Source of the DNA: a virus
Length of the DNA: 54,074 nt
IMG/VR virus record: IMGVR_UViG_3300009783_000001
Reading direction: 5' to 3' (one strand)
Part shown: piece after piece, positions 1 to 54,074 of the stretch
Layout of the letters: every line of letters begins with the position of its first letter
How positions within the stretch are numbered: the first letter of the stretch is position 1
Position numbers and translations under genes: made by a program
Notes under the pieces: generated by a model
What the model saw: the letters and a program-made list of their open reading frames with translations, nothing else
Database searches by the model: none
What the model was told of the DNA's origin: nothing

Positions 1-123
1 CCCGCGCTGACCGAGGGGACCGGGCATGAGCGCCGCAGACCGCACCATCCAGCCGATGCGCGAGCGTCCGGGCCGACCTGTCGCCTCCGGCTTCACGCTG
101 CTGCCGCCCGCCGAGCAAGAACG
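1..123. repeat. terminal direct repeat, left copy (identical to 53952-54074)
   Basis: Base-by-base identity of the first 123 nt with the last 123 nt of the window. Confidence 0.95.
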
Positions 124-235
124 CGAGCGGGAGCGGTGGGCCGAGGTCCAAGCCCGCACCGCCACGTTCCGAGAGGAAGCCCACTTGTGCCGTGTCCGAG
201 CTATGGCCGCTGCACGAACGGCGGTGATCCGATGA
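26..235 (+). CDS. hypothetical protein (69 aa)
   Basis: ATG overlaps the stop of the preceding ORF (ATGA, seen intact at 53977-53980). Its own stop overlaps the next ATG at 232. No motif recognised. Confidence 0.5.
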   Translation: MSAADRTIQPMRERPGRPVASGFTLLPPAEQERERERWAEVQARTATFREEAHLCRVRAMAAARTAVIR

Positions 236-888
236 CCTCCACCCCTACCCCTGAACCCGGCCCCCACTCCCGAGCTTGCGGTTGGCGACCGCACGACCAC
301 GGGTCCGCCTGCTCTACGAACTGTCCGACCTGCCACGGACGCCCCGCCCCGTCTACTCCTGGTGAGGGAGACGGGCGACCGGGCGGATGGGTCGAAGGCA
401 TCGGCTGGGTGGCGCTGCTCTGCGACCTTGCTCCTGGTGATGTGTGGGCACCGCACCTGCCGCCAGCGCAACCGACGCACGTCGTCGGGATGCGCCATAA
501 CGGCACGATGGGCGCCTCGGTGCCCTTCTCGCCCTCTGTCGTCATCATCACCCGTTGGGCTGATGGCACCACCCCGGCGCCCCCTGCGTCTCCCGTACCA
601 CCGACCCCACCACCGCAAGCGGACGGCACCGGCCAAGCGCTCAAGTCGATGGCGATCGAGCTGGCGGTGGAGCGACGACGGGCCTCCCTGGCGACGGTCG
701 CCCTGCTCAACGCCTGCCGCGATGGCTGGGCAGATGGGGACTCTGCCGCTGCGAAGTACCTGGCCGAAGCCGAACTCGCCGCCGCCCCTCCCTCTACACC
801 AGCCGAATCCAAGGGACAGTTCGCTGTGAGCTTCACTGTTTCTGGGGCAACAAGGACCAAACGTGGCGAGAATGGGACAACCGCCTAG
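232..888 (+). CDS. hypothetical Pro-rich protein with Cys/His cluster
   Basis: 218 aa from ATG 232 (ATGA coupling). CGWRPHDHGSACSTNCPTCHG cluster followed by a PAPPASPVPPTPPP linker. Family not recognised. Confidence 0.55.
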   Translation: MTSTPTPEPGPHSRACGWRPHDHGSACSTNCPTCHGRPAPSTPGEGDGRPGGWVEGIGWVALLCDLAPGDVWAPHLPPAQPTHVVGMRHNGTMGASVPFSPSVVIITRWADGTTPAPPASPVPPTPPPQADGTGQALKSMAIELAVERRRASLATVALLNACRDGWADGDSAAAKYLAEAELAAAPPSTPAESKGQFAVSFTVSGATRTKRGENGTTA

Positions 889-911
889 AAAGGCTCTTCG
901 AGGGCCGTAGA

Positions 912-1247
912 GTGCTAGATGAGGTGCTCACCATGGAGGCCTACCAGGGGGACCTGAGCACTGGTCGCATAGTTATGGGGTTCGATGTACAACAGGGGAG
1001 CCCAGTTCCCACTTTGTTCTACATGATGGCCAGGGGTCAACAGGTGATGGCGCTTTACACCCTACGCTACGTCCAGGACTTCGGGTACAACTTCGAAAGT
1101 GCCCATGAACTAGCCTGGAGGGCGGTTTGGGGCGATACCCCGGAGGAAAGGGCCGAAAATACCCCGGGCCCCGCCATTGTTGAGCAAACATTCTTCGTTC
1201 AGCGACGACTGGGCATGATTCCGCCCGGGGCCACTTGGGATCGCTGA
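912..1247 (+). CDS. hypothetical protein (111 aa)
   Basis: GTG 912 or in-frame ATG 933. Coding-like composition. Followed by a promoter-like element. Confidence 0.5.
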   Translation: MLDEVLTMEAYQGDLSTGRIVMGFDVQQGSPVPTLFYMMARGQQVMALYTLRYVQDFGYNFESAHELAWRAVWGDTPEERAENTPGPAIVEQTFFVQRRLGMIPPGATWDR

Positions 1248-1277
1248 AAAACGGGAATAAAACACCATCTTGGTTCC

Positions 1278-1307
1278 TTGACGGGGAGAATCGACTCGTG
1301 ATAGACT
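1278..1307 (+). promoter_or_regulatory. sigma70-like promoter upstream of terS
   Basis: TTGACG (1278-1283), 18-nt spacer, TAGACT (1302-1307). Confidence 0.5.
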
Positions 1308-1346
1308 CTTAGGGTAGCCACTCGCAGCACGAACGCAAGGCCCACA

Positions 1347-1961
1347 ATGCTCGTCGCCGACACCGCAACCCCCCAGATCTTCGACATGACGCAGGTGATC
1401 GCACCTTCCAAGTCGAAGGCTGGTCGGCGTCATCCGGACCACCCCGACCTGAGCATGAACAAGAAGGCGATTCGCAACCGCACTCGCCGACGGGGCCGGA
1501 TCACGACCAAGGAGTTCGAGGAGCTCTATCGGCCGATCGAAGAGTGGGACGAGGAAGAGCTCGCTCGAGGTCGACCCCGTGCGAAGGACGGAACCTTCCG
1601 GGGTACGGCGCCGAAGTGGCTCACCCGGGAAGTCCACGAGACTGCCATGGCACGGTTCAAGGAGATCGTGCAGGGCAAGCTGCGTGAAGAGGGCATCACC
1701 GCCCTGAGCGTCATCCACTCCATCCTCGCCGATGAGACGCTGGATGATCGAGGCAAGCCGGTCGTTCCCGCCTCGACGAAGCTGGATGCGTCGAAGTGGC
1801 TCATCGAACAGGTGGTGGGCAAGCCCAAGCAGACCACGGAGACTGACATCAGCGTCAAGCTCCAGGCCGTGCTGGCTCACGCCATGGTGGGAGGCGATGC
1901 CGCTCCCTCGCAGCTCGAGCATGCGGTGTGGGAGATCGACTCGACCGAGGACGACGAATGA
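1347..1961 (+). CDS. terS: terminase small subunit (putative)
   Basis: 204 aa with a basic N-terminal segment (RNRTRRRGR). C-terminal KLDASKWLIEQVVGKPKQ motif resembles small-terminase families. Sits in the packaging module. Confidence 0.6.
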   Translation: MLVADTATPQIFDMTQVIAPSKSKAGRRHPDHPDLSMNKKAIRNRTRRRGRITTKEFEELYRPIEEWDEEELARGRPRAKDGTFRGTAPKWLTREVHETAMARFKEIVQGKLREEGITALSVIHSILADETLDDRGKPVVPASTKLDASKWLIEQVVGKPKQTTETDISVKLQAVLAHAMVGGDAAPSQLEHAVWEIDSTEDDE

Positions 1962-2404
1962 CTGACTCTGACATCTGCGAGATGTGCCCGCATCCTCGTG
2001 AGGATCACGTACCGCCTCACATCATGCATCCCTTCACCCCGAAGGGCTCTGGCGCATCCCTGCCGACGAAGAAGGACATGCAGCAGGCATCATCATCGGG
2101 CGGCACCCGCTCGCATGAGGGATCGCCAGGGACGCCGCTCATCAAAACCCGTAAGGGCGAAGGGGTCGACCTCGCATTGCGGGTGGCCCTTCTCAAGGCG
2201 GGAATCATCACCCAAGAACAGATCGCTGCGGCAGAGAAGGACATTGAGGCTGGTGGAATCATCTTCATTGCTCCAGGGGGACCAAGCGCTGATCACGTGG
2301 ATCCTGGATCAGGGTCACCTGGAAGCGCCGAGGGAGGCGTGCGGGGTGGCAGTGAAGCTGACGGAGAATCGCCGCCGAGGCTTCCGTTTGCCGAATACGG
2401 CTGA
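1958..2404 (+). CDS. hypothetical protein; 3' end uncertain (may join the JAB frame)
   Basis: ATG 1958 overlaps the terS stop (ATGA). Protein-like up to ...KDIEAGGIIFIAPGG. The last ~40 codons are low-complexity and are the JAB gene read out of frame. Confidence 0.45.
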   Translation: MTDSDICEMCPHPREDHVPPHIMHPFTPKGSGASLPTKKDMQQASSSGGTRSHEGSPGTPLIKTRKGEGVDLALRVALLKAGIITQEQIAAAEKDIEAGGIIFIAPGGPSADHVDPGSGSPGSAEGGVRGGSEADGESPPRLPFAEYG

Positions 2405-2615
2405 CGATCCACACCGCCGCTTCAGCTTCCAGACGAAGGAACTGCACGAGGTCCTGCGGGGCTTCCGACAAGACCAGGTCATCATCTGGCACACCCACCC
2501 GGGTGGCACGGTCGGGCCCAGCGAGGGCGATCTGACCGAGGTCATCGACGGGGTGAGCTACCTCGTGGTGACAATCCCAAGTGGAGAGGCCTCCTGGTAT
2601 GGCAAAACCCAGTAA
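2268..2615 (+). CDS. JAB/MPN (JAMM) metallopeptidase domain protein
   Basis: REACG ... HTHPGGTVGPSEGD gives the complete E...HxHx7SxxD JAMM signature. TTG 2268 is the first possible start in this frame segment. Confidence 0.75.
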   Translation: MLQGDQALITWILDQGHLEAPREACGVAVKLTENRRRGFRLPNTADDPHRRFSFQTKELHEVLRGFRQDQVIIWHTHPGGTVGPSEGDLTEVIDGVSYLVVTIPSGEASWYGKTQ

Positions 2616-2793
2616 CCGACGGGTCAGTGAGTTCGAGGGCCGCCTCGACAAAGACAAGACCATCCCGATCAAGCCTCGTCCAGTGCGACGACCCAGCCAT
2701 CGGCTGCGCATGGGGTATTTGACCGGAGACGACAGTGGACGATCGCCCCGTGACAAGGGTCAAGCCTTCCGAGGCGAAAGGAAACCGGAGTAA
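2599..2793 (+). CDS. small basic hypothetical protein (64 aa)
   Basis: ATG 2599. Its stop overlaps the next ATG (TAATG at 2791-2795). Fills an otherwise empty 180-nt gap. Confidence 0.35.
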   Translation: MAKPSNRRVSEFEGRLDKDKTIPIKPRPVRRPSHRLRMGYLTGDDSGRSPRDKGQAFRGERKPE

Positions 2794-4118
2794 TGGTAAC
2801 AGCACTTCCTACCAACTTCAACACGGGTCAGATCACCGGCCGCTTCGTCGACCTCCAGGGTCGATTCGAGCAGGGCAAGATCACCTTCGCCGCCCGTGCT
2901 CCTCGGTTGGAGTCAGATGGCACCGATACGGTGGTCATCGGGGTTCCGATCGTAGTCGAGCTCATCAACGGCGAGATCAACATCGCGTTGCCCGCCACCG
3001 ATGACCCAGACATCACCCCCACTGGGTTCACGTACCAGGTGACCGAAGACTTCTCGAACGGTTACCTTCGTCAGTACGACATTGATGTGCCGGTTGGTAG
3101 TGTTACCGACCTGAGCGACGTCGTCAGTACTGACCCCTCCACGGGTGAGACGGTCATCAGGACTCCCAGTGATCCTCCCCAGCTGATCGACCTCACCGGG
3201 GAATCTGGGGCTGTTGCCTTGGATCTGAGCACGGGTATCCATGAAGTGGAGCACTCGGTCAGCGCTGTACTCATCCAGTGCGATGACTCGGTCACCTTGA
3301 CCGTCACTCCGCCCTCTGCTCGACAGACGCGGCTCGGTGTGGTTGTTCGGGTGACCGGCGGCGGTGACGTGGTCTTGAAGGTGGCGGGCAACGCTGATGA
3401 GCTCTCGGGTAGCGATGAGGTCTCGGCGTACTTGGAGCCAGTGCCCTCGGGGCTGGAGACTCCGATGGTGTTCGGTCCTCGAGTGAACCCCACCTCCATC
3501 AGCGAAACGATGACCTGGTCGGCGATCGACGCCAAGGGTGATCTCCTGGTTGGCACCGCCAACGACACGGTGGGTCGCAGGTCGGGCCCGACCACCGCAG
3601 GCGAGGTTCTGGTGGGTGACCCCAGCGACCCTACGGGGCTGGGGTGGGCATCTGGTGACCCCCTTGGAGCCTTCACTTGCGCTCCTACCCCAACCCTGTT
3701 GGCGGCCTTGGCCAACCACATGTTCGCAGCTCGCTGGTGGGGTGGCGGAACTTTCACCAAGATCGCCGTGCTCATCGGCACCAGTTCGGGCAACATCTGC
3801 GTAGCCGCTTACAGCTCGATCAACTCGAGTTACCTGGCAATCCCGAATGCTCGCTTGGGTACTTCGGGGTCAATCCCTTGTCCTGCTGGAGGTTGGGCGG
3901 AGATCTCGCTCGGCGGCTCAGTCTCATGGGCAGCCGGAGACTGGGGAGCGGTTGGCTGGGACAATGCCACTGCAACATCCTTTGGTTCTGCGGCTTCAGC
4001 CTCAACCCTGGGAGGACACGGCTTTGCTCGATATCAGGCCTCAGCATTTCCGGCTCCAACCACCCTCTCGCCCGCTGGGTCGGGAGATCGCCAATACCGA
4101 CTCTGGGGGGTCGCATGA
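2793..4118 (+). CDS. tail fibre / receptor-binding-like structural protein (putative)
   Basis: 441 aa. N-terminus NFNTGQITGRFVDLQG...GKITF resembles actinophage minor-tail/fibre N-termini. Gly/Ser/Ala/Trp-rich C-terminal half. Confidence 0.45.
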   Translation: MVTALPTNFNTGQITGRFVDLQGRFEQGKITFAARAPRLESDGTDTVVIGVPIVVELINGEINIALPATDDPDITPTGFTYQVTEDFSNGYLRQYDIDVPVGSVTDLSDVVSTDPSTGETVIRTPSDPPQLIDLTGESGAVALDLSTGIHEVEHSVSAVLIQCDDSVTLTVTPPSARQTRLGVVVRVTGGGDVVLKVAGNADELSGSDEVSAYLEPVPSGLETPMVFGPRVNPTSISETMTWSAIDAKGDLLVGTANDTVGRRSGPTTAGEVLVGDPSDPTGLGWASGDPLGAFTCAPTPTLLAALANHMFAARWWGGGTFTKIAVLIGTSSGNICVAAYSSINSSYLAIPNARLGTSGSIPCPAGGWAEISLGGSVSWAAGDWGAVGWDNATATSFGSAASASTLGGHGFARYQASAFPAPTTLSPAGSGDRQYRLWGVA

Positions 4119-4492
4119 TTCGCATTGTTGACAACGAGGATGAGCGGTACCCGGACTGCGTGCTGATCGAGTGCGTGGATGACCTCAGTGGAGAAATCCT
4201 CTGGAGGTCTTGGGCACCAGAGGACGTTGACCCGGCGATCCGGCTCAACCCCGACTCCTACCCGGTCGTGGATGATGTCCGCACCACGACGGAAACCGAG
4301 ACCATCCACTACCGTGTTCCCACGGTGGCCGAGTTCACCGGTCTGGCAGGGAGCTACCAGGAAGATGCCCATCGTGTCATCGCCACCTACGCTGCGGTCG
4401 TGGAAGCGGTAACGGTGTCCGAGGCCGCCAAGGCAGCACAGGTCGACGAGCAGGTCTTGGTCGACGAGGCCCAGGGCTGGTCCGGGTGGTAG
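4115..4492 (+). CDS. hypothetical protein (125 aa)
   Basis: ATG 4115 overlaps the upstream stop (ATGA). Acidic with coding-like composition. Confidence 0.55.
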   Translation: MIRIVDNEDERYPDCVLIECVDDLSGEILWRSWAPEDVDPAIRLNPDSYPVVDDVRTTTETETIHYRVPTVAEFTGLAGSYQEDAHRVIATYAAVVEAVTVSEAAKAAQVDEQVLVDEAQGWSGW

Positions 4493-5535
4493 CTCCTGGC
4501 CGAGTCGGGCGTATCGTACCAGCCCCGGAAGAACTTCCGGCTGGTTCTCGGTATGCCTCGCCCACCGGAGGCGGTAGCGGCCTGTCGATCGACTCGCCGA
4601 CCACGTTGTCCTTGGCGATCGCTGACGCAACTCCCGGAGCGGTGGTGGTCATCTTGCCGGGCTCGTACACAGGTATTGGAGCCATCAGCAAGACTCTGAC
4701 CATCCGACCCCCGCTGAGCAACAGCGGTTTCTCGGTTGTTCAGTCCTCTGGAACGATCTACCCGGATCGAGGAACCTTCGGTTCTTTGACCCTGGATGGA
4801 GTCAAGGTTACTTCGTTGCTGGGAACTGCGGGAGGTACCGAGTACTGGACCTCGTTGACCCCCTCTCAGGTACCCACGTTTGAGCCCAAGATGGGCGTGC
4901 TGTTCATGCACGGCGCTACCGCCAATGAGTTGCAGCCTGTCCTCTCTTGGCCCTTTGCGATCGGCAACATCACTCGTACCCTGGCTCAAGCCGGTTACTC
5001 AGTGCTTTCGATCTACGGAGGAGGTGACACCTGGGGTAATGCTGCGTGCATGAGCCTCATGTCTGACGGGGTCGAATACCTGAAGAGTCACCTCGGAGCA
5101 AAAGCGGGCAAGGTGGCTTTGATCGGGGGATCCATGGGCGGCTTGGCTGTTGCGAACTGGGCTCGAGCCAACCCCTCCCAGGTTGCGGCCATCGTCGGAC
5201 TTACCCCGGTCTCGGATGTCACTGATATCCACACCAACAATCGAGCCCTCTTGGCGAGCTCCATCAACGGGGCTTATTCAGGTGGGTGGTCTGAAGCTGT
5301 CTACGGCGCTACGCGAAATCCCCATACCTACGCGGGTACTGATCTGGTGGGACTCGCTTACAAGGCCTGGTATGGCGCATCCGACACGACCGTAATCCCC
5401 TCGACCGTTACTGATGTGGCTACCGCTATCGGTGGAACTGCTTCAGCAGTTTCGGTAACGGGCAACCATACCACTGCCTTGAGCAACATCCCGCCAGAGG
5501 ATGTCCTGGCTTTCCTGAACGCGAACGGTACCTGA
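4486..5535 (+). CDS. alpha/beta-hydrolase (esterase/lipase-like) with N-terminal beta-helix-like segment
   Basis: Nucleophile elbow IGGSMGG (GxSxG) preceded by FMHG, with a C-terminal GNH. N-terminus SPTTLSLAIADATPGAVVVILPGSYTG resembles pectate-lyase-fold starts. Confidence 0.7.
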   Translation: MVAPGRVGRIVPAPEELPAGSRYASPTGGGSGLSIDSPTTLSLAIADATPGAVVVILPGSYTGIGAISKTLTIRPPLSNSGFSVVQSSGTIYPDRGTFGSLTLDGVKVTSLLGTAGGTEYWTSLTPSQVPTFEPKMGVLFMHGATANELQPVLSWPFAIGNITRTLAQAGYSVLSIYGGGDTWGNAACMSLMSDGVEYLKSHLGAKAGKVALIGGSMGGLAVANWARANPSQVAAIVGLTPVSDVTDIHTNNRALLASSINGAYSGGWSEAVYGATRNPHTYAGTDLVGLAYKAWYGASDTTVIPSTVTDVATAIGGTASAVSVTGNHTTALSNIPPEDVLAFLNANGT

Positions 5536-5537
5536 GC

Positions 5538-6914
5538 ATGGAGTTCGAGCAGCTTCCAAAGGTTTTCGACAAATCCCGGTACTTTGAGGGTGTTGGATAC
5601 GTGCCCCACGACGCTCAGGTCGAGATCCAGTACGACCGGCATCGCCACCGTGCGCTTTCGAATGGCCGGCGCTGGGGCAAGACCTTCTTGGGTGCCCGAG
5701 AAGCGGAAGCCACTGCGTACGTGAAGAATCGCCTGGGTGAACCCCAGCGAGGTTGGATCGTCGGGCCGAACTACACGGACTGCGAGAAAGAGTTCCGAGT
5801 CATCTACAACTCGCTGAAGGCCCTCGGCATCGAGGACATCAGCAGCAAGTTCGTCAACAACGTTGACAATGGCAACATGCACATCGCCACGAACTGGGGT
5901 TGGGACGTTCAGTGCCGATCCGCAGCTCACCCAGAATCCCTGGTGGGTGAGGGGCTCGACTTTGTCCTCCTGGTCGAGGCGGGCCGCCTCACTCGTACCG
6001 TGTTCACTCAGTACATTCGCCCTGCGCTCTCGGACAAGCGAGGCTGGTCGATGATGACGGGGGTGCCTGAGATCGCTACGGACACCTCGCTGCTCTACTG
6101 GGGGTACTCACGCGGCCAAGACAGCTCACGCCTGCCCTGGATGAGCTGGAAGAAGCCCTCTTGGACGAACACGGTGGTGTTTCCGGGTGGGCGCACCGAC
6201 CCTGAGATCCTGGAGGCCGAGGACGACCTCACCAAGGACGAGTTCGACCGGCAGTACGGTGGGGAGTTCGTCGAGAAGGTTGGCCGAGTCATCAAGGAGT
6301 GGGACGACGACATCCACCTCGCCGACCTGCAGTACAACCCCGCCTGGCCGCTCTACGCTGCCTGTGACTATGGCTACACCAACCCGTTCGTGTGGCTTTG
6401 GATCCAGGTCGACGAGTGGAACAACACCTACGTCTTGGGCGAGCACTACATCACGCTCAAGGACACGTACGAAATCGCCGAGTACACGCTCAAGACTCAT
6501 CCGCTGGTCGACAAGCTGCTCGCGTTCTACCCCGACCCTGCTGAGCCTGACGACACGGCGACCCTGCAGCGCATGCTGAGAGTCCCCGCTCGTTCCAACA
6601 CCGGGGGTCCACTCAAGGACCGCCTGGCACTCATTCGCTCGGCCATGAAGCCTCGGCCCGAACACGCCAAGCCCGAGGATCAGAAGCCCGCCCTGGTCAT
6701 CGACCGCAGCTGCACCCGCCTTGCCTGGGAGTGCCGTGAGGGCTACCGGTGGCCGAAGCACAAGGCTGAGGCAACCTCCAACGACAGTGAACTCCCCATG
6801 GACAAGGACAATCACGGTCCTGAGGCCCTCGGTCGGTTCATGAAGGGGTACCATGGGGTCGTGCAAGAAGATCGACGCGGTAGCCGCCAGCACAAGGTGA
6901 AGGTTTCTCGATGA
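5538..6914 (+). CDS. terL: terminase large subunit
   Basis: Walker A-like NGRRWGKTF and Walker B-like FVLLVEAG. Nuclease motifs ACDYGYTNPF and DKDNHGPEALGRF. Directly precedes the portal gene. Confidence 0.9.
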   Translation: MEFEQLPKVFDKSRYFEGVGYVPHDAQVEIQYDRHRHRALSNGRRWGKTFLGAREAEATAYVKNRLGEPQRGWIVGPNYTDCEKEFRVIYNSLKALGIEDISSKFVNNVDNGNMHIATNWGWDVQCRSAAHPESLVGEGLDFVLLVEAGRLTRTVFTQYIRPALSDKRGWSMMTGVPEIATDTSLLYWGYSRGQDSSRLPWMSWKKPSWTNTVVFPGGRTDPEILEAEDDLTKDEFDRQYGGEFVEKVGRVIKEWDDDIHLADLQYNPAWPLYAACDYGYTNPFVWLWIQVDEWNNTYVLGEHYITLKDTYEIAEYTLKTHPLVDKLLAFYPDPAEPDDTATLQRMLRVPARSNTGGPLKDRLALIRSAMKPRPEHAKPEDQKPALVIDRSCTRLAWECREGYRWPKHKAEATSNDSELPMDKDNHGPEALGRFMKGYHGVVQEDRRGSRQHKVKVSR

Positions 6915-8455
6915 GCTCTGATGACAACATCTACACGCCCTACGCGAACTTGGTGCCCTTCTTCGTCGAAGAGCCCATGTGGGCGCCAGAGACCGAGCGG
7001 GAAAGGGTCCAATCGTACGGGGTGTACGACGAGCTGTACTGGAACTACCGCAAGGCACTGAAGCTGATGTTGGCCGACGACCGGGATCCGGTTTATCTCC
7101 CGACCCCTCGCACGATCGTCGATAGCACGTCTCATTTCCTCCTCAAGGGCCTCCGTATCGCTCCCAAATCGGGTGAGGGCGAGTCACCCTTCAAGCAGGC
7201 GCTCGACGCGTTCTTCAAGCGTGAGAAGTTCATGTCGAAGTTCCACACCAACAAGCTGGCGGGTGTGCGCCGAGGTGATGCCTACTTCCACCTCACGGCT
7301 GACCCCAACAAGCCCGTTGGTTCCCGGCTCTCCATCAACGGCCTCGATCCTGCGTCGGTCTTCCCGATCTGGGACGACGATGACATCGACAAGCTGCTGG
7401 GCATGGACATCGTCACGCAGTGGGAGGGCGAGGACGGCAAGCCCCGGATCAAGCGGCTCCGGTACATGTACGAGTTCGGCCCGAACGGTCGTATGGTCTG
7501 GATGAGCGAGGGGCTCTACGAGGTCGAGGGCTGGTGGAAGGGCAAGGCCGCCAAGGTCGTTCAGATCTTCATGACCGACACCAAGCTCGACCCTCGCATC
7601 GACACGATCCCCGTCTTCCACTTCAAGAACCTGGATGACGTCGAGAACCCCTTCGGGTCGTCAGAACTGCGAGGCTTCGAGCAGCTCATCCAGAGCATCA
7701 ACCAGAGCGTGACCGACGAAGATGTCGCGTTGGCCCTGGAAGGTCTCGGTGTCTACGCAACCGATGCGCAGCCGCCCGTGAATGAAGCGGGTGAAGAGGA
7801 GCCCTGGATCATCGGCCCGGGTCGGGTGCTCGAGACGCCGGGCGGCACCTTCTTCAAGCGGGTCGAAGGTGTGGGATCGGTCAAGCCCATGCAGGACCAC
7901 ATCCAGATGCTGGCTGATGGGCTCTACGAGGCATCTGCGACATTCCGCCCCTCACAGGTGGATGTGCTGACCGCCGAGTCGGGTGTGGCCATGGCGATCA
8001 AGTTCATGCCGACCCTCGCCAAGATCGAGACCCGTGACCAGGATGGCCTGGACAACCTCGAGCAGCTCTTCTACAACTGGCGCAAATGGCACGATGTCCA
8101 CGAGGGCCAGCTCTTCACGGATGAGCTCGAGATCTCCATCGGTGACAAGCTGCCGGAGTCTCGCAAGGAGAAGCTCAACGAGCTCAACAACATGAAGGAC
8201 CGAGACGTGATCTCGGCGAAGTACTTCAGGGCCGAGATGGCCAAGTTGGGCTACATCTTCCCGAACGACGAGGAGATGGAAGACCAGATCTTCAAGGAGA
8301 AGGAACGCGCCCTGAAGCTGCAGCAGATGTTGGGCAACAACAACAACGCAGCTTTGGCTGGCGGCGACCCCAAGAAGGACACGATCCCGGGCAACGACAA
8401 CGCGAGCAACAACGCGAAGAAGCCCAACGAGTCGGGTGGCACAGAGGCCACTTGA
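6911..8455 (+). CDS. portal protein
   Basis: 514 aa, immediately after terL with start/stop overlap. Size, position and acidic/polar C-terminus are typical of portals. Confidence 0.8.
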   Translation: MSSDDNIYTPYANLVPFFVEEPMWAPETERERVQSYGVYDELYWNYRKALKLMLADDRDPVYLPTPRTIVDSTSHFLLKGLRIAPKSGEGESPFKQALDAFFKREKFMSKFHTNKLAGVRRGDAYFHLTADPNKPVGSRLSINGLDPASVFPIWDDDDIDKLLGMDIVTQWEGEDGKPRIKRLRYMYEFGPNGRMVWMSEGLYEVEGWWKGKAAKVVQIFMTDTKLDPRIDTIPVFHFKNLDDVENPFGSSELRGFEQLIQSINQSVTDEDVALALEGLGVYATDAQPPVNEAGEEEPWIIGPGRVLETPGGTFFKRVEGVGSVKPMQDHIQMLADGLYEASATFRPSQVDVLTAESGVAMAIKFMPTLAKIETRDQDGLDNLEQLFYNWRKWHDVHEGQLFTDELEISIGDKLPESRKEKLNELNNMKDRDVISAKYFRAEMAKLGYIFPNDEEMEDQIFKEKERALKLQQMLGNNNNAALAGGDPKKDTIPGNDNASNNAKKPNESGGTEAT

Positions 8456-9216
8456 GCAACCGAGGCGAGAGGCCTCAGAAAGGACGCGAGATGCGTTCCA
8501 TGCAAGAAGAGCAGGTCCCGTGGTGGAAGCTGTTGGAGGAAGTCCTCGGGTTCGAGGACGACGACGATGGTGACGACGATGACGGGGATGACGACGGCAC
8601 CGATGACGGTGACGACGGTGATGATGACGACGGTGACGACGAGGACGAGAAGTCCAAGCCGAAGCCGCCCGACACCGCCGCCCTGAAGTCGGCACTCCGC
8701 AAGGAGCGTCGTGATCGCAAGGCTGCCGAGAAGCGGGAGAAGGCGAAGGACGCCGAGATCGCCCGCCTCAAGAAGGGCACCACCAAGAAGAAGGAGGAGG
8801 ACGACGCGGAAGCGGAGGCCAAGGACGAGGAGCTCTCGAGCACCAAGACCAAGGCCGAGCGCATCGCTGCGAAGCTCCTCCGGACCGAGGTGGACAAGGA
8901 GATCGCCAAGGCGGCCCGCAAGCTGGGCTTCCTCGACGAGGACGAGGCCGTGGCCTTGGTCAAGCGTTCGGAGATCGACGCTGACCAGGACGAGGACAAC
9001 CCCGAGGAGATCGACATCGACGTCGAGTCCGTGCAGGAGGTCGTCGAGGCCCTGGCGAAGGACAAGCCCCACCTGCTCAAGGCCAAGGATGAGGATGAAG
9101 AGGATGACGGCGAGATGCCCAGTCCGTCCAAGTTCAACGGCAAGAAGAAGGGCAAGAACCGGGCCAACGACGAAGCTCTCGTCAACCGGTACCCGGCGTT
9201 GAAGAACAAGAGCTGA
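8452..9216 (+). CDS. scaffolding protein
   Basis: Highly charged, coiled-coil-like (ALRKERRDRKAAEKREKAKDAEIARLKK) with a poly-Asp/Gly run. Lies between portal and capsid genes. Alternative ATG start at 8491. Confidence 0.7.
   Translation: MSNRGERPQKGREMRSMQEEQVPWWKLLEEVLGFEDDDDGDDDDGDDDGTDDGDDGDDDDGDDEDEKSKPKPPDTAALKSALRKERRDRKAAEKREKAKDAEIARLKKGTTKKKEEDDAEAEAKDEELSSTKTKAERIAAKLLRTEVDKEIAKAARKLGFLDEDEAVALVKRSEIDADQDEDNPEEIDIDVESVQEVVEALAKDKPHLLKAKDEDEEDDGEMPSPSKFNGKKKGKNRANDEALVNRYPALKNKS
8554..8649 (+). repeat. GAY/GGY trinucleotide low-complexity run (poly-Asp/Gly) inside the scaffold gene
   Basis: Encodes EDDDDGDDDDGDDDGTDDGDDGDDDDGDDEDE. Confidence 0.6.
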
Positions 9217-9271
9217 GGGAACAAGCCCTCAGCACAACCGTTCCCCGAAGGGGGAACAGGAAGGCAAATCC

Positions 9272-9634
9272 ATGGCTCGCATCGACAAGTACGATGGAGT
9301 GGATGGTGGTTTCCGAGCGCCTCTCGCCGCAAACCGTTCCGGAGCCGCTGCACCCGTTGCAGTCGGCCTCGACGTGAACGGTCGCATCGTGGCAGGCGCT
9401 GGGAACTCCGGCTTGGTGGGTGTGCTCTGCATGCCCGATGACCACTCCGCCGGAGACATCCTCGACATCATGACCGACGGGGAGCTCGTCGAGTTCGCCG
9501 GGGTCGCCGGCACGGCGTACACCGCCAACACCACCACCGGTGCCATCACCAGCGCAGCTGCGTCTGGCACCCAGATCAAGGTCGGAGCAACGGTTGAGGC
9601 CACGCGCCTCATCGTCCGATTCGGAAGGGGCTGA
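9272..9634 (+). CDS. head decoration / capsid-accessory protein (DUF2190-like, putative)
   Basis: 120 aa, Gly/Ala-rich. The position between scaffold and major capsid gene is typical of this class. Confidence 0.5.
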   Translation: MARIDKYDGVDGGFRAPLAANRSGAAAPVAVGLDVNGRIVAGAGNSGLVGVLCMPDDHSAGDILDIMTDGELVEFAGVAGTAYTANTTTGAITSAAASGTQIKVGATVEATRLIVRFGRG

Positions 9635-9636
9635 GC

Positions 9637-10824
9637 ATGACGATCGAACTTCTCGACCGTGACCTCGCACTGCCCGGCTCCAACGCCTACCACGACCAGA
9701 TGGAGCTCCTGCTCTTGCCGGACGAGGTCAAGGGCTACGAGCGGGGCACCAACCAGGAGGCGGACCTCCTCCGCCTGAGGGAGACCGCCGACGGCGCCGA
9801 CCTCAACGCCATGTGGCGGGAGTTCAACCGCGTCGTGGCGATGAACAACGCCGACCGGAGCCGCCTCGTGCAGCTCCTCAGCTACCGGGTGTCCAACGAC
9901 GTCGAGCGCGTCTACTACCCGGTGTCCGAGGACTTCGAGGAGGCCTCGGAGTTCGGCGAGCCGAAGGGCGTGCGGCTCGGCCGTCCGTTCTCCATGGGCT
10001 TCGACTTCAAGTGGTACGACCTGGCCATCCGCTACACGTGGAAGTTCCTGGTCGATGCCACCTCGGAGGAGCTCCGTGCGCTCACCAACGAGGCGCTGGA
10101 GGCGGACAACCGCCTGGTCTTCACCCGGATCATGAAGGCGGTGTTCAACCCGGCCAACCGCACGGCCGAGATCAACGGCGCCGCCTACAACGTCTACGCC
10201 CTGTACAACGGCGACGGCACGGTGCCGCCGCAGTACAAGACCACGACGTTCGACAACACCCACACCCACTACCTCGCCTCCGGCGCTGGCACGGTGGACT
10301 CGGGTGACCTCGACGACATGGAAGAGCACCTCTTCCACCACGGCTACCGCATGACCAACGGCTACCAGCTCGTGCTGCTGGCCAACCGGCAGGAGGCCCA
10401 GGTCATCCGGGGCTTCACGGTGGCCGGCGGCGACGCCTACGACTTCATCCCGAACGGCAACGTCGGGGGCGGGATCCTGCGGGACCCCAAGCAGATCGTG
10501 GGCCAGCCGGGCGGCTCGGGCATCCCGGGCGAGATCGGGACCTACGGCCCGTTCAACGTCATCGAGGAGGAGTACATCCCCGCCGGGTACATGGTGGCCT
10601 TCGCCACCGGAGGCGAGGAGTCCCTCGGGAACATGATCGGCATCCGGGAGCACGCCAACGCGTCGGTCCGTGGTCTGCAGCTCGTCAAGGGCCCGGACAA
10701 CGACTACCCGCTGACGGACTCCTTCTACCGCCACGGTCTCGGGACGGGCATCCGTCACCGGGGCGCAGGCGTCGTCATGAAGATCACCGCCGGCGCGTAC
10801 GCGGCTCCGTCGCAGTACGCCTGA
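9637..10824 (+). CDS. major capsid protein
   Basis: 395 aa in the canonical position after scaffold/decoration genes. Followed by a strong hairpin. Confidence 0.8.
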   Translation: MTIELLDRDLALPGSNAYHDQMELLLLPDEVKGYERGTNQEADLLRLRETADGADLNAMWREFNRVVAMNNADRSRLVQLLSYRVSNDVERVYYPVSEDFEEASEFGEPKGVRLGRPFSMGFDFKWYDLAIRYTWKFLVDATSEELRALTNEALEADNRLVFTRIMKAVFNPANRTAEINGAAYNVYALYNGDGTVPPQYKTTTFDNTHTHYLASGAGTVDSGDLDDMEEHLFHHGYRMTNGYQLVLLANRQEAQVIRGFTVAGGDAYDFIPNGNVGGGILRDPKQIVGQPGGSGIPGEIGTYGPFNVIEEEYIPAGYMVAFATGGEESLGNMIGIREHANASVRGLQLVKGPDNDYPLTDSFYRHGLGTGIRHRGAGVVMKITAGAYAAPSQYA

Positions 10825-10844
10825 CCCACCCCCACATCACCCTG

Positions 10845-10880
10845 CCGGCTGAGGGCTTCGGCCCTCGGTCGGTGGGTGTG
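10845..10880 (+). terminator. hairpin/attenuator after the capsid gene
   Basis: GAGGGC-ttcg-GCCCTC core (10851-10866) followed by a G/T-rich tail GGTCGGTGGGTGTGG. Confidence 0.45.
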
Positions 10881-10894
10881 GGAGAGAGGAACAC

Positions 10895-11335
10895 ATGTCC
10901 AAGCAGCTGGATCTCAGCGATCCGACCAAGCTCAGCGACGAAGACCTGCAGTATGCCCTCAGCCGAGGCAAGCTGCCGCAGGACGTCGTCGATTCCATCA
11001 TGCAGGATCCGGAGCGCCGTGCGGCCGCCACCGGCAACCTGTTCGCCCCCACCCCGATCGAGGACCAGGTGCACACCGGCACCATCAACTCGGCCGGCCT
11101 GACCCAGGCGGAGTACGACCGAGCGGTCGAGCTCCTTCGCCAGGAGCAGGGCGGGGACGACGACGAGGAAGACGAGGGCAGCGGTGAGCCCGAGGACTAC
11201 GACGAGGGATGGAACAACGACGACCGTCGTGCCGAGCTCTCGCGTCGTGGCCTCCCCGTCGAAGGCAACAAGGACGAGCTCATCGCTCGACTCCTCGCCG
11301 ACGACGCGGAGGACGAGGACACCGAGGGGTCCTGA
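10895..11335 (+). CDS. SAP/HeH-motif acidic protein
   Basis: C-terminal RRAELSRRGLPVEGNKDELIARLL matches the SAP/Rho-N helix-extended-helix pattern. Acidic linker. Confidence 0.55.
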   Translation: MSKQLDLSDPTKLSDEDLQYALSRGKLPQDVVDSIMQDPERRAAATGNLFAPTPIEDQVHTGTINSAGLTQAEYDRAVELLRQEQGGDDDEEDEGSGEPEDYDEGWNNDDRRAELSRRGLPVEGNKDELIARLLADDAEDEDTEGS

Positions 11336-11658
11336 TGAGCGACTCCTCGGAAGTCCGGGCCAAGCTGGGGGAGCGCATCCCCCAGGACGGTGCGGACACA
11401 GACACCATGTTCACGAACGCAGAGATCCTCGACCTGCTCGCCACCTACGGTGGTGTGGAGGGAGCAGTGCTCGAGGGTTGGCGCCGCAAGGCAGCTGAGT
11501 TCGCAAACCTGGTGGACACCACCGAGGGGACTTCCAAGCGGGCCATGAGCAACCTCCATGCTCAGGCCCTCGCTCAGATCAAGATCCTCGAGACCGAATC
11601 AACTGGGGCCCCTCGAGCGAGGTCCCATGCGATCAGCAGGGCAAGTGAACGATCATGA
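11335..11658 (+). CDS. head-tail connector/adaptor protein (putative)
   Basis: 107 aa, ATGA-coupled. Position between capsid and tail genes. Confidence 0.4.
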   Translation: MSDSSEVRAKLGERIPQDGADTDTMFTNAEILDLLATYGGVEGAVLEGWRRKAAEFANLVDTTEGTSKRAMSNLHAQALAQIKILETESTGAPRARSHAISRASERS

Positions 11659-12056
11659 CCGCAGCAGCAGAACGCCAGATGGCCCGACGCAACACTCGGG
11701 CGTTCATCGACGCTGACCCGTGCAAGATCGTCATCAAGCGCTCGATGATGGAAGAGACGGAGGCTGGTGGCAGAAGGGCCCTGCCGCCGGCCACCCTCGC
11801 CCCTCAAACGGTTCGTCTCGTGCCGCTCAGCGGTAACGTTTGGGACCGCAGCAAGATGACCACCGACGAGGGCAACCTCCCGGATGTCACCCACCAGATC
11901 GTGGGGATGCCGAACTTGAGCATCGAGAAGGACGACATCTTCGTGAGCACGGATGCTGAGGGTCGCAAGACCGAGTGGCTCGTGGCTCACGTCTCCCCTG
12001 AGAGGGGGAACCGCACTTCCGGCTACGTTGTGGTGCGAGACCAGAAGGCGGAGTAA
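11655..12056 (+). CDS. head closure / head-tail joining protein (putative)
   Basis: 133 aa, start/stop overlap. Call rests on position in the connector module. Confidence 0.4.
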   Translation: MTAAAERQMARRNTRAFIDADPCKIVIKRSMMEETEAGGRRALPPATLAPQTVRLVPLSGNVWDRSKMTTDEGNLPDVTHQIVGMPNLSIEKDDIFVSTDAEGRKTEWLVAHVSPERGNRTSGYVVVRDQKAE

Positions 12057-12403
12057 TGGCTCGAAGCGGGGTTTACTGGTATTACAACACCCTGACCCCT
12101 CGCCTTCGGGGTTTCCCCGTTGCAGTCAATCTCATGATCGGGGAAGCCCTGGATCAGGCTGCTGCAGATATCGAGGAGTACATGAAGGCCAACGCCCCCT
12201 GGGAAGACCAGACAGGCGAGGCACGAGAGGGCCTGGGTGCTGAAGCCAGCAACTCAGGTTTCTTCCACACCATCGAGCTGTTCCACTCAGTGGACTACGG
12301 CATCTGGCTCGAGGTCAAGTGGTCAGGGCAATACGCGATCATCGTTCCCACGATGGAGCGCATGGGTCCGCAGGTAATGGCAAACCTCAACGGGTTGATC
12401 TGA
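12056..12403 (+). CDS. HK97 gp10-like neck/tail-completion protein (putative)
   Basis: 115 aa. ...MKANAPWEDQTGEAREGL... resembles the gp10-family core. Confidence 0.5.
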   Translation: MARSGVYWYYNTLTPRLRGFPVAVNLMIGEALDQAAADIEEYMKANAPWEDQTGEAREGLGAEASNSGFFHTIELFHSVDYGIWLEVKWSGQYAIIVPTMERMGPQVMANLNGLI

Positions 12404-12410
12404 GGATCCA

Positions 12411-12800
12411 ATGACTCGACGCACAGAACTCTACGCTGCTCTCATGGGCCATACCGGGTTGCAGGCTATCGTCGACGGACGAGTAGCCTCCTCGGGGTCG
12501 CTGAACAACGTTCCCGCCCGCCCCTTCGTCCTCATCCGACTGCACAACGCGTACCGCATGAGCAACATCGGTAAGCGTGACATCGCCCAGGTGTGGTGCC
12601 ATGATGAGCCCGGCGACTACATGGTCGTCGACGAGATGATGGAGCACTGCCGGGAAGCCATCGAGTCCATCGTGGGTGCAGGCAACCTCTGCGCTTGGGA
12701 ATGGATCGAAGACTCGGTCGATCTCAAGGACGATGACATGCACACCGTCTGCAGGAACGCCCGGTACCAAGCAACATCCACTACGCCCGAAAGGCAATGA
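12411..12800 (+). CDS. tail terminator/completion protein (DUF3168-like, putative)
   Basis: 129 aa. LYAALMGHTGLQAIVDGRV...ARPFVLI pattern. Located just upstream of the major tail region. Confidence 0.45.
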   Translation: MTRRTELYAALMGHTGLQAIVDGRVASSGSLNNVPARPFVLIRLHNAYRMSNIGKRDIAQVWCHDEPGDYMVVDEMMEHCREAIESIVGAGNLCAWEWIEDSVDLKDDDMHTVCRNARYQATSTTPERQ

Positions 12801-12801
12801 C

Positions 12802-13218
12802 ATGTTCCTCAAGTACGTCCACGACCACTCCAGCAGCTACACGCTGACGGCCAAGGACCTGAACCGCATCAAGCCGAAGGACGCCCCCGAGGTCACCCTC
12901 GAAGCGCCCCTCGTGTTCCCGGTCGATGAGCCCGTCGAGGTCGACGAAGCGATCGCCCAGCTCATCCTCGAGCACAAGGGCCTCTACGACCTCATCCAGG
13001 TCGACGAGGACGGCGAGCCCGTCGAGAGCACGGTCGCCGAGACCGACGAGGCCGATGCCCCGGAAGAGACCGCCAAGGCCGGCAGCCTCGGTGCCTCGAG
13101 CTCCCCCGGAGCGACGTCCAGCGCGTCGGCCGGTGCATCGACGGCTGGCTCGTCGACCGCAGGCAGCGGTGGGGCCTCCGGTGGCGGCTCGAGCACGGGC
13201 CCCTCGGGCGGCAACTGA
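12802..13218 (+). CDS. hypothetical protein with Ser/Gly/Ala-rich C-terminus
   Basis: ATG 12802, 138 aa. Confidence 0.5.
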   Translation: MFLKYVHDHSSSYTLTAKDLNRIKPKDAPEVTLEAPLVFPVDEPVEVDEAIAQLILEHKGLYDLIQVDEDGEPVESTVAETDEADAPEETAKAGSLGASSSPGATSSASAGASTAGSSTAGSGGASGGGSSTGPSGGN

Positions 13219-13265
13219 TCACGAGCGATCCGCTCGCCTAGGGACGCGTCAGGAGCCCATCCCTC

Positions 13266-13463
13266 ATGTCCGAACTCCGGTGCGACTACAAGCTTCACGG
13301 CATCCTGGTCGACGATCACACCCTCGAAACACGCTGCGGCAGCAAGTTCTGCGGCAAGGCCCCTGGTGTGGTCGTGATTCACCGCTTCGATCTTCGTACG
13401 GGTGCTTTCACAACGCGTCGGTACGCAGAACCACCAACCAACCAGCATGAAAGTGAGGGCTAA
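13266..13463 (+). CDS. hypothetical small Cys-containing protein (65 aa)
   Basis: ORF between tail-completion and major tail genes. No family recognised. Confidence 0.4.
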   Translation: MSELRCDYKLHGILVDDHTLETRCGSKFCGKAPGVVVIHRFDLRTGAFTTRRYAEPPTNQHESEG

Positions 13464-13465
13464 CC

Positions 13466-14011
13466 ATGCCCCTCGAAGATCCCATCATCGGCTACGGGTT
13501 GCGTGACGTCCACGTTGCGCCCCTCGACAACACGGACACCCCCGGCACGTGGGTGGACCTCCCCATCGCCCAGACCCTCTCCTGGTCGGAAGACGAGGAC
13601 TTCGAGGAGCTCCGGGGCGACGACAAGCTCCAGGCCTCTCGGGGCAAGGGCGCCCAGATCGCCTGGGACCTGGAGGAGGGCGGCATCTCGCTGGCCGCCT
13701 ACAAGGTCATGGCCGGCGGCACCATCACGGCTTCGGGCACCACCCCGGCGCTGCGTCGTCGCTTCAACAAGAAGTCGACCGACGTCCGCCCCTGGTTCCA
13801 GATCCGGGGACAGGTCATCACGGACGGTGGCGGCGACCTCCACTGCGTGATCTACAAGGCCAAGGTCACCGGCTCCATCGAAGGCGAGTTCGCCGACGGT
13901 TCGTTCGAGGTCACCAAGATGTCGGGCATCGGCATCGGCAACGCCGACGACGACCTGTACGACTGGCTCGACCACGAGACGGCGATCGCCGTCGACGACG
14001 AGGACGCCTGA
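13466..14011 (+). CDS. major tail protein
   Basis: 181 aa, directly upstream of the chaperone/tape-measure set. Sequence style resembles siphovirus tail-tube proteins. Confidence 0.7.
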   Translation: MPLEDPIIGYGLRDVHVAPLDNTDTPGTWVDLPIAQTLSWSEDEDFEELRGDDKLQASRGKGAQIAWDLEEGGISLAAYKVMAGGTITASGTTPALRRRFNKKSTDVRPWFQIRGQVITDGGGDLHCVIYKAKVTGSIEGEFADGSFEVTKMSGIGIGNADDDLYDWLDHETAIAVDDEDA

Positions 14012-14081
14012 CCCAGCTCATCCCACACCCTCGATGATCGTGCACCCCAAAATAGCCTCGTCGTAGACTACGTGCACGAGA

Positions 14082-14108
14082 ACTCAACTATCCCGTAGAA
14101 AGTTGAGT
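14082..14108. repeat. ACTCAACT-N11-AGTTGAGT hairpin (CTCAACTA family)
   Basis: 8-bp inverted repeat, with an extra GTTGAGTCA half-site at 14148-14156. Related hairpins at 44441-44467 and 50411-50430. Confidence 0.6.
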
Positions 14109-14294
14109 CAAAAAATCACACCACCCTCATGCTACCCCGAGAGAAGGTTGAGTCATCATCGCAGTCGATCACCCCTTCAACGGGTTGTGATCGCCTCTGC
14201 AGATGCATGACGATCAACCTCCCTCTTGCGGTGCATTGTAAGGTTGGTATACGGCATCCCAAGAACAACCCCATCAGGAGCCCAGGAGGCCAGC

Positions 14295-14969
14295 ATGGCA
14301 ACGAAGAAGACCCCAGCCAAGAAGACCGCAGCGAAGAAGGCACCCGCCAAGAAGGCTGCAGCGAAGAAGAAGGGCGGCGACCCCCGCAACAAGCGGCCCG
14401 GTCGTACCACCCCACCAACCCCGCCCGCCGCTCCGGCTGGGCCCACCAGCGCCAAGGCCTGGAAGGGCAAGAAGTCGAAGAAGCCCTACGAGCTGGCACT
14501 TCCGAGCGGCAACGTCTGCTTGGTGCGAGCCGTAGGGATGGAGTCGTTTCTCAAGGGCGGCTTGATCCCCAACTCCCTCCTCGGCCTGGTCCAGGGTGCG
14601 CTCGACAAGGCGAAGTCGGGCAACGAGATCACCAAGGAGGACGAGGACCAGTTCATGGAGACCCTCATGGGTGACCAGCAGAAGATCGACGACATGTTCC
14701 GCCTCATCGACGAGGTCACCCTCGCCACGGTGGTGGAGCCCGAGGTGCACCGCGTGCCCACCAAGGACGACGGCAACGGCGTGCAGGTCCGGGACCCCGA
14801 TGCGATGGACGACGACCTCCTCTACGTCGAGGACGTGGACACCGACGACAAGATGCACATCTTCAACGTCGTCGTGGGAGGCACGGACGACTACGAGTCG
14901 TTTCGTGATGAGGCTGCAGAACGTCTGGCAGCTCTCGGTGATGGCCAAGGAGATTCACCAACGGCCTAG
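14295..14969 (+). CDS. tail assembly chaperone (G-like) with N-terminal PAKKA lysine repeats
   Basis: ATG 14295 with a GGAGG-type RBS. Position before the tape measure. N-terminus KKTPAKKTAAKKAPAKKAAAKKK. Confidence 0.65.
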   Translation: MATKKTPAKKTAAKKAPAKKAAAKKKGGDPRNKRPGRTTPPTPPAAPAGPTSAKAWKGKKSKKPYELALPSGNVCLVRAVGMESFLKGGLIPNSLLGLVQGALDKAKSGNEITKEDEDQFMETLMGDQQKIDDMFRLIDEVTLATVVEPEVHRVPTKDDGNGVQVRDPDAMDDDLLYVEDVDTDDKMHIFNVVVGGTDDYESFRDEAAERLAALGDGQGDSPTA

Positions 14970-15186
14970 CAAGCTGTTGGGGATCAAGGCCCCGTACGCT
15001 GCCTACTGCATGGATGAAGCGATCCTGGTTGGTGGGTCGCTCATCCAGGCAGAGGTAGAGAAGATCACCCACAAGAATGCCAAGGTCCAGGCAACACGAC
15101 GCGACGACAAGCTGCGTCAGCTCCTGGGTCTTCCGAAGCTCAAGCGCACCAGGCAGTTCAAACAACCACCCCCACTACAGAAGTAA
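14941..15186 (+). CDS. tail assembly chaperone extension (T-like): frameshift product or separate 81-aa ORF
   Basis: The +1 frame is open from 14596 and overlaps the end of the G-like ORF. In-frame ATG at 14941. Ends 9 nt before the tape measure start. Confidence 0.45.
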   Translation: MAKEIHQRPSKLLGIKAPYAAYCMDEAILVGGSLIQAEVEKITHKNAKVQATRRDDKLRQLLGLPKLKRTRQFKQPPPLQK

Positions 15187-15195
15187 GGGGTAGCC

Positions 15196-18100
15196 GTGAG
15201 CGGTTACGACTTGGGCACAGCCCGAGGCAGAGTAGAAATCGACGCTTCGAGTCTGGGCCGTGCCACGGCTGGGCTTGACAAGATGGGCAAGGGCCTCCTC
15301 GTCACAGGGGCCATCGGCGCTGCCGCCTTCGTCGGTGTGGTCAAGGCGGCTGCCGACTTTGAGCAGATCATGTCTGCAGTGGGGGCGGTGTCCGGGGCTT
15401 CCGAGAAGCAGATGGGGAAGCTTCGAGACACCGCCCTTGACCTGGGCATCAAGACCAAGTACTCCGCCAAGGAAGTCGCCGCAGCGATGGAGGACTTGGT
15501 CAAGGCGGGTGTTTCCGTCGAGGACGTGGTGGGTGGAGCGGCGGAAGCTACCACCATGCTGGCTGCGGCTGCCGGTGAAGAGCTCCCGGGTGGTATCACT
15601 CAGGGTGCTGAGATCATCGCCAACGCGATGAAGACGTTCGAGGCCTCCGCAGAGGACCTCACTCACTTCTCAGATGTGCTCGTGGGTGCTGCGGCTTCCT
15701 CGACCATCAACATCGAGGATTTGGCGACAACGCTGAAGTACGCCGGTCCGATCGCTCACGAGCTGGGCATCAACATCGACGACCTGTCAGCCACGATCGC
15801 AATCCTGGGCGACCGAGGGATCAAGGGATCGACTGCGGGCACCTCACTTCGAGGGGTACTGCTCTCCCTGACCCCATCGTCCAAGAAGGCCACCAAGGCC
15901 ATGAAGGACTTGGGGTACATCACCGAGGACGGCAAGAACCAGTTCTACGACCTCAAGGGCAACCTGAAGTCGATGCCCGAGGTGATGCAGGTCTTGCAGA
16001 ACGGGCTCAAGGGCTTGTCCAAGCAGCAGAAGGTTGCCGCGTTCAACGCGATCTTCCAGCGCCGAGCCATGAACTCGGCTTTGGTCCTGGCTGGTCAGGG
16101 CGCCAAGGGGTTCGACAAGTACGCCGAGTCGATCAAGAAGACGAGTGCGGCTGACATCGCCGCCAAGAAGATGGACAACCTCCACGGTGCCATCGAGATC
16201 CTGAAGTCCTCGGTTGAGACCTTGGCCATCAAGGCCGGTACTTCCCTGCTCGGGATGCTCAAGGGTGTTGTTGAATGGGTCACCAAGGTGGTCAACTGGT
16301 TCGCTGCGTTGAACCCCAAGACGCTTGAGCTCGCCCTCAAGATCATCGCCATTTCGTCCGCCATCGCCATCGCTCTGGGGTCGGGGTTGTTGTTCCTCAG
16401 CTTCCTGCTGAAGATGTACCGAGCGTTCGTCGAGGTCAAGGCAGCTATGCTGCTGTTTGGCAATGCTCTGAAGATCTCTTTCCTGGCGAACCCGGTCTTC
16501 CTGGTGATCGCTGCCATCGTTGCCTTGGGTGCGGCCTTCTACCTGGCTTACACCAAGTCGGAGTCGTTCCGCAAGTTCGTGGACGGGTTGATCGACACCC
16601 TGCAGGACTTCGTCAAGCCGCTCCAGCCCATCGTCGACCGCCTCAAGTTGGTTGGTCACTACATTGCCATCATGGCTCGGATGTTCCTGAACGGGCAGCA
16701 GACGGCCAAGAAGTTCGGCAATATCATGGGCACAATCACGCGCATCCTCACGGGCAACCGTGATGCTTCGCTCTGGGTGACCAAGGCGGCAACCAAGCTG
16801 TACATGGTCTTCCGTCGGCTCTGGGAGGCAGCGGATCGCCTCCAGGCCAAGATCGACTTCGGCAAGGTCGCCAAGATCGCAGGTGTGGCCCTCCTCGCCA
16901 TGCTGGCACCGCTGGTTGCCCTGGCAATCGGGTTCATGCGGCTCTACCGCAGCAACGAGACGTTCCGTAACGCGATCCAATCTGCGATCGCCTGGATCAA
17001 GGCCAACGTCTTCCCAGTGTTCGCCTCGCTGATGGAGCTGTTCCGGGCATTGGTCCCCGTGATCGCCACGGTGGCTCGAAACGTGGTTCCGATCATCCAG
17101 GCCTGGTTCAGGTTGATGACCACGATCTTCAAGTTCTTCATCAACTTCGCCAAGCGGGCTTGGGCTTTGCTGGGTGACAACATCATCGCCATCCTGAAGA
17201 ACGCGTTCAACATCGTCAAGGGTGTTGTTACGGCTGCGCTTCGCATCATCCAGGGCATCATCCAGGTGGTCACTGGGATCATCAAGGGTGACTGGAGCAT
17301 GGTCTGGGGCGGCATCCAGAAGATCGTTAGTGGTGCCTGGGCCTTCATCCTCGCCATCGTCAAGGGTGCCCTGAACGCGGTTTGGATTGCGATCCAGACT
17401 GCGGTCGATGTCCTTCACCTTGCCTGGGATACGGCATGGGATGCGATCAAGAACGTGGTGCCGGCAGCGTTCAACTTCATGCTGCAGATCGTGAAGAAGG
17501 TTCTCTCGGCGATCTACCAGGTGGTGCTGCACCTCGTCAAGATGCTGCTCCAGCCCTTCGTGTGGCTCTACGACAAGCTGGTGGGGCACTCGGTCATCCC
17601 GGACATGATGAACGCCATGAAGAACATCATCAAGGGTGGCTTGGAGGCTGTTCTTCGGTTCTTCCGGGAGGCACCAGGCAAGATCCTGGGGGCCATGGCG
17701 AGCCTCGCTGGGAAGCTTCTGACCCTGGGCGACAAGGCCCTGGACGCGCTGCTCCGGGGGGCCAAGGCCGGGTGGAGCTCGCTCTACAACTGGGTGACGA
17801 TGCTGCCGGGCAAGATCCTGAGCGGCCTTGGAAACTTGGGCAGCATCCTCCTGGGGGCAGGTCGTTCGATCCTCCAGGGGCTCTTGGATGGCATGAAGGA
17901 AATCTGGGACGACGCTGCTGGGTGGCTGGGAGGCTTGGGCGGCAAGATCAAGGATCTCAAGGGTCCCCCCGAGTACGACAAGACTATCCTCATCAACAAC
18001 GGTGAGCTCATCATGCAGGGTCTCCGCAAGGGGCTGGCAGCGGGCATGAGCGACGTGGAAAAGCAGTTGGCGGCAACCACACAGATGTTCGATGACTACG

Positions 18101-18294
18101 GCCTGGGCCAAGGAGGGCAGGTGACCCTCCGGGGTGTGGGTAGCAAGACTGCCGGAAACGTCATCAACGTGAGTCTCGAGTTCCCGATCACTAAGGCGGG
18201 TCAAGAGAACGAGATCAGGGCAATCATCGACGAGAAGCAATTCTTGCCGACGCTCATCCGAGGAATTCGATCTGGAGTAGGGAAGAAGCGATGA
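15196..18294 (+). CDS. tape measure protein
   Basis: 1032 aa, GTG start. N-terminal ...FEQIMSAVGAVSGASEKQMGKLRDTALDLG... is typical of the TMP core. Long helical/hydrophobic repeats. Confidence 0.9.
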   Translation: MSGYDLGTARGRVEIDASSLGRATAGLDKMGKGLLVTGAIGAAAFVGVVKAAADFEQIMSAVGAVSGASEKQMGKLRDTALDLGIKTKYSAKEVAAAMEDLVKAGVSVEDVVGGAAEATTMLAAAAGEELPGGITQGAEIIANAMKTFEASAEDLTHFSDVLVGAAASSTINIEDLATTLKYAGPIAHELGINIDDLSATIAILGDRGIKGSTAGTSLRGVLLSLTPSSKKATKAMKDLGYITEDGKNQFYDLKGNLKSMPEVMQVLQNGLKGLSKQQKVAAFNAIFQRRAMNSALVLAGQGAKGFDKYAESIKKTSAADIAAKKMDNLHGAIEILKSSVETLAIKAGTSLLGMLKGVVEWVTKVVNWFAALNPKTLELALKIIAISSAIAIALGSGLLFLSFLLKMYRAFVEVKAAMLLFGNALKISFLANPVFLVIAAIVALGAAFYLAYTKSESFRKFVDGLIDTLQDFVKPLQPIVDRLKLVGHYIAIMARMFLNGQQTAKKFGNIMGTITRILTGNRDASLWVTKAATKLYMVFRRLWEAADRLQAKIDFGKVAKIAGVALLAMLAPLVALAIGFMRLYRSNETFRNAIQSAIAWIKANVFPVFASLMELFRALVPVIATVARNVVPIIQAWFRLMTTIFKFFINFAKRAWALLGDNIIAILKNAFNIVKGVVTAALRIIQGIIQVVTGIIKGDWSMVWGGIQKIVSGAWAFILAIVKGALNAVWIAIQTAVDVLHLAWDTAWDAIKNVVPAAFNFMLQIVKKVLSAIYQVVLHLVKMLLQPFVWLYDKLVGHSVIPDMMNAMKNIIKGGLEAVLRFFREAPGKILGAMASLAGKLLTLGDKALDALLRGAKAGWSSLYNWVTMLPGKILSGLGNLGSILLGAGRSILQGLLDGMKEIWDDAAGWLGGLGGKIKDLKGPPEYDKTILINNGELIMQGLRKGLAAGMSDVEKQLAATTQMFDDYGLGQGGQVTLRGVGSKTAGNVINVSLEFPITKAGQENEIRAIIDEKQFLPTLIRGIRSGVGKKR

Positions 18295-20309
18295 CCATCG
18301 AAGAACTGGACCCGAACGCGGTCAACAGCAACACCTCGAGTCGGTTCAAAACCGAGTCAGGTACCACCTTCGCCACCGGCCACGTGGCCAAGCTGAGCGA
18401 TGCTTCAGATACGACCTATGCAACTCTGGGGTCGAATGATCTGACCACCCTTGCGGTGGCGCTCAGTGACACCGTAGTGCTGACCGGAGATGACCGGATT
18501 GCGGGTGTCCGTACCCGGGCTCGTTTCATCGTGCCGAAGGGCCATCAGGGCATCTTGAAGTTGGTCGAGGACAGCACGGTCTTGGACGAGGCTCGCTTCA
18601 AGGGGGGAACTCGGGCCACCTACTACGGCGACTGGATCCGTAAGACGCGGTTGGGCGCTGAGTGGGGTCCCACTGACATGGCTGACCTGACCATGCAGTT
18701 CACCAGCGCTTCCGCGTTGAGCACGCTGTACCGGTATGTGCTCGAGTACGACGTTCGGGAAATCCCCCTTGCTTCGCCGGCCTGGCCCATCAACGGGAGC
18801 TTTGCTGCCCCTACCGCTCAGTTCACCTGGAGCTACCAGCAGGACCAGCTTCAGACCCAGTTCGATCTGCTGATCTTCGATGCGGCGACTGCGGAAGCGG
18901 GAGGCGGGTGGGAGCCCAGCCCAGTTGATGCCTTGGCTCGGGTTCAGGGGGTCCAGAACTCCCCCTCGGTGGTCTTGTACCTGGGCAATGAGGCTGACTA
19001 CTCCCACACCCCAAGCGGGCCCATGCTCGACCTCGTTCGGGGCGACACGTACTACTGGGCCCTTCGTGTGGCTCAAGACTTCAACGGGGAGACCTGGTGG
19101 GGACAGTACACCCAGCCTTTCGCCTTCGTTTACCAAGGGCGGCCCACCCTTGACGTCTCCGCCCCGATCGGCGACATCACCACGAGCACCAGCCCGCTAG
19201 TGGACTGGACTTTCACCGATACGGAGAACAGCAAGCCCCAGCAGGCGTATGCGGTGAAGGTATTCGAAGAGCCGGTCGCAGGTTGGAGTGGTTTCAATCC
19301 TGGGCGTCCCTGGGATCGCGTCGGAGAAACGACTGCACCGATCACCCGATCGTCGACACCCGGGGGAGCGCCTGAGTCATCGGTCGTGAGGAGCGCCACC
19401 ACCCAGTGGCAGATCCCCCGGCCGCTGAAGAACAACACCACCTACCGGGCCTACGTCTGGGCTCAGCAGGCTGACCCGGTTGACACTCGTCGGGGCCCCG
19501 GTGAGTGGGAGATCAACGAAGAAGCTGAGTTCACCATCGACATCGCCGCCCAAGCGGCCCCGGCGATCACGGTCCAGGCTGAGCCAGAGAACGGGCGGAT
19601 GTCAATTCAGGTGGTTGCCGATGTCACCGACACCGACTCGGTGGCTCTCACCATCCTGAGGTCAACTGATGGGGTCAACTTTCAGTCGTTCCCCCTCACC
19701 CTGAGCTGGTTCGGTGGGCACCGGATGCGTAGTCGACGCATGGCTGGTTTTGCCATCGACCTGGACGGGGGTACGAACCAGTTCTACGACTACACCATGC
19801 CCCTGAACAAGCAGGTCTACTACCGGGCGTACACCATCCGCGTCGTGACCGGGTCGGACATTGCTGGTCTCTCGAGTCAAGACAACGACTTGGTCTCCAG
19901 CAACCGCACCTGGTTCAGCGACCCCTACGGTGATGGTTCCATCGTTTCCTACCCGGTTCAAGATGACTGGATCTCGTTGACCCGCCCCACACCTCGCACG
20001 GTTCACAAGCCCATTGGCCGCAGTCGAGCTTTGGTCAACCGGGGCCAGACCATGGGTGACGAGTTCACAGTCAACTTCCTCATCCTCGGTCTCGACCACT
20101 TCAACGAGTTCATGCAGTGGATGGAGACCAAAGACACCTGGATGTTCCGCAACGAGGACAAGGCCTGGTGGGTGCAGGTAGCCGGCGACATCGCTTGGGA
20201 GGATTACCTCTGGGACAACTCCCATGAGGCTGACCAGGCAGCCCAGAAGGTAGCCATCCCGTTCATCGAGGTTGCAGACCCCGATCCTGACGATGAGGTG
20301 GAGGCATGA
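18291..20309 (+). CDS. minor tail protein (distal-tail-protein-like C-terminus)
   Basis: 672 aa, first gene after the TMP with start/stop overlap. Confidence 0.65.
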   Translation: MTIEELDPNAVNSNTSSRFKTESGTTFATGHVAKLSDASDTTYATLGSNDLTTLAVALSDTVVLTGDDRIAGVRTRARFIVPKGHQGILKLVEDSTVLDEARFKGGTRATYYGDWIRKTRLGAEWGPTDMADLTMQFTSASALSTLYRYVLEYDVREIPLASPAWPINGSFAAPTAQFTWSYQQDQLQTQFDLLIFDAATAEAGGGWEPSPVDALARVQGVQNSPSVVLYLGNEADYSHTPSGPMLDLVRGDTYYWALRVAQDFNGETWWGQYTQPFAFVYQGRPTLDVSAPIGDITTSTSPLVDWTFTDTENSKPQQAYAVKVFEEPVAGWSGFNPGRPWDRVGETTAPITRSSTPGGAPESSVVRSATTQWQIPRPLKNNTTYRAYVWAQQADPVDTRRGPGEWEINEEAEFTIDIAAQAAPAITVQAEPENGRMSIQVVADVTDTDSVALTILRSTDGVNFQSFPLTLSWFGGHRMRSRRMAGFAIDLDGGTNQFYDYTMPLNKQVYYRAYTIRVVTGSDIAGLSSQDNDLVSSNRTWFSDPYGDGSIVSYPVQDDWISLTRPTPRTVHKPIGRSRALVNRGQTMGDEFTVNFLILGLDHFNEFMQWMETKDTWMFRNEDKAWWVQVAGDIAWEDYLWDNSHEADQAAQKVAIPFIEVADPDPDDEVEA

Positions 20310-21469
20310 GGGCACGAAGCGCCAAGTTCGATGAGGCAATCCGCAATGGTGCCGAGATCGTTTCCGAAGCAATCCTGTACCGGGGGGCCGAGCGCCTTCG
20401 TACACTCCCCGTGCTCGAGGGCTCATGGACCGAAGATCAAACTGCGTCGGTGCGGAGCAGTGCTCAGTTCACCCTGGGCGCTGAGAATCCCGACGATGTA
20501 GTGCCCTCGAACGACCCGCTCGACACCTCTGGGCTTTGGCCAACGGGCAACGAGATCCAGCTTCGATGCGGCGTCAAGTACCGAGATGGCTCTAAGGAGT
20601 TGCTCGACATCGGTCGCTTCCGCATCAGTAAGCCCAAGGCCACCATGTCGGTGGATGGCGGCATCCAGGTGACCGTCGACGCCTACGATCGCTCCCGCAG
20701 CATGTCTCGGTCGAAGTTCGTCCGCCCCTACGGCATCTTCCCAGGTAAGGACTATGCGACGGCGATCGCTGACCTGGTGCAAAGCCGAGTGCCCTGGGTC
20801 CCTCGAGAGTCGTACGAGTTCATGCGAACTGATGGCTATGGGGGCAACCCGAAGTACAACGCCCCCGGCGCCATCTTCGTGATGGAGGATGATCCGGTAG
20901 ACAAGGTCATGGAGATGGCAGCCTCCTTCGGTGCTGAGTTCTTCTTCAACGAACGCGGGGCGCCAGTACTCCAGCCCATCCCTCAGCTCGGCGATCAGGC
21001 GGTGTGGGCATATCGAGCGGACGAGGCCTCCTTGTTGCTCGACCTGTCTCGAGAGCTGGATGATGAGCTTGCCTACAACGGCCTGATCGTGACCGGCATC
21101 AACTCGGAATCAGTCGAGGTTGCTCGAGCTGAGAAGTGGGACACGGACGTTCGCTCGCCTACTTACTACGACCCGGCCTTCCCCGATCGCACCATCTACG
21201 GTGCCGTGCCTGCGTTCATGACTTCCGAGCTCATCACGAGCCAAGCTCAGGCTGTTGCTGCCGCCTACGGCAACTTCCCTCGAGTCACCGGAGTCATCGA
21301 GGCCATCGACTTCACCGCCGTGCCCCATTTCGCCCACCAGGCCGGGGATGTCATTCGAGCTGAGGTCGAAGAACTGGGGGCTGAGGGGCACTTCATCCTG
21401 GAGTCCTTCACTTGCGGCATCACTCACGCGGGCACCTTGGCCGCAACCACCCGCCGGAGGCAGCTGTGA
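20306..21469 (+). CDS. minor tail protein (baseplate hub/Tal-like)
   Basis: 387 aa, second gene after the TMP, ATGA-coupled. Confidence 0.6.
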   Translation: MRARSAKFDEAIRNGAEIVSEAILYRGAERLRTLPVLEGSWTEDQTASVRSSAQFTLGAENPDDVVPSNDPLDTSGLWPTGNEIQLRCGVKYRDGSKELLDIGRFRISKPKATMSVDGGIQVTVDAYDRSRSMSRSKFVRPYGIFPGKDYATAIADLVQSRVPWVPRESYEFMRTDGYGGNPKYNAPGAIFVMEDDPVDKVMEMAASFGAEFFFNERGAPVLQPIPQLGDQAVWAYRADEASLLLDLSRELDDELAYNGLIVTGINSESVEVARAEKWDTDVRSPTYYDPAFPDRTIYGAVPAFMTSELITSQAQAVAAAYGNFPRVTGVIEAIDFTAVPHFAHQAGDVIRAEVEELGAEGHFILESFTCGITHAGTLAATTRRRQL

Positions 21470-22164
21470 ACGAGAGTCGATCTGATGTAATGGAGGCTGC
21501 CCGCCTCATCGGGCAAGCCCTTTCACCCAATGATCCCGCGTCCTCAGGAGGCGCTGGGCTGATCCGTGGGACGGTGGTAAGCGTCGAGGGCGATAGCTGC
21601 ACCATCAATGTGCTCGATAGCGGCTTGCATCAACCCAGGGTCTACTTCTTGAAGGACTCCTACCACCCTCGAGTTGAGGACAAGGTATGGCTTGTCCCAA
21701 ACGGCTCGGACTACTTCATCCTGGGTCGAACTGGAACGGGCCCGGGCTGGTATGAATACGACTCCTGGATCGGGTTTACCGGCTGGTACGAGGGCGGAGC
21801 CGGGTTGATCGAGACTCGGTACCGCATGATCGGGGGCCTTTGTCACTTCCAGTTCAGAGTCGACTTCAGCGGAACCATCCTTCACCCCACGGCCTCGCTC
21901 ACCCTTCGGCTGCCTTTCCAAGCAGTTGACGGCTTCGAGCAGGCAGGTGTGGCCTATTACATCGACGCAAGTACCGGAATTCGGTACCATGGGCAGTGCC
22001 TGGTCATTGACTCGACCGACCCTCAGTACCTCTACTTCTCGCATGAAGATGCCTCTTTCGGAGTGATCGGAAACGACCCATTCAACTGGGCTTCTGGTGA
22101 TAGCTTCGGTGGTTCCATTTCTTACGAGATTGCAACACCCACACCCGAGCAGGAAGAAGAGTGA
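21466..22164 (+). CDS. minor tail protein (tip/spike-like)
   Basis: GTG 21466 overlaps the upstream stop (alternative ATG 21490). N-terminal GLIRGTVVSVEGDSCTINVLD...VWLVPNGSDYFILG has an OB/spike-like pattern. Confidence 0.5.
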   Translation: MNESRSDVMEAARLIGQALSPNDPASSGGAGLIRGTVVSVEGDSCTINVLDSGLHQPRVYFLKDSYHPRVEDKVWLVPNGSDYFILGRTGTGPGWYEYDSWIGFTGWYEGGAGLIETRYRMIGGLCHFQFRVDFSGTILHPTASLTLRLPFQAVDGFEQAGVAYYIDASTGIRYHGQCLVIDSTDPQYLYFSHEDASFGVIGNDPFNWASGDSFGGSISYEIATPTPEQEEE

Positions 22165-22165
22165 C

Positions 22166-23029
22166 ATGGACGGCAACCCGTCAACCATCCCCTACGTGCA
22201 GGCCCGAGATCAGTGGCCTGGGCTGACCCCGGTCGGGCTCACGATCCACGACATGGAGGCGCCAGAGAAGGGTGACACCGCCGAGCGGATCGCCCAGTAC
22301 TTCCGAGCCCCCTCTCGAACCAGCTCGGCGCACTACTGCCTCGACATCGACTCCATCGTGCAGTGCGTCCGGGACAACAACCGGGCCGCCCACGCCAAGG
22401 GCGTCAACTCGAAGCACCTCGGCCTCGAGCATGCCGGCTACGCGGGTCAGACCGCCGGCGAGTGGAACGATGCCTATAGCTGGACCATGCTCCAGCGGTC
22501 GGCGAAGTTCGCTCGGCTGAAGTGCGACCAGTACCGCATCCCGATCGTCTACCTGCCGGCCGCCGAGCTGCGTCGGGGCAACTTCCGGGGCATCACCACC
22601 CACAACGACGTGAGCATGGCGATCCCGGGCTCGGGTCACTGGGATCCGGGGCCCAACTTCCCGATGGGGCGGTACATCGAGCTCATCAAGAACGGCGCTG
22701 GTTCGGTCAAGCCGCCCGCCGCCAAGGGCTTCAAGCCCGGGGACGTCGGTCAGGGCGTCGCCTTCCTCCAGGCCATGCTCAACATCCTGGCGAAGCAGCG
22801 GGTCCCGGCCTCGGGTCGAGGTCACGGTGCCCAGCTGGTCATCAACAAGGACCCGAAGAAGGCCGGCTACGGGCCCAAGACCCGTGAGGCGGTCGCCGAG
22901 TTCGAGCGGTTCTGCAACGTGATGAACCGCATGGCCGGCAAGCCCCAGATCAAGGTCGATGGCATCGCCGACTCCCAGGTCTGCGGCTACATCGCGTTCT
23001 GGGTCCATCAGCTGAACATCAAGAAGTGA
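22166..23029 (+). CDS. endolysin: N-acetylmuramoyl-L-alanine amidase (amidase_2/PGRP) plus PG_binding_1-like domain
   Basis: HDMEAPEK...AHYCLD...LGLEHAG...THNDV...HWDPGPNFP amidase pattern. C-terminal GDVGQGVAFLQAMLN...YGPKTREAVAEFERF resembles a peptidoglycan-binding repeat. Confidence 0.85.
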   Translation: MDGNPSTIPYVQARDQWPGLTPVGLTIHDMEAPEKGDTAERIAQYFRAPSRTSSAHYCLDIDSIVQCVRDNNRAAHAKGVNSKHLGLEHAGYAGQTAGEWNDAYSWTMLQRSAKFARLKCDQYRIPIVYLPAAELRRGNFRGITTHNDVSMAIPGSGHWDPGPNFPMGRYIELIKNGAGSVKPPAAKGFKPGDVGQGVAFLQAMLNILAKQRVPASGRGHGAQLVINKDPKKAGYGPKTREAVAEFERFCNVMNRMAGKPQIKVDGIADSQVCGYIAFWVHQLNIKK

Positions 23030-23445
23030 GCGACGAGGTGAGGGCCCGCGTTGACGTAGATCGTTTGCACCTCATCCGGGCGGTGTGTGCAATGGTGGGT
23101 GTGTCCCACTTCATCTTCGCCTTCTGGGTGGGGAAAGCGACCTACTTCATCACTGGCCCTCAGCTCATGTGGTCTCTCCCCTTCGGCTTGGCTGGGGTGC
23201 TCTGCGCCTCCATCGCCGTCCACCCCACAAGTGACCGAAGAATCGTTTACGCCGGAGGCTTGACCGTCCTGGTTTACACCTCTCGAGCTACGGCGATCGT
23301 GGTTGCTTGGTCCCGAGGCGAGGTCAGCCTCTGGTCCGCTCAGTCCGCCATTGCGGGTACTGCCTGGTTGCTTTTGGCATTCTTTGCCCTGGTGACCTTC
23401 TTCCTGATGACGGACTACTTGAGCAACCAAGGGGATGGACCATGA
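23026..23445 (+). CDS. holin-like membrane protein (about 4 TM segments)
   Basis: 139 aa with four hydrophobic stretches. Directly follows the endolysin with a start/stop overlap. Confidence 0.55.
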   Translation: MSDEVRARVDVDRLHLIRAVCAMVGVSHFIFAFWVGKATYFITGPQLMWSLPFGLAGVLCASIAVHPTSDRRIVYAGGLTVLVYTSRATAIVVAWSRGEVSLWSAQSAIAGTAWLLLAFFALVTFFLMTDYLSNQGDGP

Positions 23446-23696
23446 TCTTTGGTATCGAACCGGCAAATGCCGCCATCGGAGGTGTGTTCACGCTTCTGCT
23501 CGGGATCTTCACGGTCACCGTGCGGTTGCTGACGGCCACCCAGAACCGCAGCGATCGAAGGAATGACCTCGACGTCGACCGCTTGAACAAGGAGCTCGAG
23601 GCCGTGAAGGAAGAGAGGGATGAGTACCGGGACAAGTGGTTGGATTCCCTCGCTGAACTGCACCACCCTCAACACCCCCCGAAGGACAACTCATGA
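23442..23696 (+). CDS. lysis-cassette membrane protein (N-terminal TM plus charged coiled coil)
   Basis: ATG 23442 (ATGA coupling). TM segment AAIGGVFTLLLGIFTVTV, then DLDVDRLNKELEAVKEERDEYRDKW. Confidence 0.5.
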   Translation: MIFGIEPANAAIGGVFTLLLGIFTVTVRLLTATQNRSDRRNDLDVDRLNKELEAVKEERDEYRDKWLDSLAELHHPQHPPKDNS

Positions 23697-23785
23697 CCAC
23701 CCACTGGGTCGACAAGACCACCCTCCAGAAGGTCGGCGACATCGCCTAGACCGTCTTCGCCCTCATCATCCTGACCCTGCTGGGT

Positions 23786-24133
23786 GTGGGAGTCTCGTTG
23801 CTCCTCTCGCTCAGCCACACGACGAAAGATCAGGCCAGCTCCATCGACGACTTGACCGAGGTTCTCGATCGCAGGTCGCCCATCATGGAGCACCTCGGCT
23901 GTTACGAACAGAGGCTGACCGCCTACCTGGTTGCCAACCAGAACCTGTCGAACTACATCCTTTCGATCGGCGAGGGGTTCTTGGGCGGGACGCCCTTGAC
24001 CCCCGAACAGCGTGCCCGGCTGACTGAGCTCCAGGACCTTCGCAACGAGGCTGCCCAAGACCTGGCCCACGCGACCGAGTACGGCTCGCCCAACCCCTGT
24101 CCCTCCCTGCCCCTACCGAAAGGCACTTCATGA
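23786..24133 (+). CDS. lysis-cassette protein; 5' part (ATG 23693) is separated by an in-frame TAG at 23747-23749
   Basis: GTG 23786 is the first start after the TAG but bisects the hydrophobic helix TVFALIILTLLGVGVSLLLSL. See findings. Confidence 0.45.
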   Translation: MGVSLLLSLSHTTKDQASSIDDLTEVLDRRSPIMEHLGCYEQRLTAYLVANQNLSNYILSIGEGFLGGTPLTPEQRARLTELQDLRNEAAQDLAHATEYGSPNPCPSLPLPKGTS

Positions 24134-24363
24134 CCCAGCCAACTGACGACCCGGGTTACTCGCCCGGCAACATCCTCGACAAGCAACCGGTGACCATCAG
24201 CACGGTCATCATCGCCGGCATCAACGTTGGTGTGGCCTTCGGGCTGGACGTCACCGTGGAACAGCTGGCGGCGATCAACGTCTTCGTGACGGGTGGCCTC
24301 GCGTTGTTCGTCAACAAGAAGACCGCCAACAAGGCCGTCCTCCAGGGGATGGCCCAGAACTAG
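24130..24363 (+). CDS. small membrane protein (holin-like)
   Basis: 77 aa with two hydrophobic segments (VIIAGINVGVAFGL, VFVTGGLALFV). Last gene of the late operon. Confidence 0.6.
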   Translation: MTQPTDDPGYSPGNILDKQPVTISTVIIAGINVGVAFGLDVTVEQLAAINVFVTGGLALFVNKKTANKAVLQGMAQN

Positions 24364-24383
24364 GGGGTGATCCTCAATCTACG

Positions 24384-24442
24384 CAATCAGCCCAATCGGT
24401 GCTGCTCGATGATGAGCGCATCGGTTGGGCTGATTGTCGTGT
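24384..24442 (+). terminator. long hairpin ending the late operon
   Basis: CAATCAGCCCAATCG ... CGGTTGGGCTGATTG (15-bp arms, one mismatch), then a TCGTGT tail. Confidence 0.5.
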
Positions 24443-24542
24443 AGGGAGTCGTGAGTCAAGATGGGTACCTGCATCATGCATGATTGGCGCATCGCATAGC
24501 CGCAAGAGCTTAGGGACGCTCAAGGACGCACACTTTCGTCGA

Positions 24543-24570
24543 CACACCAAAGGACCCCGCCGAAGCGGGG
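24543..24570 (-). terminator. intrinsic terminator of the leftward gene 24617-25120
   Basis: On the minus strand: CCCCGC-ttcg-GCGGGG followed by TCCTTTGGTGTG. Confidence 0.6.
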
Positions 24571-24616
24571 CCCGATGGCGATCTTCAGGGGCGAAGGGTG
24601 GGGCGCCCCCGAGTGA

Positions 24617-25120
24617 TCAGTCGTCGTCCTCGTCGATGTCGATGTCGACCACGTCGTCGTCATCGTCGGCGGGAGCGGCCTTGCCCTTGCCCTTCTTGCC
24701 CTTGCCCTTGGACCCTTCCTTGGCCTTCTTGGCGGCCTTGTCCTCCTTGAGCTTGGCAAGGGCGGCCTTCTTGCCCTCCTCGAGCTCGCCGGCGGTCACG
24801 GCCTTGATGATCGCCTTGACCTCGGGGTCCTTCAGCCCGTCGGGCCAGTCGTAGCGGGAGCGGTTCCCCGGCACGACCTCACGGTTGACCCGGGGCTTGT
24901 CCTCCCGAGCCATCCGGCGGATCTGGGTGCGGAGGTCCCGGGTCGAGATCTCCTTGCCCGTCTTCTCGGAGAGGTACTTGGCGAGGTCGGCGACCCCGAA
25001 GGTCACCTCGGTCTTGGTGGACTTGGAGGTGGTCTCCTCGCCCTCCTCGGCGGCATCGAGCTCCTCGAGCTCGACCTCGTCCTCGGCAGCCTTCTTGTTG
25101 GCGGGGGCCTTCTTGGCCAT
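24617..25120 (-). CDS. DNA-binding-like protein with Lys/Gly-rich segment and poly-acidic tail
   Basis: 167 aa. Central ADLAKYLSEKTGKEISTRDLRTQIRRM helix-turn-helix-like segment, KKAKEGSKGKGKKGKGK, and C-terminus DDDDDVVDIDIDEDDD. Has its own promoter and terminator. Confidence 0.7.
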   Translation of the reverse strand: MAKKAPANKKAAEDEVELEELDAAEEGEETTSKSTKTEVTFGVADLAKYLSEKTGKEISTRDLRTQIRRMAREDKPRVNREVVPGNRSRYDWPDGLKDPEVKAIIKAVTAGELEEGKKAALAKLKEDKAAKKAKEGSKGKGKKGKGKAAPADDDDDVVDIDIDEDDD

Positions 25121-25173
25121 GATGTCGTTCCTTCATGTGTCGGTGGGGGCATCTCGCCCCTTGAGCAATAAGC

Positions 25174-25202
25174 ACCTTATGCCCTCAAGCCCTTCTTGTC
25201 AA
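25174..25202 (-). promoter_or_regulatory. sigma70-like promoter for 24617-25120
   Basis: Minus strand: TTGACA (25202-25197), 17 nt, TAAGGT (25179-25174). Confidence 0.55.
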
Positions 25203-25257
25203 GGCAGGTTGATCTTGTTATTCCTGTCGCTCTGGTGTTTTACAAGAACAAAGTGCC

Positions 25258-25286
25258 TTGACAAGGCATCACGCCCCATATATGAT
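25258..25286 (+). promoter_or_regulatory. sigma70-like promoter of the rightward replication/nucleotide block
   Basis: TTGACA (25258-25263), 17 nt, TATGAT (25281-25286). The -35 sits in the palindrome TGCCTTGaCAAGGCA. Confidence 0.6.
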
Positions 25287-25317
25287 GACGGCATCGAATC
25301 AATCGCCGAGGGGTGAC

Positions 25318-25506
25318 ATGGGAAAGACTGCAAGGGTGGTTGAACTTCCAAAGTGCAACTTCCACGACAACTGCAAGGCCAAGTACGACTTCCGTACCAA
25401 GTTCCGCAGCTGGGCATTCGGCTGCGAGGTTGCCTACCAGGAGAACAGGGCATCGACCGAGCTGGGCACCGGCAACGGTCAGAAGCTGGTGGTGATCGGT
25501 GAGTGA
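25318..25506 (+). CDS. hypothetical small Cys-containing protein (62 aa)
   Basis: ATG 25318 preceded by GAGGGG. It is the first ORF downstream of the promoter. Confidence 0.5.
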   Translation: MGKTARVVELPKCNFHDNCKAKYDFRTKFRSWAFGCEVAYQENRASTELGTGNGQKLVVIGE

Positions 25507-25774
25507 CTACACCGCATGCCGAACCCTGGGACACTCATGGGATGAGGTCCCCTCAACCTGGAAGCCCGACAACGGGTTGGCAGTCATCACATTGCGCTGC
25601 ACGCGATGCACGACCACGCGAGAGGATGTCATCAGTCGACTCAGCGGAGGTCTTTACGGGAGGTACTACACCTACCCCGAGGGCTACAAGGACGTCGAGA
25701 AGCAGAACAAGGACGCCTGGCGGAAGCAATACCTGAAGAAGACGAAGCGACCGAACATGAGGAGAACTGCCTGA
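25499..25774 (+). CDS. hypothetical protein (91 aa, Cys/His-containing)
   Basis: GTG 25499 overlaps the upstream stop. CRTLGHSW...LRCTRC pattern. Confidence 0.5.
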   Translation: MSDYTACRTLGHSWDEVPSTWKPDNGLAVITLRCTRCTTTREDVISRLSGGLYGRYYTYPEGYKDVEKQNKDAWRKQYLKKTKRPNMRRTA

Positions 25775-26007
25775 TGGCCCAGTACGGCACGGGACGAAAG
25801 CCCCACACATGCTGGAGGTGCAAGCTTCTCTTCGAGCAAGAGCTCGAGGATGAGAGAGAAGGTCGAACCCTGAAGCGCAACCGCAAGTTGCCGCTGTTCA
25901 ACGAGTTCTACAAGCTCTTTCGGGAGGGCGGGACCAGCAAGGTCAAGGACTGGATCGACGAGCGATACGCCGAACAACACAAAGGACACAAGAAGTCATG
26001 GGTATGA
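25774..26007 (+). CDS. hypothetical protein (77 aa)
   Basis: ATG 25774 (TGATG coupling). HTCWRC motif. Confidence 0.5.
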   Translation: MAQYGTGRKPHTCWRCKLLFEQELEDEREGRTLKRNRKLPLFNEFYKLFREGGTSKVKDWIDERYAEQHKGHKKSWV

Positions 26008-27119
26008 GACCACTTACCGAACTGCAACTGCTGGGCGCAGAAGCCGGCTTCGACCCCACGGGCATGACTCGGGTTGAGATCATGGACCACCTGCGGGGTG
26101 TGGCCGACCGGTTCCAGATCGACCCGATGAAGGCGACGGACCTGAAGAAGCAGATCCACTGGGGCGAGGAACACCCCTTCCGGGACATCGCTCACCACCT
26201 GACGCCTGAGGTTGCCCTCGAGCCGAAGTACGACGGCTGCCGGATGAGGTTCTTCATCGGCGAGGATGGGTCTCGCATGAACACGGGTCGTCGATCGACG
26301 GTGACCTACGGCTACCTCGACCGCAGCGCCAACTTCCCCCACCTCGCTGCCCTCAAGTCGAAGAAGCATCACGGCACGGTGCTCGACGGGGAGCTCATGT
26401 CACCCACCGCCGTGATCCCCCTCAAGAAGGGCGGGCAGTCGAAGAGCAAGCTGAACGCGGCAGTCGCCATCGTCACGGTCAAGGATCAGGCATGGGCGAT
26501 CAAGGTCCAGGATGAGGTCGGGCCCTTCGAGTTCTACGCCTTCGACGTGCTGGTGTGGAGGGGTGAGGACGTCCGACATCTCAGCTACATCGAACGACGT
26601 CGACTGCTGCGCCGGGTCATGAAGTCGATGGAGAAGCCGTTCTTCAGGCCCACACCGATCTTGAAGGCGAGCCCCGCTGCGATCCTTTGGTGCCTGCGTG
26701 AGGGGTACGAGGGGGCGATGGTCAAGACCAAGCACGGCCCCTACGAGTCGGGGAAGCGATCGAAGCACTGGCACAAGATCAAGACCATGAGCACACTCGA
26801 TGGGGTCATCACCGGGTGGGACCCGGGCGAGGGCCGAAACGAGGGCAAGGTCGGCGGGGTGAAGATCTCGCTAAACCGAGGCAAAGATGACGAAGCATGG
26901 GACTTTGTCGAAGTTGGGCAGTTCGGGGCGATGGATGACGCGCTCCGACAGGCCATGACCGATGACTGGGATAGCTTCGAGCACCAGGTCGTCGAGGTTA
27001 TGGCTCAGGGCAAGACCAAGAACGGGCGCTTGCGACACCCGCAGTTCGTGCGATTCCGCCCCGACAAGTACCCGGTCGACTGCGGCATGGACCAGCTCGA
27101 TCACTTCCCGGAGGTCTGA
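25998..27119 (+). CDS. ATP-dependent DNA ligase
   Basis: Motif I EPKYDGCR (KxDGxR), FYAFDVL, EGAMVK, WHKIK, and OB-domain RHPQFVRFRPDK. Confidence 0.9.
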   Translation: MGMRPLTELQLLGAEAGFDPTGMTRVEIMDHLRGVADRFQIDPMKATDLKKQIHWGEEHPFRDIAHHLTPEVALEPKYDGCRMRFFIGEDGSRMNTGRRSTVTYGYLDRSANFPHLAALKSKKHHGTVLDGELMSPTAVIPLKKGGQSKSKLNAAVAIVTVKDQAWAIKVQDEVGPFEFYAFDVLVWRGEDVRHLSYIERRRLLRRVMKSMEKPFFRPTPILKASPAAILWCLREGYEGAMVKTKHGPYESGKRSKHWHKIKTMSTLDGVITGWDPGEGRNEGKVGGVKISLNRGKDDEAWDFVEVGQFGAMDDALRQAMTDDWDSFEHQVVEVMAQGKTKNGRLRHPQFVRFRPDKYPVDCGMDQLDHFPEV

Positions 27120-28681
27120 TGGGCACCACCTACAAATGGAAGCGTCGCCCCTATCGGCACCAGGTCGAAGCGGTCAAGCAGGGCGTCAGAGCGCTCCAGA
27201 AGACTGGGGGGTTCGCATTGCTGATGGCGCCCCGCACAGGGAAAACCAAGACCGCAAGCGACATCTCAGCGATCATGCACCTCAAGGGACTGGTCAACCG
27301 GGTGCTCATCATCTGCCCCATCAGCGCCATCGACGTTTGGGTCAAGGAGCTCGAGGCGAACGTTCCTTACCCCATGCGGATCGTGATCTGGGATAGGCAG
27401 GGTCGAAAGACCACTGAGCTGCCCAAGTGGGGAACCGATTACCTCGACATCGTGATCGTCAACTACGACGCATTCTCTACCCCAGGGGTGAAGCGAGGGG
27501 CTCGGTCAACCGGGAAGTACGCGATCCTTGCCGCTATCCGCAGGTGGCAGCCTCAACTGGCGATCCTCGATGAGTCCCATCGCATCAAGTCGCCGAGTGC
27601 GGCCAAGACGAGGACCATCACGCAGCTCGCATGGCAGGAGCGACGCCCGAGGGGGAAGCCGATCTACCTGGAGAACTTGATCCCCTACCGACTGATCCTC
27701 ACCGGTACCGTGCTGACGAAGAAGAAGCGCATCTTCGACATCTACAGCCAGTGGAAGTTCCTCAACCCGTACTCGAAGCTCGTACGAGGCATGACCCTGG
27801 ACAGCTTCAAGAAGCTCTACTCGGTGTGGACCGAGCGCAACGGGTACCCGCAGTGGCTCAGGAACAAGAGCAATGCCGAGGACATCCTCAGGAGGCGGAT
27901 GCACAAGGACGCGTTCGCCATCACCCGAGACGAGTGCTACGACCTGCCGGGTCGACTCGATCCCGTCATCATCAAGGTGCCGCTGGTCAAGTCAGCGAAG
28001 TACTACGACGAGATGGCTGAGGAGATGATTATCCAGCTGAAGGGCGGGGAGTTCAGCTGGGCAAAGATCCCGCTGGTGCAGCGGTTGAGGCTGGCTCAGA
28101 TCACGGGTGGCATCCTCAAGATCGAGCCGAAAGACCCGGAAGACCCGGACGACAAGGGGCGCCTGGTCAGGGTGGGCGATGAGAAGCTCAAGATCCTGGC
28201 CGACATCCTCATCGACCTCCACGAGCAGGGCGAGAAGGTCGTCATCGGCGCACGGTTCCGAGGCGACATCAGCTCGATCCGCAGGCTCTGCGTGAAGATG
28301 AAGATCCCCGTATTCGAAGTGCACGGCGGCATCAGCGCAGCCCGCAAAGGGGGGAAGCCGTCAGAGCGTGACGAAATGATCCAGGGATTTACGGCAGCTG
28401 AGGGCTGCGCAGTATTCATCGGGCAGCCTGCCGCAGCTTCTGAGGCGATCGACCTGCGAACTGCTGGAACCATGATCTGGTATTCGTTGGTCCCCAGCTG
28501 GGTGCAGTTTACCCAGTTCGAGGATCGGATCGCCCTGAATGGCAAGGCCCTCCGTTACATCTACCTCCTTGCTGAGGGCACGGTCGACGAGCTGCAGTAC
28601 GCTGACCTCATGGAGGATGGCGACATGGCCAAGAGGATCACCGATTCGCCAGACCGGCTTCGCCGGAACTTCAAGGCATAA
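27119..28681 (+). CDS. SNF2-family helicase/ATPase
   Basis: Motif I LLMAPRTGKTKT and motif II ILDESHRIKS. C-terminal helicase domain (FIGQPAAASEAIDL). Confidence 0.85.
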   Translation: MGTTYKWKRRPYRHQVEAVKQGVRALQKTGGFALLMAPRTGKTKTASDISAIMHLKGLVNRVLIICPISAIDVWVKELEANVPYPMRIVIWDRQGRKTTELPKWGTDYLDIVIVNYDAFSTPGVKRGARSTGKYAILAAIRRWQPQLAILDESHRIKSPSAAKTRTITQLAWQERRPRGKPIYLENLIPYRLILTGTVLTKKKRIFDIYSQWKFLNPYSKLVRGMTLDSFKKLYSVWTERNGYPQWLRNKSNAEDILRRRMHKDAFAITRDECYDLPGRLDPVIIKVPLVKSAKYYDEMAEEMIIQLKGGEFSWAKIPLVQRLRLAQITGGILKIEPKDPEDPDDKGRLVRVGDEKLKILADILIDLHEQGEKVVIGARFRGDISSIRRLCVKMKIPVFEVHGGISAARKGGKPSERDEMIQGFTAAEGCAVFIGQPAAASEAIDLRTAGTMIWYSLVPSWVQFTQFEDRIALNGKALRYIYLLAEGTVDELQYADLMEDGDMAKRITDSPDRLRRNFKA

Positions 28682-28697
28682 TTCGAGAACGAGACTG

Positions 28698-28726
28698 TTG
28701 ATTGCGGGAACGCGGTTTGATATGAT
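28698..28726 (+). promoter_or_regulatory. sigma70-like promoter with conserved CAACGAAAGG leader
   Basis: TTGATT (28698-28703), 17 nt, TATGAT (28721-28726), then GTCAACGAAAGGAAATCCC-ATG. Confidence 0.55.
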
Positions 28727-28753
28727 GACTCGTAGTCAACGAAAGGAAATCCC

Positions 28754-29311
28754 ATGCTCATCGTAGAAGGGCCCGACGGGGCAGGAAAGACGACCCTCGT
28801 CTCCTCGCTCTGCACCCATCTTGAACTGGAGGTGCGACCTCGGTCATCGACCTCCGATCACGGTCCCGTGGGGGACATCGGTGATTGGATCGACAGGGAT
28901 TTCACCACCAACACCCACGTGGGGATCTATGACCGCCACCCGCTGATCTCCGAGACCATCTACGGCCCCCTCATTCGGGCCAGCCAGAGCGACCTGCTCG
29001 GCATGGGCCCGGTCGAGGACCTCTTCGAGATGTTGTACTCGACGTCGCCCCTGGTCATCATCTACTGCCTGCCCCCCGTCGCAGCAGTCCGGGTGAACGT
29101 GGGTCAGACCCACGAGGGCACCACCGACCATCTTCGAGGGGTGCTGAAGTTCACCGATCAGCTCTACGACCTGTACTCCTACAGGTACCTCATGGATGCA
29201 GCACGCGGTGTGGCCATCAAGTGGGACTACACGGATCTCGACGATGGCCGCAACTTCGAGAAGCTCAAGACCCAGGTCAAGGGCTGCGCCAAGAAGGGCA
29301 GGGTCTGGTGA
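28754..29311 (+). CDS. thymidylate-kinase-like dNMP kinase
   Basis: P-loop EGPDGAGKTT and YDRHPLISETIYG (DR motif region), as in dTMP kinases. Confidence 0.7.
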   Translation: MLIVEGPDGAGKTTLVSSLCTHLELEVRPRSSTSDHGPVGDIGDWIDRDFTTNTHVGIYDRHPLISETIYGPLIRASQSDLLGMGPVEDLFEMLYSTSPLVIIYCLPPVAAVRVNVGQTHEGTTDHLRGVLKFTDQLYDLYSYRYLMDAARGVAIKWDYTDLDDGRNFEKLKTQVKGCAKKGRVW

Positions 29312-29817
29312 TGCAGGATGACCTCTTCAAGTTGATGCTCGCCAAGCAACTCGAGTTGCAAACCCAGAAGATGAAGGATGGGGACCCCCGCAACCTCCGA
29401 GGGGAGGCCCGGGCGGACTTCATCCGATGGAACGCCTACGCCCTCGAAGACGAGATCCACGAGGCCACCGCCGAGGTCAAGTGGAAGCCCTGGGCCAAAG
29501 ATCCAGGTCAGCTGCCTGACATCATGGCCTACAACAAAGAGCTGGTCGACGCCTTCCACTTCTTCATGAACCTGCTCTTGGTCGGCAACCCGGGCTTGCC
29601 TCCCGAAGATCTGGCTGACCTCTTCTTCGATCTTTACATGGAGAAAAACGCCGTCAACGCCAAGCGCCAGGACGATGGCTACACCGGCGACAAGTGCCCG
29701 GTTTGCAAACGCGAGGTCGAAGCAGCAACCAAGCTGGGCGACGACCCCGCCACCCACACGACCTACTACAAGTGCCCCTGCGGCAACCGCTACCACATCC
29801 AGAAGGATCCAACGTGA
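29311..29817 (+). CDS. all-alpha NTP pyrophosphohydrolase (dimeric dUTPase/MazG-like, putative) with C-terminal zinc ribbon
   Basis: ALEDEIHEATAEVKWKPW ... ELVDAFHFFMNL helix pattern. C-terminus CPVC...CPCG. Confidence 0.5.
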   Translation: MQDDLFKLMLAKQLELQTQKMKDGDPRNLRGEARADFIRWNAYALEDEIHEATAEVKWKPWAKDPGQLPDIMAYNKELVDAFHFFMNLLLVGNPGLPPEDLADLFFDLYMEKNAVNAKRQDDGYTGDKCPVCKREVEAATKLGDDPATHTTYYKCPCGNRYHIQKDPT

Positions 29818-30875
29818 CCGCCACCACCCTCAAGCCCTCTGTCTTCGAGGCACCGACCCTGACCGAGCTGCACGCCAAGCTCTGTCGAGACATCGTCATG
29901 GCGCCAGCAGATGACCTCGACGTCATCAGCTCCGTCGATGTCCAGATCCACAACGCGATCTGTTACACGCCATCCATGAAGTGGGACTTCGATCTCAAGG
30001 ACATGTGGCTGACCAAGAGCCGATGGTCCATGATGGTCAAGCAGTACATCGACCCCGACGACCTCAAGGTGTGGCTCGAGCAGGTCACGGGAACCATCGG
30101 GGTCAAGGGCCGAGGGATCGCCACCCTCCGCACGAAGATCGTCAAGCCCCGAGGGGGCGAAGCGACGGGCCATACCAACAAGCAGACCCGGCGCTGGGGC
30201 TCCTGCATGCTGGCGATCACCTACAAGGCGAAGCCCCGCCCGCAGATCACGCTCTACTCCCGGACCAGCTACCTCGGCTACCTCGGCGGGCTTGACATCA
30301 GCGTTGCCTGGATGTGCGCTCGGTACGTCGCCAAGGAACTCGGCATCAACGTCGAGGACATCGCGTTCTGCTGGATGAACGAATCGCTGCAGTACCACAA
30401 CTTCAAGTCCATGGCCTACTTGCTCAACCACCCGAACAAGAGCGAGCGGAAGGCCTACCGGGCCATGCTGATGTGGCCGGAGAAGAAGATCAAGAAGAAG
30501 CGCCCTGACCTCATCAAGGTCCTTGCCAAGTCGCCTGCCTTGAACCTGACGCGGAAGTGGCTGCAGAAGGTCATCCAGGAAGACGCAGACGGCAAAACCT
30601 TGGGCGACATGACCTACAACACCTACCGCCGCATCCGCCGGCGCTTCCACACCGAGGTGATGGGGTACGAATACGCCCAGAAGTTCGAGGGGTGGTCGGT
30701 CTACAAGACCGGCGATCAGAAGGGGGAGAACAAGGAGTTCTTCAAGGCCTACCAGCCCCTGCCCTCGGTCAACATCCACGACTGCGACTTCTCGGCCATC
30801 GGCCTTTCCATCAAGGGGACATGGGGAGTGCCCTTCGACGAGTCCGCCGGCGATCCCGATGAGGATGAGGACTGA
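29814..30875 (+). CDS. divergent thymidylate-synthase-fold (ThyA-like) protein
   Basis: RRWGSCMLAITYK..PQITLYSRTSYLGYLGGLDISVAWMCARYVA aligns by eye to the ThyA core PCH..[24 protein letters not shown]. Catalytic-Cys position retained; RSxD degenerate. Confidence 0.5.
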   Translation: MTATTLKPSVFEAPTLTELHAKLCRDIVMAPADDLDVISSVDVQIHNAICYTPSMKWDFDLKDMWLTKSRWSMMVKQYIDPDDLKVWLEQVTGTIGVKGRGIATLRTKIVKPRGGEATGHTNKQTRRWGSCMLAITYKAKPRPQITLYSRTSYLGYLGGLDISVAWMCARYVAKELGINVEDIAFCWMNESLQYHNFKSMAYLLNHPNKSERKAYRAMLMWPEKKIKKKRPDLIKVLAKSPALNLTRKWLQKVIQEDADGKTLGDMTYNTYRRIRRRFHTEVMGYEYAQKFEGWSVYKTGDQKGENKEFFKAYQPLPSVNIHDCDFSAIGLSIKGTWGVPFDESAGDPDEDED

Positions 30876-31051
30876 TGCCCCCAAACCAATGCGAGTTCAA
30901 GGCCCCGTTTCGGGGCAAGATGGTGCGATGCACCCAGGTCGCTCGATGGGTAGGTCGACTGCACGGTTCCACCGGCGACCTTGCCCTAGTCTGCGACGGC
31001 CACCAACACTTCCTCTGGGAACCGAAGGAGATCAAGCATGAGGGTTCTTGA
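30875..31051 (+). CDS. small Cys/His-rich protein (58 aa)
   Basis: ATG 30875 overlaps the upstream stop (TGATG). MPPNQCEFKAPFRGKMVRCTQ...LVCDGHQHF. Below the ORF-track size cutoff. Confidence 0.35.
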   Translation: MPPNQCEFKAPFRGKMVRCTQVARWVGRLHGSTGDLALVCDGHQHFLWEPKEIKHEGS

Positions 31052-31862
31052 CGACTACGACGAGTTCGATGACATGGTGGAGGACTTGAGGCTCATGTTC
31101 CTCAATTCTGCCAAGGTCGTCGACGTGGGCGAATGGCACTCGCAGCCGATCGACAACCCCCTGCTCATCACCCGAGAGCTTCAGGACGCGATCCTGGTGA
31201 TCCCAGTGCCAACCAATCAGCCGATGCTCGAGCGCCGGGTGCGCCCCAACATGCCCTGGGCTGAGGATCATTTCCAGGAAAGGGTCTCGGGTCGACCGCT
31301 GAACCCGCCGCCCAGCAACGAGTGGTGGCCCTTTGCCCAACAGGGCAACGCGAGTCACAAGGAGGGGGATGGGATCTTCTCGCACACCTACCCGGAGCGC
31401 ATGTGGCCCAAGTATGGGGGTGAGGTGGGTCGACTCTTCGCTCCTGATCCAGAAGAGTGGCCCCGGTACACCCGCAACAACACGAACCTCAACCACAACG
31501 CGGGGCTTCGCTATCGGCTGGGGGATCTCGATGACCTGGTCGAGCAGCTCAAGGACAACCCTGAGACACGCCAGGCATACTTGCCGATCTGGTTCCCGGA
31601 AGACACCGGGGCTGTTGACGGTCAGCGAGTGCCCTGCACGCTCGGGTACCACTTCCTGATCCGGGATGGGAAGATCAACTGCAGCTACTACATCCGCTCA
31701 TGTGACTTCATCCGGCACTTCAGGGATGACGTCTACATGGCGGCTCGGTTGATGCAGTGGATCGCAGACAAGTTGCCGGGGGTCAAGCCCGGCGACCTCA
31801 ACATGTACATCGCCTCGTTTCACGTCTTCGAGGGTGATGTATCCAAGCTGAAGGCGATGTGA
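31038..31862 (+). CDS. ThyA-family pyrimidine C5-transferase (dCMP hydroxymethylase/methylase-like)
   Basis: ETRQAYLPIWFPED...VPCTLGYHFLIRDGKINCSYYIRSCDFIRHFRDDVYMAARL...ASFHVFEGD is the canonical TS core, with Asp at the Asn177-equivalent position. Confidence 0.65.
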   Translation: MRVLDDYDEFDDMVEDLRLMFLNSAKVVDVGEWHSQPIDNPLLITRELQDAILVIPVPTNQPMLERRVRPNMPWAEDHFQERVSGRPLNPPPSNEWWPFAQQGNASHKEGDGIFSHTYPERMWPKYGGEVGRLFAPDPEEWPRYTRNNTNLNHNAGLRYRLGDLDDLVEQLKDNPETRQAYLPIWFPEDTGAVDGQRVPCTLGYHFLIRDGKINCSYYIRSCDFIRHFRDDVYMAARLMQWIADKLPGVKPGDLNMYIASFHVFEGDVSKLKAM

Positions 31863-32332
31863 TGAGGATCTCACGAGACCAGATGTTGCTCAAGATGGCG
31901 CAGGTGGCAGCGATGCGAGGCACTTGCTCACGAGCACGCGTAGGTGTGGTAATTGCACGCGAGGGGCGGGTGTTGTCAACGGGCTACAACGGGGCTCCTG
32001 CCGGCATGGACCATTGCAACCACACCTGCACGTGCCCTCCTCGTCGAACGGTCATCCACCAGGCTGACTGCCCTGAGGTCATGCCTTGCCGGCTCTCGGT
32101 TCATGGGGAGGCCAACGCCATCGCTTACGCAGCTCGGTACGGGGTTCAGGTCGACGGCGCCACCCTCGCCACTACCCTGAGCCCATGCATCCCGTGCGCC
32201 CAGCTCATCATCAACGCCGGAATCACGAGGGTGCTTTGGGCTTCTGAGTACCGAGACACGAGCGGGATCGATCTTCTTTGTTCTGCCGGGCTGTTGACGC
32301 AATGGATCCCTGCTGATAGCATGGACTCATGA
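31859..32332 (+). CDS. dCMP deaminase
   Basis: Zinc motifs HGEANA and PCIPC. GYNG motif. Confidence 0.85.
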   Translation: MMRISRDQMLLKMAQVAAMRGTCSRARVGVVIAREGRVLSTGYNGAPAGMDHCNHTCTCPPRRTVIHQADCPEVMPCRLSVHGEANAIAYAARYGVQVDGATLATTLSPCIPCAQLIINAGITRVLWASEYRDTSGIDLLCSAGLLTQWIPADSMDS

Positions 32333-34860
32333 CGATTCGGAACCCTGATTGCACTGCCTGCAAGCTCCATCGTGGTGTCGAGGAGGTTTGCGAGATAGGG
32401 TTCGGGCCGAAGAAGGCTGACATCATGGTGGTGGGCAAGATGCCCAACAGCTCCACCTATCGAGCCTCTCTTGAAGCGGATCTGCTCGAGGTGGGGATCG
32501 ACCCAGCAACCGTCTACTTCACCTCGGCGCTGAAGTGCAGGAACTTCGACCTGAACGCCAGCAACGTCGACATCAAGGCATGCCGGCCCTACCTCGACGC
32601 GGAAATCGAGAAGGTGCAGCCCAAGTGGATCCTCGCAACGGGCAATGAGGGACTCTTTGCACTCACAGGCCACTCAGGCATCATGAAGTATCGCAGCCGG
32701 GTGATCGAGCGAGGCGATATCTCGATCATCCCTACGATCTCCCCAGCAGCTGCTCTGCGCAACCCAGGCCAGCGAGGGTCATGGCTGACCGACCTGAGGT
32801 TCTTCGCATCGCAGGTGTTCGAGAAATCGGCCAAGATCGCCAAACCCGAGATGGTCTACATCACGACCAAGAAGCGATTCCTCTGGCTCAAGAAGATCCT
32901 CGCTAAGACCGAGTTGATCTCCTACGACATCGAGACCTATTCCACACCGATGGGTGACGAGTTCGCCGACAACGCTGCGATCGTGAGTCTCTCGGGCACT
33001 TGCGTTCTGCGCAACGGCAAGGTAGTCGTCTGGTGCATCCCCCTTTTCCACCCGCAATCGCCCTTCCGCAGCAACTGGCGGCAAGCGTTGAGGCAGCTAG
33101 CTCCGCTGTTGGAAGCGATCCCAAAGCAGATTGCTCACAACGGCAAGTACGACGCTCGCTGGATGAGGCAATTCGGGGTACGCATGGTTGTGACCTTCGA
33201 CACCATGCTCGCTTGCCACCTCCTCGACGAGAATCGAGCCAAGGGCCTCAAGCCTCAAGCCACCTCCCGCTTCGGGGTGGCCCCCTGGGGCGTTGACACA
33301 AGGAACCTGCTCGACATGCCGATCGAGGAGGTGATGGAGTACAACTGCCTCGACACCTTCTACACCTATCACGTCTACCTCGAGACGAAGGAAGAGCTCA
33401 AGGCTCAGCCTCGGTTGCTGCGCATCTTCATCCTCATCACGACCAAGGCGAACAACATCCTGATTGACGTCGAGCGACATGGGGTGTGGACCGATCGTGA
33501 GCGACTTCAGACGCAAACCGCCCGGACGCTTGCGCTTCGTGACGAGGTCGACAAGCAGTTGATGGCTTGGGTTCCTGAGGTGGGCTGGGAACCTTCGCCT
33601 AAGAAAGCCAAGAAGGGCAAGACTGCATGGCCCACACAGGGCAAGGGCATCAAACCAGTCGAGGTCAACTTCAACCCCTCCAACTTCGCTCGCTGGTGGA
33701 TCTTTGATTACCTCGGGCTACCGATCCTCGAGCGAGGCAAAGACAAGCCCGATGGGGGCCCGGGTGACCCCTCCATGAAGGAGGCGGTGCTCATGGAGCT
33801 CAAGGAGAGTCACGAGGTAGTAGCCTTGCTGCTCGAGCGGGCTCGACTACAGAAGATGACCACCTTCTTCAACGCCTACAACAACATCATCGACGAGGCT
33901 GACCGCATCCGCACTACGTTCAAGCTCGCCGGCACCGTGACCGGGCGACTGAGCAGTGGCAAGGCTGATGCCGACAAGATCCCTGGTGCTCGGGACATTC
34001 GAGGGGTGAACCTGCAACAGGTACCTCGTGACCCCGCCGTACGAGGGCTCTTCGGGGCACCTCCTCCGAAGTACCTCTTCATCGAAGCTGACTTCTCCCA
34101 GGTCGAGCTCAGGGTTGTCGCCTTCATCTCACGTGACCCTCGCATGATGTACCTCTACCAAACGGGGCAGGACATTCACCGAGCCACCGCTGCGGAAACC
34201 CTCGGGGTGCCCATCGACCAGGTGAGCAAGGACGATCGCAAGAAAGCCAAGGCGGTGAACTTCGGCTTCGTCTACGGCATGGGGTGGAAGAAGTTCATCC
34301 AGACTGCCTTCGAGAAGTACGAGCTCCACTTCACCGAGGCTGAGGCCATGGCTATCCGGAAGGCCTTCTTCAGGCAATTCCCCGGTCTACTGCCCTGGCA
34401 CGCTCGTCAACGACGCCTGGTGAACGAGCACATGAGGGTTGTCTCGCCCCTCGGTAGGGTACGCCACCTGCCCGACATCCTCTCAGGCGAGCAGGGAGTG
34501 AGGGGTGAAGCCGAGCGACAGGCCATCAACTCGCCCGTGCAGTCGTTCGCTTCAGACATGACCCAGCTCAGCATGATCTTGATCCATGAGCACTTCGAGA
34601 AGCTTGGTATCAAGGCACACATCCTGGGCTCGGTGCATGATGCTCTCCTCTTCGAGGTTCACCACAAGCATGTTGCTCGAGCCATGCCGATCATCAAGTC
34701 CACCATGGAGAACCTCCCGCTCAAGCGGATGTTCGGCATCACCCTCGATGTTCCCATCGTCGCTGACCTCAAGCTTGGCACCCACTGGGGTGATGCAACT
34801 GAGCTCGAGGAACACGAAGTCTACAACTACAACCCCAAGAAAGCACTGGTCAACGCATGA
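32329..34860 (+). CDS. polA: family A DNA polymerase with 3'-5' exonuclease and N-terminal UDG-family-4-like domain
   Basis: Exo I SYDIETYS. Motif A DFSQVELRV, motif B KKAKAVNFGFVYGMG, motif C SVHDALLFE. N-terminal ~170 aa: CTACKLH...VGKMPN...ALKC...KAC...ISPAAALRNP. Confidence 0.9.
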   Translation: MTIRNPDCTACKLHRGVEEVCEIGFGPKKADIMVVGKMPNSSTYRASLEADLLEVGIDPATVYFTSALKCRNFDLNASNVDIKACRPYLDAEIEKVQPKWILATGNEGLFALTGHSGIMKYRSRVIERGDISIIPTISPAAALRNPGQRGSWLTDLRFFASQVFEKSAKIAKPEMVYITTKKRFLWLKKILAKTELISYDIETYSTPMGDEFADNAAIVSLSGTCVLRNGKVVVWCIPLFHPQSPFRSNWRQALRQLAPLLEAIPKQIAHNGKYDARWMRQFGVRMVVTFDTMLACHLLDENRAKGLKPQATSRFGVAPWGVDTRNLLDMPIEEVMEYNCLDTFYTYHVYLETKEELKAQPRLLRIFILITTKANNILIDVERHGVWTDRERLQTQTARTLALRDEVDKQLMAWVPEVGWEPSPKKAKKGKTAWPTQGKGIKPVEVNFNPSNFARWWIFDYLGLPILERGKDKPDGGPGDPSMKEAVLMELKESHEVVALLLERARLQKMTTFFNAYNNIIDEADRIRTTFKLAGTVTGRLSSGKADADKIPGARDIRGVNLQQVPRDPAVRGLFGAPPPKYLFIEADFSQVELRVVAFISRDPRMMYLYQTGQDIHRATAAETLGVPIDQVSKDDRKKAKAVNFGFVYGMGWKKFIQTAFEKYELHFTEAEAMAIRKAFFRQFPGLLPWHARQRRLVNEHMRVVSPLGRVRHLPDILSGEQGVRGEAERQAINSPVQSFASDMTQLSMILIHEHFEKLGIKAHILGSVHDALLFEVHHKHVARAMPIIKSTMENLPLKRMFGITLDVPIVADLKLGTHWGDATELEEHEVYNYNPKKALVNA

Positions 34861-35615
34861 CTGACACCCGACACCTCCTCAAGCCGGAAGAACTCGAGGC
34901 CCTCGAGAAGCCAGCCGAGTTCTTCCCCGACCTGGTCTGCGAGTACCGAGATCACATGGGCGACGATGACGCGGTCATCGAAGCCATGCTGGTGAGCACG
35001 CAGGGCGCCAGCGCCAAGGACCTCAAGGCCGACAAGGGCCGCATCGACTTCCTCATGAAGAACCGACACGGCACGCCGTTCGAGCACACCGCCATCAAGT
35101 TCTACGTGCGGGCGCCGATCATGGTCTTCCGGGAGTGGCACCGCCACCGCATCGGCTTCAGCTACAACGAGGTCTCGGCTCGGTACAAAGTGATGGAGCC
35201 CCACTTCTACATCCCCGGCCCCGATCGCCCCCTGGTGCAGCACGGCAAGCACAGCAACACCTGGTTCGAGCCGGCGACGCCCGAGCAGTACGACATCTTC
35301 GTCAACGACCAGCAGGAGACCTTCGAGTTCCAGTGGTACAAGTACGCCAAGCAGCTCAAGGACGGCATCGCCAAGGAGGTCGCTCGAGACGTACTCGGTG
35401 TGGGCCTCTACACGCAGATGTTCGTCACCCTCAACCTCCGCTCGGCCCTGAGCTTCCTCTCGCTGCGGCAGAAGTTCACCGCCGAGGAGGCGATGTTCCC
35501 CTCGTCGCCGCAGTGGGAGATCAACCAGTGCGCCAACCAGATGGAAGCCACCATCGCCGAGCTCTTCCCCCTGACCCACCAGTGCTACGTGGATCGCCTC
35601 CGCGTCGCCCCCTGA
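34857..35615 (+). CDS. thyX: flavin-dependent thymidylate synthase ThyX
   Basis: ThyX signature WHRHRIGFSYNEVSARY (RHRxxSxxxxSxR). Confidence 0.9.
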   Translation: MTDTRHLLKPEELEALEKPAEFFPDLVCEYRDHMGDDDAVIEAMLVSTQGASAKDLKADKGRIDFLMKNRHGTPFEHTAIKFYVRAPIMVFREWHRHRIGFSYNEVSARYKVMEPHFYIPGPDRPLVQHGKHSNTWFEPATPEQYDIFVNDQQETFEFQWYKYAKQLKDGIAKEVARDVLGVGLYTQMFVTLNLRSALSFLSLRQKFTAEEAMFPSSPQWEINQCANQMEATIAELFPLTHQCYVDRLRVAP

Positions 35616-35626
35616 GGAGAACAACC

Positions 35627-35935
35627 ATGCAAGATGAGAAGTACGTCGTTTTCAAGCGGGAGGACCTCGAGCGGTTCTTCACCGAGCAGGTTGGCACGGC
35701 CAACAGGCAGTTCCTCCTGCGTCAGTCCCTGGATGATGCGGTTGTCATTCGCACCCAAGACCTCTTCGCTGGGCCTGCCCTGCACGTCTACGCGAACTCG
35801 ATCGCCCTGGCCTCACACCTGGCCTCCACCCCTGACATCGTCGAGCGGCTTGAGGTGGTCGTCGATTACTTCAGCGAGCGAGCGGACGAGGCTGATGAGA
35901 AGCGCCGACGGGGTGTGGCCCACCTGCCCGATTGA
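35627..35935 (+). CDS. hypothetical protein (102 aa)
   Basis: ATG 35627 with a GAGGAGA RBS. Confidence 0.55.
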   Translation: MQDEKYVVFKREDLERFFTEQVGTANRQFLLRQSLDDAVVIRTQDLFAGPALHVYANSIALASHLASTPDIVERLEVVVDYFSERADEADEKRRRGVAHLPD

Positions 35936-35952
35936 GAACAAGAACGGGGCAT

Positions 35953-35982
35953 TTGACTTGAAGAGCAAGGTAGCGATATGAT
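35953..35982 (+). promoter_or_regulatory. sigma70-like promoter of the recombination module
   Basis: TTGACT (35953-35958), 18 nt, TATGAT (35977-35982). GAAAGG RBS before GTG 36012. Confidence 0.5.
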
Positions 35983-36011
35983 TGCTACCCAAGATGAAAG
36001 GGTCTGGCTAG

Positions 36012-37124
36012 GTGGCTGACACCAAGAAGAAGAAGAAAAAGAAGAAGGGTCGAGTGATTCGGCCCCCTGGGCTCTACGTCGATCCAGATACCGGGCAGAA
36101 GATCTCCACACACAGCATGATCAAGACCTTCCGGCGATGTCCGAAGCAGGCTGAGTACAAGTACGTGGAACGCTTGAAGCCCAAGATCATGGGTCGCCCC
36201 CTTCGACTCGGGACCTGGATGCACCGCCTCGAAGAGGTTCATGCCCTCGGCGGTGACTGGCGGGCTGAGCACGCCAGGATGAAGAAGGACCTCTGGGACA
36301 AGCTGTTCGACGAGGAGAAAGCTGACATCGGCGACCTCCCCGGCGACGCGGAGCGTCTGATGACCTCGTACCTCTGGCACTACAAGGACGATGACTGGAT
36401 CTACCTCGAGTCCGAGTTCGTCCTGGAGTGCACGTTCCCCGATGGCACCCTCTACCGGGCCAAGATCGACAACCTCGTGGAGAACCAGTTCGGGCTCTGG
36501 ATCGTCGACCACAAGTGGCACAAGCGCCTACCGAACCATGGCTACCGCATCCTCGATTCGCAGTCCGGGCTCTACGTCTGGGCTGCGTTGCAGAACGGGC
36601 TGAAGGTGCAGGGTCACATCTGGAACTACGGCCTTTCCAAGCCCCCCACCTGGCCTGCTCAGCTCAAGGGCTCGGGGCTTCCTGCTCGATGGAACCAGGT
36701 GCACACGGACTACCCGACGATGGTTCGCTGGTTCCGGGAGTACTTCGACGGCAAACTGCCCCGGGCCTACGCCGACAAGATGCGGTACCTGAAGTCGATG
36801 AGGTACCAGTTCGGCAAGCCCAACCAGTCGCCCTTCTTCCAGCGAGTCATCCTCGAGCGCTCCGAAGAGATGCTCTACCGAGTCGCTCGAGAAGGCAACC
36901 GCACGAGCCAACGGATGCACTCGTACGACTTCACCGACTCGGATTCGGTCGAGCGAGTCCCAGATCGCTCCTGCACCTTCATGTGCAGTTACACCGACCT
37001 CTGCAGCAATGAGCTCTTCCTGGGCCGCAAGGACGACGCCACTCGACGCGCTCGGTTCAAGCAAGGCGACCCGATGGACTACTACCAAGACGAAGCCAAC
37101 GACCCCGAGAAGGAGAACATCTAA
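36012..37124 (+). CDS. Cas4/RecB-like PD-(D/E)xK exonuclease with Fe-S cysteines
   Basis: N-terminal RCPKQ Cys, IVDHKW (D/ExK), QSGLY (QxxxY), and C-terminal CTFMCSYTDLC. Confidence 0.75.
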   Translation: MADTKKKKKKKKGRVIRPPGLYVDPDTGQKISTHSMIKTFRRCPKQAEYKYVERLKPKIMGRPLRLGTWMHRLEEVHALGGDWRAEHARMKKDLWDKLFDEEKADIGDLPGDAERLMTSYLWHYKDDDWIYLESEFVLECTFPDGTLYRAKIDNLVENQFGLWIVDHKWHKRLPNHGYRILDSQSGLYVWAALQNGLKVQGHIWNYGLSKPPTWPAQLKGSGLPARWNQVHTDYPTMVRWFREYFDGKLPRAYADKMRYLKSMRYQFGKPNQSPFFQRVILERSEEMLYRVAREGNRTSQRMHSYDFTDSDSVERVPDRSCTFMCSYTDLCSNELFLGRKDDATRRARFKQGDPMDYYQDEANDPEKENI

Positions 37125-37252
37125 TGCCCATGGGCGAGATGAGAGACGAAGACACCAAGCCAGACCCCAAGAAGTGCAAGGACATCGAGCACGGCCGGGG
37201 CGCACCCTGCCCCTCATGCGGAGTCACCTCCGGAAGGGATCCGATGGGCTGA
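37124..37252 (+). CDS. small zinc-binding-like protein (42 aa)
   Basis: ATG overlaps the upstream TAA, and its TGA overlaps the downstream ATG. KKCKDIEHGRGAPCPSCG. Confidence 0.4.
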   Translation: MPMGEMRDEDTKPDPKKCKDIEHGRGAPCPSCGVTSGRDPMG

Positions 37253-38031
37253 TGGCTACCGCCAAGAACTACAAGAAGCTGGTCCAGGGTCGCATCACGC
37301 AGCCCTCCAAGTCCCAGAAGAAGCCCCGCATCCTGGTCTACTCCCGCAACAAGAAGGGCAAGACCACCTTCGGGGTTTCAGCTGGTGTGGGCAAGACGCT
37401 GGTGCTGGACCCCGAGCACGGCACCGACGAGATGAAGCAGAAGAACCCTCACGTCTTCCACATCGAGGAGTGGGAGGACATGGATCTTGCCTGGGGGTAC
37501 CTCAAGTCGGGTGACCATCCCTACGAGTGGGTGGTGGTCGACGGGCTCACCAAGATCAACAACCTCGCTCTCAACTACGTGCGGAAGGTCGAGGAGGAGC
37601 GGAACCTCGATCGCCAGCCTGGCATGATCGACCGCCGTGACTACAACAAGTCCGGCGAGCTGATGAAGGCGATGTTGACTAACTTCCAGGCCCTTCAGCT
37701 CGGGGTTATCTACACCGCCCAGGAGCGCATGATGGCACTCAAGGACGAGGAGATCATCGACGAAGACAGCGCCACCGTCTTCTACGTTCCCGACCTGCCT
37801 GCGGGAGTCCGAGGCATGGTCAACGCCTACGTCGACGTCATCGGGCGGCTCTCGGTCGTGCAGGTCGACGACAAGAGGGACATCGACAAGACCAAGGCGC
37901 AACGACGCCTCCAGATCGGTCCACACGAACGGTTCGACACGGGCTACCGCAGCGATTGGGTCCTCCCCGATGTCCTCAAGAACCCGACGGTGCCCAAGCT
38001 CGTGAAGTTGATCCGAGAGGGGGAGCTCTAG
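37252..38031 (+). CDS. Sak4/AAA_24-like RecA-fold ATPase
   Basis: Walker A YSRNKKGKTTFG and Walker B-like WVVVDGL. Sits between the nuclease and the SSB-like gene. Confidence 0.7.
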   Translation: MATAKNYKKLVQGRITQPSKSQKKPRILVYSRNKKGKTTFGVSAGVGKTLVLDPEHGTDEMKQKNPHVFHIEEWEDMDLAWGYLKSGDHPYEWVVVDGLTKINNLALNYVRKVEEERNLDRQPGMIDRRDYNKSGELMKAMLTNFQALQLGVIYTAQERMMALKDEEIIDEDSATVFYVPDLPAGVRGMVNAYVDVIGRLSVVQVDDKRDIDKTKAQRRLQIGPHERFDTGYRSDWVLPDVLKNPTVPKLVKLIREGEL

Positions 38032-38041
38032 AACAAGAGGT

Positions 38042-38070
38042 TTGACACGAGGAAACTCGTGCGATAAGAT
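38042..38070 (+). promoter_or_regulatory. sigma70-like promoter with conserved CAACGAAAGG leader
   Basis: TTGACA (38042-38047), 17 nt, TAAGAT (38065-38070), then TCCAACGAAAGGCAATCCC-ATG. Confidence 0.55.
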
Positions 38071-38101
38071 ACCACCACCGAATCCAACGAAAGGCAATCC
38101 C

Positions 38102-38680
38102 ATGGCCAAGGCCGCAAATCTCGACTTCACCAACGTGAAGGACGGGGGCAACTTCAGCAAGCGACACCAGCCCGCCGGCGACTACCCGGGCACGATCACC
38201 AAGGTGCAGGACGCCAAGGCGAAGTCCGACGGCACGGGGATGTGGCTCTTCACCATCGAGGTGAACGGCGCCACCTACCCGCTGTACTGCAAGTTCCAGG
38301 AGAACCAGCTCTGGAAGATCCGCAACCTCGCCGTCGCCGCCGGCATGAACGTCCCGAAGAAGCGCATCAAGCTCGACCCCAACAAGCTCGTGGGGCGCAG
38401 CATCGGGGTGACGCTCGAGGACGAGGAGTACGAGGGCAAGATGCAGTCGGTGGTCCAGGCGACCTTCCCGACCTCCGAGCTGGGTGACAGCCCCATCGCC
38501 GATGACGACGATGACGACGACGAACCCCCCACCTCCTCGAAGAAGAAGGGCAAGGGCAAGAAGGCCGCCGCCGTGGAGGAAGTCCCCGACGACGAGGGTT
38601 CGGCGAAGAAGTCGAAGAAGGGCAAGAAGAAGGCTGCCTCGGCCGACGAGCTCGACGAGCTCGACGTCGACAGCATCTGA
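38102..38680 (+). CDS. DUF669-like ssDNA-binding protein with Lys-rich/acidic tail (putative)
   Basis: 192 aa. N-terminal OB-like region (LPAGDYPGTITKVQDAKAKSDGTGMWLFTIEV). C-terminus DDDDDDDEPP...KKGKGKK...DELDELDVDSI. Confidence 0.55.
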   Translation: MAKAANLDFTNVKDGGNFSKRHQPAGDYPGTITKVQDAKAKSDGTGMWLFTIEVNGATYPLYCKFQENQLWKIRNLAVAAGMNVPKKRIKLDPNKLVGRSIGVTLEDEEYEGKMQSVVQATFPTSELGDSPIADDDDDDDEPPTSSKKKGKGKKAAAVEEVPDDEGSAKKSKKGKKKAASADELDELDVDSI

Positions 38681-38716
38681 CCCTCACGATCACCGGCCCC
38701 CTGGTCGGTTGAGCGG

Positions 38717-38756
38717 GGCACCCGGTAACGCCATTCCGGGTGCCTCGCTCGTGTTA
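38717..38756 (+). terminator. intrinsic terminator-like hairpin after the SSB-like gene
   Basis: GGCACCCGG-N10-CCGGGTGCC followed by TCGCTCGTGTT. Confidence 0.5.
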
Positions 38757-38769
38757 GGAAGGGAAGTTC

Positions 38770-39054
38770 ATGGCGCAACGCGAGAGTAAGAAAAGCCGAG
38801 AGATCATGAGGGCACTCGAGGCAGAAGGGGCCTTCTGTTTCAAGATTCACGGGGGCGCCAGCATGATGGCAGGGCTGCCCGACATCATCTGTTGTCACCG
38901 TGGGCGCTTCTACGGCTTCGAGACCAAGATGCCCGGCGGCAAGCCCAGCAAGATTCAGCTCTTCATCCACCGCAAGATCCGAGCGGCTGGCGGTATCTGC
39001 GAGGTGGTTCTCACCCCGGCAGACGCGCTGGCGCTCCTCGTGCACGACGCATAG
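38770..39054 (+). CDS. VRR-NUC domain nuclease
   Basis: GLPDIIC...FYGFETK (PD...ExK) in a 94-aa protein. Confidence 0.7.
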   Translation: MAQRESKKSREIMRALEAEGAFCFKIHGGASMMAGLPDIICCHRGRFYGFETKMPGGKPSKIQLFIHRKIRAAGGICEVVLTPADALALLVHDA

Positions 39055-39110
39055 AATCAGAGCTGCGGGGATTTGACTCCAGCTTGTGCTTCCGACCCGT
39101 CCGGTGCTTC
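39052..39110. repeat. ATCAGAGCTGC element, copy 1
   Basis: TAGA-ATCAGAGCTGC(39056-39066)-N..-CCAGCTTGT. Related copies at 48509-48590 and 49301-49385. Confidence 0.55.
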
Positions 39111-39261
39111 CCCATGCAAGCCGGGTCCCTGATGCTCCCCATCGTCACGGGTTGAGCTGATGATGCATTATGCATGACAGGGGTGACCAGCTTCCTAGGG
39201 ACGCAATGGGAGCCCTCTCATTTGATCTCCTGATGCGATCATCGCTCGCAATGCAGCGGTC

Positions 39262-39296
39262 GATACACACCAAGGAGCCCCATCGTTGCCGATGGG
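39262..39296 (-). terminator. intrinsic terminator of the leftward operon ending with GNAT
   Basis: Minus strand: CCCATCG-gcaa-CGATGGGG followed by CTCCTTGGTGTGT. Confidence 0.55.
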
Positions 39297-39313
39297 ACCC
39301 TAAGGGGACTACC

Positions 39314-39667
39314 TCAGTGCGGCAGGGGTGTGCGGACCCAGCAGGGGTAAACCTGACTGGGCTTAGTCTCTGGAATCGGCAGTTCGACGAACTGGAAGCC
39401 ATGCGCCGAATACCAATGCTCGAGCTTCTCGTTCGACAGCGGACCACTGGAGCTGATCTCGAGCCCGAGGGTTACCCCCTCATCATCAGCAGCATCGCAG
39501 ATCTGTCGGAGCAGTTGCGATCCCACACCCTTCCCTCGTTGGCTCTCGGCCACGTTGATGCGACTGATCCATGTAACGCCAGGAAGCCCCACCAGCGCAC
39601 CGTCGAAGGTGTCAGCGATGGAGTTGTCCCGGGCGGTTGGACCGAGGATGATGTAGTAGGACTGCAT
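39314..39667 (-). CDS. GNAT-family N-acetyltransferase (minimal, 117 aa)
   Basis: Acetyl-CoA motif A ESQRGKGVGSQLL. ATG 39667 overlaps the upstream stop (ATGA). Confidence 0.7.
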   Translation of the reverse strand: MQSYYIILGPTARDNSIADTFDGALVGLPGVTWISRINVAESQRGKGVGSQLLRQICDAADDEGVTLGLEISSSGPLSNEKLEHWYSAHGFQFVELPIPETKPSQVYPCWVRTPLPH

Positions 39668-39970
39668 CAGACATCGGGGAGGGTGTGGGTCTTGCGGTAG
39701 TTCTTGGCCCATACCTTGTTCTTCGGGCGTCGAGAGATGATGCGCCAGTTCCAGTGCTCAGCCCAGTAGTCGAACTCGGTGATGACCTTGACCCGGCCTC
39801 CCGGCTGGTAGACGAGAATCGAGCGCGTCATCCCGCGTCCAACCTTGAGGACCAGAGCCTTGACGGCCTTCGGGTCTTCATCCTTGTCACGGAAGTTGCC
39901 CATGAGGAGGATGTCCCCAGCGTGTGGGTGGGCGATGTCGTAGTTGGGTGAGAGGGCAGCAGGGGTCATG
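39667..39970 (-). CDS. hypothetical protein (100 aa; alternative start 40005)
   Basis: ATG 39970 overlaps the stop of the upstream micro-ORF (ATGA), consistent with the coupling pattern of this operon. Confidence 0.5.
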
Positions 39971-40106
39971 ACCAGGTTCCAATCGCCCGGCCCATACCTT
40001 CGCATGGGGTTCCGTCTTCCTTGTTGAAGTGAGGTGCGGTTTCCTCGTTGTCGTCGAGCGTCTCGACGAAGGTTTCCCCGCATTGTGTGCACTTGTACTC
40101 TTGCAT
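39966..40106 (-). CDS. zinc-ribbon micro-protein (46 aa)
   Basis: MQEYKCTQCGETF...GTPCEG. ATG overlaps the upstream TGA within a 17-nt repeated junction. Confidence 0.4.
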   Translation of the reverse strand: MQEYKCTQCGETFVETLDDNEETAPHFNKEDGTPCEGMGRAIGTWS

Positions 40107-40246
40107 CAGATCATGTCCTCCACTTGGAACATGTGCAAGTTGTTGGTGGTTTCTTCACAGACTTCGTCGTCGGTGTCGATGGTGACTATCTCGTTGGAGG
40201 CAGTCTTGCGGACGTTGTGACCGCAGGCTGGGCAGTAAGCGTTCAT
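40106..40246 (-). CDS. zinc-ribbon micro-protein (46 aa)
   Basis: MNAYCPACGHN...DEVCEE...VEDMI. Both ends use the repeated GAGGACATGATCTGATG junction. Confidence 0.45.
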   Translation of the reverse strand: MNAYCPACGHNVRKTASNEIVTIDTDDEVCEETTNNLHMFQVEDMI

Positions 40247-40533
40247 CAGATCATGTCCTCGATGTCGTCGGAGCCGATGGGGGCGGATGCGGTCAGGATC
40301 TTCATCGCCCGTGCCTCGATCAGCATCTTCAGCGATTCCATGAAGTCCGAATCCTCGTCGCAATCCTCGATGTCGAGACGCATCGGGATGATGAGCAGGT
40401 TCTTGATGTTCTCGTTGTGTGCGAGATCATCGGTGAAGAAGGTGTCGATGGCGTTGGCGAGTCCCTCGACCGCAGCTTCGGCGATCACCTCGCAAGCGTT
40501 GGCGATCTCGTGGTTCATCATTCCATCCCTCAT
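40246..40533 (-). CDS. hypothetical acidic protein (95 aa)
   Basis: ATG 40533 preceded by a CAACGAAAGGCAAAGGC leader and a promoter. Ends ...IEDMI. Confidence 0.55.
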   Translation of the reverse strand: MRDGMMNHEIANACEVIAEAAVEGLANAIDTFFTDDLAHNENIKNLLIIPMRLDIEDCDEDSDFMESLKMLIEARAMKILTASAPIGSDDIEDMI

Positions 40534-40562
40534 GCCTTTGCCTTTCGTTGGTTGATAGGGCA

Positions 40563-40610
40563 AGTTTACCATGACTTGTTGACCCTGTCAATAGCAGGTG
40601 CGGACTTCCT
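40563..40610 (-). promoter_or_regulatory. leftward promoter with GGAAGTCCGCACC upstream element
   Basis: Minus strand: GGAAGTCCGCACCTGCTA-TTGACA-N18-TAAACT-tgcc-CTATCAACCAACGAAAGG. Confidence 0.6.
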
Positions 40611-40704
40611 TCCGTGGCAGTCCCTAGGAAGGCTGAATCATCGAGCGGCATGCCCCCTTGCGAGCATCCGGAGCATCCTAGGGACGACTCCAGGCATGCG
40701 CTAC

Positions 40705-40747
40705 GCACACACCAAAGGAGCCCCCCGATTGCAATTCAGGGGGCTCC
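40705..40747 (-). terminator. intrinsic terminator after 40765-41160
   Basis: Minus strand: GGAGCCCCC-N12-GGGGGCTCC followed by TTTGGTGTGTG. Confidence 0.6.
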
Positions 40748-40764
40748 TCGGTCCCGAGGGAGGG

Positions 40765-41160
40765 CTAGGCCAGAGTGCGGTTGGTCTCTGGATCGATGTT
40801 GTAGAGGGCGGCGAGTCGCTTGATCTGACCCTCGGTCAACCCGTAGGGGTCGCCGTTGCCGTTGACCTTGTACCGGGTCACGATGACCGCACCGGCGAGC
40901 TGGTCTCGGTTGCAGAGGGCGAGCGAGTAGGGGTTGGGTTCCAGTCCCTTCAGCTTGCCGTCCTCGTCGCACCAGAGGATCAGATCGGTGTCGGGCTCTG
41001 CCACCCGTTCGCACCACTGGAACCCGATCTCGGTGTTCGAGCCAGAGGCGGAGCGGATGTCGTCGAGGTCGACCCAGAGGTCGTCACGCATGACCTCGAT
41101 GAACTCGGGGGTTGCGCCCGTGCGTTCGGGCCGGCAGGGGAGGCGGAGGATGACGGGCAT
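40765..41160 (-). CDS. hypothetical protein (DUF3846-like, tentative)
   Basis: 131 aa. ...LILWCDEDGKLKGLEPNPYS...AGAVIV pattern. ATGA-coupled to the upstream gene. Confidence 0.5.
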   Translation of the reverse strand: MPVILRLPCRPERTGATPEFIEVMRDDLWVDLDDIRSASGSNTEIGFQWCERVAEPDTDLILWCDEDGKLKGLEPNPYSLALCNRDQLAGAVIVTRYKVNGNGDPYGLTEGQIKRLAALYNIDPETNRTLA

Positions 41161-42017
41161 CAGGCCTCCTCGTCCAGGTCCAGCTCGATGTCGAGGAGGT
41201 CGATGTCGTCGGGGCCCTCGAGATCGTCGAGGTCGACTTCCACCACGTCGTCGGCTTCCGCCTCGTCGAGAGCGTCGTTCACGGTCTCGATGAACTCCTC
41301 GACGTCATCGGCGATCTCGTCGGGGGCGTCGGTCTTCTTCTTCGAGCCGGCGGACCATGCGGTGAATGCCTTCTTCACCTTCTTCATGTCCTTCTTCGAG
41401 ATGCCGTACCGGCCTCCCTGACCCACCGGGTCGATCGGTGACTTCCCCGATCGGAAGAACTTGCGGAGGGTTCGAGCATCCGTGCCCAGCTCCCTCGCAG
41501 CTTCCTTGGCGGAGAGCTTTTCTTCTGTAGCCATGTCCTGTTCCTTTTCCTCGGGTGTGAGGGCGTCGCCCTCGGTTGATAAAGGCATTGTATCTGAATC
41601 GCCAACCCCTGTCAACGGCAGGTCATGACTTCCTACCGGCCGGTCAGGGTGATTGCGGTCGATTCCCCATTCCTCGGGCTTCTGCGCACTTTTCCGAGGA
41701 CAGTCGCAATCCTTGCGGAGCTCGCCGCACTGTTTGCACTTGAGCTTGTCTTTGGGGACTCTCACGCGTCGGGGCTTGGGTGGGGGTGTCAGAACCAGGA
41801 GGCCACGATCCAGCTTGTACTGGAGGTCATCGCCATTCCACACCTCGGGCTCACCCTCTTCCCACTGGATTGTGACTCGACGGCCCGTGTGGTCGATCAC
41901 TCGTCCCATCATCACCGGGCCATAGTCGGGGCCCAGTGGACTGACTGAGAGGGCGACGAGAGTGTTGAGCTTCTGCTTCGGCAACGTGTAACCGGCGCCC
42001 TGCGACTTCCGGTTCAT
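41160..42017 (-). CDS. HTH(excisionase-like)/acidic-tail protein; long form from ATG 42017, short form from ATG 41534
   Basis: C-terminal 124 aa: LSAKEAARELGTDARTLRKFFRS...GQGGRYGI...FTAW plus an acidic tail. A full promoter lies in-frame inside the ORF at 41587-41633. Confidence 0.5.
   Translation of the reverse strand: MNRKSQGAGYTLPKQKLNTLVALSVSPLGPDYGPVMMGRVIDHTGRRVTIQWEEGEPEVWNGDDLQYKLDRGLLVLTPPPKPRRVRVPKDKLKCKQCGELRKDCDCPRKSAQKPEEWGIDRNHPDRPVGSHDLPLTGVGDSDTMPLSTEGDALTPEEKEQDMATEEKLSAKEAARELGTDARTLRKFFRSGKSPIDPVGQGGRYGISKKDMKKVKKAFTAWSAGSKKKTDAPDEIADDVEEFIETVNDALDEAEADDVVEVDLDDLEGPDDIDLLDIELDLDEEA
41587..41633 (-). promoter_or_regulatory. leftward promoter (internal to ORF 41160-42017)
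   Basis: Minus strand: GGAAGTCATGACCTGCCG-TTGACA-N17-TACAAT-gcct-TTATCAACC. Confidence 0.55.
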
Positions 42018-42039
42018 CTCCGCAATCTTTTGTGAAAGA

Positions 42040-42483
42040 TCACGGTGACTTGATCGACTCACGCAGCACCTCCCATCGTCCCCCGATAGACTCTTGGCGT
42101 CCTCGTAGTGAACCAGCTCGCAGTTTGCGTCGCACGTTCTTGGCGTCGGTACCGAGCAGGTTCGCAGCGATCGCCACCGAGACGAACTCCCCGTCCTCAT
42201 CGGGGTTGGTGTAGAGGCCGGTGATGGTGTCTTGCACAACCTCAGGAGCCTTGCCGTCGATCGGCACCAGCTGGTAATCCGTTCGCCCAGACTTCCAGTC
42301 GCAGAAGTACTGTCGTGCGTCGGGGATCACGGTGGGTCGGGCGAACCCGTCGAAGAGGGCGGTCATGCTGGCTCCCTTGACCTTGACGATCGTCCCTCGT
42401 CGAACGAAGGAGGGAGTGACCCAGCGAACCCTCATGCCGGTCACGAGCTGCGACCAGACGAGGTCGGGAAGTTCGGTATCCAT
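42040..42483 (-). CDS. SH3/Tudor-like plus C-terminal HTH (excisionase-like) protein
   Basis: 147 aa. GMRVRWV...GTIVKVKG, then VSVAIAANLLGTDAKNVRRKLRAGSLRG...IGGRWEV. Confidence 0.55.
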   Translation of the reverse strand: MDTELPDLVWSQLVTGMRVRWVTPSFVRRGTIVKVKGASMTALFDGFARPTVIPDARQYFCDWKSGRTDYQLVPIDGKAPEVVQDTITGLYTNPDEDGEFVSVAIAANLLGTDAKNVRRKLRAGSLRGRQESIGGRWEVLRESIKSP

Positions 42484-42695
42484 CAGTCCTCGAATCGAAT
42501 CATCTGGGCGGAGGCGATCACGATGGCGTCGAAGGCACCGATCCCGATCTCGACGATGTCGTAGTCCTGTTCGGCGAAGTCGTTGAGCACGGCTTCGAGA
42601 CGGGCGGCGAAGGTCTCGTGAGAACCTTCGGTGCCCTTGAGATCCCGGATCACCCGGCGTACTTGGAAGGTGGTCTGCGTGACCTGTGTGGTCAT
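42483..42695 (-). CDS. hypothetical protein (70 aa)
   Basis: ATG 42695 overlaps the upstream TGA. Confidence 0.45.
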   Translation of the reverse strand: MTTQVTQTTFQVRRVIRDLKGTEGSHETFAARLEAVLNDFAEQDYDIVEIGIGAFDAIVIASAQMIRFED

Positions 42696-43030
42696 GATTG
42701 CCCCAGTTCGGAGAGGTCGTCGGGGGCGTGGATGGGTTCGAGGCAGGTGATGGGGTAGGTGATGCCCGTGCGGTACTTGCCCCGGAAGGACGGGCCGTCG
42801 ATGATGTTGCAAACCGCCTTGGTCTGCTTGATCTCGGTCACCTCGACGGTCGCTCCCAGCATGTACTGCGGCCGGCAGTTGACCAGCTTGCAGAGCGAGC
42901 CGACTTCGAGTTCGCCCTTGATGCGGATGGCGGCCTGTCGCCGTCGCAACTTGATCTCGTCGACGATGCGGCGGTTCAGTTTGAGCAAATCCTCGTCGGA
43001 GGCGCTCCGGATGTAATCGCTCATCTTCAT
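42692..43030 (-). CDS. hypothetical protein (112 aa)
   Basis: ATG 43030 preceded by a CAACGAAAGGCAATGCC leader and a promoter. Confidence 0.55.
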   Translation of the reverse strand: MKMSDYIRSASDEDLLKLNRRIVDEIKLRRRQAAIRIKGELEVGSLCKLVNCRPQYMLGATVEVTEIKQTKAVCNIIDGPSFRGKYRTGITYPITCLEPIHAPDDLSELGQS

Positions 43031-43059
43031 GGCATTGCCTTTCGTTGGTTGATAGCACC

Positions 43060-43106
43060 ATTATGCCACAACCGTAGCTCCGCGTCAATAGCCGGTGCGG
43101 ACTTCC
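43060..43106 (-). promoter_or_regulatory. leftward promoter with GGAAGTCCGCACC upstream element
   Basis: Minus strand: GGAAGTCCGCACCGGCTA-TTGACG-N17-CATAAT-ggtg-CTATCAACCAACGAAAGG. Confidence 0.6.
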
Positions 43107-43330
43107 TACCCAGTTGTTCCCAGGTAGAGGCAGAGTGCGATTACTGCGAGAGCGAGAATGGCCGCTCCGAGGATGAAGTCGTGCTGCCGATCGGAGAAGT
43201 AGGGCAGGGTCACGGTCTTGTGACAGGACCAGCACCCGATCTCCCCGACCTCCACATCCTCTTCGTACCCGATGTTCGCTTGACCGCAGTTCGGGCAGTA
43301 AACGGTCCAGGTCGGGTCACCCATACTCAT
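43106..43330 (-). CDS. membrane-anchored zinc-ribbon protein (74 aa)
   Basis: CPNCG...CWSCH followed by the C-terminal TM segment FILGAAILALAVIALCLYL. Confidence 0.5.
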   Translation of the reverse strand: MSMGDPTWTVYCPNCGQANIGYEEDVEVGEIGCWSCHKTVTLPYFSDRQHDFILGAAILALAVIALCLYLGTTG

Positions 43331-43532
43331 CCCCGATCTTCTCCATGCGGTCTACGAGGTCCTCGCCCAGGCAGGGCATTTCCTTCGCTTCTTCCAAGCC
43401 GGCGTTGCAGACGAAGCAGCCGTACTGGATCTGTTCGATGCCCTCGGGGTCGACGACGGGCGAGCCGTCGATCAGAACGATGGGTGTGATGATGATCTGG
43501 GCGAGCTTGTGCTCACCGGTCTGGGGACTCAT
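43317..43532 (-). CDS. hypothetical protein (71 aa)
   Basis: ORF in the operon, overlapping its neighbours by a few codons. Confidence 0.45.
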   Translation of the reverse strand: MSPQTGEHKLAQIIITPIVLIDGSPVVDPEGIEQIQYGCFVCNAGLEEAKEMPCLGEDLVDRMEKIGDEYG

Positions 43533-43644
43533 GGGGCTCCTCGGGTGGTTGGTAGGACGGGTGCTTCTTGCGGGCTTCCTCGTAGATGGCGAGGACTTTC
43601 TGGCGTTGCGCTTCTCTGAAGGCGTCGAGGTCTACCACTTCCAT
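43513..43644 (-). CDS. hypothetical micro-protein (43 aa)
   Basis: MEVVDLDAFREAQRQKVLAIYEEARKK... fills the gap between 43532 and 43632. Weak call. Confidence 0.3.
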   Translation of the reverse strand: MEVVDLDAFREAQRQKVLAIYEEARKKHPSYQPPEEPHESPDR

Positions 43645-44105
43645 AGCGTCGGCCTCGTCCACTTGATCGGAGCGCCGCAGATGTGGCACTGCTTGGACTG
43701 GCCGCAGAGGTAGCTCTTCATGTTGTGGTGTCGCTTGAACCAGGTGAAGGTCGTGACCCTGCGGCAGAAGGGGCACCACCACTCGTTGGGCTTGTTGCCC
43801 GTGCCTTCGGGGAAGTGGACCCCCACCTGGCCTGTTGCCTTGTTCCTGACTCGGGGCATCCGATAGGTCCACCACTTCGAGGCGACTGCCCCGTCGTAGA
43901 AGGTCTTGTCCAGGATCTTGGGCAGGAGGAATTTGAGCGCCTCTTCGTAGGTCTCGAAGTCGACTCGGGCCCAGGGCCCCTTCTTCTTGCGTTGCACGAA
44001 GCATCGCCAGTTCTTGTAGCCCTCCCGCTTGTTCATGCGGGGTGTCTTGAGCATCCAAGCCCGGAAGATGGGGTCCTTGAGCTGCTTCCGCAGCGTCGCC
44101 GTCAT
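43632..44105 (-). CDS. hypothetical zinc-finger protein (157 aa)
   Basis: WWCPFCRR...CGQSKQCHICG cysteine pairs. Confidence 0.55.
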   Translation of the reverse strand: MTATLRKQLKDPIFRAWMLKTPRMNKREGYKNWRCFVQRKKKGPWARVDFETYEEALKFLLPKILDKTFYDGAVASKWWTYRMPRVRNKATGQVGVHFPEGTGNKPNEWWCPFCRRVTTFTWFKRHHNMKSYLCGQSKQCHICGAPIKWTRPTLWKW

Positions 44106-44344
44106 GCGACCTTGGCCAGTCGCCGCTGCTGGCGGGGCGTGAAGACCCCCCGGTGGAGGTGGATGAAGAGGATGCCGGCCAGCTCTCGCTTCGGGGTCCT
44201 CGTCGTCACCTTGATGTGCGGGCAGTCGGTCCTGACCATGTCCCGCAGGGCGGGAGCGGTGAACGAGTCGTAGAACTTCAGACCCGCTTCCACGTCGATA
44301 CCTCGCTGAGCGAGATAGTTGAGCGCCTTCTTGGTGTGGTTCAC
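44102..44344 (-). CDS. hypothetical protein (80 aa), first gene of the leftward operon
   Basis: GTG 44344 preceded by a CGACGAAAGGTAACTCCC leader and a promoter. Confidence 0.5.
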   Translation of the reverse strand: MNHTKKALNYLAQRGIDVEAGLKFYDSFTAPALRDMVRTDCPHIKVTTRTPKRELAGILFIHLHRGVFTPRQQRRLAKVA

Positions 44345-44386
44345 CGGGAGTTACCTTTCGTCGGTGGCAGTTGTGATTGCCAAGTC

Positions 44387-44414
44387 ATCATATCATGCTC
44401 GTGCGATGGGTCAA
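44387..44414 (-). promoter_or_regulatory. leftward early promoter
   Basis: Minus strand: TTGACC (44414-44409), 16 nt, TATGAT (44392-44387). Confidence 0.55.
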
Positions 44415-44440
44415 AATGCGAGTGCATGGATCGTTCTCGG

Positions 44441-44467
44441 CTCAACTATGCCCCCACCGTAGTTGAG
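44441..44467. repeat. CTCAACTA-N11-TAGTTGAG hairpin in the divergent promoter region
   Basis: 8-bp inverted repeat between the two divergent promoters. Same family as 14082-14108. Confidence 0.6.
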
Positions 44468-44486
44468 TGGAACCGGTACGAGTGAT

Positions 44487-44515
44487 TTGACTCCACTTTC
44501 CCGTCATGATAAGGT
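44487..44515 (+). promoter_or_regulatory. rightward early promoter (primase operon)
   Basis: TTGACT (44487-44492), 17 nt, TAAGGT (44510-44515). Confidence 0.55.
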
Positions 44516-44547
44516 GATCTCACCTCAAACCACGAATGGAGTGATGC

Positions 44548-44772
44548 ATGACCGACGAGGATACGCACATGAGGACTTCGATGACCCAGGAGGACTGGGA
44601 CGAGTTTGCCCGGGCAATCCAGGGGTTCATCGACGGGGCTCAAACCTTCGCCGCTGTTCTGCTCAAGTTCCAGGACGATCTCCCCCTCACCACCGAGCAG
44701 CGCACGCAGGTTCAGAACTTGAGGGGTCGAGGCAGGAAGCCCGCACCGATCTGGGGTGACGGACCGCAGTGA
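44548..44772 (+). CDS. hypothetical protein (74 aa)
   Basis: First ORF after the promoter. Its stop overlaps the GTG of the primase gene. Confidence 0.5.
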   Translation: MTDEDTHMRTSMTQEDWDEFARAIQGFIDGAQTFAAVLLKFQDDLPLTTEQRTQVQNLRGRGRKPAPIWGDGPQ

Positions 44773-46823
44773 AGGCTGAGCAACAACTCTCAATCATCAG
44801 CAAGGCGTGGGGGAGGCAGTCCGGTTACTGCTTCTTCCCATGGATCGGGGGTGACGCCAAGGATCGCTCGGAGCGCATCAACTCGTACCACGAAGGTCCA
44901 CCTTTCCTCTGGCCGGAGGACAAGGCGAAGATCATCAAACACATGGAGGACCACACCCATGACGACCTCTACTGGTGCCCCTCACTCTTCGAGAAGAAGG
45001 CCCGACGCCTCGACTTCGCCATGGACGAACATGCTCTCTGGGCTGACCTCGATGAAGTCGATCCTCGAGAAGTTCCTGACGAGTACCGCCCCACCATCGC
45101 TTGGGAGTCCTCGCCTGGGCGGTACCAGGCTCTCTGGCTCGTTTCCGGTGGTGACATTCAGGGTGCCTCTTGGCCCGGTGGTGAGAATCAACGACTCACC
45201 TACCATCTGGGTGCAGATGTCGGAGGCTGGGATACCACCCAACTTCTGCGTATCCCAGGCTGGGACAATCACAAGCCCCATTACCGAGAGGCAAATGGTG
45301 GGAAGCCTCAGCGGGGCAAGCTCCTTTGGAGTACCGGCCGTCGGTACCTTGCGGATGAGTTCACCGACCTCCCTGAGGTTGCCGCCGCCGGGGTCGCTCA
45401 GAACATCGTCGAGGAAGAGATCGACCGGATCGACCGACATGAGGTGTGGGGGCGAGTCCGACTCAAGGTGAGCAAGAGGGTTCGGGAGCTCATCTCCAGC
45501 CGTGAAGTATCCGGCGACCGCAGCGATGCGCTCTGGGAGATCGAACGCGAACTCGCCGACGCGGGGTGCACGGTTACCGAGATCGTCGCCATCGCCCGAG
45601 CCACCGTCTGGAACAAGTTCTCGGGCCGCCAGGATGAGCTCCGCCGCCTCATCAGCGAGGCCAGTAAGGCCTACGAGGCCCGCTCCGAAGAGACGGTCGA
45701 GAAGATCGAGAAGGAGCTCGAGCACAAGCCCCCGCCCCAGCGCATCATGACCCTCCTCGCCAACGTCAAACCGCCGAAGTGGCTGGTCGAGGGCATCTGG
45801 GCAGAGGGCTCCTGCGGGTTCATCGCTGGGCAACCCAAGTCCTACAAGTCCTGGTGTGGCCTCGACCTCGGGCTCAGCATCGCCAGCGGTACCGACTTCC
45901 TCAACCAGTTCAAGGTCATCAACCCCGGGCCCGTCCTCTACATCCAGGAGGAGGACCCGGCGCCGGTGCTCAAGAACCGCTTCGAGAAGGTCTGGCCGGG
46001 GAAGCAGTCCGACCGCATGGAGATGGTCGACGGGGAGATGATCTGGACACCTCGCCAGGACGTTGCCCCTGACCCCGACCTCATGGCCTACGTTGGCGAG
46101 GGGTTCACGATTTCCGACACCGGGTGGCAGAGCTGGCTCGAGGGTACCCTCGACGACGGGCTCGATGGTGAGGGATACCGCATGGTCGTGATCGACCCGC
46201 TGATGATGGTTGCCGGCGATGTCGATGAGCACCGTGCACAGGAGATGACTGAGAAGATCTTCAAACCGCTCAAGCAACTGTCGCGTAAGCACAACGTCGC
46301 CATCTGCATCATCCACCACATGCGGAAGGGGAACGACACCAAGGGCAACACTGTCCGAGGCGGGCAGCGCATGCTGGGAAGCGTTGCCAACCATGCCTGG
46401 ACAGAAGATGCGCTCTATCTCTCCCTTGCCACACGCGACGTGATCGTCGAACGCGAATCCAAGCACTCGCCCTCAGGCAGCTTCAGGATCGGTCGGGTTC
46501 GCAATCGTGAGTGGATGCCCATCATCACAAACCTCGACCTGGGAATCGACGATGACGAGGAAACCTCCGTGGTCAACCAACCCACTGGGGCCACACCAAG
46601 GGACATTCCGCCCGGCGAGGATCGACCCCCAGGGAGGAAGTCTGGTCAGGGCAAGGCCATCCAGCTCGTACTCCAGGGCGGTGACTCCCGAACCACCAAG
46701 GACATCGCCATCGAGGTCGATATGTCAGTGAGCGGGGTCTCCAAGCAGCTCCGCAGGGCAGAAGCACAGGGCATCGTCCGGCACACCAGCCGAGGCTGGA
46801 TCCCCGGAGCAAAAGCCAAGTGA
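44769..46823 (+). CDS. primase (prim-pol/RepB'-like) fused to RepA/DnaB-type RecA-fold helicase, with C-terminal wHTH
   Basis: N-domain LWADLDEVD and ESSPGRYQALW. Walker A GQPKSYKSW, LYIQEEDP, VVIDPL, IIHHMRKG. C-terminus TTKDIAIEVDMSVSGVSKQLRRAEAQGIV. Confidence 0.8.
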   Translation: MKAEQQLSIISKAWGRQSGYCFFPWIGGDAKDRSERINSYHEGPPFLWPEDKAKIIKHMEDHTHDDLYWCPSLFEKKARRLDFAMDEHALWADLDEVDPREVPDEYRPTIAWESSPGRYQALWLVSGGDIQGASWPGGENQRLTYHLGADVGGWDTTQLLRIPGWDNHKPHYREANGGKPQRGKLLWSTGRRYLADEFTDLPEVAAAGVAQNIVEEEIDRIDRHEVWGRVRLKVSKRVRELISSREVSGDRSDALWEIERELADAGCTVTEIVAIARATVWNKFSGRQDELRRLISEASKAYEARSEETVEKIEKELEHKPPPQRIMTLLANVKPPKWLVEGIWAEGSCGFIAGQPKSYKSWCGLDLGLSIASGTDFLNQFKVINPGPVLYIQEEDPAPVLKNRFEKVWPGKQSDRMEMVDGEMIWTPRQDVAPDPDLMAYVGEGFTISDTGWQSWLEGTLDDGLDGEGYRMVVIDPLMMVAGDVDEHRAQEMTEKIFKPLKQLSRKHNVAICIIHHMRKGNDTKGNTVRGGQRMLGSVANHAWTEDALYLSLATRDVIVERESKHSPSGSFRIGRVRNREWMPIITNLDLGIDDDEETSVVNQPTGATPRDIPPGEDRPPGRKSGQGKAIQLVLQGGDSRTTKDIAIEVDMSVSGVSKQLRRAEAQGIVRHTSRGWIPGAKAK

Positions 46824-46992
46824 GCGCCCGACGACATGACGGGTTGGGTGTGGTGGAGTGCTCACATCTTTTCGCAACGGGAACGAGTCATCGACTCAAC
46901 CTTCTCGTCGGGCGGCCGGTGGGGGTATGCTCCACTATCAAACTTTCGACGTGGTCTCACACGCAGTCACCTATCGGGTCGCAGATGCGGTA

Positions 46993-47039
46993 TGATGATA
47001 AGGGGATATATACCCTAAGGGGTATATCCCCAATCATCA
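46993..47039. repeat. 47-bp imperfect palindrome with AT-rich core
   Basis: TGATGATAAGGGGATATATACC-ctaagg-GGTATATCCCCAATCATCA. The left arm starts inside a TATGAT hexamer. Confidence 0.7.
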
Positions 47040-47112
47040 CCACTGCAGATGATGACCTGGGGAACTCACATATCCACCTAACCGAACAACAAATAGGAAG
47101 AAGGAACAGGGC

Positions 47113-47517
47113 ATGGGTCTTGAACATCCCGAGGCACGCAAACACATTCCACCGGATGATGGAATGAAGTACCTGATGGATGCGACGAAGCACCAGGGGC
47201 TTCACTACTCGACGCTCACTTCCGGAGGTCCCGACTTCATGGAGTTTGGGGTCAAGCGCCATGGGGGTTGGGCGATGATCCTCGAGCCCGGTCTCGCCAG
47301 TGACTACCTGGCGACCATCGTCAACCTGCCCCAGAGCTGGAACGAGGGCAGGGGCGAGTACGACTACGCCAACATCTTCTTCGGCTTGGACAATGGGTGC
47401 CGAGCTGGAGGTCTCTACGGCCTTCGGGCGAAGGTCTACGCCAACGGGCAGAAGATCGCTGAGTATGGGGACTGGGATGGCGAACGGGAACCATGGACCG
47501 AAGCGGAGGGAGAATAG
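47113..47517 (+). CDS. hypothetical protein (134 aa)
   Basis: ATG 47113 with a GGAAGAAGGAA RBS. Confidence 0.5.
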   Translation: MGLEHPEARKHIPPDDGMKYLMDATKHQGLHYSTLTSGGPDFMEFGVKRHGGWAMILEPGLASDYLATIVNLPQSWNEGRGEYDYANIFFGLDNGCRAGGLYGLRAKVYANGQKIAEYGDWDGEREPWTEAEGE

Positions 47518-47519
47518 AC

Positions 47520-48194
47520 ATGGGGCGACAGACTGGTGATGGGCTGAGGTTCGAGGACCAGGTCGAGCGGGAGGTACGCAAACGACTAGCGGAGACCATG
47601 AGTAGTGCCGGAGTCAACCAAGGGAGGATCTCCATGGAGGTTCTCTACTGGCTGCCAGAGAACTTCGCTCGGCTCTACATGCAGATGGTGGACAAGGCCC
47701 TGAAGATGGATGATGGGGTTGGGAGCTCCATGGGCGGACAGACGGGTGATGAGGGGCAGATCAAGGCGAAGGTCGGGACAGGACCACAGAGGGGCAAGCA
47801 GGCGGGAGGGTTGTTCACTCGTGAGAGCGGGGCTCATGCAAGGGGCACGGGCAAGAGGTACCGAGTTCACTGGCTGGTGAAGGATGAGAACGCCTTCGCT
47901 CTCAAGGGCAAGATTGACCGGAAGCTCGGGGAACTCGCTCACCTCATCGCTCAAGGTGGAGGCGGGAAGATGGGTTCTGAGAAGAAGGTCGATGGGCGAA
48001 CCCCCCTCTCCCCTGGTGGGGATGCTGTTGCGGAGCGAGGCGAAACTCATGGAGTTGATCTGGGGGACCGCACGCTGAAGGTGCTGGGGGCTGGGAGACT
48101 GCAATGCAAGGGATGCGGGAAGATGGCCTCGAAGGGTTGGGTCATTTGCCCTCGTCCGCACAACCAGGGAAAGGACCAGGAACATGCAGGTTGA
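47520..48194 (+). CDS. hypothetical protein (224 aa) with C-terminal CxxC...C
   Basis: ATG 47520. Internal repeat MG(R/G)QTGD(G/E). C-terminus LQCKGCGKMASKGWVICP. Confidence 0.5.
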   Translation: MGRQTGDGLRFEDQVEREVRKRLAETMSSAGVNQGRISMEVLYWLPENFARLYMQMVDKALKMDDGVGSSMGGQTGDEGQIKAKVGTGPQRGKQAGGLFTRESGAHARGTGKRYRVHWLVKDENAFALKGKIDRKLGELAHLIAQGGGGKMGSEKKVDGRTPLSPGGDAVAERGETHGVDLGDRTLKVLGAGRLQCKGCGKMASKGWVICPRPHNQGKDQEHAG

Positions 48195-48411
48195 TCGAGA
48201 TGGCAACTACATGAAGGACGAAGGCGCTTACGGTGCTGATCCGAAGTCCGAGGTTGAGAAGGTGGACGAGGAAGTGCTGCGCCAGCAGGTGTGGGAAGCA
48301 CTTGGGGAACTGAGTGACGATGAGTTGAGGGTGCTGTACGGGCTTGAGGTGACTCGTGAGGTACTGGTGGGGATGATTGTTCATGCGATCTCACATGCGG
48401 ATGGTGCGTGA
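48184..48411 (+). CDS. hypothetical acidic protein (75 aa)
   Basis: ORF overlapping the upstream stop. ALGELSDDELRVLYGLE is faintly like sigma region 4 (not claimed). Confidence 0.4.
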   Translation: MQVDRDGNYMKDEGAYGADPKSEVEKVDEEVLRQQVWEALGELSDDELRVLYGLEVTREVLVGMIVHAISHADGA

Positions 48412-48508
48412 TGCGGTGATGGGTAGTAACGAGGATCGGGGACGGTTGCGAAATCAGGCAAACCTCGAGTGGTGTCACAATGCCAACGGGATCTCGGTTT
48501 CGGACGAG

Positions 48509-48590
48509 ATGTGACTCTCCGTGTGTCGTGTCTAGCATCAGAGCTGCTGGGGTTTCGGCCCAGCTCGTTCCGGACTCTCGTTTGATCTCA
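48509..48590. repeat. ATCAGAGCTGC element, copy 2
   Basis: gtgtcgtgTCTAGc-ATCAGAGCTGC(48537-48547)-tggggtttcggCCCAGCTCGTTCC. Confidence 0.55.
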
Positions 48591-48671
48591 AAACACATGG
48601 AAAGTACCGGAAAAGCATGAGACTACACGAGCACGGGAGCCGGACGGGAGAACTCCCACCGCCCTGGTCGG

Positions 48672-48687
48672 TGTGACGTGTGTCACA
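48672..48687. promoter_or_regulatory. TGTGA-N6-TCACA palindrome (CRP/GlxR-type operator-like site)
   Basis: TGTGACGTGTGTCACA, perfect. Confidence 0.6.
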
Positions 48688-48898
48688 AAATCGCTTGCGC
48701 CCTACCCCTGGTGTTCTCCCAGAGCCCCGTACGTGGTGTCCTAAGAGCGTTCCGTCGAAGCGCTAATAGGGTCAACCCCTGGGGCACGTACGAGGAGCGC
48801 TCGGACGCTTCTGTGCCGAACTCATGGAGAGAATCCCATGGAGATAATCTTGGCACAACCCGTGCCAAAAAGAAATCGACTTTGTTTGAACAAAAGCC

Positions 48899-48927
48899 TT
48901 GACGGGGTTTGAACCAGTGCCTAAGAT
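48899..48927 (+). promoter_or_regulatory. sigma70-like promoter of HTH paralogue 48988
   Basis: TTGAACAAAAGCC-TTGACG (48899-48904), 17 nt, TAAGAT (48922-48927). The leader contains ATCAACCAACG and CAACGAAAGGAAACCCC. Confidence 0.6.
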
Positions 48928-48987
48928 TATCCCATCAACCAACGCGCCGCATCACGATGATCGACGCAACGAAAGGAAACCCCAAAC

Positions 48988-49227
48988 ATGGCTCAGATCA
49001 CCGCCAAGGAACTGGCTGTCGCTTGCGACACCGACCCCCGCACCGTCCGGAAGTTCCTCCGTTCGCACATGGAGGACACCCCCGGGAAGGGCTCCCGCTA
49101 CGCCATCGAGAAGCGACAGGTCAAGTCGCTGGTCAAGGCATTCAACGCCTGGGATGAGGCCCGGAAGCCGGCTGCGACCGACGAGGTCGAGGTCGACGAG
49201 GTCGAGGTCGAGGTCGAAACCGACTGA
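48988..49227 (+). CDS. HTH (excisionase/MerR-like) protein with acidic tail, paralogue A
   Basis: ITAKELAVACDTDPRTVRKFLRS...GKGSRYAIEKRQVKSLVKAFNAW, plus tail DEVEVDEVEVEVETD. Confidence 0.7.
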   Translation: MAQITAKELAVACDTDPRTVRKFLRSHMEDTPGKGSRYAIEKRQVKSLVKAFNAWDEARKPAATDEVEVDEVEVEVETD

Positions 49228-49238
49228 CACCCGAACCA

Positions 49239-49286
49239 GCACCCCTCCCAACCCCCTCCCCCGGGAGGGGTGCTCGGTGTGTTCTG
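49239..49286 (+). terminator. intrinsic terminator
   Basis: GCACCCCTCCC-N13-GGGAGGGGTGC followed by TCGGTGTGTTCTG. Confidence 0.6.
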
Positions 49287-49300
49287 TCAAGGTTTTTCTG

Positions 49301-49316
49301 TGTGACGTGTGTCACG
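49301..49316. promoter_or_regulatory. TGTGA-N6-TCAC palindrome (CRP/GlxR-type site)
   Basis: TGTGACGTGTGTCACG. Starts copy 3 of the ATCAGAGCTGC element (49301-49385, core 49322-49332). Confidence 0.55.
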
Positions 49317-49400
49317 TCTAGATCAGAGCTGCCAGACTTCGCCGCCAACTCGTTCCCGTCCGCCCTGCGGGTTAGTTTGTTCGTGAACGCACAAGCACAA

Positions 49401-49416
49401 TGTGACACAGGTCACA
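49401..49416. promoter_or_regulatory. TGTGA-N6-TCACA palindrome (CRP/GlxR-type site)
   Basis: TGTGACACAGGTCACA, perfect. Exactly 100 nt after the previous site. Confidence 0.6.
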
Positions 49417-49496
49417 TCTCGCACCCTTGATAGGCGGGTGTCCCTTGCGTTGATGTCATCTTATCATCCGCGGGGTACCCCGTCAAGGAATTTCTT

Positions 49497-49512
49497 TGTG
49501 ACCTGTGTCACA
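49497..49512. promoter_or_regulatory. TGTGA-N6-TCACA palindrome (CRP/GlxR-type site)
   Basis: TGTGACCTGTGTCACA, perfect. Preceded by GTCAAGGAATTTCTT, as the 49301 site is by GTCAAGGTTTTTCTG. Confidence 0.6.
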
Positions 49513-49836
49513 AATTTGCCGATGCGCCGATGGCAGAATGCTCTCATTGCCCCGTAGGAGGCGTCCTAAGCGCGTGCCACGCATAGCGCCCCTGTTAGGG
49601 GGATTAGGAGCAGGCGTCGAAGCGCTCTCACGCCCTCCTAGGGGCAATCACGGGCGTTGCCACCTAAGGAGATATCAACAGGCAAGATGGGTGATGGGTG
49701 CGCAGCATGCCTCGACCGCCTTAGGGACGCTTCTAGGGGGCAATGCGGCGAAGTCGCTCGAGTCATCCTTATCGCACGACGCGCACGCGAGTACCACACC
49801 TCGCCGCCGATGTCAAGGAATTGCTCGCCGAATCGC

Positions 49837-49852
49837 TGTGAACTTTGTCACC
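49837..49852. promoter_or_regulatory. TGTGA-N6-TCAC site upstream of promoter 49874
   Basis: TGTGAACTTTGTCACC, 22 nt upstream of the -35. Confidence 0.5.
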
Positions 49853-49873
49853 CCGATTTCTTGAACAAATGCC

Positions 49874-49902
49874 TTGACCAATGCCTTGCATCATGCGATG
49901 AT
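49874..49902 (+). promoter_or_regulatory. sigma70-like promoter of HTH paralogue 49957
   Basis: TTGAACAAATGCC-TTGACC (49874-49879), 17 nt, GATGAT (49897-49902). The leader contains ATCAACCGA and CAACGAAAGGAAAACCCC. Confidence 0.55.
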
Positions 49903-49956
49903 CTTCATATCAACCGATCGCAACCGATGCGATCGCAACGAAAGGAAAACCCCATC

Positions 49957-50187
49957 ATGGCAACGCTCACGATCAAGGAAACCGCGCTCGAGATCGGCAC
50001 CGATCCCCGCACGCTTCGCAAGTTCCTGCGCAGCGACGCATCCCCGATCGCTCCGGTCGGGAAGGGTGCTCGATACGCGATCGAGCGCAAGGCGCTGAGG
50101 GGGGTTAAGGCGAAGTTCGCCGCCTGGGATGCCGCTCGCACCCCCGCCACCCCCGAACCCGCTGACGACGCGCCTGACGCGAACTGA
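49957..50187 (+). CDS. HTH (excisionase/MerR-like) protein with acidic tail, paralogue B
   Basis: LTIKETALEIGTDPRTLRKFLRSDASPIAPVGKGARYAIERKALRGVKAKFAAW, plus an acidic/Pro tail. Confidence 0.7.
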   Translation: MATLTIKETALEIGTDPRTLRKFLRSDASPIAPVGKGARYAIERKALRGVKAKFAAWDAARTPATPEPADDAPDAN

Positions 50188-50198
50188 CGCGATGCTGA

Positions 50199-50232
50199 TC
50201 CCCGCCTTCGGGCGGGGGTCAGTTGTGTGTTG
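50199..50232 (+). terminator. intrinsic terminator
   Basis: CCCCGCC-ttcg-GGCGGGG followed by GTCAGTTGTGTGTTG. Confidence 0.65.
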
Positions 50233-50354
50233 CAACTGACTCGGCGAAGCATGAAATGCCATGAGGATCCACTCGGCGATTCGGCGCCGCCCGATCGCTG
50301 GTTTGGCACCACGGGGCGTGAGTCGCGTCCTAAGGCGGTGCCACCCCCTCGCTC

Positions 50355-50366
50355 AATGCTAGCATT
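50355..50366. repeat. AATGCTAGCATT 12-bp palindrome, copy 1
   Basis: Context CTCAATGCTAGCATTC. Confidence 0.7.
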
Positions 50367-50410
50367 CTGGGCATCCGGTCCCCGCGGCGGTTCGGCGTCG
50401 AGGTGCCCGA

Positions 50411-50430
50411 GTAGTTGAAGTTTCAACTAC
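50411..50430. repeat. GTAGTTGAA-gt-TTCAACTAC hairpin just upstream of a -35
   Basis: 9-bp inverted repeat, related to the TAGTTGAG/CTCAACTA hairpins. Confidence 0.55.
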
Positions 50431-50439
50431 ATTTCCTCC

Positions 50440-50468
50440 TTGACTTTCCACACCACCCATGCGATGAT
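50440..50468 (+). promoter_or_regulatory. promoter of leaderless ORF 50475
   Basis: TTGACT, 17 nt, GATGAT, then exactly 6 nt to the ATG. Confidence 0.55.
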
Positions 50469-50474
50469 CTTCCC

Positions 50475-50672
50475 ATGACCCACCTGATGAACTCCCTCTC
50501 GCTCGCTGCGCATCTCACGCTCGAGAACGATCGCACCTGCCCCGCTTGCGGGGAATACCTCGATTCGGGGATGGGATTCGATCGACGCGACTTCGAATGC
50601 ACGGAATGCGACTTCTTCACTGACTACCCCGCCGAACTCGCCCTCGCCTTCTTCCGCCTCGACTTTCCCTGA
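50475..50672 (+). CDS. Cys-rich micro-protein, paralogue 1 (65 aa)
   Basis: LSLAAHLTLENDRTCPACGEYLDSGMGFDRRDFECTEC. Paralogous to 51106-51324. Confidence 0.55.
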   Translation: MTHLMNSLSLAAHLTLENDRTCPACGEYLDSGMGFDRRDFECTECDFFTDYPAELALAFFRLDFP

Positions 50673-50677
50673 TTCTT

Positions 50678-50708
50678 CCCCCTCATGCCTTGACACCGCA
50701 TGAGGGGG
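50678..50708 (+). terminator. 11-bp perfect hairpin whose loop is the -35 of the next promoter
   Basis: CCCCCTCATGC-cTTGACAcc-GCATGAGGGGG. Confidence 0.55.
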
Positions 50709-50718
50709 ATGATATGAT
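50690..50718 (+). promoter_or_regulatory. promoter of leaderless ORF 50725
   Basis: TTGACA, 17 nt, TATGAT, then exactly 6 nt to the ATG. Confidence 0.6.
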
Positions 50719-50724
50719 TGCTGC

Positions 50725-51021
50725 ATGAACCACACCGACATCATCAACTTCATCTCGATCGACAACGACGATGCTTGCAACGCCGACGATCGCTACGCCT
50801 TCATGATCGACTACCTGATCGACCCACGCGACACTCGCTACCTGCTCTCCGACTTCGATTCGATCCACCCCGCCCTCACGACGATCGCCGACATGATCGA
50901 CGAACTCGATGCCGACGAAACGCGCCGCCTGCTCGAATCATACGAACTCTGCCCGATCCACCGATGCGACGATGCGATCTGCGCCGATGACGCCAACCCC
51001 GAATGCGCCCACCTGCGCTGA
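50725..51021 (+). CDS. acidic Cys-containing hypothetical protein (98 aa)
   Basis: Leaderless-type ORF. ...ELCPIHRCDDAICADDANPECAHLR. Confidence 0.55.
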   Translation: MNHTDIINFISIDNDDACNADDRYAFMIDYLIDPRDTRYLLSDFDSIHPALTTIADMIDELDADETRRLLESYELCPIHRCDDAICADDANPECAHLR

Positions 51022-51032
51022 TCTGATCCGCC

Positions 51033-51057
51033 CCCCATGCGATGCGACCGCATGGGG
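51033..51057 (+). terminator. hairpin after 50725-51021
   Basis: CCCCATGCG-atgcgac-CGCATGGGG. Confidence 0.5.
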
Positions 51058-51071
51058 TGACGGATGTCACA
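51056..51071. promoter_or_regulatory. GTGA-N6-TCACA site abutting the -35 of promoter 51072
   Basis: GGTGACGGATGTCACA, immediately followed by TTGACA. Confidence 0.5.
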
Positions 51072-51099
51072 TTGACAAACCGCCCCGCCATGATAGGAT
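51072..51099 (+). promoter_or_regulatory. promoter of leaderless ORF 51106
   Basis: TTGACA, 16 nt, TAGGAT, then exactly 6 nt to the ATG. Confidence 0.6.
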
Positions 51100-51105
51100 G
51101 GATGC

Positions 51106-51324
51106 ATGAACCAAATCACAACGCTCCTCTTCCTCGCCGCCCTCTGCACGCTCGAACGCGACCGCCAATGCCCCGAATGCCCGCACGGGGAACTCGACTC
51201 GGGGATGGGATTCGGACGCCGCGATCTCGAATGCTGCGGATTCGATGAGGATGATGAGGATGAGGATTGCGGATTCGCGATCTCCTACTCCATCACGCTC
51301 TACCTCGATCTCATCGCCGCCTGA
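51106..51324 (+). CDS. Cys-rich micro-protein, paralogue 2 (72 aa)
   Basis: LFLAALCTLERDRQCPECPHGELDSGMGFGRRDLECCGFDEDDEDEDCG. Confidence 0.55.
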   Translation: MNQITTLLFLAALCTLERDRQCPECPHGELDSGMGFGRRDLECCGFDEDDEDEDCGFAISYSITLYLDLIAA

Positions 51325-51334
51325 TCCCGCCCGC

Positions 51335-51365
51335 TGCGCCGCCCTCCGGGGCGGTGCTTCGGCGT
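51335..51365 (+). terminator. intrinsic terminator-like hairpin
   Basis: GCGCCGCCC-tcc-GGGGCGGTGC followed by TTCGGCGTG. Confidence 0.5.
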
Positions 51366-51409
51366 GAGAGGGGCGCAGGAGCGTCGTAGCGGCGGTGTGG
51401 GGGCAGACA

Positions 51410-51425
51410 GGAATGCTAGCATTCC
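51410..51425. repeat. GGAATGCTAGCATTCC 16-bp perfect palindrome (AATGCTAGCATT copy 2)
   Basis: Core at 51412-51423. Confidence 0.7.
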
Positions 51426-51587
51426 CGGCGTAAAACAGCGTCAAAGAGCTCTAGTTTGGTCCGTGAAGAGATTCTCCGCCTAAGGAGATGCGAGGGCAGT
51501 GCCCGCAGGGTCGCCCCACTATGGGGGTCAACTCGCTTAGGACGCTTCTGACGCGATCTGACGCCACACGCCACCAGAAGGAAATGG

Positions 51588-51617
51588 TTGACAAGCGATC
51601 GCCCGCATTGGCAGGAT
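51588..51617 (+). promoter_or_regulatory. promoter of leaderless ORF 51624
   Basis: TTGACA, 18 nt, CAGGAT, then exactly 6 nt to the ATG. Confidence 0.5.
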
Positions 51618-51623
51618 CTGCCC

Positions 51624-51758
51624 ATGACCCGCACACGCAACCTCATCGCCGCATCCGCCCTCGCCCTCGCCGTCGCCCTGACCGCGTGCCAACCCGCTCC
51701 GCCCATCGAGTCGTGCGACCCGCTCCCCGGCATGCCCTGCACTCCCGAGCACCCCTGA
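51624..51758 (+). CDS. tiny predicted lipoprotein (44 aa)
   Basis: MTRTRNLIAASALALAVALTAC: basic n-region, hydrophobic core and an L-T-A-C lipobox. The mature part is 23 aa with 3 Cys. Confidence 0.5.
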   Translation: MTRTRNLIAASALALAVALTACQPAPPIESCDPLPGMPCTPEHP

Positions 51759-51763
51759 CCGGG

Positions 51764-51779
51764 TGTGCCGAACGTCACA
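51764..51779. promoter_or_regulatory. TGTG-N7-TCACA near-site upstream of promoter 51791
   Basis: TGTGCCGAACGTCACA. Confidence 0.4.
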
Positions 51780-51790
51780 GAAGAAAGTCC

Positions 51791-51818
51791 TTGACATCGT
51801 GCCCGAGTCATATAGGAT
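51791..51818 (+). promoter_or_regulatory. promoter of leaderless ORF 51825
   Basis: GAAGAAAGTCC-TTGACA, 16 nt, TAGGAT, then exactly 6 nt to the ATG. Confidence 0.6.
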
Positions 51819-51824
51819 GACTGC

Positions 51825-51947
51825 ATGAACCGCACCGACGAACACACCAACCACGACCACGGCCTTTGCGAGGGATGCGGCGAGGAGACCTGCCTCGCCA
51901 AGGATTCCGACCTCTGCCTCGCCTGCGCCTACGACCCGGAGTACTGA
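51825..51947 (+). CDS. Cys-rich micro-protein (40 aa)
   Basis: MNRTDEHTNHDHGLCEGCGEETCLAKDSDLCLAC. Below the ORF-track cutoff. Confidence 0.4.
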   Translation: MNRTDEHTNHDHGLCEGCGEETCLAKDSDLCLACAYDPEY

Positions 51948-51949
51948 TC

Positions 51950-52117
51950 ATGAACCACATCGACACCCACGACGAAGAACTCGCCGACTGCCCGACCCAC
52001 GGCGACGACCAGGTGGTCACCGCCATCCACACGGGGCCGGGGTTCTGCACTCCGATGACCCTGCTCACCCTCGCCTGCGGTTGCCAACAGGTCGAGGGCG
52101 ACCACATCGAGGACTGA
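51950..52117 (+). CDS. Cys-containing micro-protein (55 aa)
   Basis: MNHIDTHDEELADCPTHGDD...LACGCQQ. Starts 2 nt after the previous stop. Confidence 0.45.
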   Translation: MNHIDTHDEELADCPTHGDDQVVTAIHTGPGFCTPMTLLTLACGCQQVEGDHIED

Positions 52118-52123
52118 ACCTTC

Positions 52124-52156
52124 CCGCCGCCGCCCTCCGGGGCGGTGGTTTGGTGT
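52124..52156 (+). terminator. intrinsic terminator
   Basis: CCGCCGCCC-tcc-GGGGCGGTGG followed by TTTGGTGT. Confidence 0.6.
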
Positions 52157-52262
52157 CGACCTTCGTGGAGTCGGAAGTTCAGGTCGTAGGTGTGGGACCT
52201 CAAGTTAGGTTCTCGTAGGGAGCCCGTAGGAGTCGACGAGAGGGCCGCTCGCCCAATCACTC

Positions 52263-52274
52263 AATGCTAGCATT
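52263..52274. repeat. AATGCTAGCATT palindrome, copy 3
   Basis: Context CTCAATGCTAGCATTC, identical to the copy 1 context. Confidence 0.7.
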
Positions 52275-52373
52275 CCTGACATGATAGGGAGTCGTTAGGA
52301 CACTCCTCAGGATGACTGATCGCATCACGTCGATCGTCGATGACCGATCGCCGACCTCCTGGGAAGAAAGTCC

Positions 52374-52402
52374 TTTACTTGTGCCCTGAGGTAAGGTACT
52401 AT
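52374..52402 (+). promoter_or_regulatory. promoter of leaderless ORF 52409
   Basis: GAAGAAAGTCC-TTTACT, 17 nt, TACTAT, then exactly 6 nt to the ATG. Confidence 0.5.
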
Positions 52403-52408
52403 ACCTAC

Positions 52409-52684
52409 ATGCCCTCCACCACCCACTTCAACTGCCCCACCTGCGATCGGCTCGGGCCTGCCGGTCGGGATCGCGAACAGGAACTCAAGAACCTCCGGGC
52501 ACGCCTCCGCAGGGTCTACCGCAACTACAACCCGACTCCTGATGAGGGAATCGGAACCAAGGCCTGGTCCGACCACATGAAGAAGGTTCGCCCGATCTTC
52601 GACTCCATGGATGACTACAAGTCCATGCTGACCATCGACCGCCAGGCCCTGAAGGATCACCTCCAGGAAGGTGTGGGAGGCTGA
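52409..52684 (+). CDS. hypothetical protein with N-terminal CPTC (91 aa)
   Basis: MPSTTHFNCPTCDRLGPAGRDREQELKNLRARLRRV... Confidence 0.5.
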   Translation: MPSTTHFNCPTCDRLGPAGRDREQELKNLRARLRRVYRNYNPTPDEGIGTKAWSDHMKKVRPIFDSMDDYKSMLTIDRQALKDHLQEGVGG

Positions 52685-52696
52685 CCCTGCCGAGGA

Positions 52697-52712
52697 AGTG
52701 ACCAACGTCACA
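52697..52712. promoter_or_regulatory. GTGA-N6-TCACA site
   Basis: AGTGACCAACGTCACA. Confidence 0.45.
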
Positions 52713-52892
52713 TAAGTATTCTTGGTGTATAGGGCAGGGGGAGCCTATATGCCGGGTATGGGCCCCCTACCTCCCTGCTCCTACCACGAAGATTTTTGGG
52801 AGGGTTTTTCCAAACCTATGGAGAAAGGCCTGAGTAGACCGCCCTGGATAGGTCCCTAGGATGGCCTCAGAATCGCCCCCATATGGGCGCCC

Positions 52893-52904
52893 TATGCTAG
52901 CATT
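52893..52904. repeat. ATGCTAGCAT palindrome, copy 4
   Basis: TATGCTAGCATT; 10-bp perfect core at 52894-52903. Confidence 0.6.
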
Positions 52905-52946
52905 GAGGGCACAGAGGGAGGGCTCTAGGCATTGCTCAGGCTCTAG

Positions 52947-53232
52947 AGGTAGGTAAGTGGGCAGGCATCAGCAGTAGGTAGTAGTAGGTAGGTGGGTAGG
53001 TAGGATGGGTAGGTAGTAGGTACCTCAGAGGTAGGCATATGGGTAGGTATAGGCAGGGGGCAGGTATAGGTAGGTATGTGGGTATGGGTACCAGGTGGGT
53101 AGGTGGGTAGTATTCTGGTAGGGATATCAGCATCCTGATCGTGGTAGGTGGGAGGTGAGTAGTAGTAGGATAGAGGAGGGCATTGCCTTCCTTCATTGGT
53201 AGGTAAGAGAGGAGGGTGGGGGATGGGGGTAT
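52947..53232 (+). repeat. C-depleted GGTAGG/GGGTAGGT repeat block
   Basis: At least 12 GGTAGG copies. Hand count gives 24 C in 286 nt, with C-free runs of 50, 40 and 38 nt. Bounded by GGTAGGTAAG at both ends (52948 and 53198). Confidence 0.85.
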
Positions 53233-53534
53233 CCCTAACTGCTCCAGTGTCCGCTCCGTCCTCCGTTGGTAGGATGAGAGCAGTAGGTCCCGGGTCTGTG
53301 ACGAACAACAAACAACGAACCACGACGACGAAGGCTGAACCCCCCCGGGTCATATGGTGTACGTGTTGTAGTAACGACCGTCCTCTACTCCGCCTGCGAA
53401 CTTCTGGCTCTTTTCCAAATCTTTGCTACCACGTCACACCATGCACAGGGCGATATGCCCTCACCGTCGATAGCCGTACAAACCCCGTACGACTAAACCA
53501 CACTATCACGGGCAGATCGAATAGAGCGTTCTCC

Positions 53535-53563
53535 TTGCCTAGAAAGAACCCATGCGATAGAGT
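53535..53563 (+). promoter_or_regulatory. sigma70-like promoter at the head of the late operon
   Basis: TTGCCT (53535-53540), 17 nt, TAGAGT (53558-53563). AAAGGAG RBS before ATG 53591. Confidence 0.5.
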
Positions 53564-53590
53564 CTAGGCTCACCGACAAAGGAGTACAGC

Positions 53591-53980
53591 ATGCTGCTGT
53601 CCTACGACCACTGCCTCGACCTCGCCATCCGGGGACCCTGGGGCTCCGAACCCCCGACCACGAAGGAGATCACCGACCGAGCCGACGCGTACTTCAAGGC
53701 TCAGGGCCAGGTCAAGCCTGGGGACCTGAAGCCCATCTCGGACGCCCTCGGCATCGACACCGGCGAGATCCCGCCCGGCCCCGATGTCATCGACGTGGTC
53801 CTCGCCCGGATCGCCGAGATCAAGGAGCGGCTGCAGGGGCGGAACGGCGACAACGCCATCCTCAACTCCGAGGTGGCCGAGCTCACCCGGAAGCTGAGCA
53901 AGACCGAGCTCCGCCTCATCGACCTGACTGCGTGCTTGTGCCCGAAGTTCGCCCGCGCTGACCGAGGGGACCGGGCATGA
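53591..53980 (+). CDS. hypothetical protein (129 aa), first gene of the late operon
   Basis: ATG with an AAAGGAG RBS. Its 3' end runs into the terminal repeat and is ATGA-coupled to the ORF annotated at 26-235. Confidence 0.55.
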   Translation: MLLSYDHCLDLAIRGPWGSEPPTTKEITDRADAYFKAQGQVKPGDLKPISDALGIDTGEIPPGPDVIDVVLARIAEIKERLQGRNGDNAILNSEVAELTRKLSKTELRLIDLTACLCPKFARADRGDRA

Positions 53981-54074
53981 GCGCCGCAGACCGCACCATC
54001 CAGCCGATGCGCGAGCGTCCGGGCCGACCTGTCGCCTCCGGCTTCACGCTGCTGCCGCCCGCCGAGCAAGAACG
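53952..54074. repeat. terminal direct repeat, right copy (identical to 1-123)
   Basis: Same 123-nt string as 1-123. Could be an assembly overlap of a circular or circularly permuted genome, or a true DTR. Confidence 0.95.

Follow-up and report, generated by a model that had tools for sequence, protein, structure and literature searches.

A gene for a JAB-domain protein lies close behind the small terminase gene (terS) in an IMG/VR virus genome. This arrangement raises the question of what a peptidase of this type would act on in a packaging module, and whether it is made as a protein of its own or as a fusion with the gene that separates it from terS. The window, by which we mean the whole stretch of 54,074 nucleotides that was analyzed, is one complete phage genome, circularly assembled with an exact terminal repeat of 123 nucleotides (1-123 and 53952-54074). 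Its capsid protein is of the Patience type (E 9e-88 to 8giu), and the phage is a relative of the Patience-like actinophages. Among the sequencing runs listed as containing it, the best match is an activated-sludge metagenome, from which it may come, and there is no RNA run. The features of the locus are as follows.

1347..1961, + strand: terS (small terminase), first gene of a module composed of terS, a CxxC protein and JAB.
1958..2404, + strand: gene U, the CxxC protein of 148 amino acids, separate from JAB.
2253..2615 (GTG start, 120 aa) or from TTG 2268 (115 aa), + strand: JAB, a predicted stand-alone JAB/JAMM (MPN+) zinc peptidase.
2490..2531, + strand: JAMM metal-binding motif H-x-H-x7-S-x2-D, with the catalytic Glu at 2334-2336.
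2276..2280, + strand: G5 run, real sequence, with no conserved slip site.

The terS gene matches PHROG 10899, terminase small subunit (E 3.5e-4), and its product is 56% identical to Huwbert gp25, annotated as "terminase small subunit". The neighbors of JAB in the window are terS, U and variable accessory genes. An open reading frame of 64 codons (2599-2793) overlaps the end of JAB and is also called in the relatives L004 and L010; it shows third-position variation in other sequencing runs and gave no NCBIfam match. The accessory block between JAB and terL (2793-5535) includes a tail-fiber-like N terminus and an alpha/beta hydrolase, and is swapped for other genes in L002 and L005.

The JAB product matches the Pfam family Prok-JAB (PF14464) with an E value of 1.6e-9 and 38 bits, against a curated cut-off of 25. 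The five JAMM residues are present as E (2334), H (2490), H (2496), S (2520) and D (2529). Across 128 homologues, the glutamate, both histidines and the aspartate are invariant and the serine is conserved in at least 90%. The AF2 model of the protein started from TTG 2268 has a pLDDT of 95.5, and a Foldseek search with it returned Pyrococcus JAMM1 (PfJAMM1, 5ld9) as the best match, with a TM score of 0.67 to 0.69. The complete JAMM domain near terS that the sequence-only reading described, and for which it called for such a fold search, is confirmed by the family cut-off and the residues, and the closest fold is that of an archaeal peptidase. JAB is a stand-alone JAMM gene with an intact site, belonging to the zinc peptidases of the ubiquitin-protease type, with activity predicted from sequence and model. 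Among the best 149 representatives of the family, the median length is 123 aa and a CxxC N terminus was seen in 0/149. Scans of IMG/VR with JAB alone and with terS alone as single proteins gave no matches.

The same reading held that a free JAB beside terS fits neither of the contexts known for such proteins. This is not supported, given that free JAB genes are commonplace in the head and packaging modules of Patience-like actinophages. The records of 89 actinophages contain JAB homologues, which are labeled "metalloprotease" or "tail protein" and mostly lie between portal and scaffold, and a stand-alone JAB was found in the head or terS module of all 12 cultured Patience-like phages examined. 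Among these genes, Patience gp19 ("Protease"), Adjutor gp11, Send513 gp11, Madi gp8 and Konstantine gp16, together with the unannotated Triscuit gp26 and Shrew gp36, resemble the JAB of the window, being stand-alone, of 110 to 145 aa and located in the head/packaging module, with about 31 to 33% identity. The database labels name no substrate and often read "tail protein". In Triscuit (gp24-26) and Shrew (gp34-36), both of them cultured, the order is terS-U-JAB as in the window, with three separate genes.

Some further homologues are hidden in the records. Divergent JABs annotated as hypothetical lie just 5' of terS in Wollypog (gp79, L158:4607-5560), where a long insertion separates the Glu from the HxH motif, and in AnnaSerena and Ajin (gp3, L040:776-1204 and L041:706-1221). 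In Micrococcus phage Kurnik, the JAB (L038:6944-7280) is intact, and the record annotates another frame (6975-7250) across it.

Candidate substrates were found among the proteins that build the head. In the window phage, the scaffolding and capsid proteins share an N-terminal motif, hydrophobic-x-G-X↓acidic, where the arrow marks the end of a predicted leader.

8491..8553, + strand: proposed substrate, the predicted leader (21 aa) of the scaffolding protein encoded at 8491-9216; it ends V-L-G-F, and an acidic tract follows.
9637..9738, + strand: predicted 34-aa leader of the capsid protein, placed from the motif of relatives and the Patience and Adjutor capsid models; proposed substrate.

The motif reads V-L-G-F↓E at residues 18-22 of the scaffold and V-K-G-Y↓E at residues 31-35 of the capsid protein, the leaders ending G-F and G-Y and not G-G. 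Close relatives all have the Gly, nearly always followed by Phe or Tyr. A SAP-domain protein (10895-11335, Pfam E 5.7e-7) is encoded immediately 3' of the capsid gene, and L005 has one too.

Published data on cultured relatives bear on these leaders. Mass-spectrometry peptides of the Patience scaffold (gp21) begin at residue 35, after a Gly, a start that neither trypsin nor initiation accounts for (PMC4324244), and the sequence at this point is L-P-I-F-G-G↓T, placing the cut in the scaffold after I-F-G-G. The cryo-EM model of the Patience capsid begins at Thr20 (PMC11965321), and the P-I-F-G-G that precedes it is identical to the scaffold site. Pope 2014 gave a different position for the cut in the Patience capsid, 82/83 (PMC4324244). 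In Adjutor, L-S-G-H↓D occurs on both scaffold and capsid, and the capsid model begins at Asn28, one residue beyond this motif. Missing N-terminal density in such models can be disorder instead of cleavage. The class of the residue after the Gly agrees between scaffold and capsid in 19/25 dereplicated pairs, against an average of 7.1 and a maximum of 15 in 5000 shuffles, an agreement to be read knowing that kin share both leaders.

The hydrophobic-x-G-G form of the motif corresponds to the ubiquitin-tail pattern read by JAMMs, and leaders ending in A-G-G presumably recall the C terminus of the actinobacterial sulfur carriers ThiS and CysO. Pfam and PDB scans of the leader peptides for likeness to ThiS/CysO or a ubiquitin-like protein (Ubl) were blank, at the low power that peptides of 21 to 27 aa allow. 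Other leader types were seen in JAB-less phages. One, with a D-L-R-x-A-F core, is shared by scaffold and capsid (L077, L081, L082, L086, L093, L096, L112 and L291), and another, G-D-I-E-G-L...F-G-x-x-x-M-M-A, is found on scaffold and/or capsid (L098, L104, L115, L117, L123, L253, L255 and L260). L123 and L087 carry a leader of the G-D-I-E-G-L type on the scaffold and an A-G-G leader on the capsid.

Of the 61 genomes or loci in which the presence of JAB was compared with the leader motif, 43 carry JAB and 18 lack it. The JAB-less genomes are at least 93% complete in 12 cases and 84 to 89% complete in 6, and absence was judged on the full sequence with a broadened profile that detects the divergent Wollypog control. 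G045, G007, G013 and G020 were excluded from scoring as incomplete, and G014 (L131), with a leader of the G-F type and no JAB, as probably chimeric; after its terS (L131:16072-17400) come repeats and unrelated DNA, despite a completeness rating of 100%. The leader of G045 reads I-R-G-A↓E, and a JAB was not found in this genome, which is 77% complete.

The capsid leader A-G-G↓A occurs in 11/18 JAB-less genomes versus 0/43 that carry JAB, and a capsid leader other than Gly-Gly occurs in 30/43 with JAB versus at most 1/18 without; Fisher P values are 8e-8 and 3e-6, respectively, both of which overstate the contrast owing to kinship. The remaining JAB-less genomes have another G-G (2), a different type (4) or no leader (1). 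The last is G001 (86% complete), in which capsid and scaffold are both leaderless and no JAB was found. Triscuit and L075 are JAB-positive with a capsid motif that lacks the Gly. A quick tree of the capsid proteins, in which clades are few, requires 7 changes in the presence of JAB, of which at least 4 are forced. The JAB-positive L170 nests within a JAB-less clade with A-G-G↓A, and the motif has changed there. On the simplest reading, phages without JAB would rely on a host JAMM that keeps the motif pinned, and a private JAB would free it.

These observations point to JAB as a leader-trimming protease of head assembly that probably acts on both the capsid and the scaffolding protein. The enzyme would be made late in infection from the terS-U-JAB unit, and this zinc endopeptidase would recognize the short hydrophobic-x-Gly-X motif as a mimic of the tail of ubiquitin or a sulfur carrier, removing the 21-aa scaffold leader and the 34-aa capsid leader while the head is assembled. 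In relatives without JAB, most of which keep a strict A-G-G, a host JAMM would cut at that site, and phages with a JAB of their own would let the last leader residue drift, to Phe or Tyr in the window phage. The cut in the window phage would fall at G-F↓E or at G↓F-E. Characterized JAMMs favor Gly at the last position. An aromatic residue such as Phe or Tyr there is unusual for a JAMM and would imply either an altered specificity or a displaced cut, perhaps at G↓F.

Known JAMM peptidases provide a chemical precedent. PfJAMM1 and HvJAMM1, Deinococcus DR0402 and the JAB of actinobacterial ThiS/MoaD-cysteine synthase operons (Mec) have the fold and catalytic residues of the window JAB. Prokaryotic JAMMs cleave linear fusions after a Gly of the C-terminal type (PMC8832034), which is the type of cut proposed here. 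Their substrates carry a folded ubiquitin-like domain, whereas the phage leaders are peptides of 20 to 45 aa in which a Ubl fold was undetected in scans of low power. As regards host enzymes, JAB is encoded in actinobacterial sulfur-carrier operons (PMC1779556), and MoaX is cut after Gly-Gly by a mycobacterial protease (PMC4326299).

A parallel for the leaders is found in Staphylococcus phage 80alpha, where the host protease Prp removes a short N-terminal leader common to capsid and scaffold that mimics a host substrate (PMC5744158). The window phage likewise has an N-terminal motif common to both proteins. The two systems differ in that Prp, a host protease, has L27 as its normal substrate and cuts between F and A, whereas the candidate here is a phage-encoded JAMM metalloprotease and the motif is hydrophobic-x-G-X↓acidic, similar to a ubiquitin tail and not F↓A. 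Leader cleavage is dispensable in 80alpha (PMC5744158), so the trimming step may matter little.

At least 13 genomes in which no JAB was detected have leaders, and a phage JAB is thus not required for having one. This also leaves room for JAB to be a head or packaging peptidase with another substrate (MuF, portal, terS, U or minor virion proteins), or a leader-binding chaperone while a host protease cuts. JAB often adjoins MuF-like genes or terS, and Patience gp24 seems to be processed in particles as well (PMC4324244). We nevertheless regard these roles as unlikely, as MuF is absent from the window phage, U is found without JAB, and the restriction of motif drift to JAB-carrying phages would be left unexplained. 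The search between portal and capsid in the complete window genome found neither a MuF gene nor another prohead protease.

The intact JAMM fold and site, with a desampylase as best structural match, would also suit the counter-defense deconjugase suggested in the sequence-only reading, which would free virion or signaling proteins of ubiquitin-like tags attached by the host (Bil-type, CBASS E1-E2), and bacteria do conjugate Ubls to phage proteins (10.1101/2023.09.04.556158). This role is improbable, however. JAB is fixed in the structural module of phages of six host genera (Mycobacterium, Gordonia, Microbacterium, Arthrobacter, Micrococcus and Nocardia), unlike the patchy distribution of counter-defense genes, and its likeness to defense JABs is weak (PADLOC E >= 1e-3). 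It also co-varies with a phage-encoded motif, and a phage-encoded substrate, the capsid and scaffold leaders, fits better. No CBASS Cap3 or Bil-type operon partners (E1/E2, Ubl or CD-NTase) were found among the neighbors of JAB or the open reading frames scanned.

For lambda and T1, the JAB of tail assembly protein K has been proposed to process a phage protein in virion assembly (PMC1779556), and tail-protein labels on the PHROG matches of the window JAB, together with tblastn matches to gpK of T1-like phages at 30 to 34%, could be taken to mean that it is a displaced peptidase of the gpK type, with a ubiquitin-like tail protein as its substrate in tail assembly. It is very improbable that this is so, since gpK carries a fused NlpC/P60 domain, is encoded in the tail-tip cluster next to gpJ and is paired with the Ubl gpI, none of which holds here: the open reading frame stops at 2615 after the JAB domain with NlpC/P60 absent, no gpI-like match was found among the structural genes scanned, which cover part of the small open reading frames, and at none of the loci examined is JAB in a tail module.

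The relation of JAB to the upstream gene was also examined. The sequence-only reading had noted that the open reading frame 1958-2404 and the JAB frame ending at 2615 are offset by +1, with GGGGG at 2276-2280, and these coordinates are correct. It had gone on to propose that a ribosomal slip or a homopolymer error at this run hides a single fused protein, and had taken the last ~40 codons of U for a shadow of JAB in the other frame. The second of these points stands. Pairwise differences among four strains over 2304-2401 are 47 synonymous and 14 nonsynonymous in the JAB frame, versus 3 and 53 in the upstream frame, and at about 2253-2303 the frame under selection changes from that of U to that of JAB, leaving the tail of U unselected thereafter. 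U therefore consists of a conserved core of ~105 aa and ~43 codons without selection that overlap JAB; its orthologues Triscuit gp25 and Shrew gp35 have 98 to 105 aa. The stop of U (2402-2404) lies one codon before that of three other strains, each of which has TGA at the next codon, and without it the frame would continue to 2720. The early stop may be chance, or selection for ending U there.

The core of U has a putative Zn site (C-x2-C...H...H), a linker and a two-helix C-terminal motif, and residues C7, C10, H17 and H24 are invariant across 27 homologues. These homologues were gathered by synteny, as a homologue search with U returned U alone. The structure model of U is weak (pLDDT 67), and no fold match above Z 3.1 was found with it. 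By eye, the helical motif is MshEN-like, without the R-L-G signature.

The offset is not a sequencing error, because contigs from three other runs span the G5 run with no indel and three other strains (L002/L011, L008/L009 and L010) retain it. The G5 run itself is G4A in L008, is absent in L010 and is present in 3/29 loci that have both U and JAB; with 59 G5 and 7 G6 runs in the window, G5 is expected by chance in both genes. Start codons in the JAB frame that had been overlooked, GTG 2253 and TTG 2268, are kept in 4/4 strains. Candidate starts are found at 29/29 loci, with ATG at 15 of them; a start codon inside an 18-codon window is weak evidence taken alone. A +1 slip at the G5 run that yields a U-JAB fusion as the working form is the least credible of the alternatives: the overlap at +1 in 22 of the 29 loci, the lack of a textbook ribosome-binding site at both candidate starts here and the near invariance of 2253-2273 in four strains speak for it, whereas there is no conserved slip sequence, the other 7 loci are at -1 with coupled stop-start and cannot share a +1 slip, in-frame fusions number 0/29 and are absent from the 149 best representatives, long +1 overlaps are the neutral expectation (PMC2542354), and U and JAB are found apart, with U in 6 genomes that lack JAB and, in Madi, a JAB that follows the portal and a terS that is not followed by U. 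A U-JAB fusion through the G5 run is not supported, and the frameshift idea can be dropped. JAB would instead be translated from its own start within the end of U, as an ordinary same-strand overlap.

The JAB family is already known as an annotation, and the role proposed for it in building the head is new relative to the papers searched, among which none was found that credits a JAMM with capsid maturation (most subscription journals lie outside that search). What is added here is that the frameshift is rejected, and that leaders fixed at A-G-G↓A in JAB-less phages contrast with drifted leaders in those that carry JAB. About 160 sequenced actinophage records have a Patience-type capsid; for these the prohead protease has been attributed to MuF or left without an assignment. 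We tentatively propose, at somewhat less than even confidence, that head maturation in Patience-like actinophages relies on a class of protease that has not been described. Its ancestral form would be a host JAMM acting on capsid and scaffold leaders with a sulfur-carrier-like A-G-G, repeatedly replaced by a phage JAMM that co-evolves in specificity with the leader; in the clade of the window phage it would cut after Gly-Phe/Tyr, in a substrate with no ubiquitin fold. If a JAMM has a role of this kind, JAMMs would be an extra metalloprotease class among the known phage maturation proteases, some 90 "metalloprotease/tail protein" genes in the databases would gain a substrate, and these phages would offer a natural series of JAMMs that differ in P1 specificity.

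Follow-up and report, generated by a model that had tools for sequence, protein, structure and literature searches.

The 54,074-nucleotide viral stretch analysed here (IMG/VR record IMGVR_UViG_3300009783_000001; hereafter the window) encodes a flavin-dependent thymidylate synthase, a dCMP deaminase and, in the same block, two further proteins of the ThyA fold. This raises the question of which nucleotide the additional pair acts on, and whether a modified base reaches the phage DNA. The block covers positions 28754-35615, and all eight of its genes were found on the + strand, in the co-directional arrangement described by the original prediction:

28754..29311, + strand: TMK-like P-loop dNMP kinase, 185 aa (EGPDGAGKTT, DRH motif)
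29311..29817, + strand: all-alpha NTP pyrophosphatase (dimeric-dUTPase/MazG superfamily) with C-terminal zinc ribbon, 168 aa
29814..30875, + strand: U, divergent ThyA-fold protein, 353 aa (phrog_13667, function not annotated)
30875..31051, + strand: 58-aa Cys/His-rich ORF, also called by independent gene callers
31038..31862, + strand: TS-D, ThyA homologue, 274 aa (PF00303, E=1.1e-12)
31859..32332, + strand: dCMP deaminase, 157 aa (HxE and PCxxC zinc motifs)
32329..34860, + strand: family A DNA polymerase (PolA) with N-terminal UDG-like and 3'-5' exonuclease domains, 843 aa
34857..35615, + strand: ThyX, flavin-dependent thymidylate synthase, 252 aa

The start and stop codons of neighbouring genes overlap, by 1-14 nt, which links all eight into a single operon. 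Independent gene calls on a second and a third metagenome copy of the same phage gave products of 185, 168, 353, 58, 274, 843 and 252 aa, lengths that agree with those in the window; the gene list from these two copies is without the deaminase.

The kinase, pyrophosphatase, deaminase, PolA and ThyX had all been named from the letters alone, and profile searches bear out each assignment. The dTMP-kinase-like dNMP kinase matches phrog_761 ('thymidylate kinase', E=6.8e-14) and, weakly and over the P-loop only, TIGR00041, with no match in Pfam or the PDB; of 59 IMG/VR loci, 57 have its gene ahead of U, and one of the remaining two is truncated on the upstream side. The pyrophosphatase matches PF08761 (dUTPase_2, E=2.6e-9), phrog_18650, phrog_173 and phrog_12184 and, weakly, the dimeric dUTPases of the PDB, and the CxxC...CxC stretch at its C-terminus gives a weak Zn_ribbon_CSL match. 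The deaminase (PF00383, E=2.8e-21) has T4 dCMP deaminase 1vq2 (1.6e-20) and S-TIM5 4p9c as its best PDB matches. PolA combines DNA_pol_A (PF00476, 8.6e-81), UDG (PF03167, 1.4e-14) and exonuclease (PF01612, 3.7e-10) domains, and ThyX scores 148 bits against TIGR02170 (cut-off 87.9) and 2.5e-38 against PF02511. The 58-aa ORF, which had been counted in the set, is upheld as a gene by the independent calls but is not conserved: no homologue was found in 64 related loci, where the same spot holds unrelated small Cys-rich ORFs or nothing, and it is probably lineage-specific and outside the conserved system.

The PF00303 match confirms TS-D as a member of the ThyA family, but the description of its core as canonical had to be abandoned, as several canonical residues are replaced and the lid is absent. 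In an alignment with E. coli ThyA, T4 gp42 and Xp12 TS, TS-D retains Cys146, Arg126, Arg166, Asp169 (present in 60 of 61 homologues) and His207; the changes N177D, H147T/S (Thr in the window copy), R127Q, L143R and Y209F are invariant over the 61 homologues. The protein stops 12 residues past His207, leaving no C-terminal lid. Its best PDB matches by sequence are AfhB (9iqc/9iqu) and MilA (MilA E=3.9e-10), and by structure AfhB (E=4e-12); its C-terminal half also matches T4-like phage genes annotated as dCMP hydroxymethylase (gp42). TS-D is thus a divergent, lid-less, AfhB-like ThyA homologue. Its GenBank label is uniformly 'thymidylate synthase'. Positions 177 and 147 discriminate dCMP-modifying from dUMP-methylating homologues (PMC13326640; PMC8670742), and N177D is a dCMP-specificity switch that marks the T4 gp42, Xp12, MilA and AfhB homologues. 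These residues predict that TS-D modifies dCMP at C5. Position 143 is acidic in known hydroxymethylases and hydroxylases; in TS-D it is Arg, and neither Leu nor Asn, which makes the product rule inapplicable to the protein.

The reading frame of U opens with a GTG codon, in a 4-nt overlap with the stop of the gene before it, and its 353-aa length is upheld by the independent calls. Sequence-level matches to U are absent from Pfam, NCBIfam and the PDB. Its AlphaFold (AF2) model (pLDDT 89), searched with Foldseek against the PDB, has only ThyA-fold structures among the 50 matches listed, including AfhB (9iqu, E=3.7e-6), MilA and TS; against BFVD, uncharacterised phage proteins come first, followed by TS and gp42. 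The Foldseek TM-scores are modest (0.38-0.57). A designed serine hydrolase based on the scaffold of E. coli TS is one of the 50 listed matches. When a broad U-family profile was aligned to ThyA sequences with hhalign, the catalytic motifs fell into register at a weak E=0.0025; a narrow U profile found nothing. The residues invariant over 63 sequences include equivalents of Cys146 (GSCM), Arg166 (SRT), Asp at the Asn177 position (LD) and His207. Residue comparison shows Asp169 to be replaced, by Tyr in the actinophage proteins and by Glu in the rest, and the C-terminus carries an added basic helical extension (RRIRRRFH). The proposed divergent ThyA fold of U holds on the predicted structure, together with the weak hhalign score and the conserved Cys/Arg/Asp motifs, and U appears to be a second active-looking ThyA-fold enzyme.

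U lies directly next to TS-D in 58 of 58 IMG/VR loci, immediately upstream and often with a 4-nt overlap. The pair is also present in phages Shrew, GTE2, FF47, Muddy, Opt-155, H1, Polewnik and MW202455, and its carriers infect Actinobacteria, Proteobacteria and Firmicutes; far from being peculiar to the window, the module is a conserved cassette of wide distribution. Muddy is a therapeutic phage. ThyX is found in 2 of 59 related IMG/VR loci, and beside the U/TS-D pair in the unrelated phage MW202455; in this lineage it is an accessory gene of the module. The proposal that the ThyA-fold pair is surplus to ThyX stands for the window, where an intact ThyX adjoins the module, but not for the 57 relatives that are without one. 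ThyX accompanies the pair in the window, in the two IMG/VR loci and in MW202455, which speaks against a role of the pair in converting dUMP to dTMP.

These folds, conserved residues, synteny and co-occurrence suggest that cytosine in the phage DNA is probably replaced by a modified form through a T4-style gene set. The more specific reading, that the block is a pre-replicative T4-type cytosine-replacement operon built around a two-enzyme ThyA-fold core, we hold with evenly balanced confidence; its enzymatic steps are drawn from family membership and residue signatures. The pyrophosphatase, a putative dCTPase/dUTPase analogous to gp56, would convert dCTP (and dUTP) to the monophosphate and so remove canonical dCTP. 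The conserved Cys of TS-D would attack C6 of dCMP, the Asp at the Asn177 position would read the N3/N4 edge of the cytosine, and a small substituent would be installed at C5. Canonical TS is known from truncation mutants to depend on its C-terminal lid for hydride transfer, the step that forms the methyl group; because TS-D is without the lid and keeps the folate contact Asp169, its most likely product would be 5-hydroxymethyl-dCMP. U would draw on the cytosine nucleotide pool that TS-D uses. Because ThyA enzymes dimerise obligately, with Arg126'/127' shared between the subunits, U may form the other half of a heterodimer with TS-D; alternatively, it could process the product of TS-D further in a second step. 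The TMK-like kinase would phosphorylate the C5-substituted dCMP, presumably a poor substrate for host Cmk, and host NDK and phage PolA would carry the modified nucleotide into DNA. The deaminase would supply dUMP for dTMP synthesis by ThyX or, where a relative has no ThyX, by the host enzyme. Counting against this reading, TS-D has Arg at 143 and is without Arg21, Arg127 and Tyr209, nucleotide contacts of canonical TS, in our residue census, and the ThyA relation of U has the modest scores given above. In addition, a scan of 20 further window ORFs revealed no enzyme for post-replicative tailoring and, in line with the original prediction, no glycosyltransferase or DNA methyltransferase.

The likeness to T4 was well founded: the classes of gp56 dCTPase, gp42 dCMP hydroxymethylase, gp1 dNMP kinase and cd deaminase are each present once, in one operon. 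Both pyrophosphatases are of the all-alpha superfamily, the window deaminase is most similar to cd, and gp42 shares Asp at 177 and Thr at 147 with TS-D. However, gp42 has Asp rather than Arg at 143 and a C-terminal segment that TS-D does not have, the window kinase is TMK-like and not gp1-like, dTMP is made through ThyX rather than td and frd, the T4 glucosyltransferases are absent, and the ThyA homologue is here obligatorily paired with U. The original interpretation survives in its T4-like set and ThyA folds, and fails in the canonical core, the general surplus over ThyX and the 58-aa ORF.

Neighbourhoods of ThyA(N177D), deaminase, NTP pyrophosphatase (PRA-PH/MazG) and PolA are already tied to C5-modified cytosine, being experimentally enriched in cytosine-modified viral contigs in the MetaGPA preprint (bioRxiv 10.1101/2024.12.05.627091). 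There, ThyA and deaminase occur together in 70% of deaminase-bearing cytosine-modified metavirome contigs against 6% of unmodified ones, and 85% of those co-localised TS carry the dCMP signature. These neighbourhoods and the Xp12/PaMx74 5mC system have the same content and order around the deaminase as the window, with Asp177 in the TS and PolA directly downstream; U is not mentioned in the accessible portion of the preprint (bioRxiv 10.1101/2024.12.05.627091), and an obligate second ThyA-fold partner appears to be undescribed so far. MilA, the CMP 5-hydroxymethylase of mildiomycin biosynthesis, belongs to the cytosine-specific members of the ThyA family, has Asp at 177 as TS-D does, and resembles U as a top structural match of similar length, but is a bacterial secondary-metabolism enzyme with a ribonucleotide substrate and no paired paralogue.

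The solved structures closest to the pair point to another product, 5-hydroxycytosine DNA, if TS-D or U were a flavin-dependent dCMP hydroxylase like AfhB (phage HY126) or RB69 gp48. AfhB (9iqu, 9iqc) is nearest to TS-D by sequence and structure and to U by structure; the compact architecture, short C-terminus and Asp at 177 are shared features, TS-D and AfhB have in common an N-terminal '(W/Y)AED..F' motif, and U is without the Asp169 folate contact. We nevertheless consider this route very unlikely, as D169N, diagnostic of all tested 5-hydroxy-dCMP synthases, is missing from TS-D, which has Arg rather than Glu at 143, and the arabinosyl-/glycosyltransferases that use the hydroxyl in known 5hoC phages were not found among the window ORFs scanned. 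Alternatively, the virion may bear no modified base, with the module supplying nucleotides for canonical DNA, TS-D and U making dTMP by an unusual route (e.g. dCMP to 5-methyl-dCMP to dTMP, fully deaminated) or serving pool balancing or an anti-defence role. Hundreds of cultured actinophages with the module have been sequenced and are routinely restriction-typed, and for phages of the GTE2, Muddy, Serbin, PMBT14 or Polewnik type our literature search turned up no account of modified DNA. This is weak evidence, because Illumina sequencing is undisturbed by 5mC and 5hmC. Brevundimonas phages with the pair were dereplicated by EcoRI patterns with none noted as refractory, a weak point against full replacement there if EcoRI is blocked by 5-substituted C. 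The GenBank label and the missing tailoring transferases also fit canonical DNA. That explanation is rather unlikely in our view, given that the invariant replacements of Asn177 by Asp and of His147 by Thr/Ser separate modified- from unmodified-DNA contigs (PMC8670742), that a dedicated kinase and a dCTPase-type pyrophosphatase beside the pair form a base-replacement arrangement, and that ThyX is found together with the pair.

Cytosine replacement could also follow the Xp12 route, in which TS-D would methylate dCMP to 5-methyl-dCMP, U possibly supplying the reductive half, the kinase and PolA would place 5mC in DNA, and the deaminase would turn part of the 5-methyl-dC pool into dT nucleotides; modified C and T would then both come from the module in those relatives that have no ThyX. 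The Xp12 TS likewise has Asp at 177 and a non-acidic 143 (Asn; Arg in TS-D), and 57 of the 59 relatives have no other thymidylate synthase. In the MetaGPA preprint, deaminases linked to TS(N177D) in modified metavirome contigs act on 5mC/5hmC nucleotides, and 5 of 7 linked TS make 5mdCMP (bioRxiv 10.1101/2024.12.05.627091). We judge this route improbable nonetheless: TS-D forms a separate, lid-less branch without the long C-terminal segment of Xp12 TS and E. coli ThyA, no DHFR turned up among the window ORFs scanned, where Xp12 has one beside its deaminase, and the window deaminase has the ordinary T4/S-TIM5 enzymes as its nearest matches and is only 25% identical to that of Xp12. ThyX would moreover be redundant here under this route, yet it has been gained at least twice beside the pair.

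The original prediction described a co-directional block of eight genes for pyrimidine nucleotide metabolism, and overlapping genes and family profile matches confirm that this block occupies 28754-35615 on the + strand, with an overlap of 1-14 nt at each junction. The genes, in order, are as follows.

Genes of the block at 28754-35615, with family matches
+ strand: kinase, 185 aa; P-loop; phrog_761 'thymidylate kinase', 6.8e-14; no Pfam match
+ strand: NTP pyrophosphatase, 168 aa; all-alpha; PF08761 dUTPase_2, 2.6e-9; C-terminal CxxC...CxC zinc ribbon
29814..30875, + strand: U, 353 aa; phrog_13667 (annotated as of unknown function); Pfam, NCBIfam and PDB sequence searches without match
30875..31051, + strand: Cys/His ORF, 58 aa
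31038..31862, + strand: TS-D, ThyA homologue, 274 aa; PF00303, 1.1e-12
+ strand: dCMP deaminase; PF00383, 2.8e-21
+ strand: PolA, a UDG-like/exonuclease/PolA fusion
34857..35615, + strand: ThyX; TIGR02170, 148.3 bits against a cut-off of 87.9 (equivalog level)

Genes for an ATP-dependent ligase and an SNF2 helicase lie 5' of the block, and those for a PD-(D/E)XK (Cas4-like) nuclease and an AAA_24 (Sak4-like) ATPase lie 3' of it. The genome has a GC content of about 61%, and no tRNA genes were found in 1-54074. The same phage was assembled in two independent metagenomes (ENA ERZ795056 and JGI 3300010355), with contigs of 53,647 bp (ERZ795056) and 22,164 bp; product lengths from the independent gene calls in these two copies agree for seven of the eight genes, the deaminase being missing from that list.

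The assignment of the 353-aa protein U to the ThyA fold is borne out at the level of structure, while its sequence falls outside the PF00303 profile. None of 51 U family members matches PF00303 or any other Pfam family; phmmer and hmmsearch against the PDB, and NCBIfam, gave no match for U, and hhalign of a narrow U profile against the TS-D profile gave none either. An AlphaFold2 model of U, built from a 38-sequence alignment (mean pLDDT 89, pTM 0.86), was compared with the PDB by Foldseek, and ThyA-family structures stand at the top of the 50 matches listed (prob 1.0, TM 0.38-0.57). AfhB, the 5-hydroxy-dCMP synthase of phage HY126 (9iqu, E=3.7e-6), and the CMP hydroxymethylase MilA lead this list, followed by the thymidylate synthases (TS) of E. 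coli, Corynebacterium and M. tuberculosis and by T4 dCMP hydroxymethylase; one listed match is a designed serine hydrolase that uses E. coli TS as its scaffold. Among predicted viral structures (BFVD) the best matches are uncharacterised phage proteins, one of them from Pseudomonas phage PMBT14, with thymidylate synthases and gp42 next. On this predicted model, and with modest TM-scores, U is a ThyA-fold protein.

A broader alignment of 51 members, built after an exhaustive HMM search had yielded 218 clusters (50% identity), gave a weak hhalign match to ThyA sequences (E=0.0025, prob 12%), in a register that places U C121 at Cys146, R140 at Arg166, Y143 at Asp169 and D151 at Asn177 (E. coli ThyA numbering, used throughout). 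C121, R140, G119 and Y68 are invariant in the U family, and D151, S139, R60 and R263 nearly so; the equivalents of C121 and R140 are invariant across the 51-member alignment and also in the U-like proteins of Serratia, Clostridium and Brevundimonas phages. In U the nucleophile and the Arg that binds phosphate are still present, and the position that sets base specificity is occupied by Asp; the folate contact of Asp169 is lost, and a basic, helical extension has been added at the C-terminus. The fold match, together with this pattern of kept and lost residues, indicates that U forms a separate branch of the ThyA superfamily, and a very divergent one.

TS-D is recognised by sequence (48 bits against the PF00303 cut-off of 24.3; phrog_160, E=4.4e-34), and falls far under every cut-off of the NCBIfam ThyA equivalogs. 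We compared it in an alignment with E. coli ThyA and T4 gp42 (these two sequences verified position by position against PDB entries) and with the dCMP methyltransferase of Xp12, and took a census of 61 homologues. Cys146, Arg126, Arg166 and His207 are invariant, and Asp169 is kept in 60 of the 61, with Glu in the remaining one. The description of this protein as a canonical-core ThyA proved wrong: the residues that typify dUMP-methylating enzymes are replaced, with Asp throughout at position 177 (Asn in ThyA), Thr or Ser in place of His147, Gln in place of Arg127 and Arg in place of Leu143 in all homologues, and Phe in place of Tyr209 in 58 of 61; Arg21 is variable, and the chain stops 12 residues past His207, so that the C-terminal lid is absent.

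The exchange of Asn177 for Asp is well established as the change that turns a dUMP enzyme into a dCMP enzyme, and occurs in T4 gp42, Xp12 TS, MilA and the 5-hydroxy-dCMP synthases (PMC13326640); the TS of modified and unmodified metavirome contigs differ at two positions, 147 and 177 (PMC8670742). The closest PDB sequences to TS-D are AfhB (2e-10) and MilA (4e-10), both ranking above any true TS, and its best structural match is again AfhB (4e-12, TM 0.70 on target); the T4-like phage genes that it matches are, where specifically annotated, dCMP hydroxymethylase (gp42). TS-D combines Asp177 with Asp169, as gp42-type enzymes do. At position 143 an acidic residue marks hydroxymethylases and hydroxylases (PMC13326640), Leu marks TS and Asn marks Xp12; the invariant Arg of TS-D departs from the acidic residue of the gp42 type, and the D169N exchange of the 5-hydroxy-dCMP synthases (PMC13326640) is lacking. 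With Arg at 143 and D169N absent, the residues proposed to predict the product leave that of TS-D ambiguous. In TS, truncation mutants show that the C-terminal lid is required for the hydride transfer that yields the methyl group. The lid-less chain of TS-D would therefore favour a non-reductive product such as hydroxymethyl.

We scanned IMG/VR with the U alignment and recovered 59 loci, in which TS-D directly follows U in all 58 that extend past U, within the fixed order SNF2-kinase-(NTP-PPase)-U-TS-D-deaminase-PolA-Cas4; the U and TS-D genes overlap by 4 nt in eight loci. U homologues are present in 85 GenBank phage records, and of the 107 phage records in which TS-D is full-length, about 103 have a recognisable U adjoining it. 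The same order occurs in Curtobacterium phage Shrew, Gordonia phage GTE2 and Mycobacterium phages FF47 and Muddy, where U is annotated 'hypothetical protein' and TS-D 'thymidylate synthase'. The module of Muddy (KF024728, 6732-9943) is annotated as thymidylate kinase, dUTPase, hypothetical, thymidylate synthase, hypothetical and PolA; gp46 reads RSCD...HND, which places Asp at position 177, gp47 carries the U motifs GSCM, SRTGY and LD, and the HAE and PCxxC motifs of gp45, one of the hypothetical proteins, identify it as a dCMP deaminase.

A related layout, kinase-PPase-X-TS-D-PolA, is found in Serratia phages Opt-155, Serbin and Tlacuache, Pseudomonas phages PMBT14 and Almagne, a Yersinia phage, Brevundimonas phages and Clostridium phage H1. 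X is a protein of 250-280 aa whose divergence from U makes it invisible to BLAST; it shares with U the motifs G-x-C-(M/L/I), Y-R-(S/T/V) and (A/L)-D-L, is tied to U structurally through the PMBT14 protein, and is annotated 'pyrimidine hmase synthase' in two GenBank records. Clostridium phage H1 (2880-5651), a low-GC Firmicute phage, and the alphaproteobacterial Brevundimonas phage Polewnik (2514-5642) have kinase-PPase-U-TS-D-PolA and no deaminase, so the deaminase is an optional part of the cassette. ThyX accompanies the pair in the window and in two of the 59 IMG/VR loci; in the unrelated Manatee Spring phage (MW202455, 276-4509) it lies directly upstream of the pair, which includes a U-type protein annotated 'pyrimidine hmase synthase' and has no deaminase beside it. 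The two genes are paired near-obligatorily across phages of Actinobacteria, Proteobacteria and Firmicutes.

We propose a T4-like role for the module, in which cytosine is replaced or modified ahead of replication. The dCMP signature of TS-D, a dCTPase-type NTP pyrophosphatase, a dedicated TMK-like kinase and an adjacent polymerase together point to this reading. The TMK-type kinase would read the C5 substituent, and the host Cmk is expected to reject 5-substituted dCMP. Further support comes from a metavirome study that compared restriction-resistant (cytosine-modified) contigs with controls: as given there, a ThyA homologue lies within 3 kb of a dCMP deaminase in 70% of modified against 6% of unmodified deaminase-bearing contigs, 85% of these deaminase-linked TS carry the dCMP signature, the commonest neighbours are PRA-PH/MazG and PolA, and tested examples yield 5-methyl-dCMP (bioRxiv 10.1101/2024.12.05.627091). 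We rate at roughly even chances that virion DNA contains a C5-modified deoxycytidine produced by TS-D together with U; the likeliest single substituent is hydroxymethyl.

A 5mC route like that of Xp12, in which the deaminase turns 5-methyl-dC nucleotides into dT nucleotides, would account for most relatives lacking any other thymidylate synthase, and a comparison of the window deaminase with those of Xp12 and the PDB did not separate 5mC-selective from ordinary specificity. However, Xp12 TS retains a full-length C-terminus and TS-D does not, Xp12 has a DHFR beside its deaminase whereas none was found among the 28 window proteins scanned, and ThyX has been acquired repeatedly; we regard this route as improbable. 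The resemblance of TS-D to AfhB would fit a route to 5-hydroxy-dC, but with Asp169 in place and the glycosyltransferases of known 5hoC phages not found in the window, we hold it to be very unlikely. It is unlikely, to a lesser degree, that the virion DNA is canonical and the module serves nucleotide supply or another role; this reading draws slight support from the fact that unusual DNA has not been reported for any of the many cultured carriers and from the routine EcoRI typing of Brevundimonas isolates, and a literature search found no experimental DNA data for GTE2, Muddy, Serbin, PMBT14, P744 or Polewnik. Thymidine hypermodification of the M6/ViI type, with the kinase as 5-HMUDK and U as aGPT-Pplase, was rejected because neither protein has the corresponding Pfam matches and TS-D carries the cytosine signature Asp177 in place of the Asn177 of the dUMP-specific hydroxymethylases of those systems.

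Under cytosine modification, the part played by U could take two forms. The ThyA fold is an obligate dimer; this, with the strict adjacency, translational coupling and intact nucleophile, makes a heterodimer with TS-D, or a second step on the same nucleotide, the leading candidate roles. A bolder version, tentative and rather unlikely, is that U and TS-D form an obligate two-ThyA-fold system making a dC derivative beyond the reach of any single known ThyA homologue, a base that phages of at least three host phyla, Muddy included, would carry in their DNA. Such a system might be a heterodimer with two different active sites, and its product might, for example, be that of a second step through an exocyclic-methylene intermediate.

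ThyA-homologue-based, pre-replicative pyrimidine modification is a known kind of system, and its general gene neighbourhood has been described earlier. What appears to be new is the TS-D branch (lid-less, with Arg143 and Gln127), from which we found no tested enzyme in the literature, the uncharacterised U family, invisible to Pfam, and the near-obligatory pairing of the two across phages of three phyla. We found no description of the pair, with incomplete coverage of the literature, so that an earlier one is possible; constant coupling to another family member appears to be undescribed for the ThyA fold. If the reading is right, a large and well-studied set of phages, including many SEA-PHAGES isolates of Gordonia, Microbacterium and Streptomyces and the Mycobacterium cluster AB phages (among them Muddy, which has been used in patients), carries a non-canonical cytosine that nobody has looked for, and the annotation of their TS-D proteins as 'thymidylate synthase' is wrong. 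A modified cytosine would matter for host range against restriction and CRISPR defences, for sensitivity to type IV restriction, for phage engineering and for immune sensing of therapeutic phage DNA. Because cultured carriers exist, one of them therapeutic, the question is directly testable.

Several smaller features of the region were also recorded. The 58-aa Cys/His ORF is present as a gene, as originally predicted, but is not a conserved component of the module, with no homologue in 64 loci. Between U and TS-D, the window and loci L011, L024, L027 and L036, which belong to different lineages, carry small Cys-rich, zinc-ribbon-like ORFs; these share no sequence similarity with one another, and some other phages have none there. 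The leftward early region includes, at 39314-39712 on the - strand, a 132-aa GNAT-family acetyltransferase ORF (PF13508 7e-8, PF00583 2e-7), for which no link to the nucleotide module was found.

In TS, Tyr94 abstracts the C5 proton. The aligned position is Tyr in 55 of 63 family members, and in the window TS-D (31500-31520, residues about 156-162) it is Leu, in a stretch where the alignment is uncertain and pLDDT is below 50. The UDG-superfamily domain at the N-terminus of PolA (32329-32800) keeps its Fe-S cluster cysteines; by eye, what we take to be the family-4 motif A, GE(A/G)PG, reads GKMPN, and the presumed motif-B His is Ser (SPAAALRNP), deviations that make uracil excision by this domain doubtful.

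Follow-up and report, generated by a model that had tools for sequence, protein, structure and literature searches.

A conserved phage gene pair and a candidate two-protein route to modified cytosine

Gene content and order of the module

The window (the whole stretch of viral DNA analysed here, 54,074 nucleotides, IMG/VR record IMGVR_UViG_3300009783_000001) contains a run of genes related to nucleotide metabolism and replication (Table 1). At its centre are two genes, here called P1 and P2, which the initial annotation described as paralogues of ThyA fold.

Table 1. Genes of the module and residues discussed in the text
Feature	Position	Strand	Basis
SNF2-type helicase, upstream anchor of the conserved module	27119..28681	+	ORF; SNF2 Pfam families recorded for a relative's gene
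P-loop dNMP kinase-like protein	28754..29311	+	PHROG 761 'thymidylate kinase', E 6.8e-14; conserved module position
All-alpha NTP pyrophosphatase (dimeric-dUTPase/MazG-like), C-terminal zinc ribbon	29311..29817	+	Pfam dUTPase_2, E 2.6e-9; PHROG dUTPase/NTP-PPase
P1, highly diverged protein of predicted thymidylate-synthase fold, 353 aa	29814..30875	+	PHROG 13667 (unknown function); AlphaFold2 and Foldseek
P1 Cys131 (putative catalytic Cys146 position)	30204..30206	+	Core hhalign; codon checked
P1 Arg150 (putative phosphate-binding Arg166 position)	30261..30263	+	Core hhalign; invariant
P1 Tyr153 (putative folate-contacting Asp169 position)	30270..30272	+	Core hhalign
P1 Asp161 (putative Asn177-equivalent position)	30294..30296	+	Core hhalign; 11 residues after Arg
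Cys/His micro-ORF, 58 aa	30875..31051	+	Start overlaps P1 stop; end overlaps P2 start
P2, thymidylate-synthase-family enzyme, Asp177 (cytosine) type	31038..31862	+	Pfam PF00303; hhalign to ThyA
P2 Arg197 (Leu143 position)	31626..31628	+	hhalign to ThyA; Arg in 81/81 copies
P2 Cys200 (Cys146)	31635..31637	+	hhalign to ThyA; conserved in copies
P2 Arg220-Ser-Cys-Asp223 (ThyA Arg166-Ser-Cys-Asp169)	31695..31706	+	hhalign to ThyA
P2 Asp231 (Asn177-equivalent)	31728..31730	+	HMMER and hhalign; Asp in 81/81 copies
dCMP deaminase	31859..32332	+	Pfam PF00383, E 2.8e-21; conserved downstream of P2
DNA polymerase I (PolA), N-terminal UDG-superfamily domain	32329..34860	+	Pfam PF00476, PF01612, PF03167; conserved module end
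ThyX flavin-dependent thymidylate synthase	34857..35615	+	Pfam PF02511, E 2.5e-38

The kinase-like protein was matched weakly by P-loop families of Pfam, and the NTP pyrophosphatase matched dimeric dUTPases in the PDB with an E value of 0.14 only. ThyX is a source of dTMP independent of P1 and P2, and was found after PolA in only three of the loci examined. A search of the window for glycosyltransferases and other enzymes that modify DNA itself gave none, which counts against the modification proposed below.

The order helicase, kinase, NTP pyrophosphatase, P1, P2, dCMP deaminase, PolA recurred in 61 of 61 P1 loci, with a helicase homologue upstream in nearly all of them. P2 followed P1 in every case (61/61). 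P1 or a P1-like gene lay upstream of P2 in 73 of 78 P2 loci and was missing from five; P1 thus always occurred with P2 but P2 sometimes alone, which fits a dependence of P1 on P2. Stop and start codons overlapped by 4 nt in at least eight loci, suggesting co-translation, and inserts at the P1-P2 junction reached 1.1 kb in some loci. Of the 150 family representatives listed, none was a P1-P2 fusion. In Serratia, Yersinia, and Pseudomonas phages, a homologous but more diverged P1 occupies the same slot, and the pair is also carried by the therapeutic Mycobacterium phage Muddy and by the isolate GTE2. A description of the P1 family was not found in the literature. Nor did we find an experimental report of modified DNA for any phage with the pair (Muddy and Gordonia, Streptomyces, Serratia, Yersinia, and Pseudomonas phages); this counts against modification of deoxycytidine, isolates such as Muddy and GTE2 having long been sequenced.

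The Cys/His micro-ORF that had been noticed between the two genes is present, and lies outside the conserved pair. Its counterpart in the closest relative (locus L064) is 46% identical, with the Cys, Cys, and Cys-x2-His residues kept. It is absent from L065 and the other loci, where the junctions hold unrelated small ORFs or nothing, and has no real similarity to Shrew gp75. A conserved third component was ruled out since the micro-ORF is shared with the nearest relative only; it is a lineage-specific insert and no part of the core.

P2, a thymidylate-synthase homologue with Asp at position 177

P2 scored 48.1 bits against Pfam PF00303 (cut-off 24.3) over residues 144-272, and alignment of its family to Escherichia coli ThyA by hhalign gave a probability of 94.2. 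In this alignment C200, R220, D223, D231, and H262 of P2 were paired with C146, R166, D169, N177, and His207 of ThyA, and HMMER alignments to MilA and AfhB gave the same register. C200, R220, D223, and H262 were conserved across 81 copies with a single exception (D223E), while D231 was Asp in all complete copies (61/61 and 81/81, two sets that share contigs). The best relative of P2 among PDB sequences was AfhB, followed by MilA (E 3.9e-10); AfhB was also the best structural match by Foldseek, in which thymidylate-synthase-family entries reached an E value of 2e-12. A by-eye pairing of E76 and Y118 with Glu58 and Tyr94 was not reproduced by an extended hhalign alignment of low confidence; the N-terminal half of P2 is highly diverged.

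It has been established that Asp at the Asn177 position determines the use of dCMP, as seen in N177D/N229D mutants, T4 dCMP hydroxymethylase (D179), MilA, and the 5hodCMP synthases; all natural enzymes of the Asp177 type characterised so far use cytosine nucleotides (PMC13326640; PMC8670742). The titles of PDB entries 1njc and 6l18 are in line with this. In metaviromes, Asp177 homologues have been observed on contigs with modified cytosine, accompanied by domains of NTP pyrophosphatases and dCMP deaminases (PMC8670742). Cytosine-directed chemistry, which the initial annotation had proposed from an alignment by eye, is a sound inference for P2, given the Asp177 determinant and the T4-like neighbourhood; the same reading of P1 is plausible.

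The P2 alignment reached only residue 221 of the 264 in ThyA, indicating that the closing C-terminus is missing (43 residues, 222-264). Scores against NCBIfam equivalogs were far below their cut-offs, at best 60.6 bits versus 174.6 (TIGR03283) and 35 bits versus 108-327 for the ThyA models. A canonical ThyA converting dUMP to dTMP was ruled out for P2 by Asp177, these scores, and the missing C-terminus. A 5-hydroxy-dCMP synthase of the AfhB type was likewise ruled out for P2 and P1, as neither carries D169N (P2 keeps Asp223).

At ThyA-numbered positions, P2 has Arg143, Thr147, Gln127, and Phe209; the Gln, at the position of Arg127, was found in 81 of 81 copies. In other members of the family, the residue at position 143 has been found to vary with the type of product (methyl or hydroxymethyl), Asp or Glu being the hydroxymethylase pattern and Leu the methylase pattern (PMC13326640). 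P2 lacks the acidic residue of the hydroxymethylase signature defined in that study and has Arg197 instead, which fits neither pattern and makes any call on the product weak.

P1, a highly diverged protein with a predicted thymidylate-synthase fold

Sequence searches with P1 gave no match in Pfam, in NCBIfam, or, by phmmer and hmmsearch, in the PDB, a Pfam search with 102 relatives of P1 gave none either, and comparison of full-length P1 family profiles with that of the P2 family by hhalign (A1, A3, and A4, each versus A2) gave no signal. The AlphaFold2 model of P1 was confident (pLDDT 90.5, pTM 0.87). In a Foldseek search of the PDB with this model, 49 of the best 50 matches were entries for thymidylate synthase, dCMP/CMP hydroxymethylase, or dCMP hydroxylase with a probability of 1.00, the best being 9iqu (E 1.3e-6), and the search of BFVD again returned the thymidylate-synthase family at a probability of 1.00. 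TM-scores were modest (0.3-0.6) and RMSD was high. P1 also has a C-terminal helical extension of roughly 150 aa. By the predicted structure, P1 has the thymidylate-synthase fold; the term paralogue thus holds for P1 and P2 at the level of fold, and a link between the full-length sequences or profiles was not found.

Restricted to the core, hhalign placed P1 in one register throughout, with P values of 0.023, 0.016, and 0.015 against the P2 family, E. coli ThyA, and AfhB. The pairs with ThyA were C131/C146, R150/R166, Y153/D169, D161/N177, and W187/W201. In a column-shuffle control (60 shuffles, three targets), the real scores were reached by 6, 1, and 1 of 60 shuffles for the individual targets, and by none for all three together. 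The core alignment with a MilA fragment was wrong and non-significant. In ThyA, P2, P1, and the proteobacterial P1-like branch alike, the Asp (Asn177 in ThyA) follows the Arg by 11 residues.

Conservation was assessed in 102 diverse relatives of P1 with 19% mean identity. C131 and R150 were invariant in these and in 62 loci. Position 161 was D in 97 and E in 5 of the relatives, and D in 62 of 62 loci. Position 153 was Y in 75, F in 8, N in 2, and other residues in the remainder. The loss of the RSxD Asp pointed out in the initial annotation is seen only in the actinophage branch, which has Tyr, while the proteobacterial branch keeps an acidic residue, Glu, at the Asp169 position. The equivalences proposed for P1 are plausible, based on concordant weak alignments, the order of secondary structures, and conservation. 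The peptides from which the by-eye alignment had been drawn were located in both proteins (YIRSCDFIRHFRDDVYMAARL in P2; YSRTSYLGYLGGLDISVAWMC and RRWGSCM in P1), and profile-profile alignment, proposed at the time as a check, put both D231 of P2 and, in the core, D161 of P1 on N177. Retention of the catalytic Cys position by P1 is likewise supported by the pairing of C131 with C146. Invariant Cys and Arg and an always acidic position 161 in relatives so diverged favour an enzyme or a ligand binder over a degenerate partner; as far as sequence can tell, this argues for P1 as an enzyme.

A candidate route to modified cytosine and its alternatives

The closest known parallel to the module is in phage T4. 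Its dCMP hydroxymethylase gp42 has the same fold and nucleophilic Cys as P2, ends in a similarly short C-terminus, and carries Asp (D179) where ThyA has Asn177. The genes around P2 (pyrophosphatase, kinase, deaminase, and the phage's own polymerase) follow the logic of the T4 set, in which gp42 works with the dCTPase gp56, the dNMP kinase gp1, and the dCMP deaminase cd. In contrast to the T4 enzyme, P2 has Arg rather than Asp/Glu at the Leu143 position, and T4 dCH was absent among the 60 PDB sequence matches listed for P2. T4 has no second protein of the P1 type, and a glucosyltransferase was not found here. AfhB and the other 5-hydroxy-dCMP synthases (phage HY126, RB69 gp48, DLP3 gp80; PDB 9iqu, 9iqc), the best structural match of P1 and P2, have Asp at the 177 position in a compact fold without the C-terminal tail, and provide a precedent for a switch of cofactor upon loss of Asp169. 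Their D169N is absent here, P2 having Asp and P1 Tyr (Glu in the proteobacterial branch), as is an arabinosyl- or glycosyl-transferase cluster; use of a flavin by P1 would be pure speculation. The CMP 5-hydroxymethylase MilA (Streptomyces, PDB 5b6d/5jnh) shares Asp177 with P2 and, like P1, is longer than ThyA, but differs from P2 in having Asp at the Leu143 position, a ribonucleotide substrate, and a role in antibiotic biosynthesis outside any phage replication module. ThyA of E. coli and Lactobacillus casei shares with the pair the fold, Cys146, and the 11-residue spacing from Arg to position 177, and with P2 the Arg166-Ser-Cys-Asp169 motif; its N177D/N229D mutants are redirected to dCMP by Asp. 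Unlike ThyA, P1 is undetectable as a thymidylate synthase by sequence.

Two neighbouring genes of the Asp type point to a two-protein route to modified cytosine that would be common to many phages, Muddy included. We propose that P1 and P2 form the centre of a conserved T4-type pre-replicative pyrimidine-nucleotide module modifying dCMP, in which P1 adds a second step; we regard this proposal as evenly poised between right and wrong. The NTP pyrophosphatase would hydrolyse dCTP (and dUTP) back to the monophosphate level. P2, a folate-type homologue, would attack C6 of dCMP with Cys200 while Asp231 reads the N3/N4 face of cytosine, and would place a one-carbon group on C5. 5-Hydroxymethyl-dCMP would be the most likely product, given that the ThyA lid at the C-terminus is missing from P2 and that a polar Arg occupies the Leu143 position. 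P1, with its putative Cys nucleophile, Arg phosphate clamp, and Asp reader kept, would bind a cytosine nucleotide and carry out the second step, probably without canonical use of folate, the folate-contacting Asp169 being missing in this lineage. Its substrate may be the product of P2, or P1 may serve as a P2-associated subunit. The kinase would then phosphorylate the modified dCMP and so supply PolA of the phage for possible incorporation into DNA, while the deaminase and ThyX would supply dTMP.

It is also possible, if unlikely, that P1 is a non-catalytic partner of thymidylate-synthase fold, in a heterodimer with P2 or as a scaffold for dNTP synthesis, and that the chemistry is done by P2 alone; P1 could then regulate through a bound nucleotide or contribute the rest of the P2 active site. 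Thymidylate synthases work only as dimers, whose active sites are shared between the subunits, and Gln at the Arg127 position in all 81 copies means that P2 may need residues of a partner. The missing Asp169 equivalent in this lineage, the tightly adjoining and often translationally coupled genes, and the five of 78 loci with P2 and no P1, where P2 seems able to function alone, are consistent with this reading. However, catalytic residues usually drift in pseudoenzymes, and those of P1 are kept over 102 relatives and the proteobacterial branch (invariant Cys and Arg150, acidic 161). Intergenic inserts of up to 1.1 kb indicate that tight coupling is not required, and the lack of a fusion among the 150 listed representatives also argues against this reading.

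Another reading, which we consider improbable, is that the module serves thymidylate supply only and that the DNA in virions carries canonical bases. In that case dTMP would be made by P2, perhaps together with P1, either from dUMP despite the Asp or from dCMP via 5-methyl-dCMP and the adjacent deaminase. In isolate genomes, the adjacent genes carry the annotations thymidylate kinase, dUTPase, and dCMP deaminase, and with a weakly dUTPase-like pyrophosphatase (family dUTPase_2) and a kinase so annotated the module could equally serve dTTP supply. Most related loci have no ThyX nearby, so that P2 could be their only thymidylate synthase, and literature reports of unusual DNA were not found. On the other side stand the invariant Asp177, which is cytosine-acting in all characterised natural enzymes, and the ThyA equivalog scores. 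The ThyA C-terminus, which P2 lacks, is needed for the closed, hydride-transfer state. In the window, moreover, ThyX is encoded in the same operon and would make a second dTMP synthase redundant, and the conservation of P1 would be left unexplained. That the likeness of P1 to thymidylate synthase is an artefact of modelling and searching, with a coincidental match of Cys, Arg, and Asp, is very improbable: full-length P1 was linked to thymidylate synthase by no sequence or profile method, TM-scores were modest, and core P values were near 0.02 with 6 of 60 shuffles reaching the score for one target, but the model is confident, the Foldseek matches in PDB and BFVD agree, the register is the same over four independent targets and falls on exactly the invariant residues, and the gene always adjoins a true thymidylate-synthase homologue.

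Within the proposal of a dCMP-modifying pair, we put forward more tentatively that P1 uses the conserved addition of Cys to C6 of a cytosine nucleotide together with a non-canonical co-substrate, and that a large, widespread group of phages replaces cytosine fully or partly by an undescribed modified base; this is possible but doubtful. One such step would be re-activation of P2-made 5-hydroxymethyl-dCMP to an exocyclic methylene that is captured by a new nucleophile. The phages with this base would include Mycobacterium phage Muddy, many Gordonia, Streptomyces, and Microbacterium phages, and Serratia, Yersinia, and Pseudomonas siphophages.

To our knowledge, almost every pre-replicative pyrimidine modification described for phage DNA begins with a member of the thymidylate-synthase superfamily, the chemistry of which was widened only recently by the flavin-dependent 5-hydroxy-dCMP synthases. 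A second member of the fold, invisible to sequence searches and lying beside an Asp177 homologue in most of the loci examined, is a concrete candidate for new chemistry, as it appears to retain nucleophile, phosphate clamp, and pyrimidine reader in a candidate register. In at least 85 sequenced actinophages, the pair would reclassify genes that now carry the names thymidylate synthase and hypothetical protein. Muddy has been used in patients; if its cytosine is modified, this would bear on evasion of restriction and CRISPR, host range, and engineering by Cas counter-selection, and sequencing artefacts and innate immune sensing would also be affected.

Nucleotide-metabolism block of the window

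The window is GC-rich (about 60%), and its closest cultured relatives are actinophages, e.g., Curtobacterium phage Shrew and Microbacterium phages Triscuit and Huwbert. Replication and nucleotide-metabolism genes form a single compact block at 27119-35615, their stops and starts overlapping. The block includes genes for a diverged thymidylate-synthase-fold protein (P1) and a thymidylate-synthase-family protein (P2). Stop/start overlaps at almost all module gene boundaries between 25998 and 35615 (29311, 29814-29817, 30875, 31859-31862, 32329-32332, and 34857-34860) indicate one translationally coupled operon.

Genes of the replication and nucleotide-metabolism block
Feature	Position	Strand
SNF2 helicase	first gene of block	+
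P-loop kinase	28754-29311	+
All-alpha NTP pyrophosphatase with zinc ribbon	29311-29817	+
P1	29814-30875	+
58-aa ORF	30875-31051	+
P2	31038-31862	+
dCMP deaminase	31859-32332	+
UDG-domain/PolA fusion	32329-34860	+
ThyX	34857-35615	+

In the DNA polymerase I, an N-terminal UDG-superfamily domain (Pfam PF03167, E 1.4e-14) is joined to exonuclease and polymerase domains, as in the called genes of a close relative (L065). The NTP pyrophosphatase has a zinc-ribbon-like C-terminal tail (CxxC...CxC; the Zn_ribbon_CSL match is weak), and its sole PDB similarity is to dimeric dUTPases (E 0.14). ThyX directly follows PolA in the window and in only two others (L020 and L038) of the 64 loci examined; no ThyX was found within 6 kb in most relatives. 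The 58-aa Cys/His ORF at the P1-P2 junction recurs only in the nearest relative (L064, 5071-5235), where Cys, Cys, and Cys-x2-His are retained, and is absent from the next relative. Between the window and L064 it evolves much faster (46% identity) than the flanking genes (P1, 93%). The ORF is probably a genuine accessory gene of this lineage that encodes a zinc-binding protein.

P2 and predicted cytosine-directed chemistry

P2 scores 48.1 bits against the Pfam thymidylate synthase model (cut-off 24.3) and lies below every NCBIfam ThyA equivalog cut-off. The initial annotation had placed Asp at the Asn177 position (E. coli ThyA numbering) of both P1 and P2 by eye, and had called for profile-profile alignment; the peptides it quoted for the two proteins are present in the window. 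For P2 this placement was confirmed. A 47-sequence P2 family alignment matched E. coli ThyA with 94% probability, pairing C200 with C146, R220 with R166, D223 with D169, and D231 with N177. The register was identical in HMMER alignments of P2 to MilA (CMP hydroxymethylase) and AfhB (dCMP hydroxylase), the best solved relatives of P2 by sequence and predicted structure. Across 81 copies, taken from isolates and IMG/VR contigs, the signature is uniform (R126, Q127, R143, C146, T/S147, R166, D177, H207); position 169 is Asp in all save one Glu, and position 209 is Phe in 78. The Arg at the Leu143 position matches neither published signature. The alignment stops at ThyA residue 221, and the 43-residue C-terminal closing segment is therefore absent from P2.

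Cytosine specificity is accepted to be determined by Asp at 177, which is common to T4 dCMP hydroxymethylase (gp42), MilA, and 5-hydroxy-dCMP synthases; the mutations N177D and N229D convert thymidylate synthases into dCMP methylases (PMC13326640; PMC8670742). Metavirome homologs with Asp177 mark modified-cytosine contigs and are found together with domains of NTP pyrophosphatase and dCMP deaminase (PMC13326640; PMC8670742). Based on this residue, P2 is best read as a predicted dCMP C5-modifying enzyme in a T4-like pathway (pyrophosphatase, modifying enzyme, kinase). A dTMP role for P2 would be redundant with ThyX of the same operon. It is unlikely that the module only supplies thymidylate. 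The product of P2 as a dCMP-modifying enzyme is uncertain, with folate-dependent hydroxymethylation suggested by the lack of the C-terminal lid and the presence of Asp169. P2 is an additional member of an already known kind of enzyme, its function being predicted.

Fold, register, and conservation of P1

No match to P1 was found in Pfam, NCBIfam, or PDB sequences; it belongs to PHROG 13667 ("unknown function") and is labeled "hypothetical protein" in 85 phage records. Its AlphaFold2 model (41-sequence input) was confident (pLDDT 90.5, pTM 0.87), and Foldseek returned 105 PDB matches at E <= 0.001. Among the top 50, 49 were thymidylate synthases, dCMP/CMP hydroxymethylases, or AfhB, and one was a designed protein. 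In BFVD, uncharacterised phage proteins came first, followed by viral thymidylate synthases and gp42-type hydroxymethylases. One BFVD match (A0A8S5MQL3, E 1.4e-6) is a 408-aa phage protein with an annotated CMP/dCMP deaminase domain, which suggests a thymidylate-synthase fold fused to a deaminase.

Full-length profile-profile comparison of P1 with P2 was negative. With profiles restricted to the core (Cys strand, Arg strand, helix J, His strand), the best alignment paired C131/C146, R150/R166, Y153/D169, D161/N177, and W187/W201, the register of the initial annotation, against the P2 family (P 0.023), E. coli ThyA (0.016), and AfhB (0.015). In 60 column shuffles, the real score was attained by 6, 1, and 1 for these targets, respectively, and by none for all three. 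The order of elements is identical in the P1 and P2 models; in both, the Cys lies one residue ahead of a strand; the strand after it has the Arg as its fourth-last residue and is followed by a long helix whose first turns contain the Asp. Based on these alignments and models, the equivalence of P1 residues to the ThyA register, including Asp at the Asn177 position, is well supported but not proven.

A whole-library profile search gave 218 P1 relatives, 102 of which (mean identity 19%) were used for conservation counts. Y78, G129, C131, and R150 are invariant and R70, S149, W187, and R273 almost invariant; position 161 is Asp in 97, Glu in 5, and Asn in none, and position 153 is Tyr in most. 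Retention of Cys at the catalytic position and loss of the RSxD Asp, both proposed earlier, hold for P1 of the window, but the loss does not extend to a more diverged family occupying the P1 slot in phages of Serratia (Serbin, Opt-155, Tlacuache), Yersinia (P744), Pseudomonas (PMBT14, Almagne, Lebethron), and other proteobacterial phages. By hhalign, this family is a homolog of P1 (probability 96.5, E 9e-10), with invariant G-x-C, Y-R-S-T-E, and an Asp 11 residues past the Arg; with the Y-R-S-T-E motif, the Asp169 position thus stays acidic in this branch. The best alignment of the family to P2 is non-significant, but it again paired R/R, E/D169, and D/D177. A Yersinia phage record and a metagenomic phage record from Manatee Spring call the P1-like gene "pyrimidine hmase synthase", so the fold had already been noticed by an annotation pipeline.

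Pairing of P1 and P2 across phages

The gene order helicase, kinase, pyrophosphatase, P1, P2, deaminase, PolA was found in Muddy (gp50-44), GTE2, Lauer, Zuko, Shrew, and 56 IMG/VR contigs, and P2 follows P1 in all 61 loci extending far enough. In Muddy, the homolog of P1 is gene 47 and that of P2 is gene 46. When the search began from P2, upstream sequence was sufficient in 78 loci; P1 was matched by HMM in 71 and a P1-like gene was seen by inspection in 2 more, these counts not being independent of the P1-started set because the contigs overlap. This asymmetry, with P2 always after P1 and P1 not always before P2, suggests a dependence of P1 on P2, but not of P2 on P1. Neighbors in the other five loci include asparagine-synthase-like amidotransferase, non-specific endonuclease, and Sak4/DUF669 genes. 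One P2-type gene follows an asparagine-synthase/glutamine-amidotransferase gene (L140, 2547-3926), and another follows genes for a non-specific DNA/RNA endonuclease and a protein with an MGS-like domain (L138, 2646-3227, 3540-3911); these two settings may differ in serving other modification or the degradation of host DNA.

The P1-P2 junction ranges from a 4-nt overlap to 1.1 kb and contains unrelated small ORFs. Across loci L008-L063 it is an insertion hotspot (gaps -4 to 1100 nt), with an HNH-endonuclease-like ORF in L023 (7032-7346) and Cys-rich ORFs of about 76-78 aa in L034 and L035 (around 7000-8100).

From sequence and model, P1 is predicted to retain what a thymidylate-synthase-fold enzyme needs for pyrimidine monophosphate binding and Cys addition to C6. 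In the window lineage it is without the pterin-contacting Asp and has a conserved basic C-terminal helix (R273). The missing Asp would suit a non-catalytic partner, a role that is improbable for a protein with an invariant C131. That the fold match of a protein without sequence-database matches is an artefact is scarcely credible given the Foldseek result. A literature search found no description of the P1 family, of a cassette with two thymidylate-synthase folds, or of modified DNA in any of these phages. P1 would carry out a second, non-canonical step or act as an obligate partner; with all functions predicted, P1 and its pairing with P2 are a variant on a known theme.

Follow-up and report, generated by a model that had tools for sequence, protein, structure and literature searches.

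A promoter-dense actinophage region of small gene cassettes and long spacers as a probable collapsed terminal repeat

We analyzed a 54,074-nt stretch of viral DNA (IMGVR_UViG_3300009783_000001; here, the window), a circular actinophage assembly that opens and closes with the same 123 nt. Judging from its sequence, a region near the right end of the window is most likely a long terminal repeat (DTR) of the phage collapsed by assembly; joining of the linear genome into a circle would explain why the repeat is seen a single time. On balance, we favor a DTR of ~4.8 kb (~48.6 to ~53.39 kb) that carries an immediate-early module of the host-takeover type.

Anatomy of the region

Between 48412 and 53590, nine small ORFs, all on the + strand, are arranged in eight units. 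The initial annotation had listed these ORFs, and gene calls made for other assemblies of this DNA include all nine. It had put about half of the region as non-coding and almost none elsewhere; in the gene table, the non-coding share was 64% as opposed to 11.6% in 38988-48411. The units comprise the following features.

48899-48927, + strand: unit 1 promoter from the scan, TTGACG-17-TAAGAT; promoter and leader conserved in relatives (unit 1 spans 48899-49273)
Between that promoter and HTH1, + strand: unit 1 leader of ~55 nt with GAAAGGAAA
48988-49227, + strand: HTH1, 79 aa, phrog_21603 (E 1.7e-17)
49239-49273, + strand: unit 1 hairpin terminator
49874-49902, + strand: unit 2 promoter from the scan; leader also with GAAAGGAAA (unit 2 spans 49874-50223)
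49957-50187, + strand: HTH2, 76 aa, HTH_17 (E 0.002), orthologues in every relative
50194-50223, + strand: unit 2 terminator
50440-50468, + strand: unit 3 promoter (units 3 and 4 span 50440-51057)
50475-50672, + strand: C65 (unit 3), predicted leaderless
50677-50709: unit 3 hairpin, loop containing the -35 of the unit 4 promoter
50690-50718, + strand: unit 4 promoter
50725-51021, + strand: A98 (unit 4), predicted leaderless, acidic (D+E 24 vs K+R 7)
51033-51057: unit 4 hairpin
51056-51071: unit 5 palindrome abutting the -35, centre ~-42.5
51072-51099, + strand: unit 5 promoter (unit 5 spans 51056-51357)
51106-51324, + strand: C72 (unit 5), predicted leaderless, paralogue of C65
51336-51357: unit 5 terminator
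51588-51617, + strand: unit 6 promoter (units 6 and 7 span 51588-52149)
51624-51758, + strand: 44-aa lipoprotein (unit 6), predicted leaderless, lipobox LTAC
51791-51818, + strand: unit 7 promoter
51825-51947, + strand: C40 (unit 7), predicted leaderless
51950-52117, + strand: C55 (unit 7)
52126-52149: unit 7 terminator
52374-52402, + strand: unit 8 promoter (unit 8 spans 52374-52712)
52409-52684, + strand: C91 (unit 8), 91 aa, predicted leaderless
52697-52712: unit 8 palindrome or weak hairpin

Under strict criteria (TTGnnn matching TTGACA at 5/6 positions or more, a 16-18 nt spacer and a TAnnnT-like -10), a scan found 14 + strand promoters in the whole 54 kb, seven of which fall in 48412-53590. 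This corresponds to ~1.35 promoters per kb as opposed to 0.14 per kb elsewhere, an approximately tenfold enrichment; a second scan found 7 where 2.3 were expected. An eighth, slightly weaker promoter (TTTACT-17-TACTAT) lies ahead of the 91-aa ORF. Each of the eight units is thus preceded by a sigma-70-type promoter of its own, as had been proposed. At six promoters an ATG occurs 6-7 nt past the -10 (ORFs at 50475, 50725, 51106, 51624, 51825 and 52409), and six of the region's mRNAs are predicted to be leaderless. The previously described GC-stem terminators were recovered after six units as hairpins (-25 to -37 kcal/mol) whose tails are rich in G and T. Likewise, HTH1 and HTH2 proved to be paralogues (52% identical, E 4e-19), as did the two CPxC proteins (61% identical, E 4e-12).

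The spacers had been described as closed in all six frames. Their stop-free runs of 49-160 codons were no different from those of shuffled sequence. The spacers are non-coding, and tblastn found no remnants of known cassette proteins in them. General cassette duplication had also been deduced from their relatedness, which holds for the HTH unit (S0/S1) and the CPxC pair; the other spacers have short words in common, in varying order and orientation. Thus, the initial description stands for the anatomy and fails for six-frame closure, general duplication and the right limit, since the feature does not end at 52940 and extends to ~53390.

Position and predicted borders of the terminal repeat

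The window is syntenic over its full length with Curtobacterium phage Shrew (PQ868981; TerL 63% and primase 54% identical), and also with Microbacterium phages Huwbert (OR521080) and Triscuit (MH047631). Exact terminal repeats of 4512 bp and 3811 bp are present in the Shrew and Huwbert records, respectively, and the Triscuit DTR has been published (PMC7302621) in a genome paper that does not treat its regulatory anatomy. These DTRs, of 3.8-4.5 kb, are true homologues of the region: all three contain homologous MerR-like HTH genes, small ORFs and gaps of 250-1100 nt, and in the Huwbert DTR gp7 is a weak homologue of A98. The region had not been recognized as a described system, whereas its position and homologues place it in a long DTR of the Shrew/Huwbert/Triscuit kind.

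TGAACCCCCCC is found at 53336 and nowhere else in the window. Each repeat copy in the Shrew and Huwbert DNA examined has it a single time, with its first base 51 nt ahead of the DTR end. Because of this placement, the region is most likely a collapsed DTR, with the following border features.

48590-48650, no strand: predicted left DTR border, of low precision, from weak similarity of GTTTGATCTC and GGACGGGA to Shrew flanks
53336-53437, + strand: right-border signals, with TGAACCCCCCCGGGTC at 53336-53351
~53375-53390: predicted right DTR border, after TGAACCCCCCCGGGTC
After the predicted right border: post-border motifs TTCTGGCTCT and CTACCACGTCAC (53426-53437), at offsets matching Shrew and Huwbert
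53535-53563, + strand: promoter TTGCCT-17-TAGAGT of the first unit after the repeat
53591-53980, + strand: SD-led 129-aa ORF of that unit

A 60-nt block of the right-border zone is identical to that of relative L012; Shrew, L012 and L009 all have the C-poor tract, the motif and the border in this order. A promoter likewise follows the DTR end by 80-105 nt in Shrew and Huwbert. The left border was placed solely by the weak similarity to the left-border flanks of Shrew and is approximate.

Contigs from other samples pass straight through both predicted borders. Together with the poorly defined left border, this would suit an internal, hyperplastic early-gene accessory region in a genome that is circularly permuted or has its ends elsewhere, with cassettes and turnover unchanged. 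However, a collapsed repeat would also assemble straight through. Moreover, the TerL identity noted above is to a phage with defined DTR ends, the -51 and post-border motifs occur at the same offsets in two cultured phages, and the HTH and A98 homologues lie inside cultured-phage DTRs. We consider an internal location unlikely.

Spacer motifs, regulators and cassette turnover

Three words, AATGCTAGCATT, TGTGA-N6-TCACA and GTCCTAA, are nearly confined to the region. In agreement with the shared spacer motifs reported initially, ATGCTAGCAT has 4 copies and GCGTCCTAAG 3 copies in the region and 0 in the other 48 kb, and 8 of the 9 window matches to TGTGA-N6-TCACA (at most 1 mismatch) lie in the region, where 1.4 were expected. 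The non-coding elements are as follows.

48531-48590, + strand: module B, conserved non-coding island TAGCATCAGAGCTGC..CTCGTTCC..GTTTGATCTC
48672-48687, no strand: first of eight copies of the 16-bp palindrome TGTGACGTGTGTCACA; the other seven at 49301, 49401, 49497, 49837, 51056, 51764 and 52697
49317-49512: left half of spacer S1, starting with module B' (49317-49372) and with flanking palindromes at 49401 and 49497
49417-49450: conserved S1 hairpin island TCTCGCACCC..GGGTG
49486-49458, - strand: S1 promoter TTGACG-17-TAAGAT
49531-49745: S1 core, with AATGCTCTCATT, CCCGTAGGAG-GCGTCCTAAG and an inverted copy CTTAGGGACGCTTCTAGGGGGCAATG ~150 nt away
50325-50430: spacer S2, with GCGTCCTAAG-N21-AATGCTAGCATT at 50325-50366
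50378-50399: S2 terminator remnant of a deleted cassette, an indel hot spot
50411-50430: S2 palindrome GTAGTTGAAGTTTCAACTAC
51412-51553: spacer S3 words, GGAATGCTAGCATTCC (51410-51425), CCTAAGGAGAT (~51476) and CTTAGGACGCTTCT (51536-51549)
52184-52375: S4 core, with CGTAGG x3, AATGCTAGCATT (52263-52274), TTAGGACAC and near-palindrome CGATCGTCGATGACCGATCG
52893-53260, + strand: spacer S5, with TATGCTAGCATTGAG (52893-52907) and a C-poor GTAGG/GGG tract (52945-53260)

Module B closes the primase operon and lies immediately outside the predicted left DTR border. It is 91% identical to its counterpart in L009, whose primase is only 70% identical, and its core is invariant across 8 aligned copies; besides B', a third copy occurs at 39050-39100. 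L012, L009 and L008 retain the S1 island together with a counterpart of its minus-strand promoter. S3 is kept in L014 beside a different upstream gene, and the S4 core is 79-81% identical in L012, L014 and L015 despite differing flanking genes, with one ~35-nt block nearly invariant.

The spacers might be small non-coding RNA genes. Transcription would start at extended -10 promoters that lack a -35 (TGCTAGCAT, which forms the core of AATGCTAGCATT) and at the S1 minus-strand promoter, whose RNA, antisense to B', could pair with module B at the operon ends 39056 and 48537. The minus-strand promoter (TTGAC(A/G)-17-TA..(A/G)T in the window and the three relatives) has the conserved island just downstream, CTCAATGCTAGC is conserved across genera and reads TGnTAnnnT on the other strand, and module B, with 2-3 copies per genome, is conserved in sequence, not structure. 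However, Rfam gave no match in the region even at E up to 1, and the folding z-scores of S2-S5 were unremarkable (-2.5 to +2.5). The S1 core had many broken pairs and no covariation, being too invariant in relatives to show any; the putative leftward RNAs had no clear terminator, and the shared words vary in order and orientation as protein sites would. RNA genes of this kind are thus rather improbable.

C makes up 10% of the S5 tract, the lowest share anywhere in the genome, and the tract holds 17 of the 35 + strand GTAGG sites of the window, 22 of which are in the whole region. C-poor tracts occupy the same position in Shrew (3990-4150, 9% C), L012 and L009 (7% C). The repeat-rich non-coding DNA, chiefly this tract, could represent a replication origin with iterons bound by the RepB-type primase-helicase or a similar initiator. 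The concentration of GTAGG, the extreme strand asymmetry of the tract and the RepB_primase domain of the primase-helicase are consistent with an origin, as is the very AT-rich stretch that follows the tract in Shrew, an arrangement known from iteron-plus-unwinding-element origins. In the window, however, no AT-rich unwinding element adjoins the tract, the region has no DnaA boxes and the cumulative GC skew takes no clear turn at the tract. Since four lineages have the tract at a fixed place immediately within the repeat border, a role at the terminus fits at least equally well, and we regard an origin here as unlikely.

The MerR-like HTH is the only gene family common to all relatives examined. 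Its structure model (pLDDT 77) resembles the MerR-type winged-helix proteins RacA, BldC, Xis and pSK1 Par, a group of DNA binders that coat repeat arrays, at fold matches below significance (E at least 0.02, TM ~0.56); the Pfam HTH_17 score of 18.8 is below the cut-off of 27. The palindrome TGTGACGTGTGTCACA is clade-specific and invariant in 6 relatives. The two HTH proteins are likely regulators that would bind these region-specific palindromes, a pairing that is a guess because L008, L009, Shrew and Huwbert keep the HTH genes and lack the palindromes. TGTGA-N6-TCACA is the operator consensus of the CRP/FNR family (GlxR, Crp). All eight sites are within 1 mismatch of it, and one is centred ~42.5 nt upstream of a predicted start, near the class II position, but only one phage clade has the sites and most lie off canonical promoter distances. 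A CRP/FNR protein is no better a candidate for binding them than a phage HTH protein. The several region-specific palindromes and repeats fit the dense, multi-factor control that had been suggested.

In relatives with HTH1 84-87% identical, the spacers are in place, and between them ORFs have been acquired, lost or exchanged for others. At the S2 position, L012, L013, L014 and L015 carry insertions of 237-625 nt, with called ORFs in L012 (2), L013 (1) and L014 (2); all four end in an intact terminator. The diversifying island of the initial interpretation is therefore evident as ORFs swapped between fixed spacers, even though the ideas of an unrecognized system, six-frame closure and general duplication did not survive.

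Overall, the spacers diverge as fast as the four-fold degenerate sites of neighbouring genes, so much of their length may be unconstrained. Most of it might even be neutral debris of cassette loss (orphan terminators, promoters and UTRs) with few short functional sites: spacer identity to relatives is 67-86% vs 77-92% at neighbouring four-fold degenerate sites, and S2 holds the 3' half of a terminator from a cassette still present in four relatives. This explanation is doubtful given the negative tblastn result, the persistence of long spacers across all lineages (L008, L009, Shrew and Huwbert among them) and the repetition of region-specific words far above chance, some of them conserved across genera.

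Known systems and the proposed early module

The cultured anchor phages are distant, with primases 47-54% identical and genomes of 68 kb as opposed to 54 kb. Shrew has the C-poor repeat tract and CTCAATGCTAGC in common with the window. The three phages differ in having no TGTGAC-N4-GTCACA palindromes and mostly unrelated cargo genes, and the Huwbert HTH genes point to the left. The general kind, a fast-changing set of tiny genes with promoters of their own, is known from SPO1, T5 and T4, but the large non-coding spacers filled with motifs have had no earlier analysis.

The host-takeover module of SPO1 is a terminal-region cluster of small early genes in a virulent phage, divided into numerous short operons that each have strong promoters of the host type and terminators (PMC6873191). 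It has no sequence homology to the region, belongs to a phage of a Firmicute host, is densely coding as opposed to ~64% non-coding and uses strong ribosome-binding sites rather than predicted leaderless mRNAs. Several SPO1 gene functions are known, as opposed to none for the genes of the region. In T5, the long left terminal repeat carries the first-expressed, pre-early (first-step-transfer) genes and, towards its inner end, a large untranslated stretch rich in repeats, inverted repeats and palindromes that is the injection stop signal (bioRxiv 10.1101/866236). By contrast, the region has neither sequence similarity to T5 nor DnaA boxes, A1/A2 homologues were not found in the window phage, and two-step injection is not known for Shrew-type phages. 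In T4-type phages, PeSLs (promoter-early stem-loops) are terminator-hairpin/early-promoter composites that bound small variable ORFs, and cassette shuffling and the indels of close relatives map to them (PMC2839356, PMC4122927); the hairpin loop holding the next -35 at 50677-50718 resembles them. PeSLs, however, are short and exchange is driven by their mutual similarity, whereas here the promoter and terminator copies are only loosely alike and the junctions include unique, position-stable spacer cores of 190-700 nt.

By analogy with T5, T7 and SPO1, the repeat would be the first DNA to enter the cell, with every module gene reading from the left end towards the interior. RNA polymerase carrying host sigma-A would initiate at the eight near-consensus promoters, and six transcripts, with ATG at +1, would be leaderless and therefore translatable without a ribosome-binding site. 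The GC hairpins would insulate the units, so that single cassettes could come and go by recombination in the promoter, terminator and spacer sequences that the units share. At the right end, 0.7 kb of untranslated DNA, with its C-poor tract of TAGG repeats and the motif AACCCCCCCGGGTC placed 51 nt from the terminus, most likely serves in forming or packaging the termini and may also control DNA entry. An anti-defence or host-takeover role of the cargo genes, as suggested initially, is plausible by the same analogy, and no cargo protein could be assigned to a function. The region is best read as an immediate-early module like the terminal-repeat regions of SPO1 and T5, with cassette turnover in the manner of T4 PeSLs.

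Homology to the direct terminal repeats of cultured phages

The first 123 nt of the window are identical to nt 53952-54074, so the sequence is a circularly closed assembly without mapped ends and has a non-redundant length of about 53,951 nt. Near-identity searches of 50,697 phage records returned no DNA match for the region downstream of the primase operon (48412-53590) or for the replication block, and a scan of IMG/VR by primase gave no confirmed relative. Protein comparisons showed that the window is syntenic over its whole length with Curtobacterium phage Shrew (63% identity for TerL, 41% for portal, 47% for DNA polymerase, and 54% for primase-helicase). The next relatives were Microbacterium phages Huwbert and Triscuit.

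Exact direct terminal repeats (DTRs) of 4512 bp and 3811 bp were verified in the sequence records of Shrew and Huwbert, respectively, and a DTR has been reported for Triscuit (PMC7302621). The DTRs of the cultured phages consist of small ORFs with gaps of 250-1100 nt between them. Homologues of HTH1 and HTH2, two HTH proteins of the region, are located inside the DTRs of both Shrew and Huwbert, and a weak homologue of its acidic protein A98 is gp7 of Huwbert, also inside the DTR. As judged by synteny and shared genes, the region is positionally homologous to these repeats and, by homology, is the counterpart of the DTRs of Shrew, Huwbert, and Triscuit. We consider it probable that the stretch is a terminal repeat, collapsed to one copy by assembly, that carries an immediate-early module.

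The motif TGAACCCCCCC is found once per repeat copy in the examined Shrew and Huwbert DNA; in both phages, 51 nt separate its start from the DTR's right end. Its single copy in the window, at 53336, puts the right border at about 53387, a position with which two independent anchors are consistent: CTACCACGTCAC lies 40 nt past the border in Shrew and 39 nt past the predicted border in the window, and the post-border block of Huwbert (GCGAAC..CTCT..CCAAA..TGCTACCACGT) aligns to 53396-53434. The window carries the conserved right-border signals of the Shrew/Huwbert-type repeat. The left border, at about 48.59-48.65 kb, is much less certain, as it is placed by 8- to 10-nt similarities to Shrew, with none convincing to Huwbert. 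If the borders are right, the repeat would span about 4.8 kb, essentially the region of the initial annotation plus 450 nt, with predicted physical ends. A 60.6-kb contig with an HTH homologue contains one copy only and therefore gives no direct view of a repeat.

Small genes with their own promoters and terminators

Nine small plus-strand ORFs lie between the stop of the primase operon (48411) and the next ordinary gene (53591).

Small ORFs of the region (names with numbers above 2 give length in amino acids)
48988-49227, plus strand, HTH1
49957-50187, plus strand, HTH2
50475-50672, plus strand, C65, a CPxC protein
50725-51021, plus strand, A98, an acidic protein
51106-51324, plus strand, C72, a CPxC protein
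51624-51758, plus strand, 44-aa lipoprotein
51825-51947, plus strand, C40
51950-52117, plus strand, C55
52409-52684, plus strand, C91

Exactly these nine, all listed in the initial annotation, were called by gene callers on two other assemblies with identical DNA. They occupy 1887 of 5179 nt, leaving about 64% non-coding as opposed to 11.6% in the 9.4 kb upstream, which bears out the unusual non-coding share described at the outset. The two proposed paralogue pairs are also genuine, HTH1 and HTH2 being 52% identical and C65 and C72 61% identical. A tRNA search found no tRNAs.

The suggestion that each unit has its own promoter agrees with a strict scan, in which 7 of the 14 plus-strand sigma-70-type promoters of the window fall in the region; a promoter tool likewise found 7, compared with 2.3 expected. 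An eighth promoter, TTTACT-17-TACTAT, is located upstream of C91, so that the nine ORFs (40-98 aa) are served by eight promoters; promoters are enriched about tenfold here. In six cases the ATG begins 6-7 nt past the -10 hexamer, and the six corresponding mRNAs are therefore predicted to be leaderless. Leaders with a GAAAGGAAA ribosome-binding site precede HTH1 and HTH2 only. GC-stem terminators, too, were found: HTH1, HTH2, C65, A98, C72, and C55 are each followed by a strong hairpin (-25 to -37 kcal/mol) that has a G/T-rich tail, and the -35 of the next promoter sits within the loop of the hairpin at 50677-50709. Between the leftward gene block and the primase operon, at 44380-44520, two promoters diverge: a minus-strand one (TTGACC-16-TATGAT) at 44414 and a plus-strand one (TTGACT-17-TAAGGT) at 44487. 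Evidently, the phage uses host-type promoters outside the repeat as well.

Both HTH proteins match profile phrog_21603 (E = 1.7e-17 for HTH1 and 5.9e-12 for HTH2), and the match to Pfam HTH_17 is weak (18.8 bits; cut-off, 27). An AlphaFold (AF2) model built from 39 sequences reached a pLDDT of 77; its nearest PDB folds were RacA, GlnR, CadR, BldC, Xis, and pSK1 Par (TM 0.48-0.57, E ≥ 0.02). This suggests, without going further, that the modeled proteins may resemble MerR-type winged-helix domains. Searching PDB sequences with that HTH family's profile returned nothing meaningful. A third paralogue, 54% identical to HTH2, forms the C-terminal part of a 285-aa protein encoded on the minus strand at 41160-42017, the orthologue of Shrew gp90, which is annotated as a DNA binding protein; this protein is a further candidate binder of the spacer motifs. 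The other cargo proteins had no informative Pfam or PHROG family matches. A98 has three database relatives only, and its AF2 model (pLDDT 57) was unusable. A scan of bacterial genomes detected only distant HTH relatives, in Actinomycetota MAGs, and therefore allows no host assignment.

Palindromes of the form TGTGAC-N4-GTCACA, which fit the CRP/FNR operator consensus, are met eight times in the region. Only one lies near -41.5: it abuts the -35 of the C72 promoter, with its center at about -42.5. The arrays are confined to one clade, with up to nine palindromes in the relative L014 and none in L008, L009, Shrew, or Huwbert. In L014-type relatives, about 135 nt (2783-2918 in L014) hold five palindromes, including a contiguous run of four, against two at the equivalent place in the window (about 49301-49420); the copy number of this operator-like array varies between close relatives. 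As a binder, host Crp/GlxR is no more likely than a phage regulator.

Cassette turnover and the nature of the spacers

With the primase as query, over 1000 relatives were detected (E ≤ 1e-50), and many of these are on contigs of 53-60 kb. The contigs of the 94% and 74% primase relatives end short of the region. HTH1 is encoded at 84-87% identity on five contigs, L012-L016. In these, the spacers keep the same order and are 67-90% identical, and the ORFs between them differ, as expected of the diversifying cassette island that had been proposed. Four relatives carry insertions of 237-625 nt at 50378-50384, each starting with a promoter and ending with a terminator, of which the window retains only the 3' half; ORFs were called within the insertions of L012, L013, and L014. 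L013 is 99.2% identical to the window over 50384-51030 and 84-90% identical on both sides, which points to recent exchange. Comparison with L010 and L012-L015 at four-fold degenerate sites gave 46-71% identity in the primase operon (44769-48411) and 77-100% in the genes of the repeat region (48988-51021). Together with the L013 block, this indicates that, compared with the replication genes, the repeat region has undergone more recent exchange between lineages. L010, the 94%-identical relative, also has an extra 119-aa ORF (1236-1595) beside its primase gene that is absent from the window and has a weak LAGLIDADG match; it may be a homing endonuclease insertion.

Clustering of all small proteins left HTH as the sole universal family, with most other cargo proteins as singletons. 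Two tandem HTH copies are present in every genome examined but Shrew, which has one in its repeat; the duplication is thus old.

In T4-type phages, promoter/terminator cassettes known as promoter-early stem-loops (PeSL) mediate indels in hyperplastic regions (PMC4122927, PMC2839356). Composite elements of terminator stem-loop and promoter likewise occur here, the hairpins at 50677-50709, 51033-51057, and 52126-52149 standing just before or overlapping the next promoter, and the insertions in four relatives are element-bounded indels of the same kind. The promoter-plus-start regions share 28-nt blocks with 71-86% identity; most terminators and spacer cores have no similar copy. Such traits would also suit a hyperplastic region that is internal and not terminal. 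Given the gene content and right-border signals shared with the DTRs of cultured phages, we regard it as improbable and retain the collapsed terminal repeat.

The spacers had been described as closed in all six frames. This did not hold: stop-free runs of 49-160 codons occur, no different from those in shuffled sequence. Protein coding was nevertheless rejected, since substitutions relative to relatives lacked 3-nt periodicity (p = 0.11-0.99) and most indels were not multiples of 3. Nor were remnants or decayed copies of known cassette proteins detectable in the spacers.

The spacers had also been called mutually related and taken to imply cassette duplication. Extended homology was found between S0 and S1 only (S1 separates HTH1 from HTH2) and reflects the duplicated HTH unit; the other spacers share short words in varying order and orientation. 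The words themselves are genuine and restricted to this part of the window. ATGCTAGCAT and GCGTCCTAAG have four and three copies there, respectively, and none elsewhere in the window; all five window copies of GTCCTAA/TTAGGAC, 22 of 35 plus-strand GTAGG sites, and eight of nine matches to TGTGA-N6-TCACA with up to one mismatch (1.4 expected) also fall in the region. Upstream of the HTH1 promoter, a 13-nt repeat, C(A/G)TGGAGA(G/T)AATC, stands in two tandem copies at 48823-48849 (three in five relatives), directly followed by an invariant hairpin, TTGGCAC-AACCC-GTGCCAA (48850-48868).

Spacer identity to relatives does not exceed that of four-fold degenerate sites in neighboring genes (77-92%), and most of the spacer length is thus without extra constraint. 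Constraint falls on islands within the spacers. The view that the spacers are largely neutral debris of lost cassettes has a low probability; in view of the divergence rates and the terminator remnant, it is partly true.

Conserved non-coding elements and a proposed early module

Three features are kept as far as L008 and L009, at 70% primase identity. The first, module B (TAGATCAGAGCTGC-N20-CGTTCC), has one copy before HTH1 (48531-48590) and another, B', after it in S1 (49317-49372). A third copy of the module (TAGAATCAGAGCTGC..CAGCT..GTGCTTCC) was noted at 39050-39100, at the junction between the rightward replication operon, which ends there, and the block of leftward genes; each of the three stands 3' of a plus-strand unit. 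Module B might mark a processing or protein site, or act in the manner of a terminator. The second feature is a hairpin island, TCTCGCACCC..GGGTG, at 49417-49450, and the third is a minus-strand promoter just upstream of it (TTGACG-17-TAAGAT at 49486-49458 in the window; TTGACA-17-TATGAT in L009). This promoter, situated between the HTH genes, is kept in four lineages (with the island, at 49486-49417 in the window, about 14864-14960 in L009, and about 15130-15230 in L008). It would drive leftward transcription of an RNA some 170-200 nt long, antisense to module B' and with no conserved ORF.

Conservation of another element, CTCAATGCTAGC, reaches Shrew, L008, and a relative from IMG/VR. Its opposite strand, TGCTAGCAT, is an extended -10 consensus, so the element could be a putative -35-less promoter. 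A scan of IMG/VR with CTCAATGCTAGCWWTC gave 28 matches, with an HTH homologue in L032 only.

Small RNAs encoded by the spacers would be compatible with a collapsed terminal repeat. The conserved minus-strand promoter fits them, and the folding of the spacers does not: Rfam gave no family match at E up to 1, folding z-scores of S2-S5 were unremarkable (-2.5 to +2.5), with only terminators and the S1 core standing out, and alifold and covariation analysis of that core showed many broken pairs and no compensatory changes. Neither Rfam match, fold stability, nor covariation thus indicated a structured non-coding RNA, at the low power afforded by three distinct lineages. We give spacer-encoded small RNAs a low probability.

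A C-poor tract of TAGG/GGGG repeats lies just inside the right border in every lineage compared (window, Shrew, L012, and L009). In the window (52945-53260) it contains 10% C, the lowest in the genome, with GTAGG/GGGTAGG repeats on the plus strand. The Shrew tract (3990-4150) has 9% C, and that of L009 (17250-17560) has 7% C and is followed by TCAACCCCCCCGGGTC. Plus-strand TAGG density rises from 0.58/kb in the main genome to 4.0/kb in 48412-52684 and 27.6/kb in 52685-53590. Equivalents in other lineages occupy the same position with different sequence (TATAGGGGGT, GGATAGG), and a spurious 136-aa minus-strand ORF spans the window tract. G-quadruplex motifs are not enriched, with one canonical motif in the tract. 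An iteron origin within the GTAGG tract would draw on this repeat density; no DnaA boxes are present in the region, and we hold such an origin to be very improbable.

Under the collapsed terminal repeat reading, host RNA polymerase would fire from the eight strong promoters after injection. Left-end-first entry of the DNA is assumed by analogy, which the rightward orientation of all genes fits. Leaderless mRNAs would permit immediate translation, and hairpins would insulate the units; with such insulation, recombination in promoter, terminator, and spacer sequences could swap genes one at a time. The conserved MerR-like proteins would regulate the module via the palindromic words, and the right-hand untranslated 0.7 kb would act in terminus formation or packaging, perhaps in DNA entry.

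Like the host-takeover modules of SPO1 and T5, the region is a cluster of small genes with their own strong host-type promoters, and its location in a repeat is predicted. The left terminal repeat of T5 combines pre-early genes with a large untranslated region rich in repeats and palindromes (bioRxiv 10.1101/866236), to which the region is likened in function. It differs from the three known systems to which it is compared in function, T5 and PeSL among them, in leaderless expression, a very high non-coding fraction, its particular set of words, and the absence of DnaA boxes. Nothing came from a literature search on the short repeats that flank T7's terminal repeat.

The striking architecture has an ordinary, well-resolved explanation. 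That the conserved non-coding elements are cis-acting DNA or RNA signals new to actinophages is a long shot, which could take three forms. The C-poor TAGG/GGG tract with AACCCCCCCGGGTC, just inside the repeat border, could act in terminase recognition and/or in pausing DNA entry, the latter much as the T5 injection stop signal does. The word arrays (AATGCTAGCATT, GTCCTAAG, CGTAGG, and TGTGAC-N4-GTCACA) could be coated by the two MerR-like proteins, forming a nucleoprotein scaffold that times and insulates the mini-operons. Finally, a conserved leftward S1 RNA could base-pair with the module B copies that lie where the replication and primase operons end (3').

As a caution, a circular phage contig whose architecture changes strikingly may owe this to nothing more than a collapsed terminal repeat. 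The motif 51 nt before the border could aid prediction of the true ends of circularly assembled metagenomic relatives. For a phage group abundant in metagenomes and unstudied in its early biology, the analysis provides a concrete map that can be tested: it predicts the genome ends and eight +1 sites and proposes operator words. The terminal-repeat module houses the fastest-changing ORFan genes of such phages, most without detectable relatives, and is therefore a natural place to search for host-takeover or anti-defence proteins of Actinomycetota phages.
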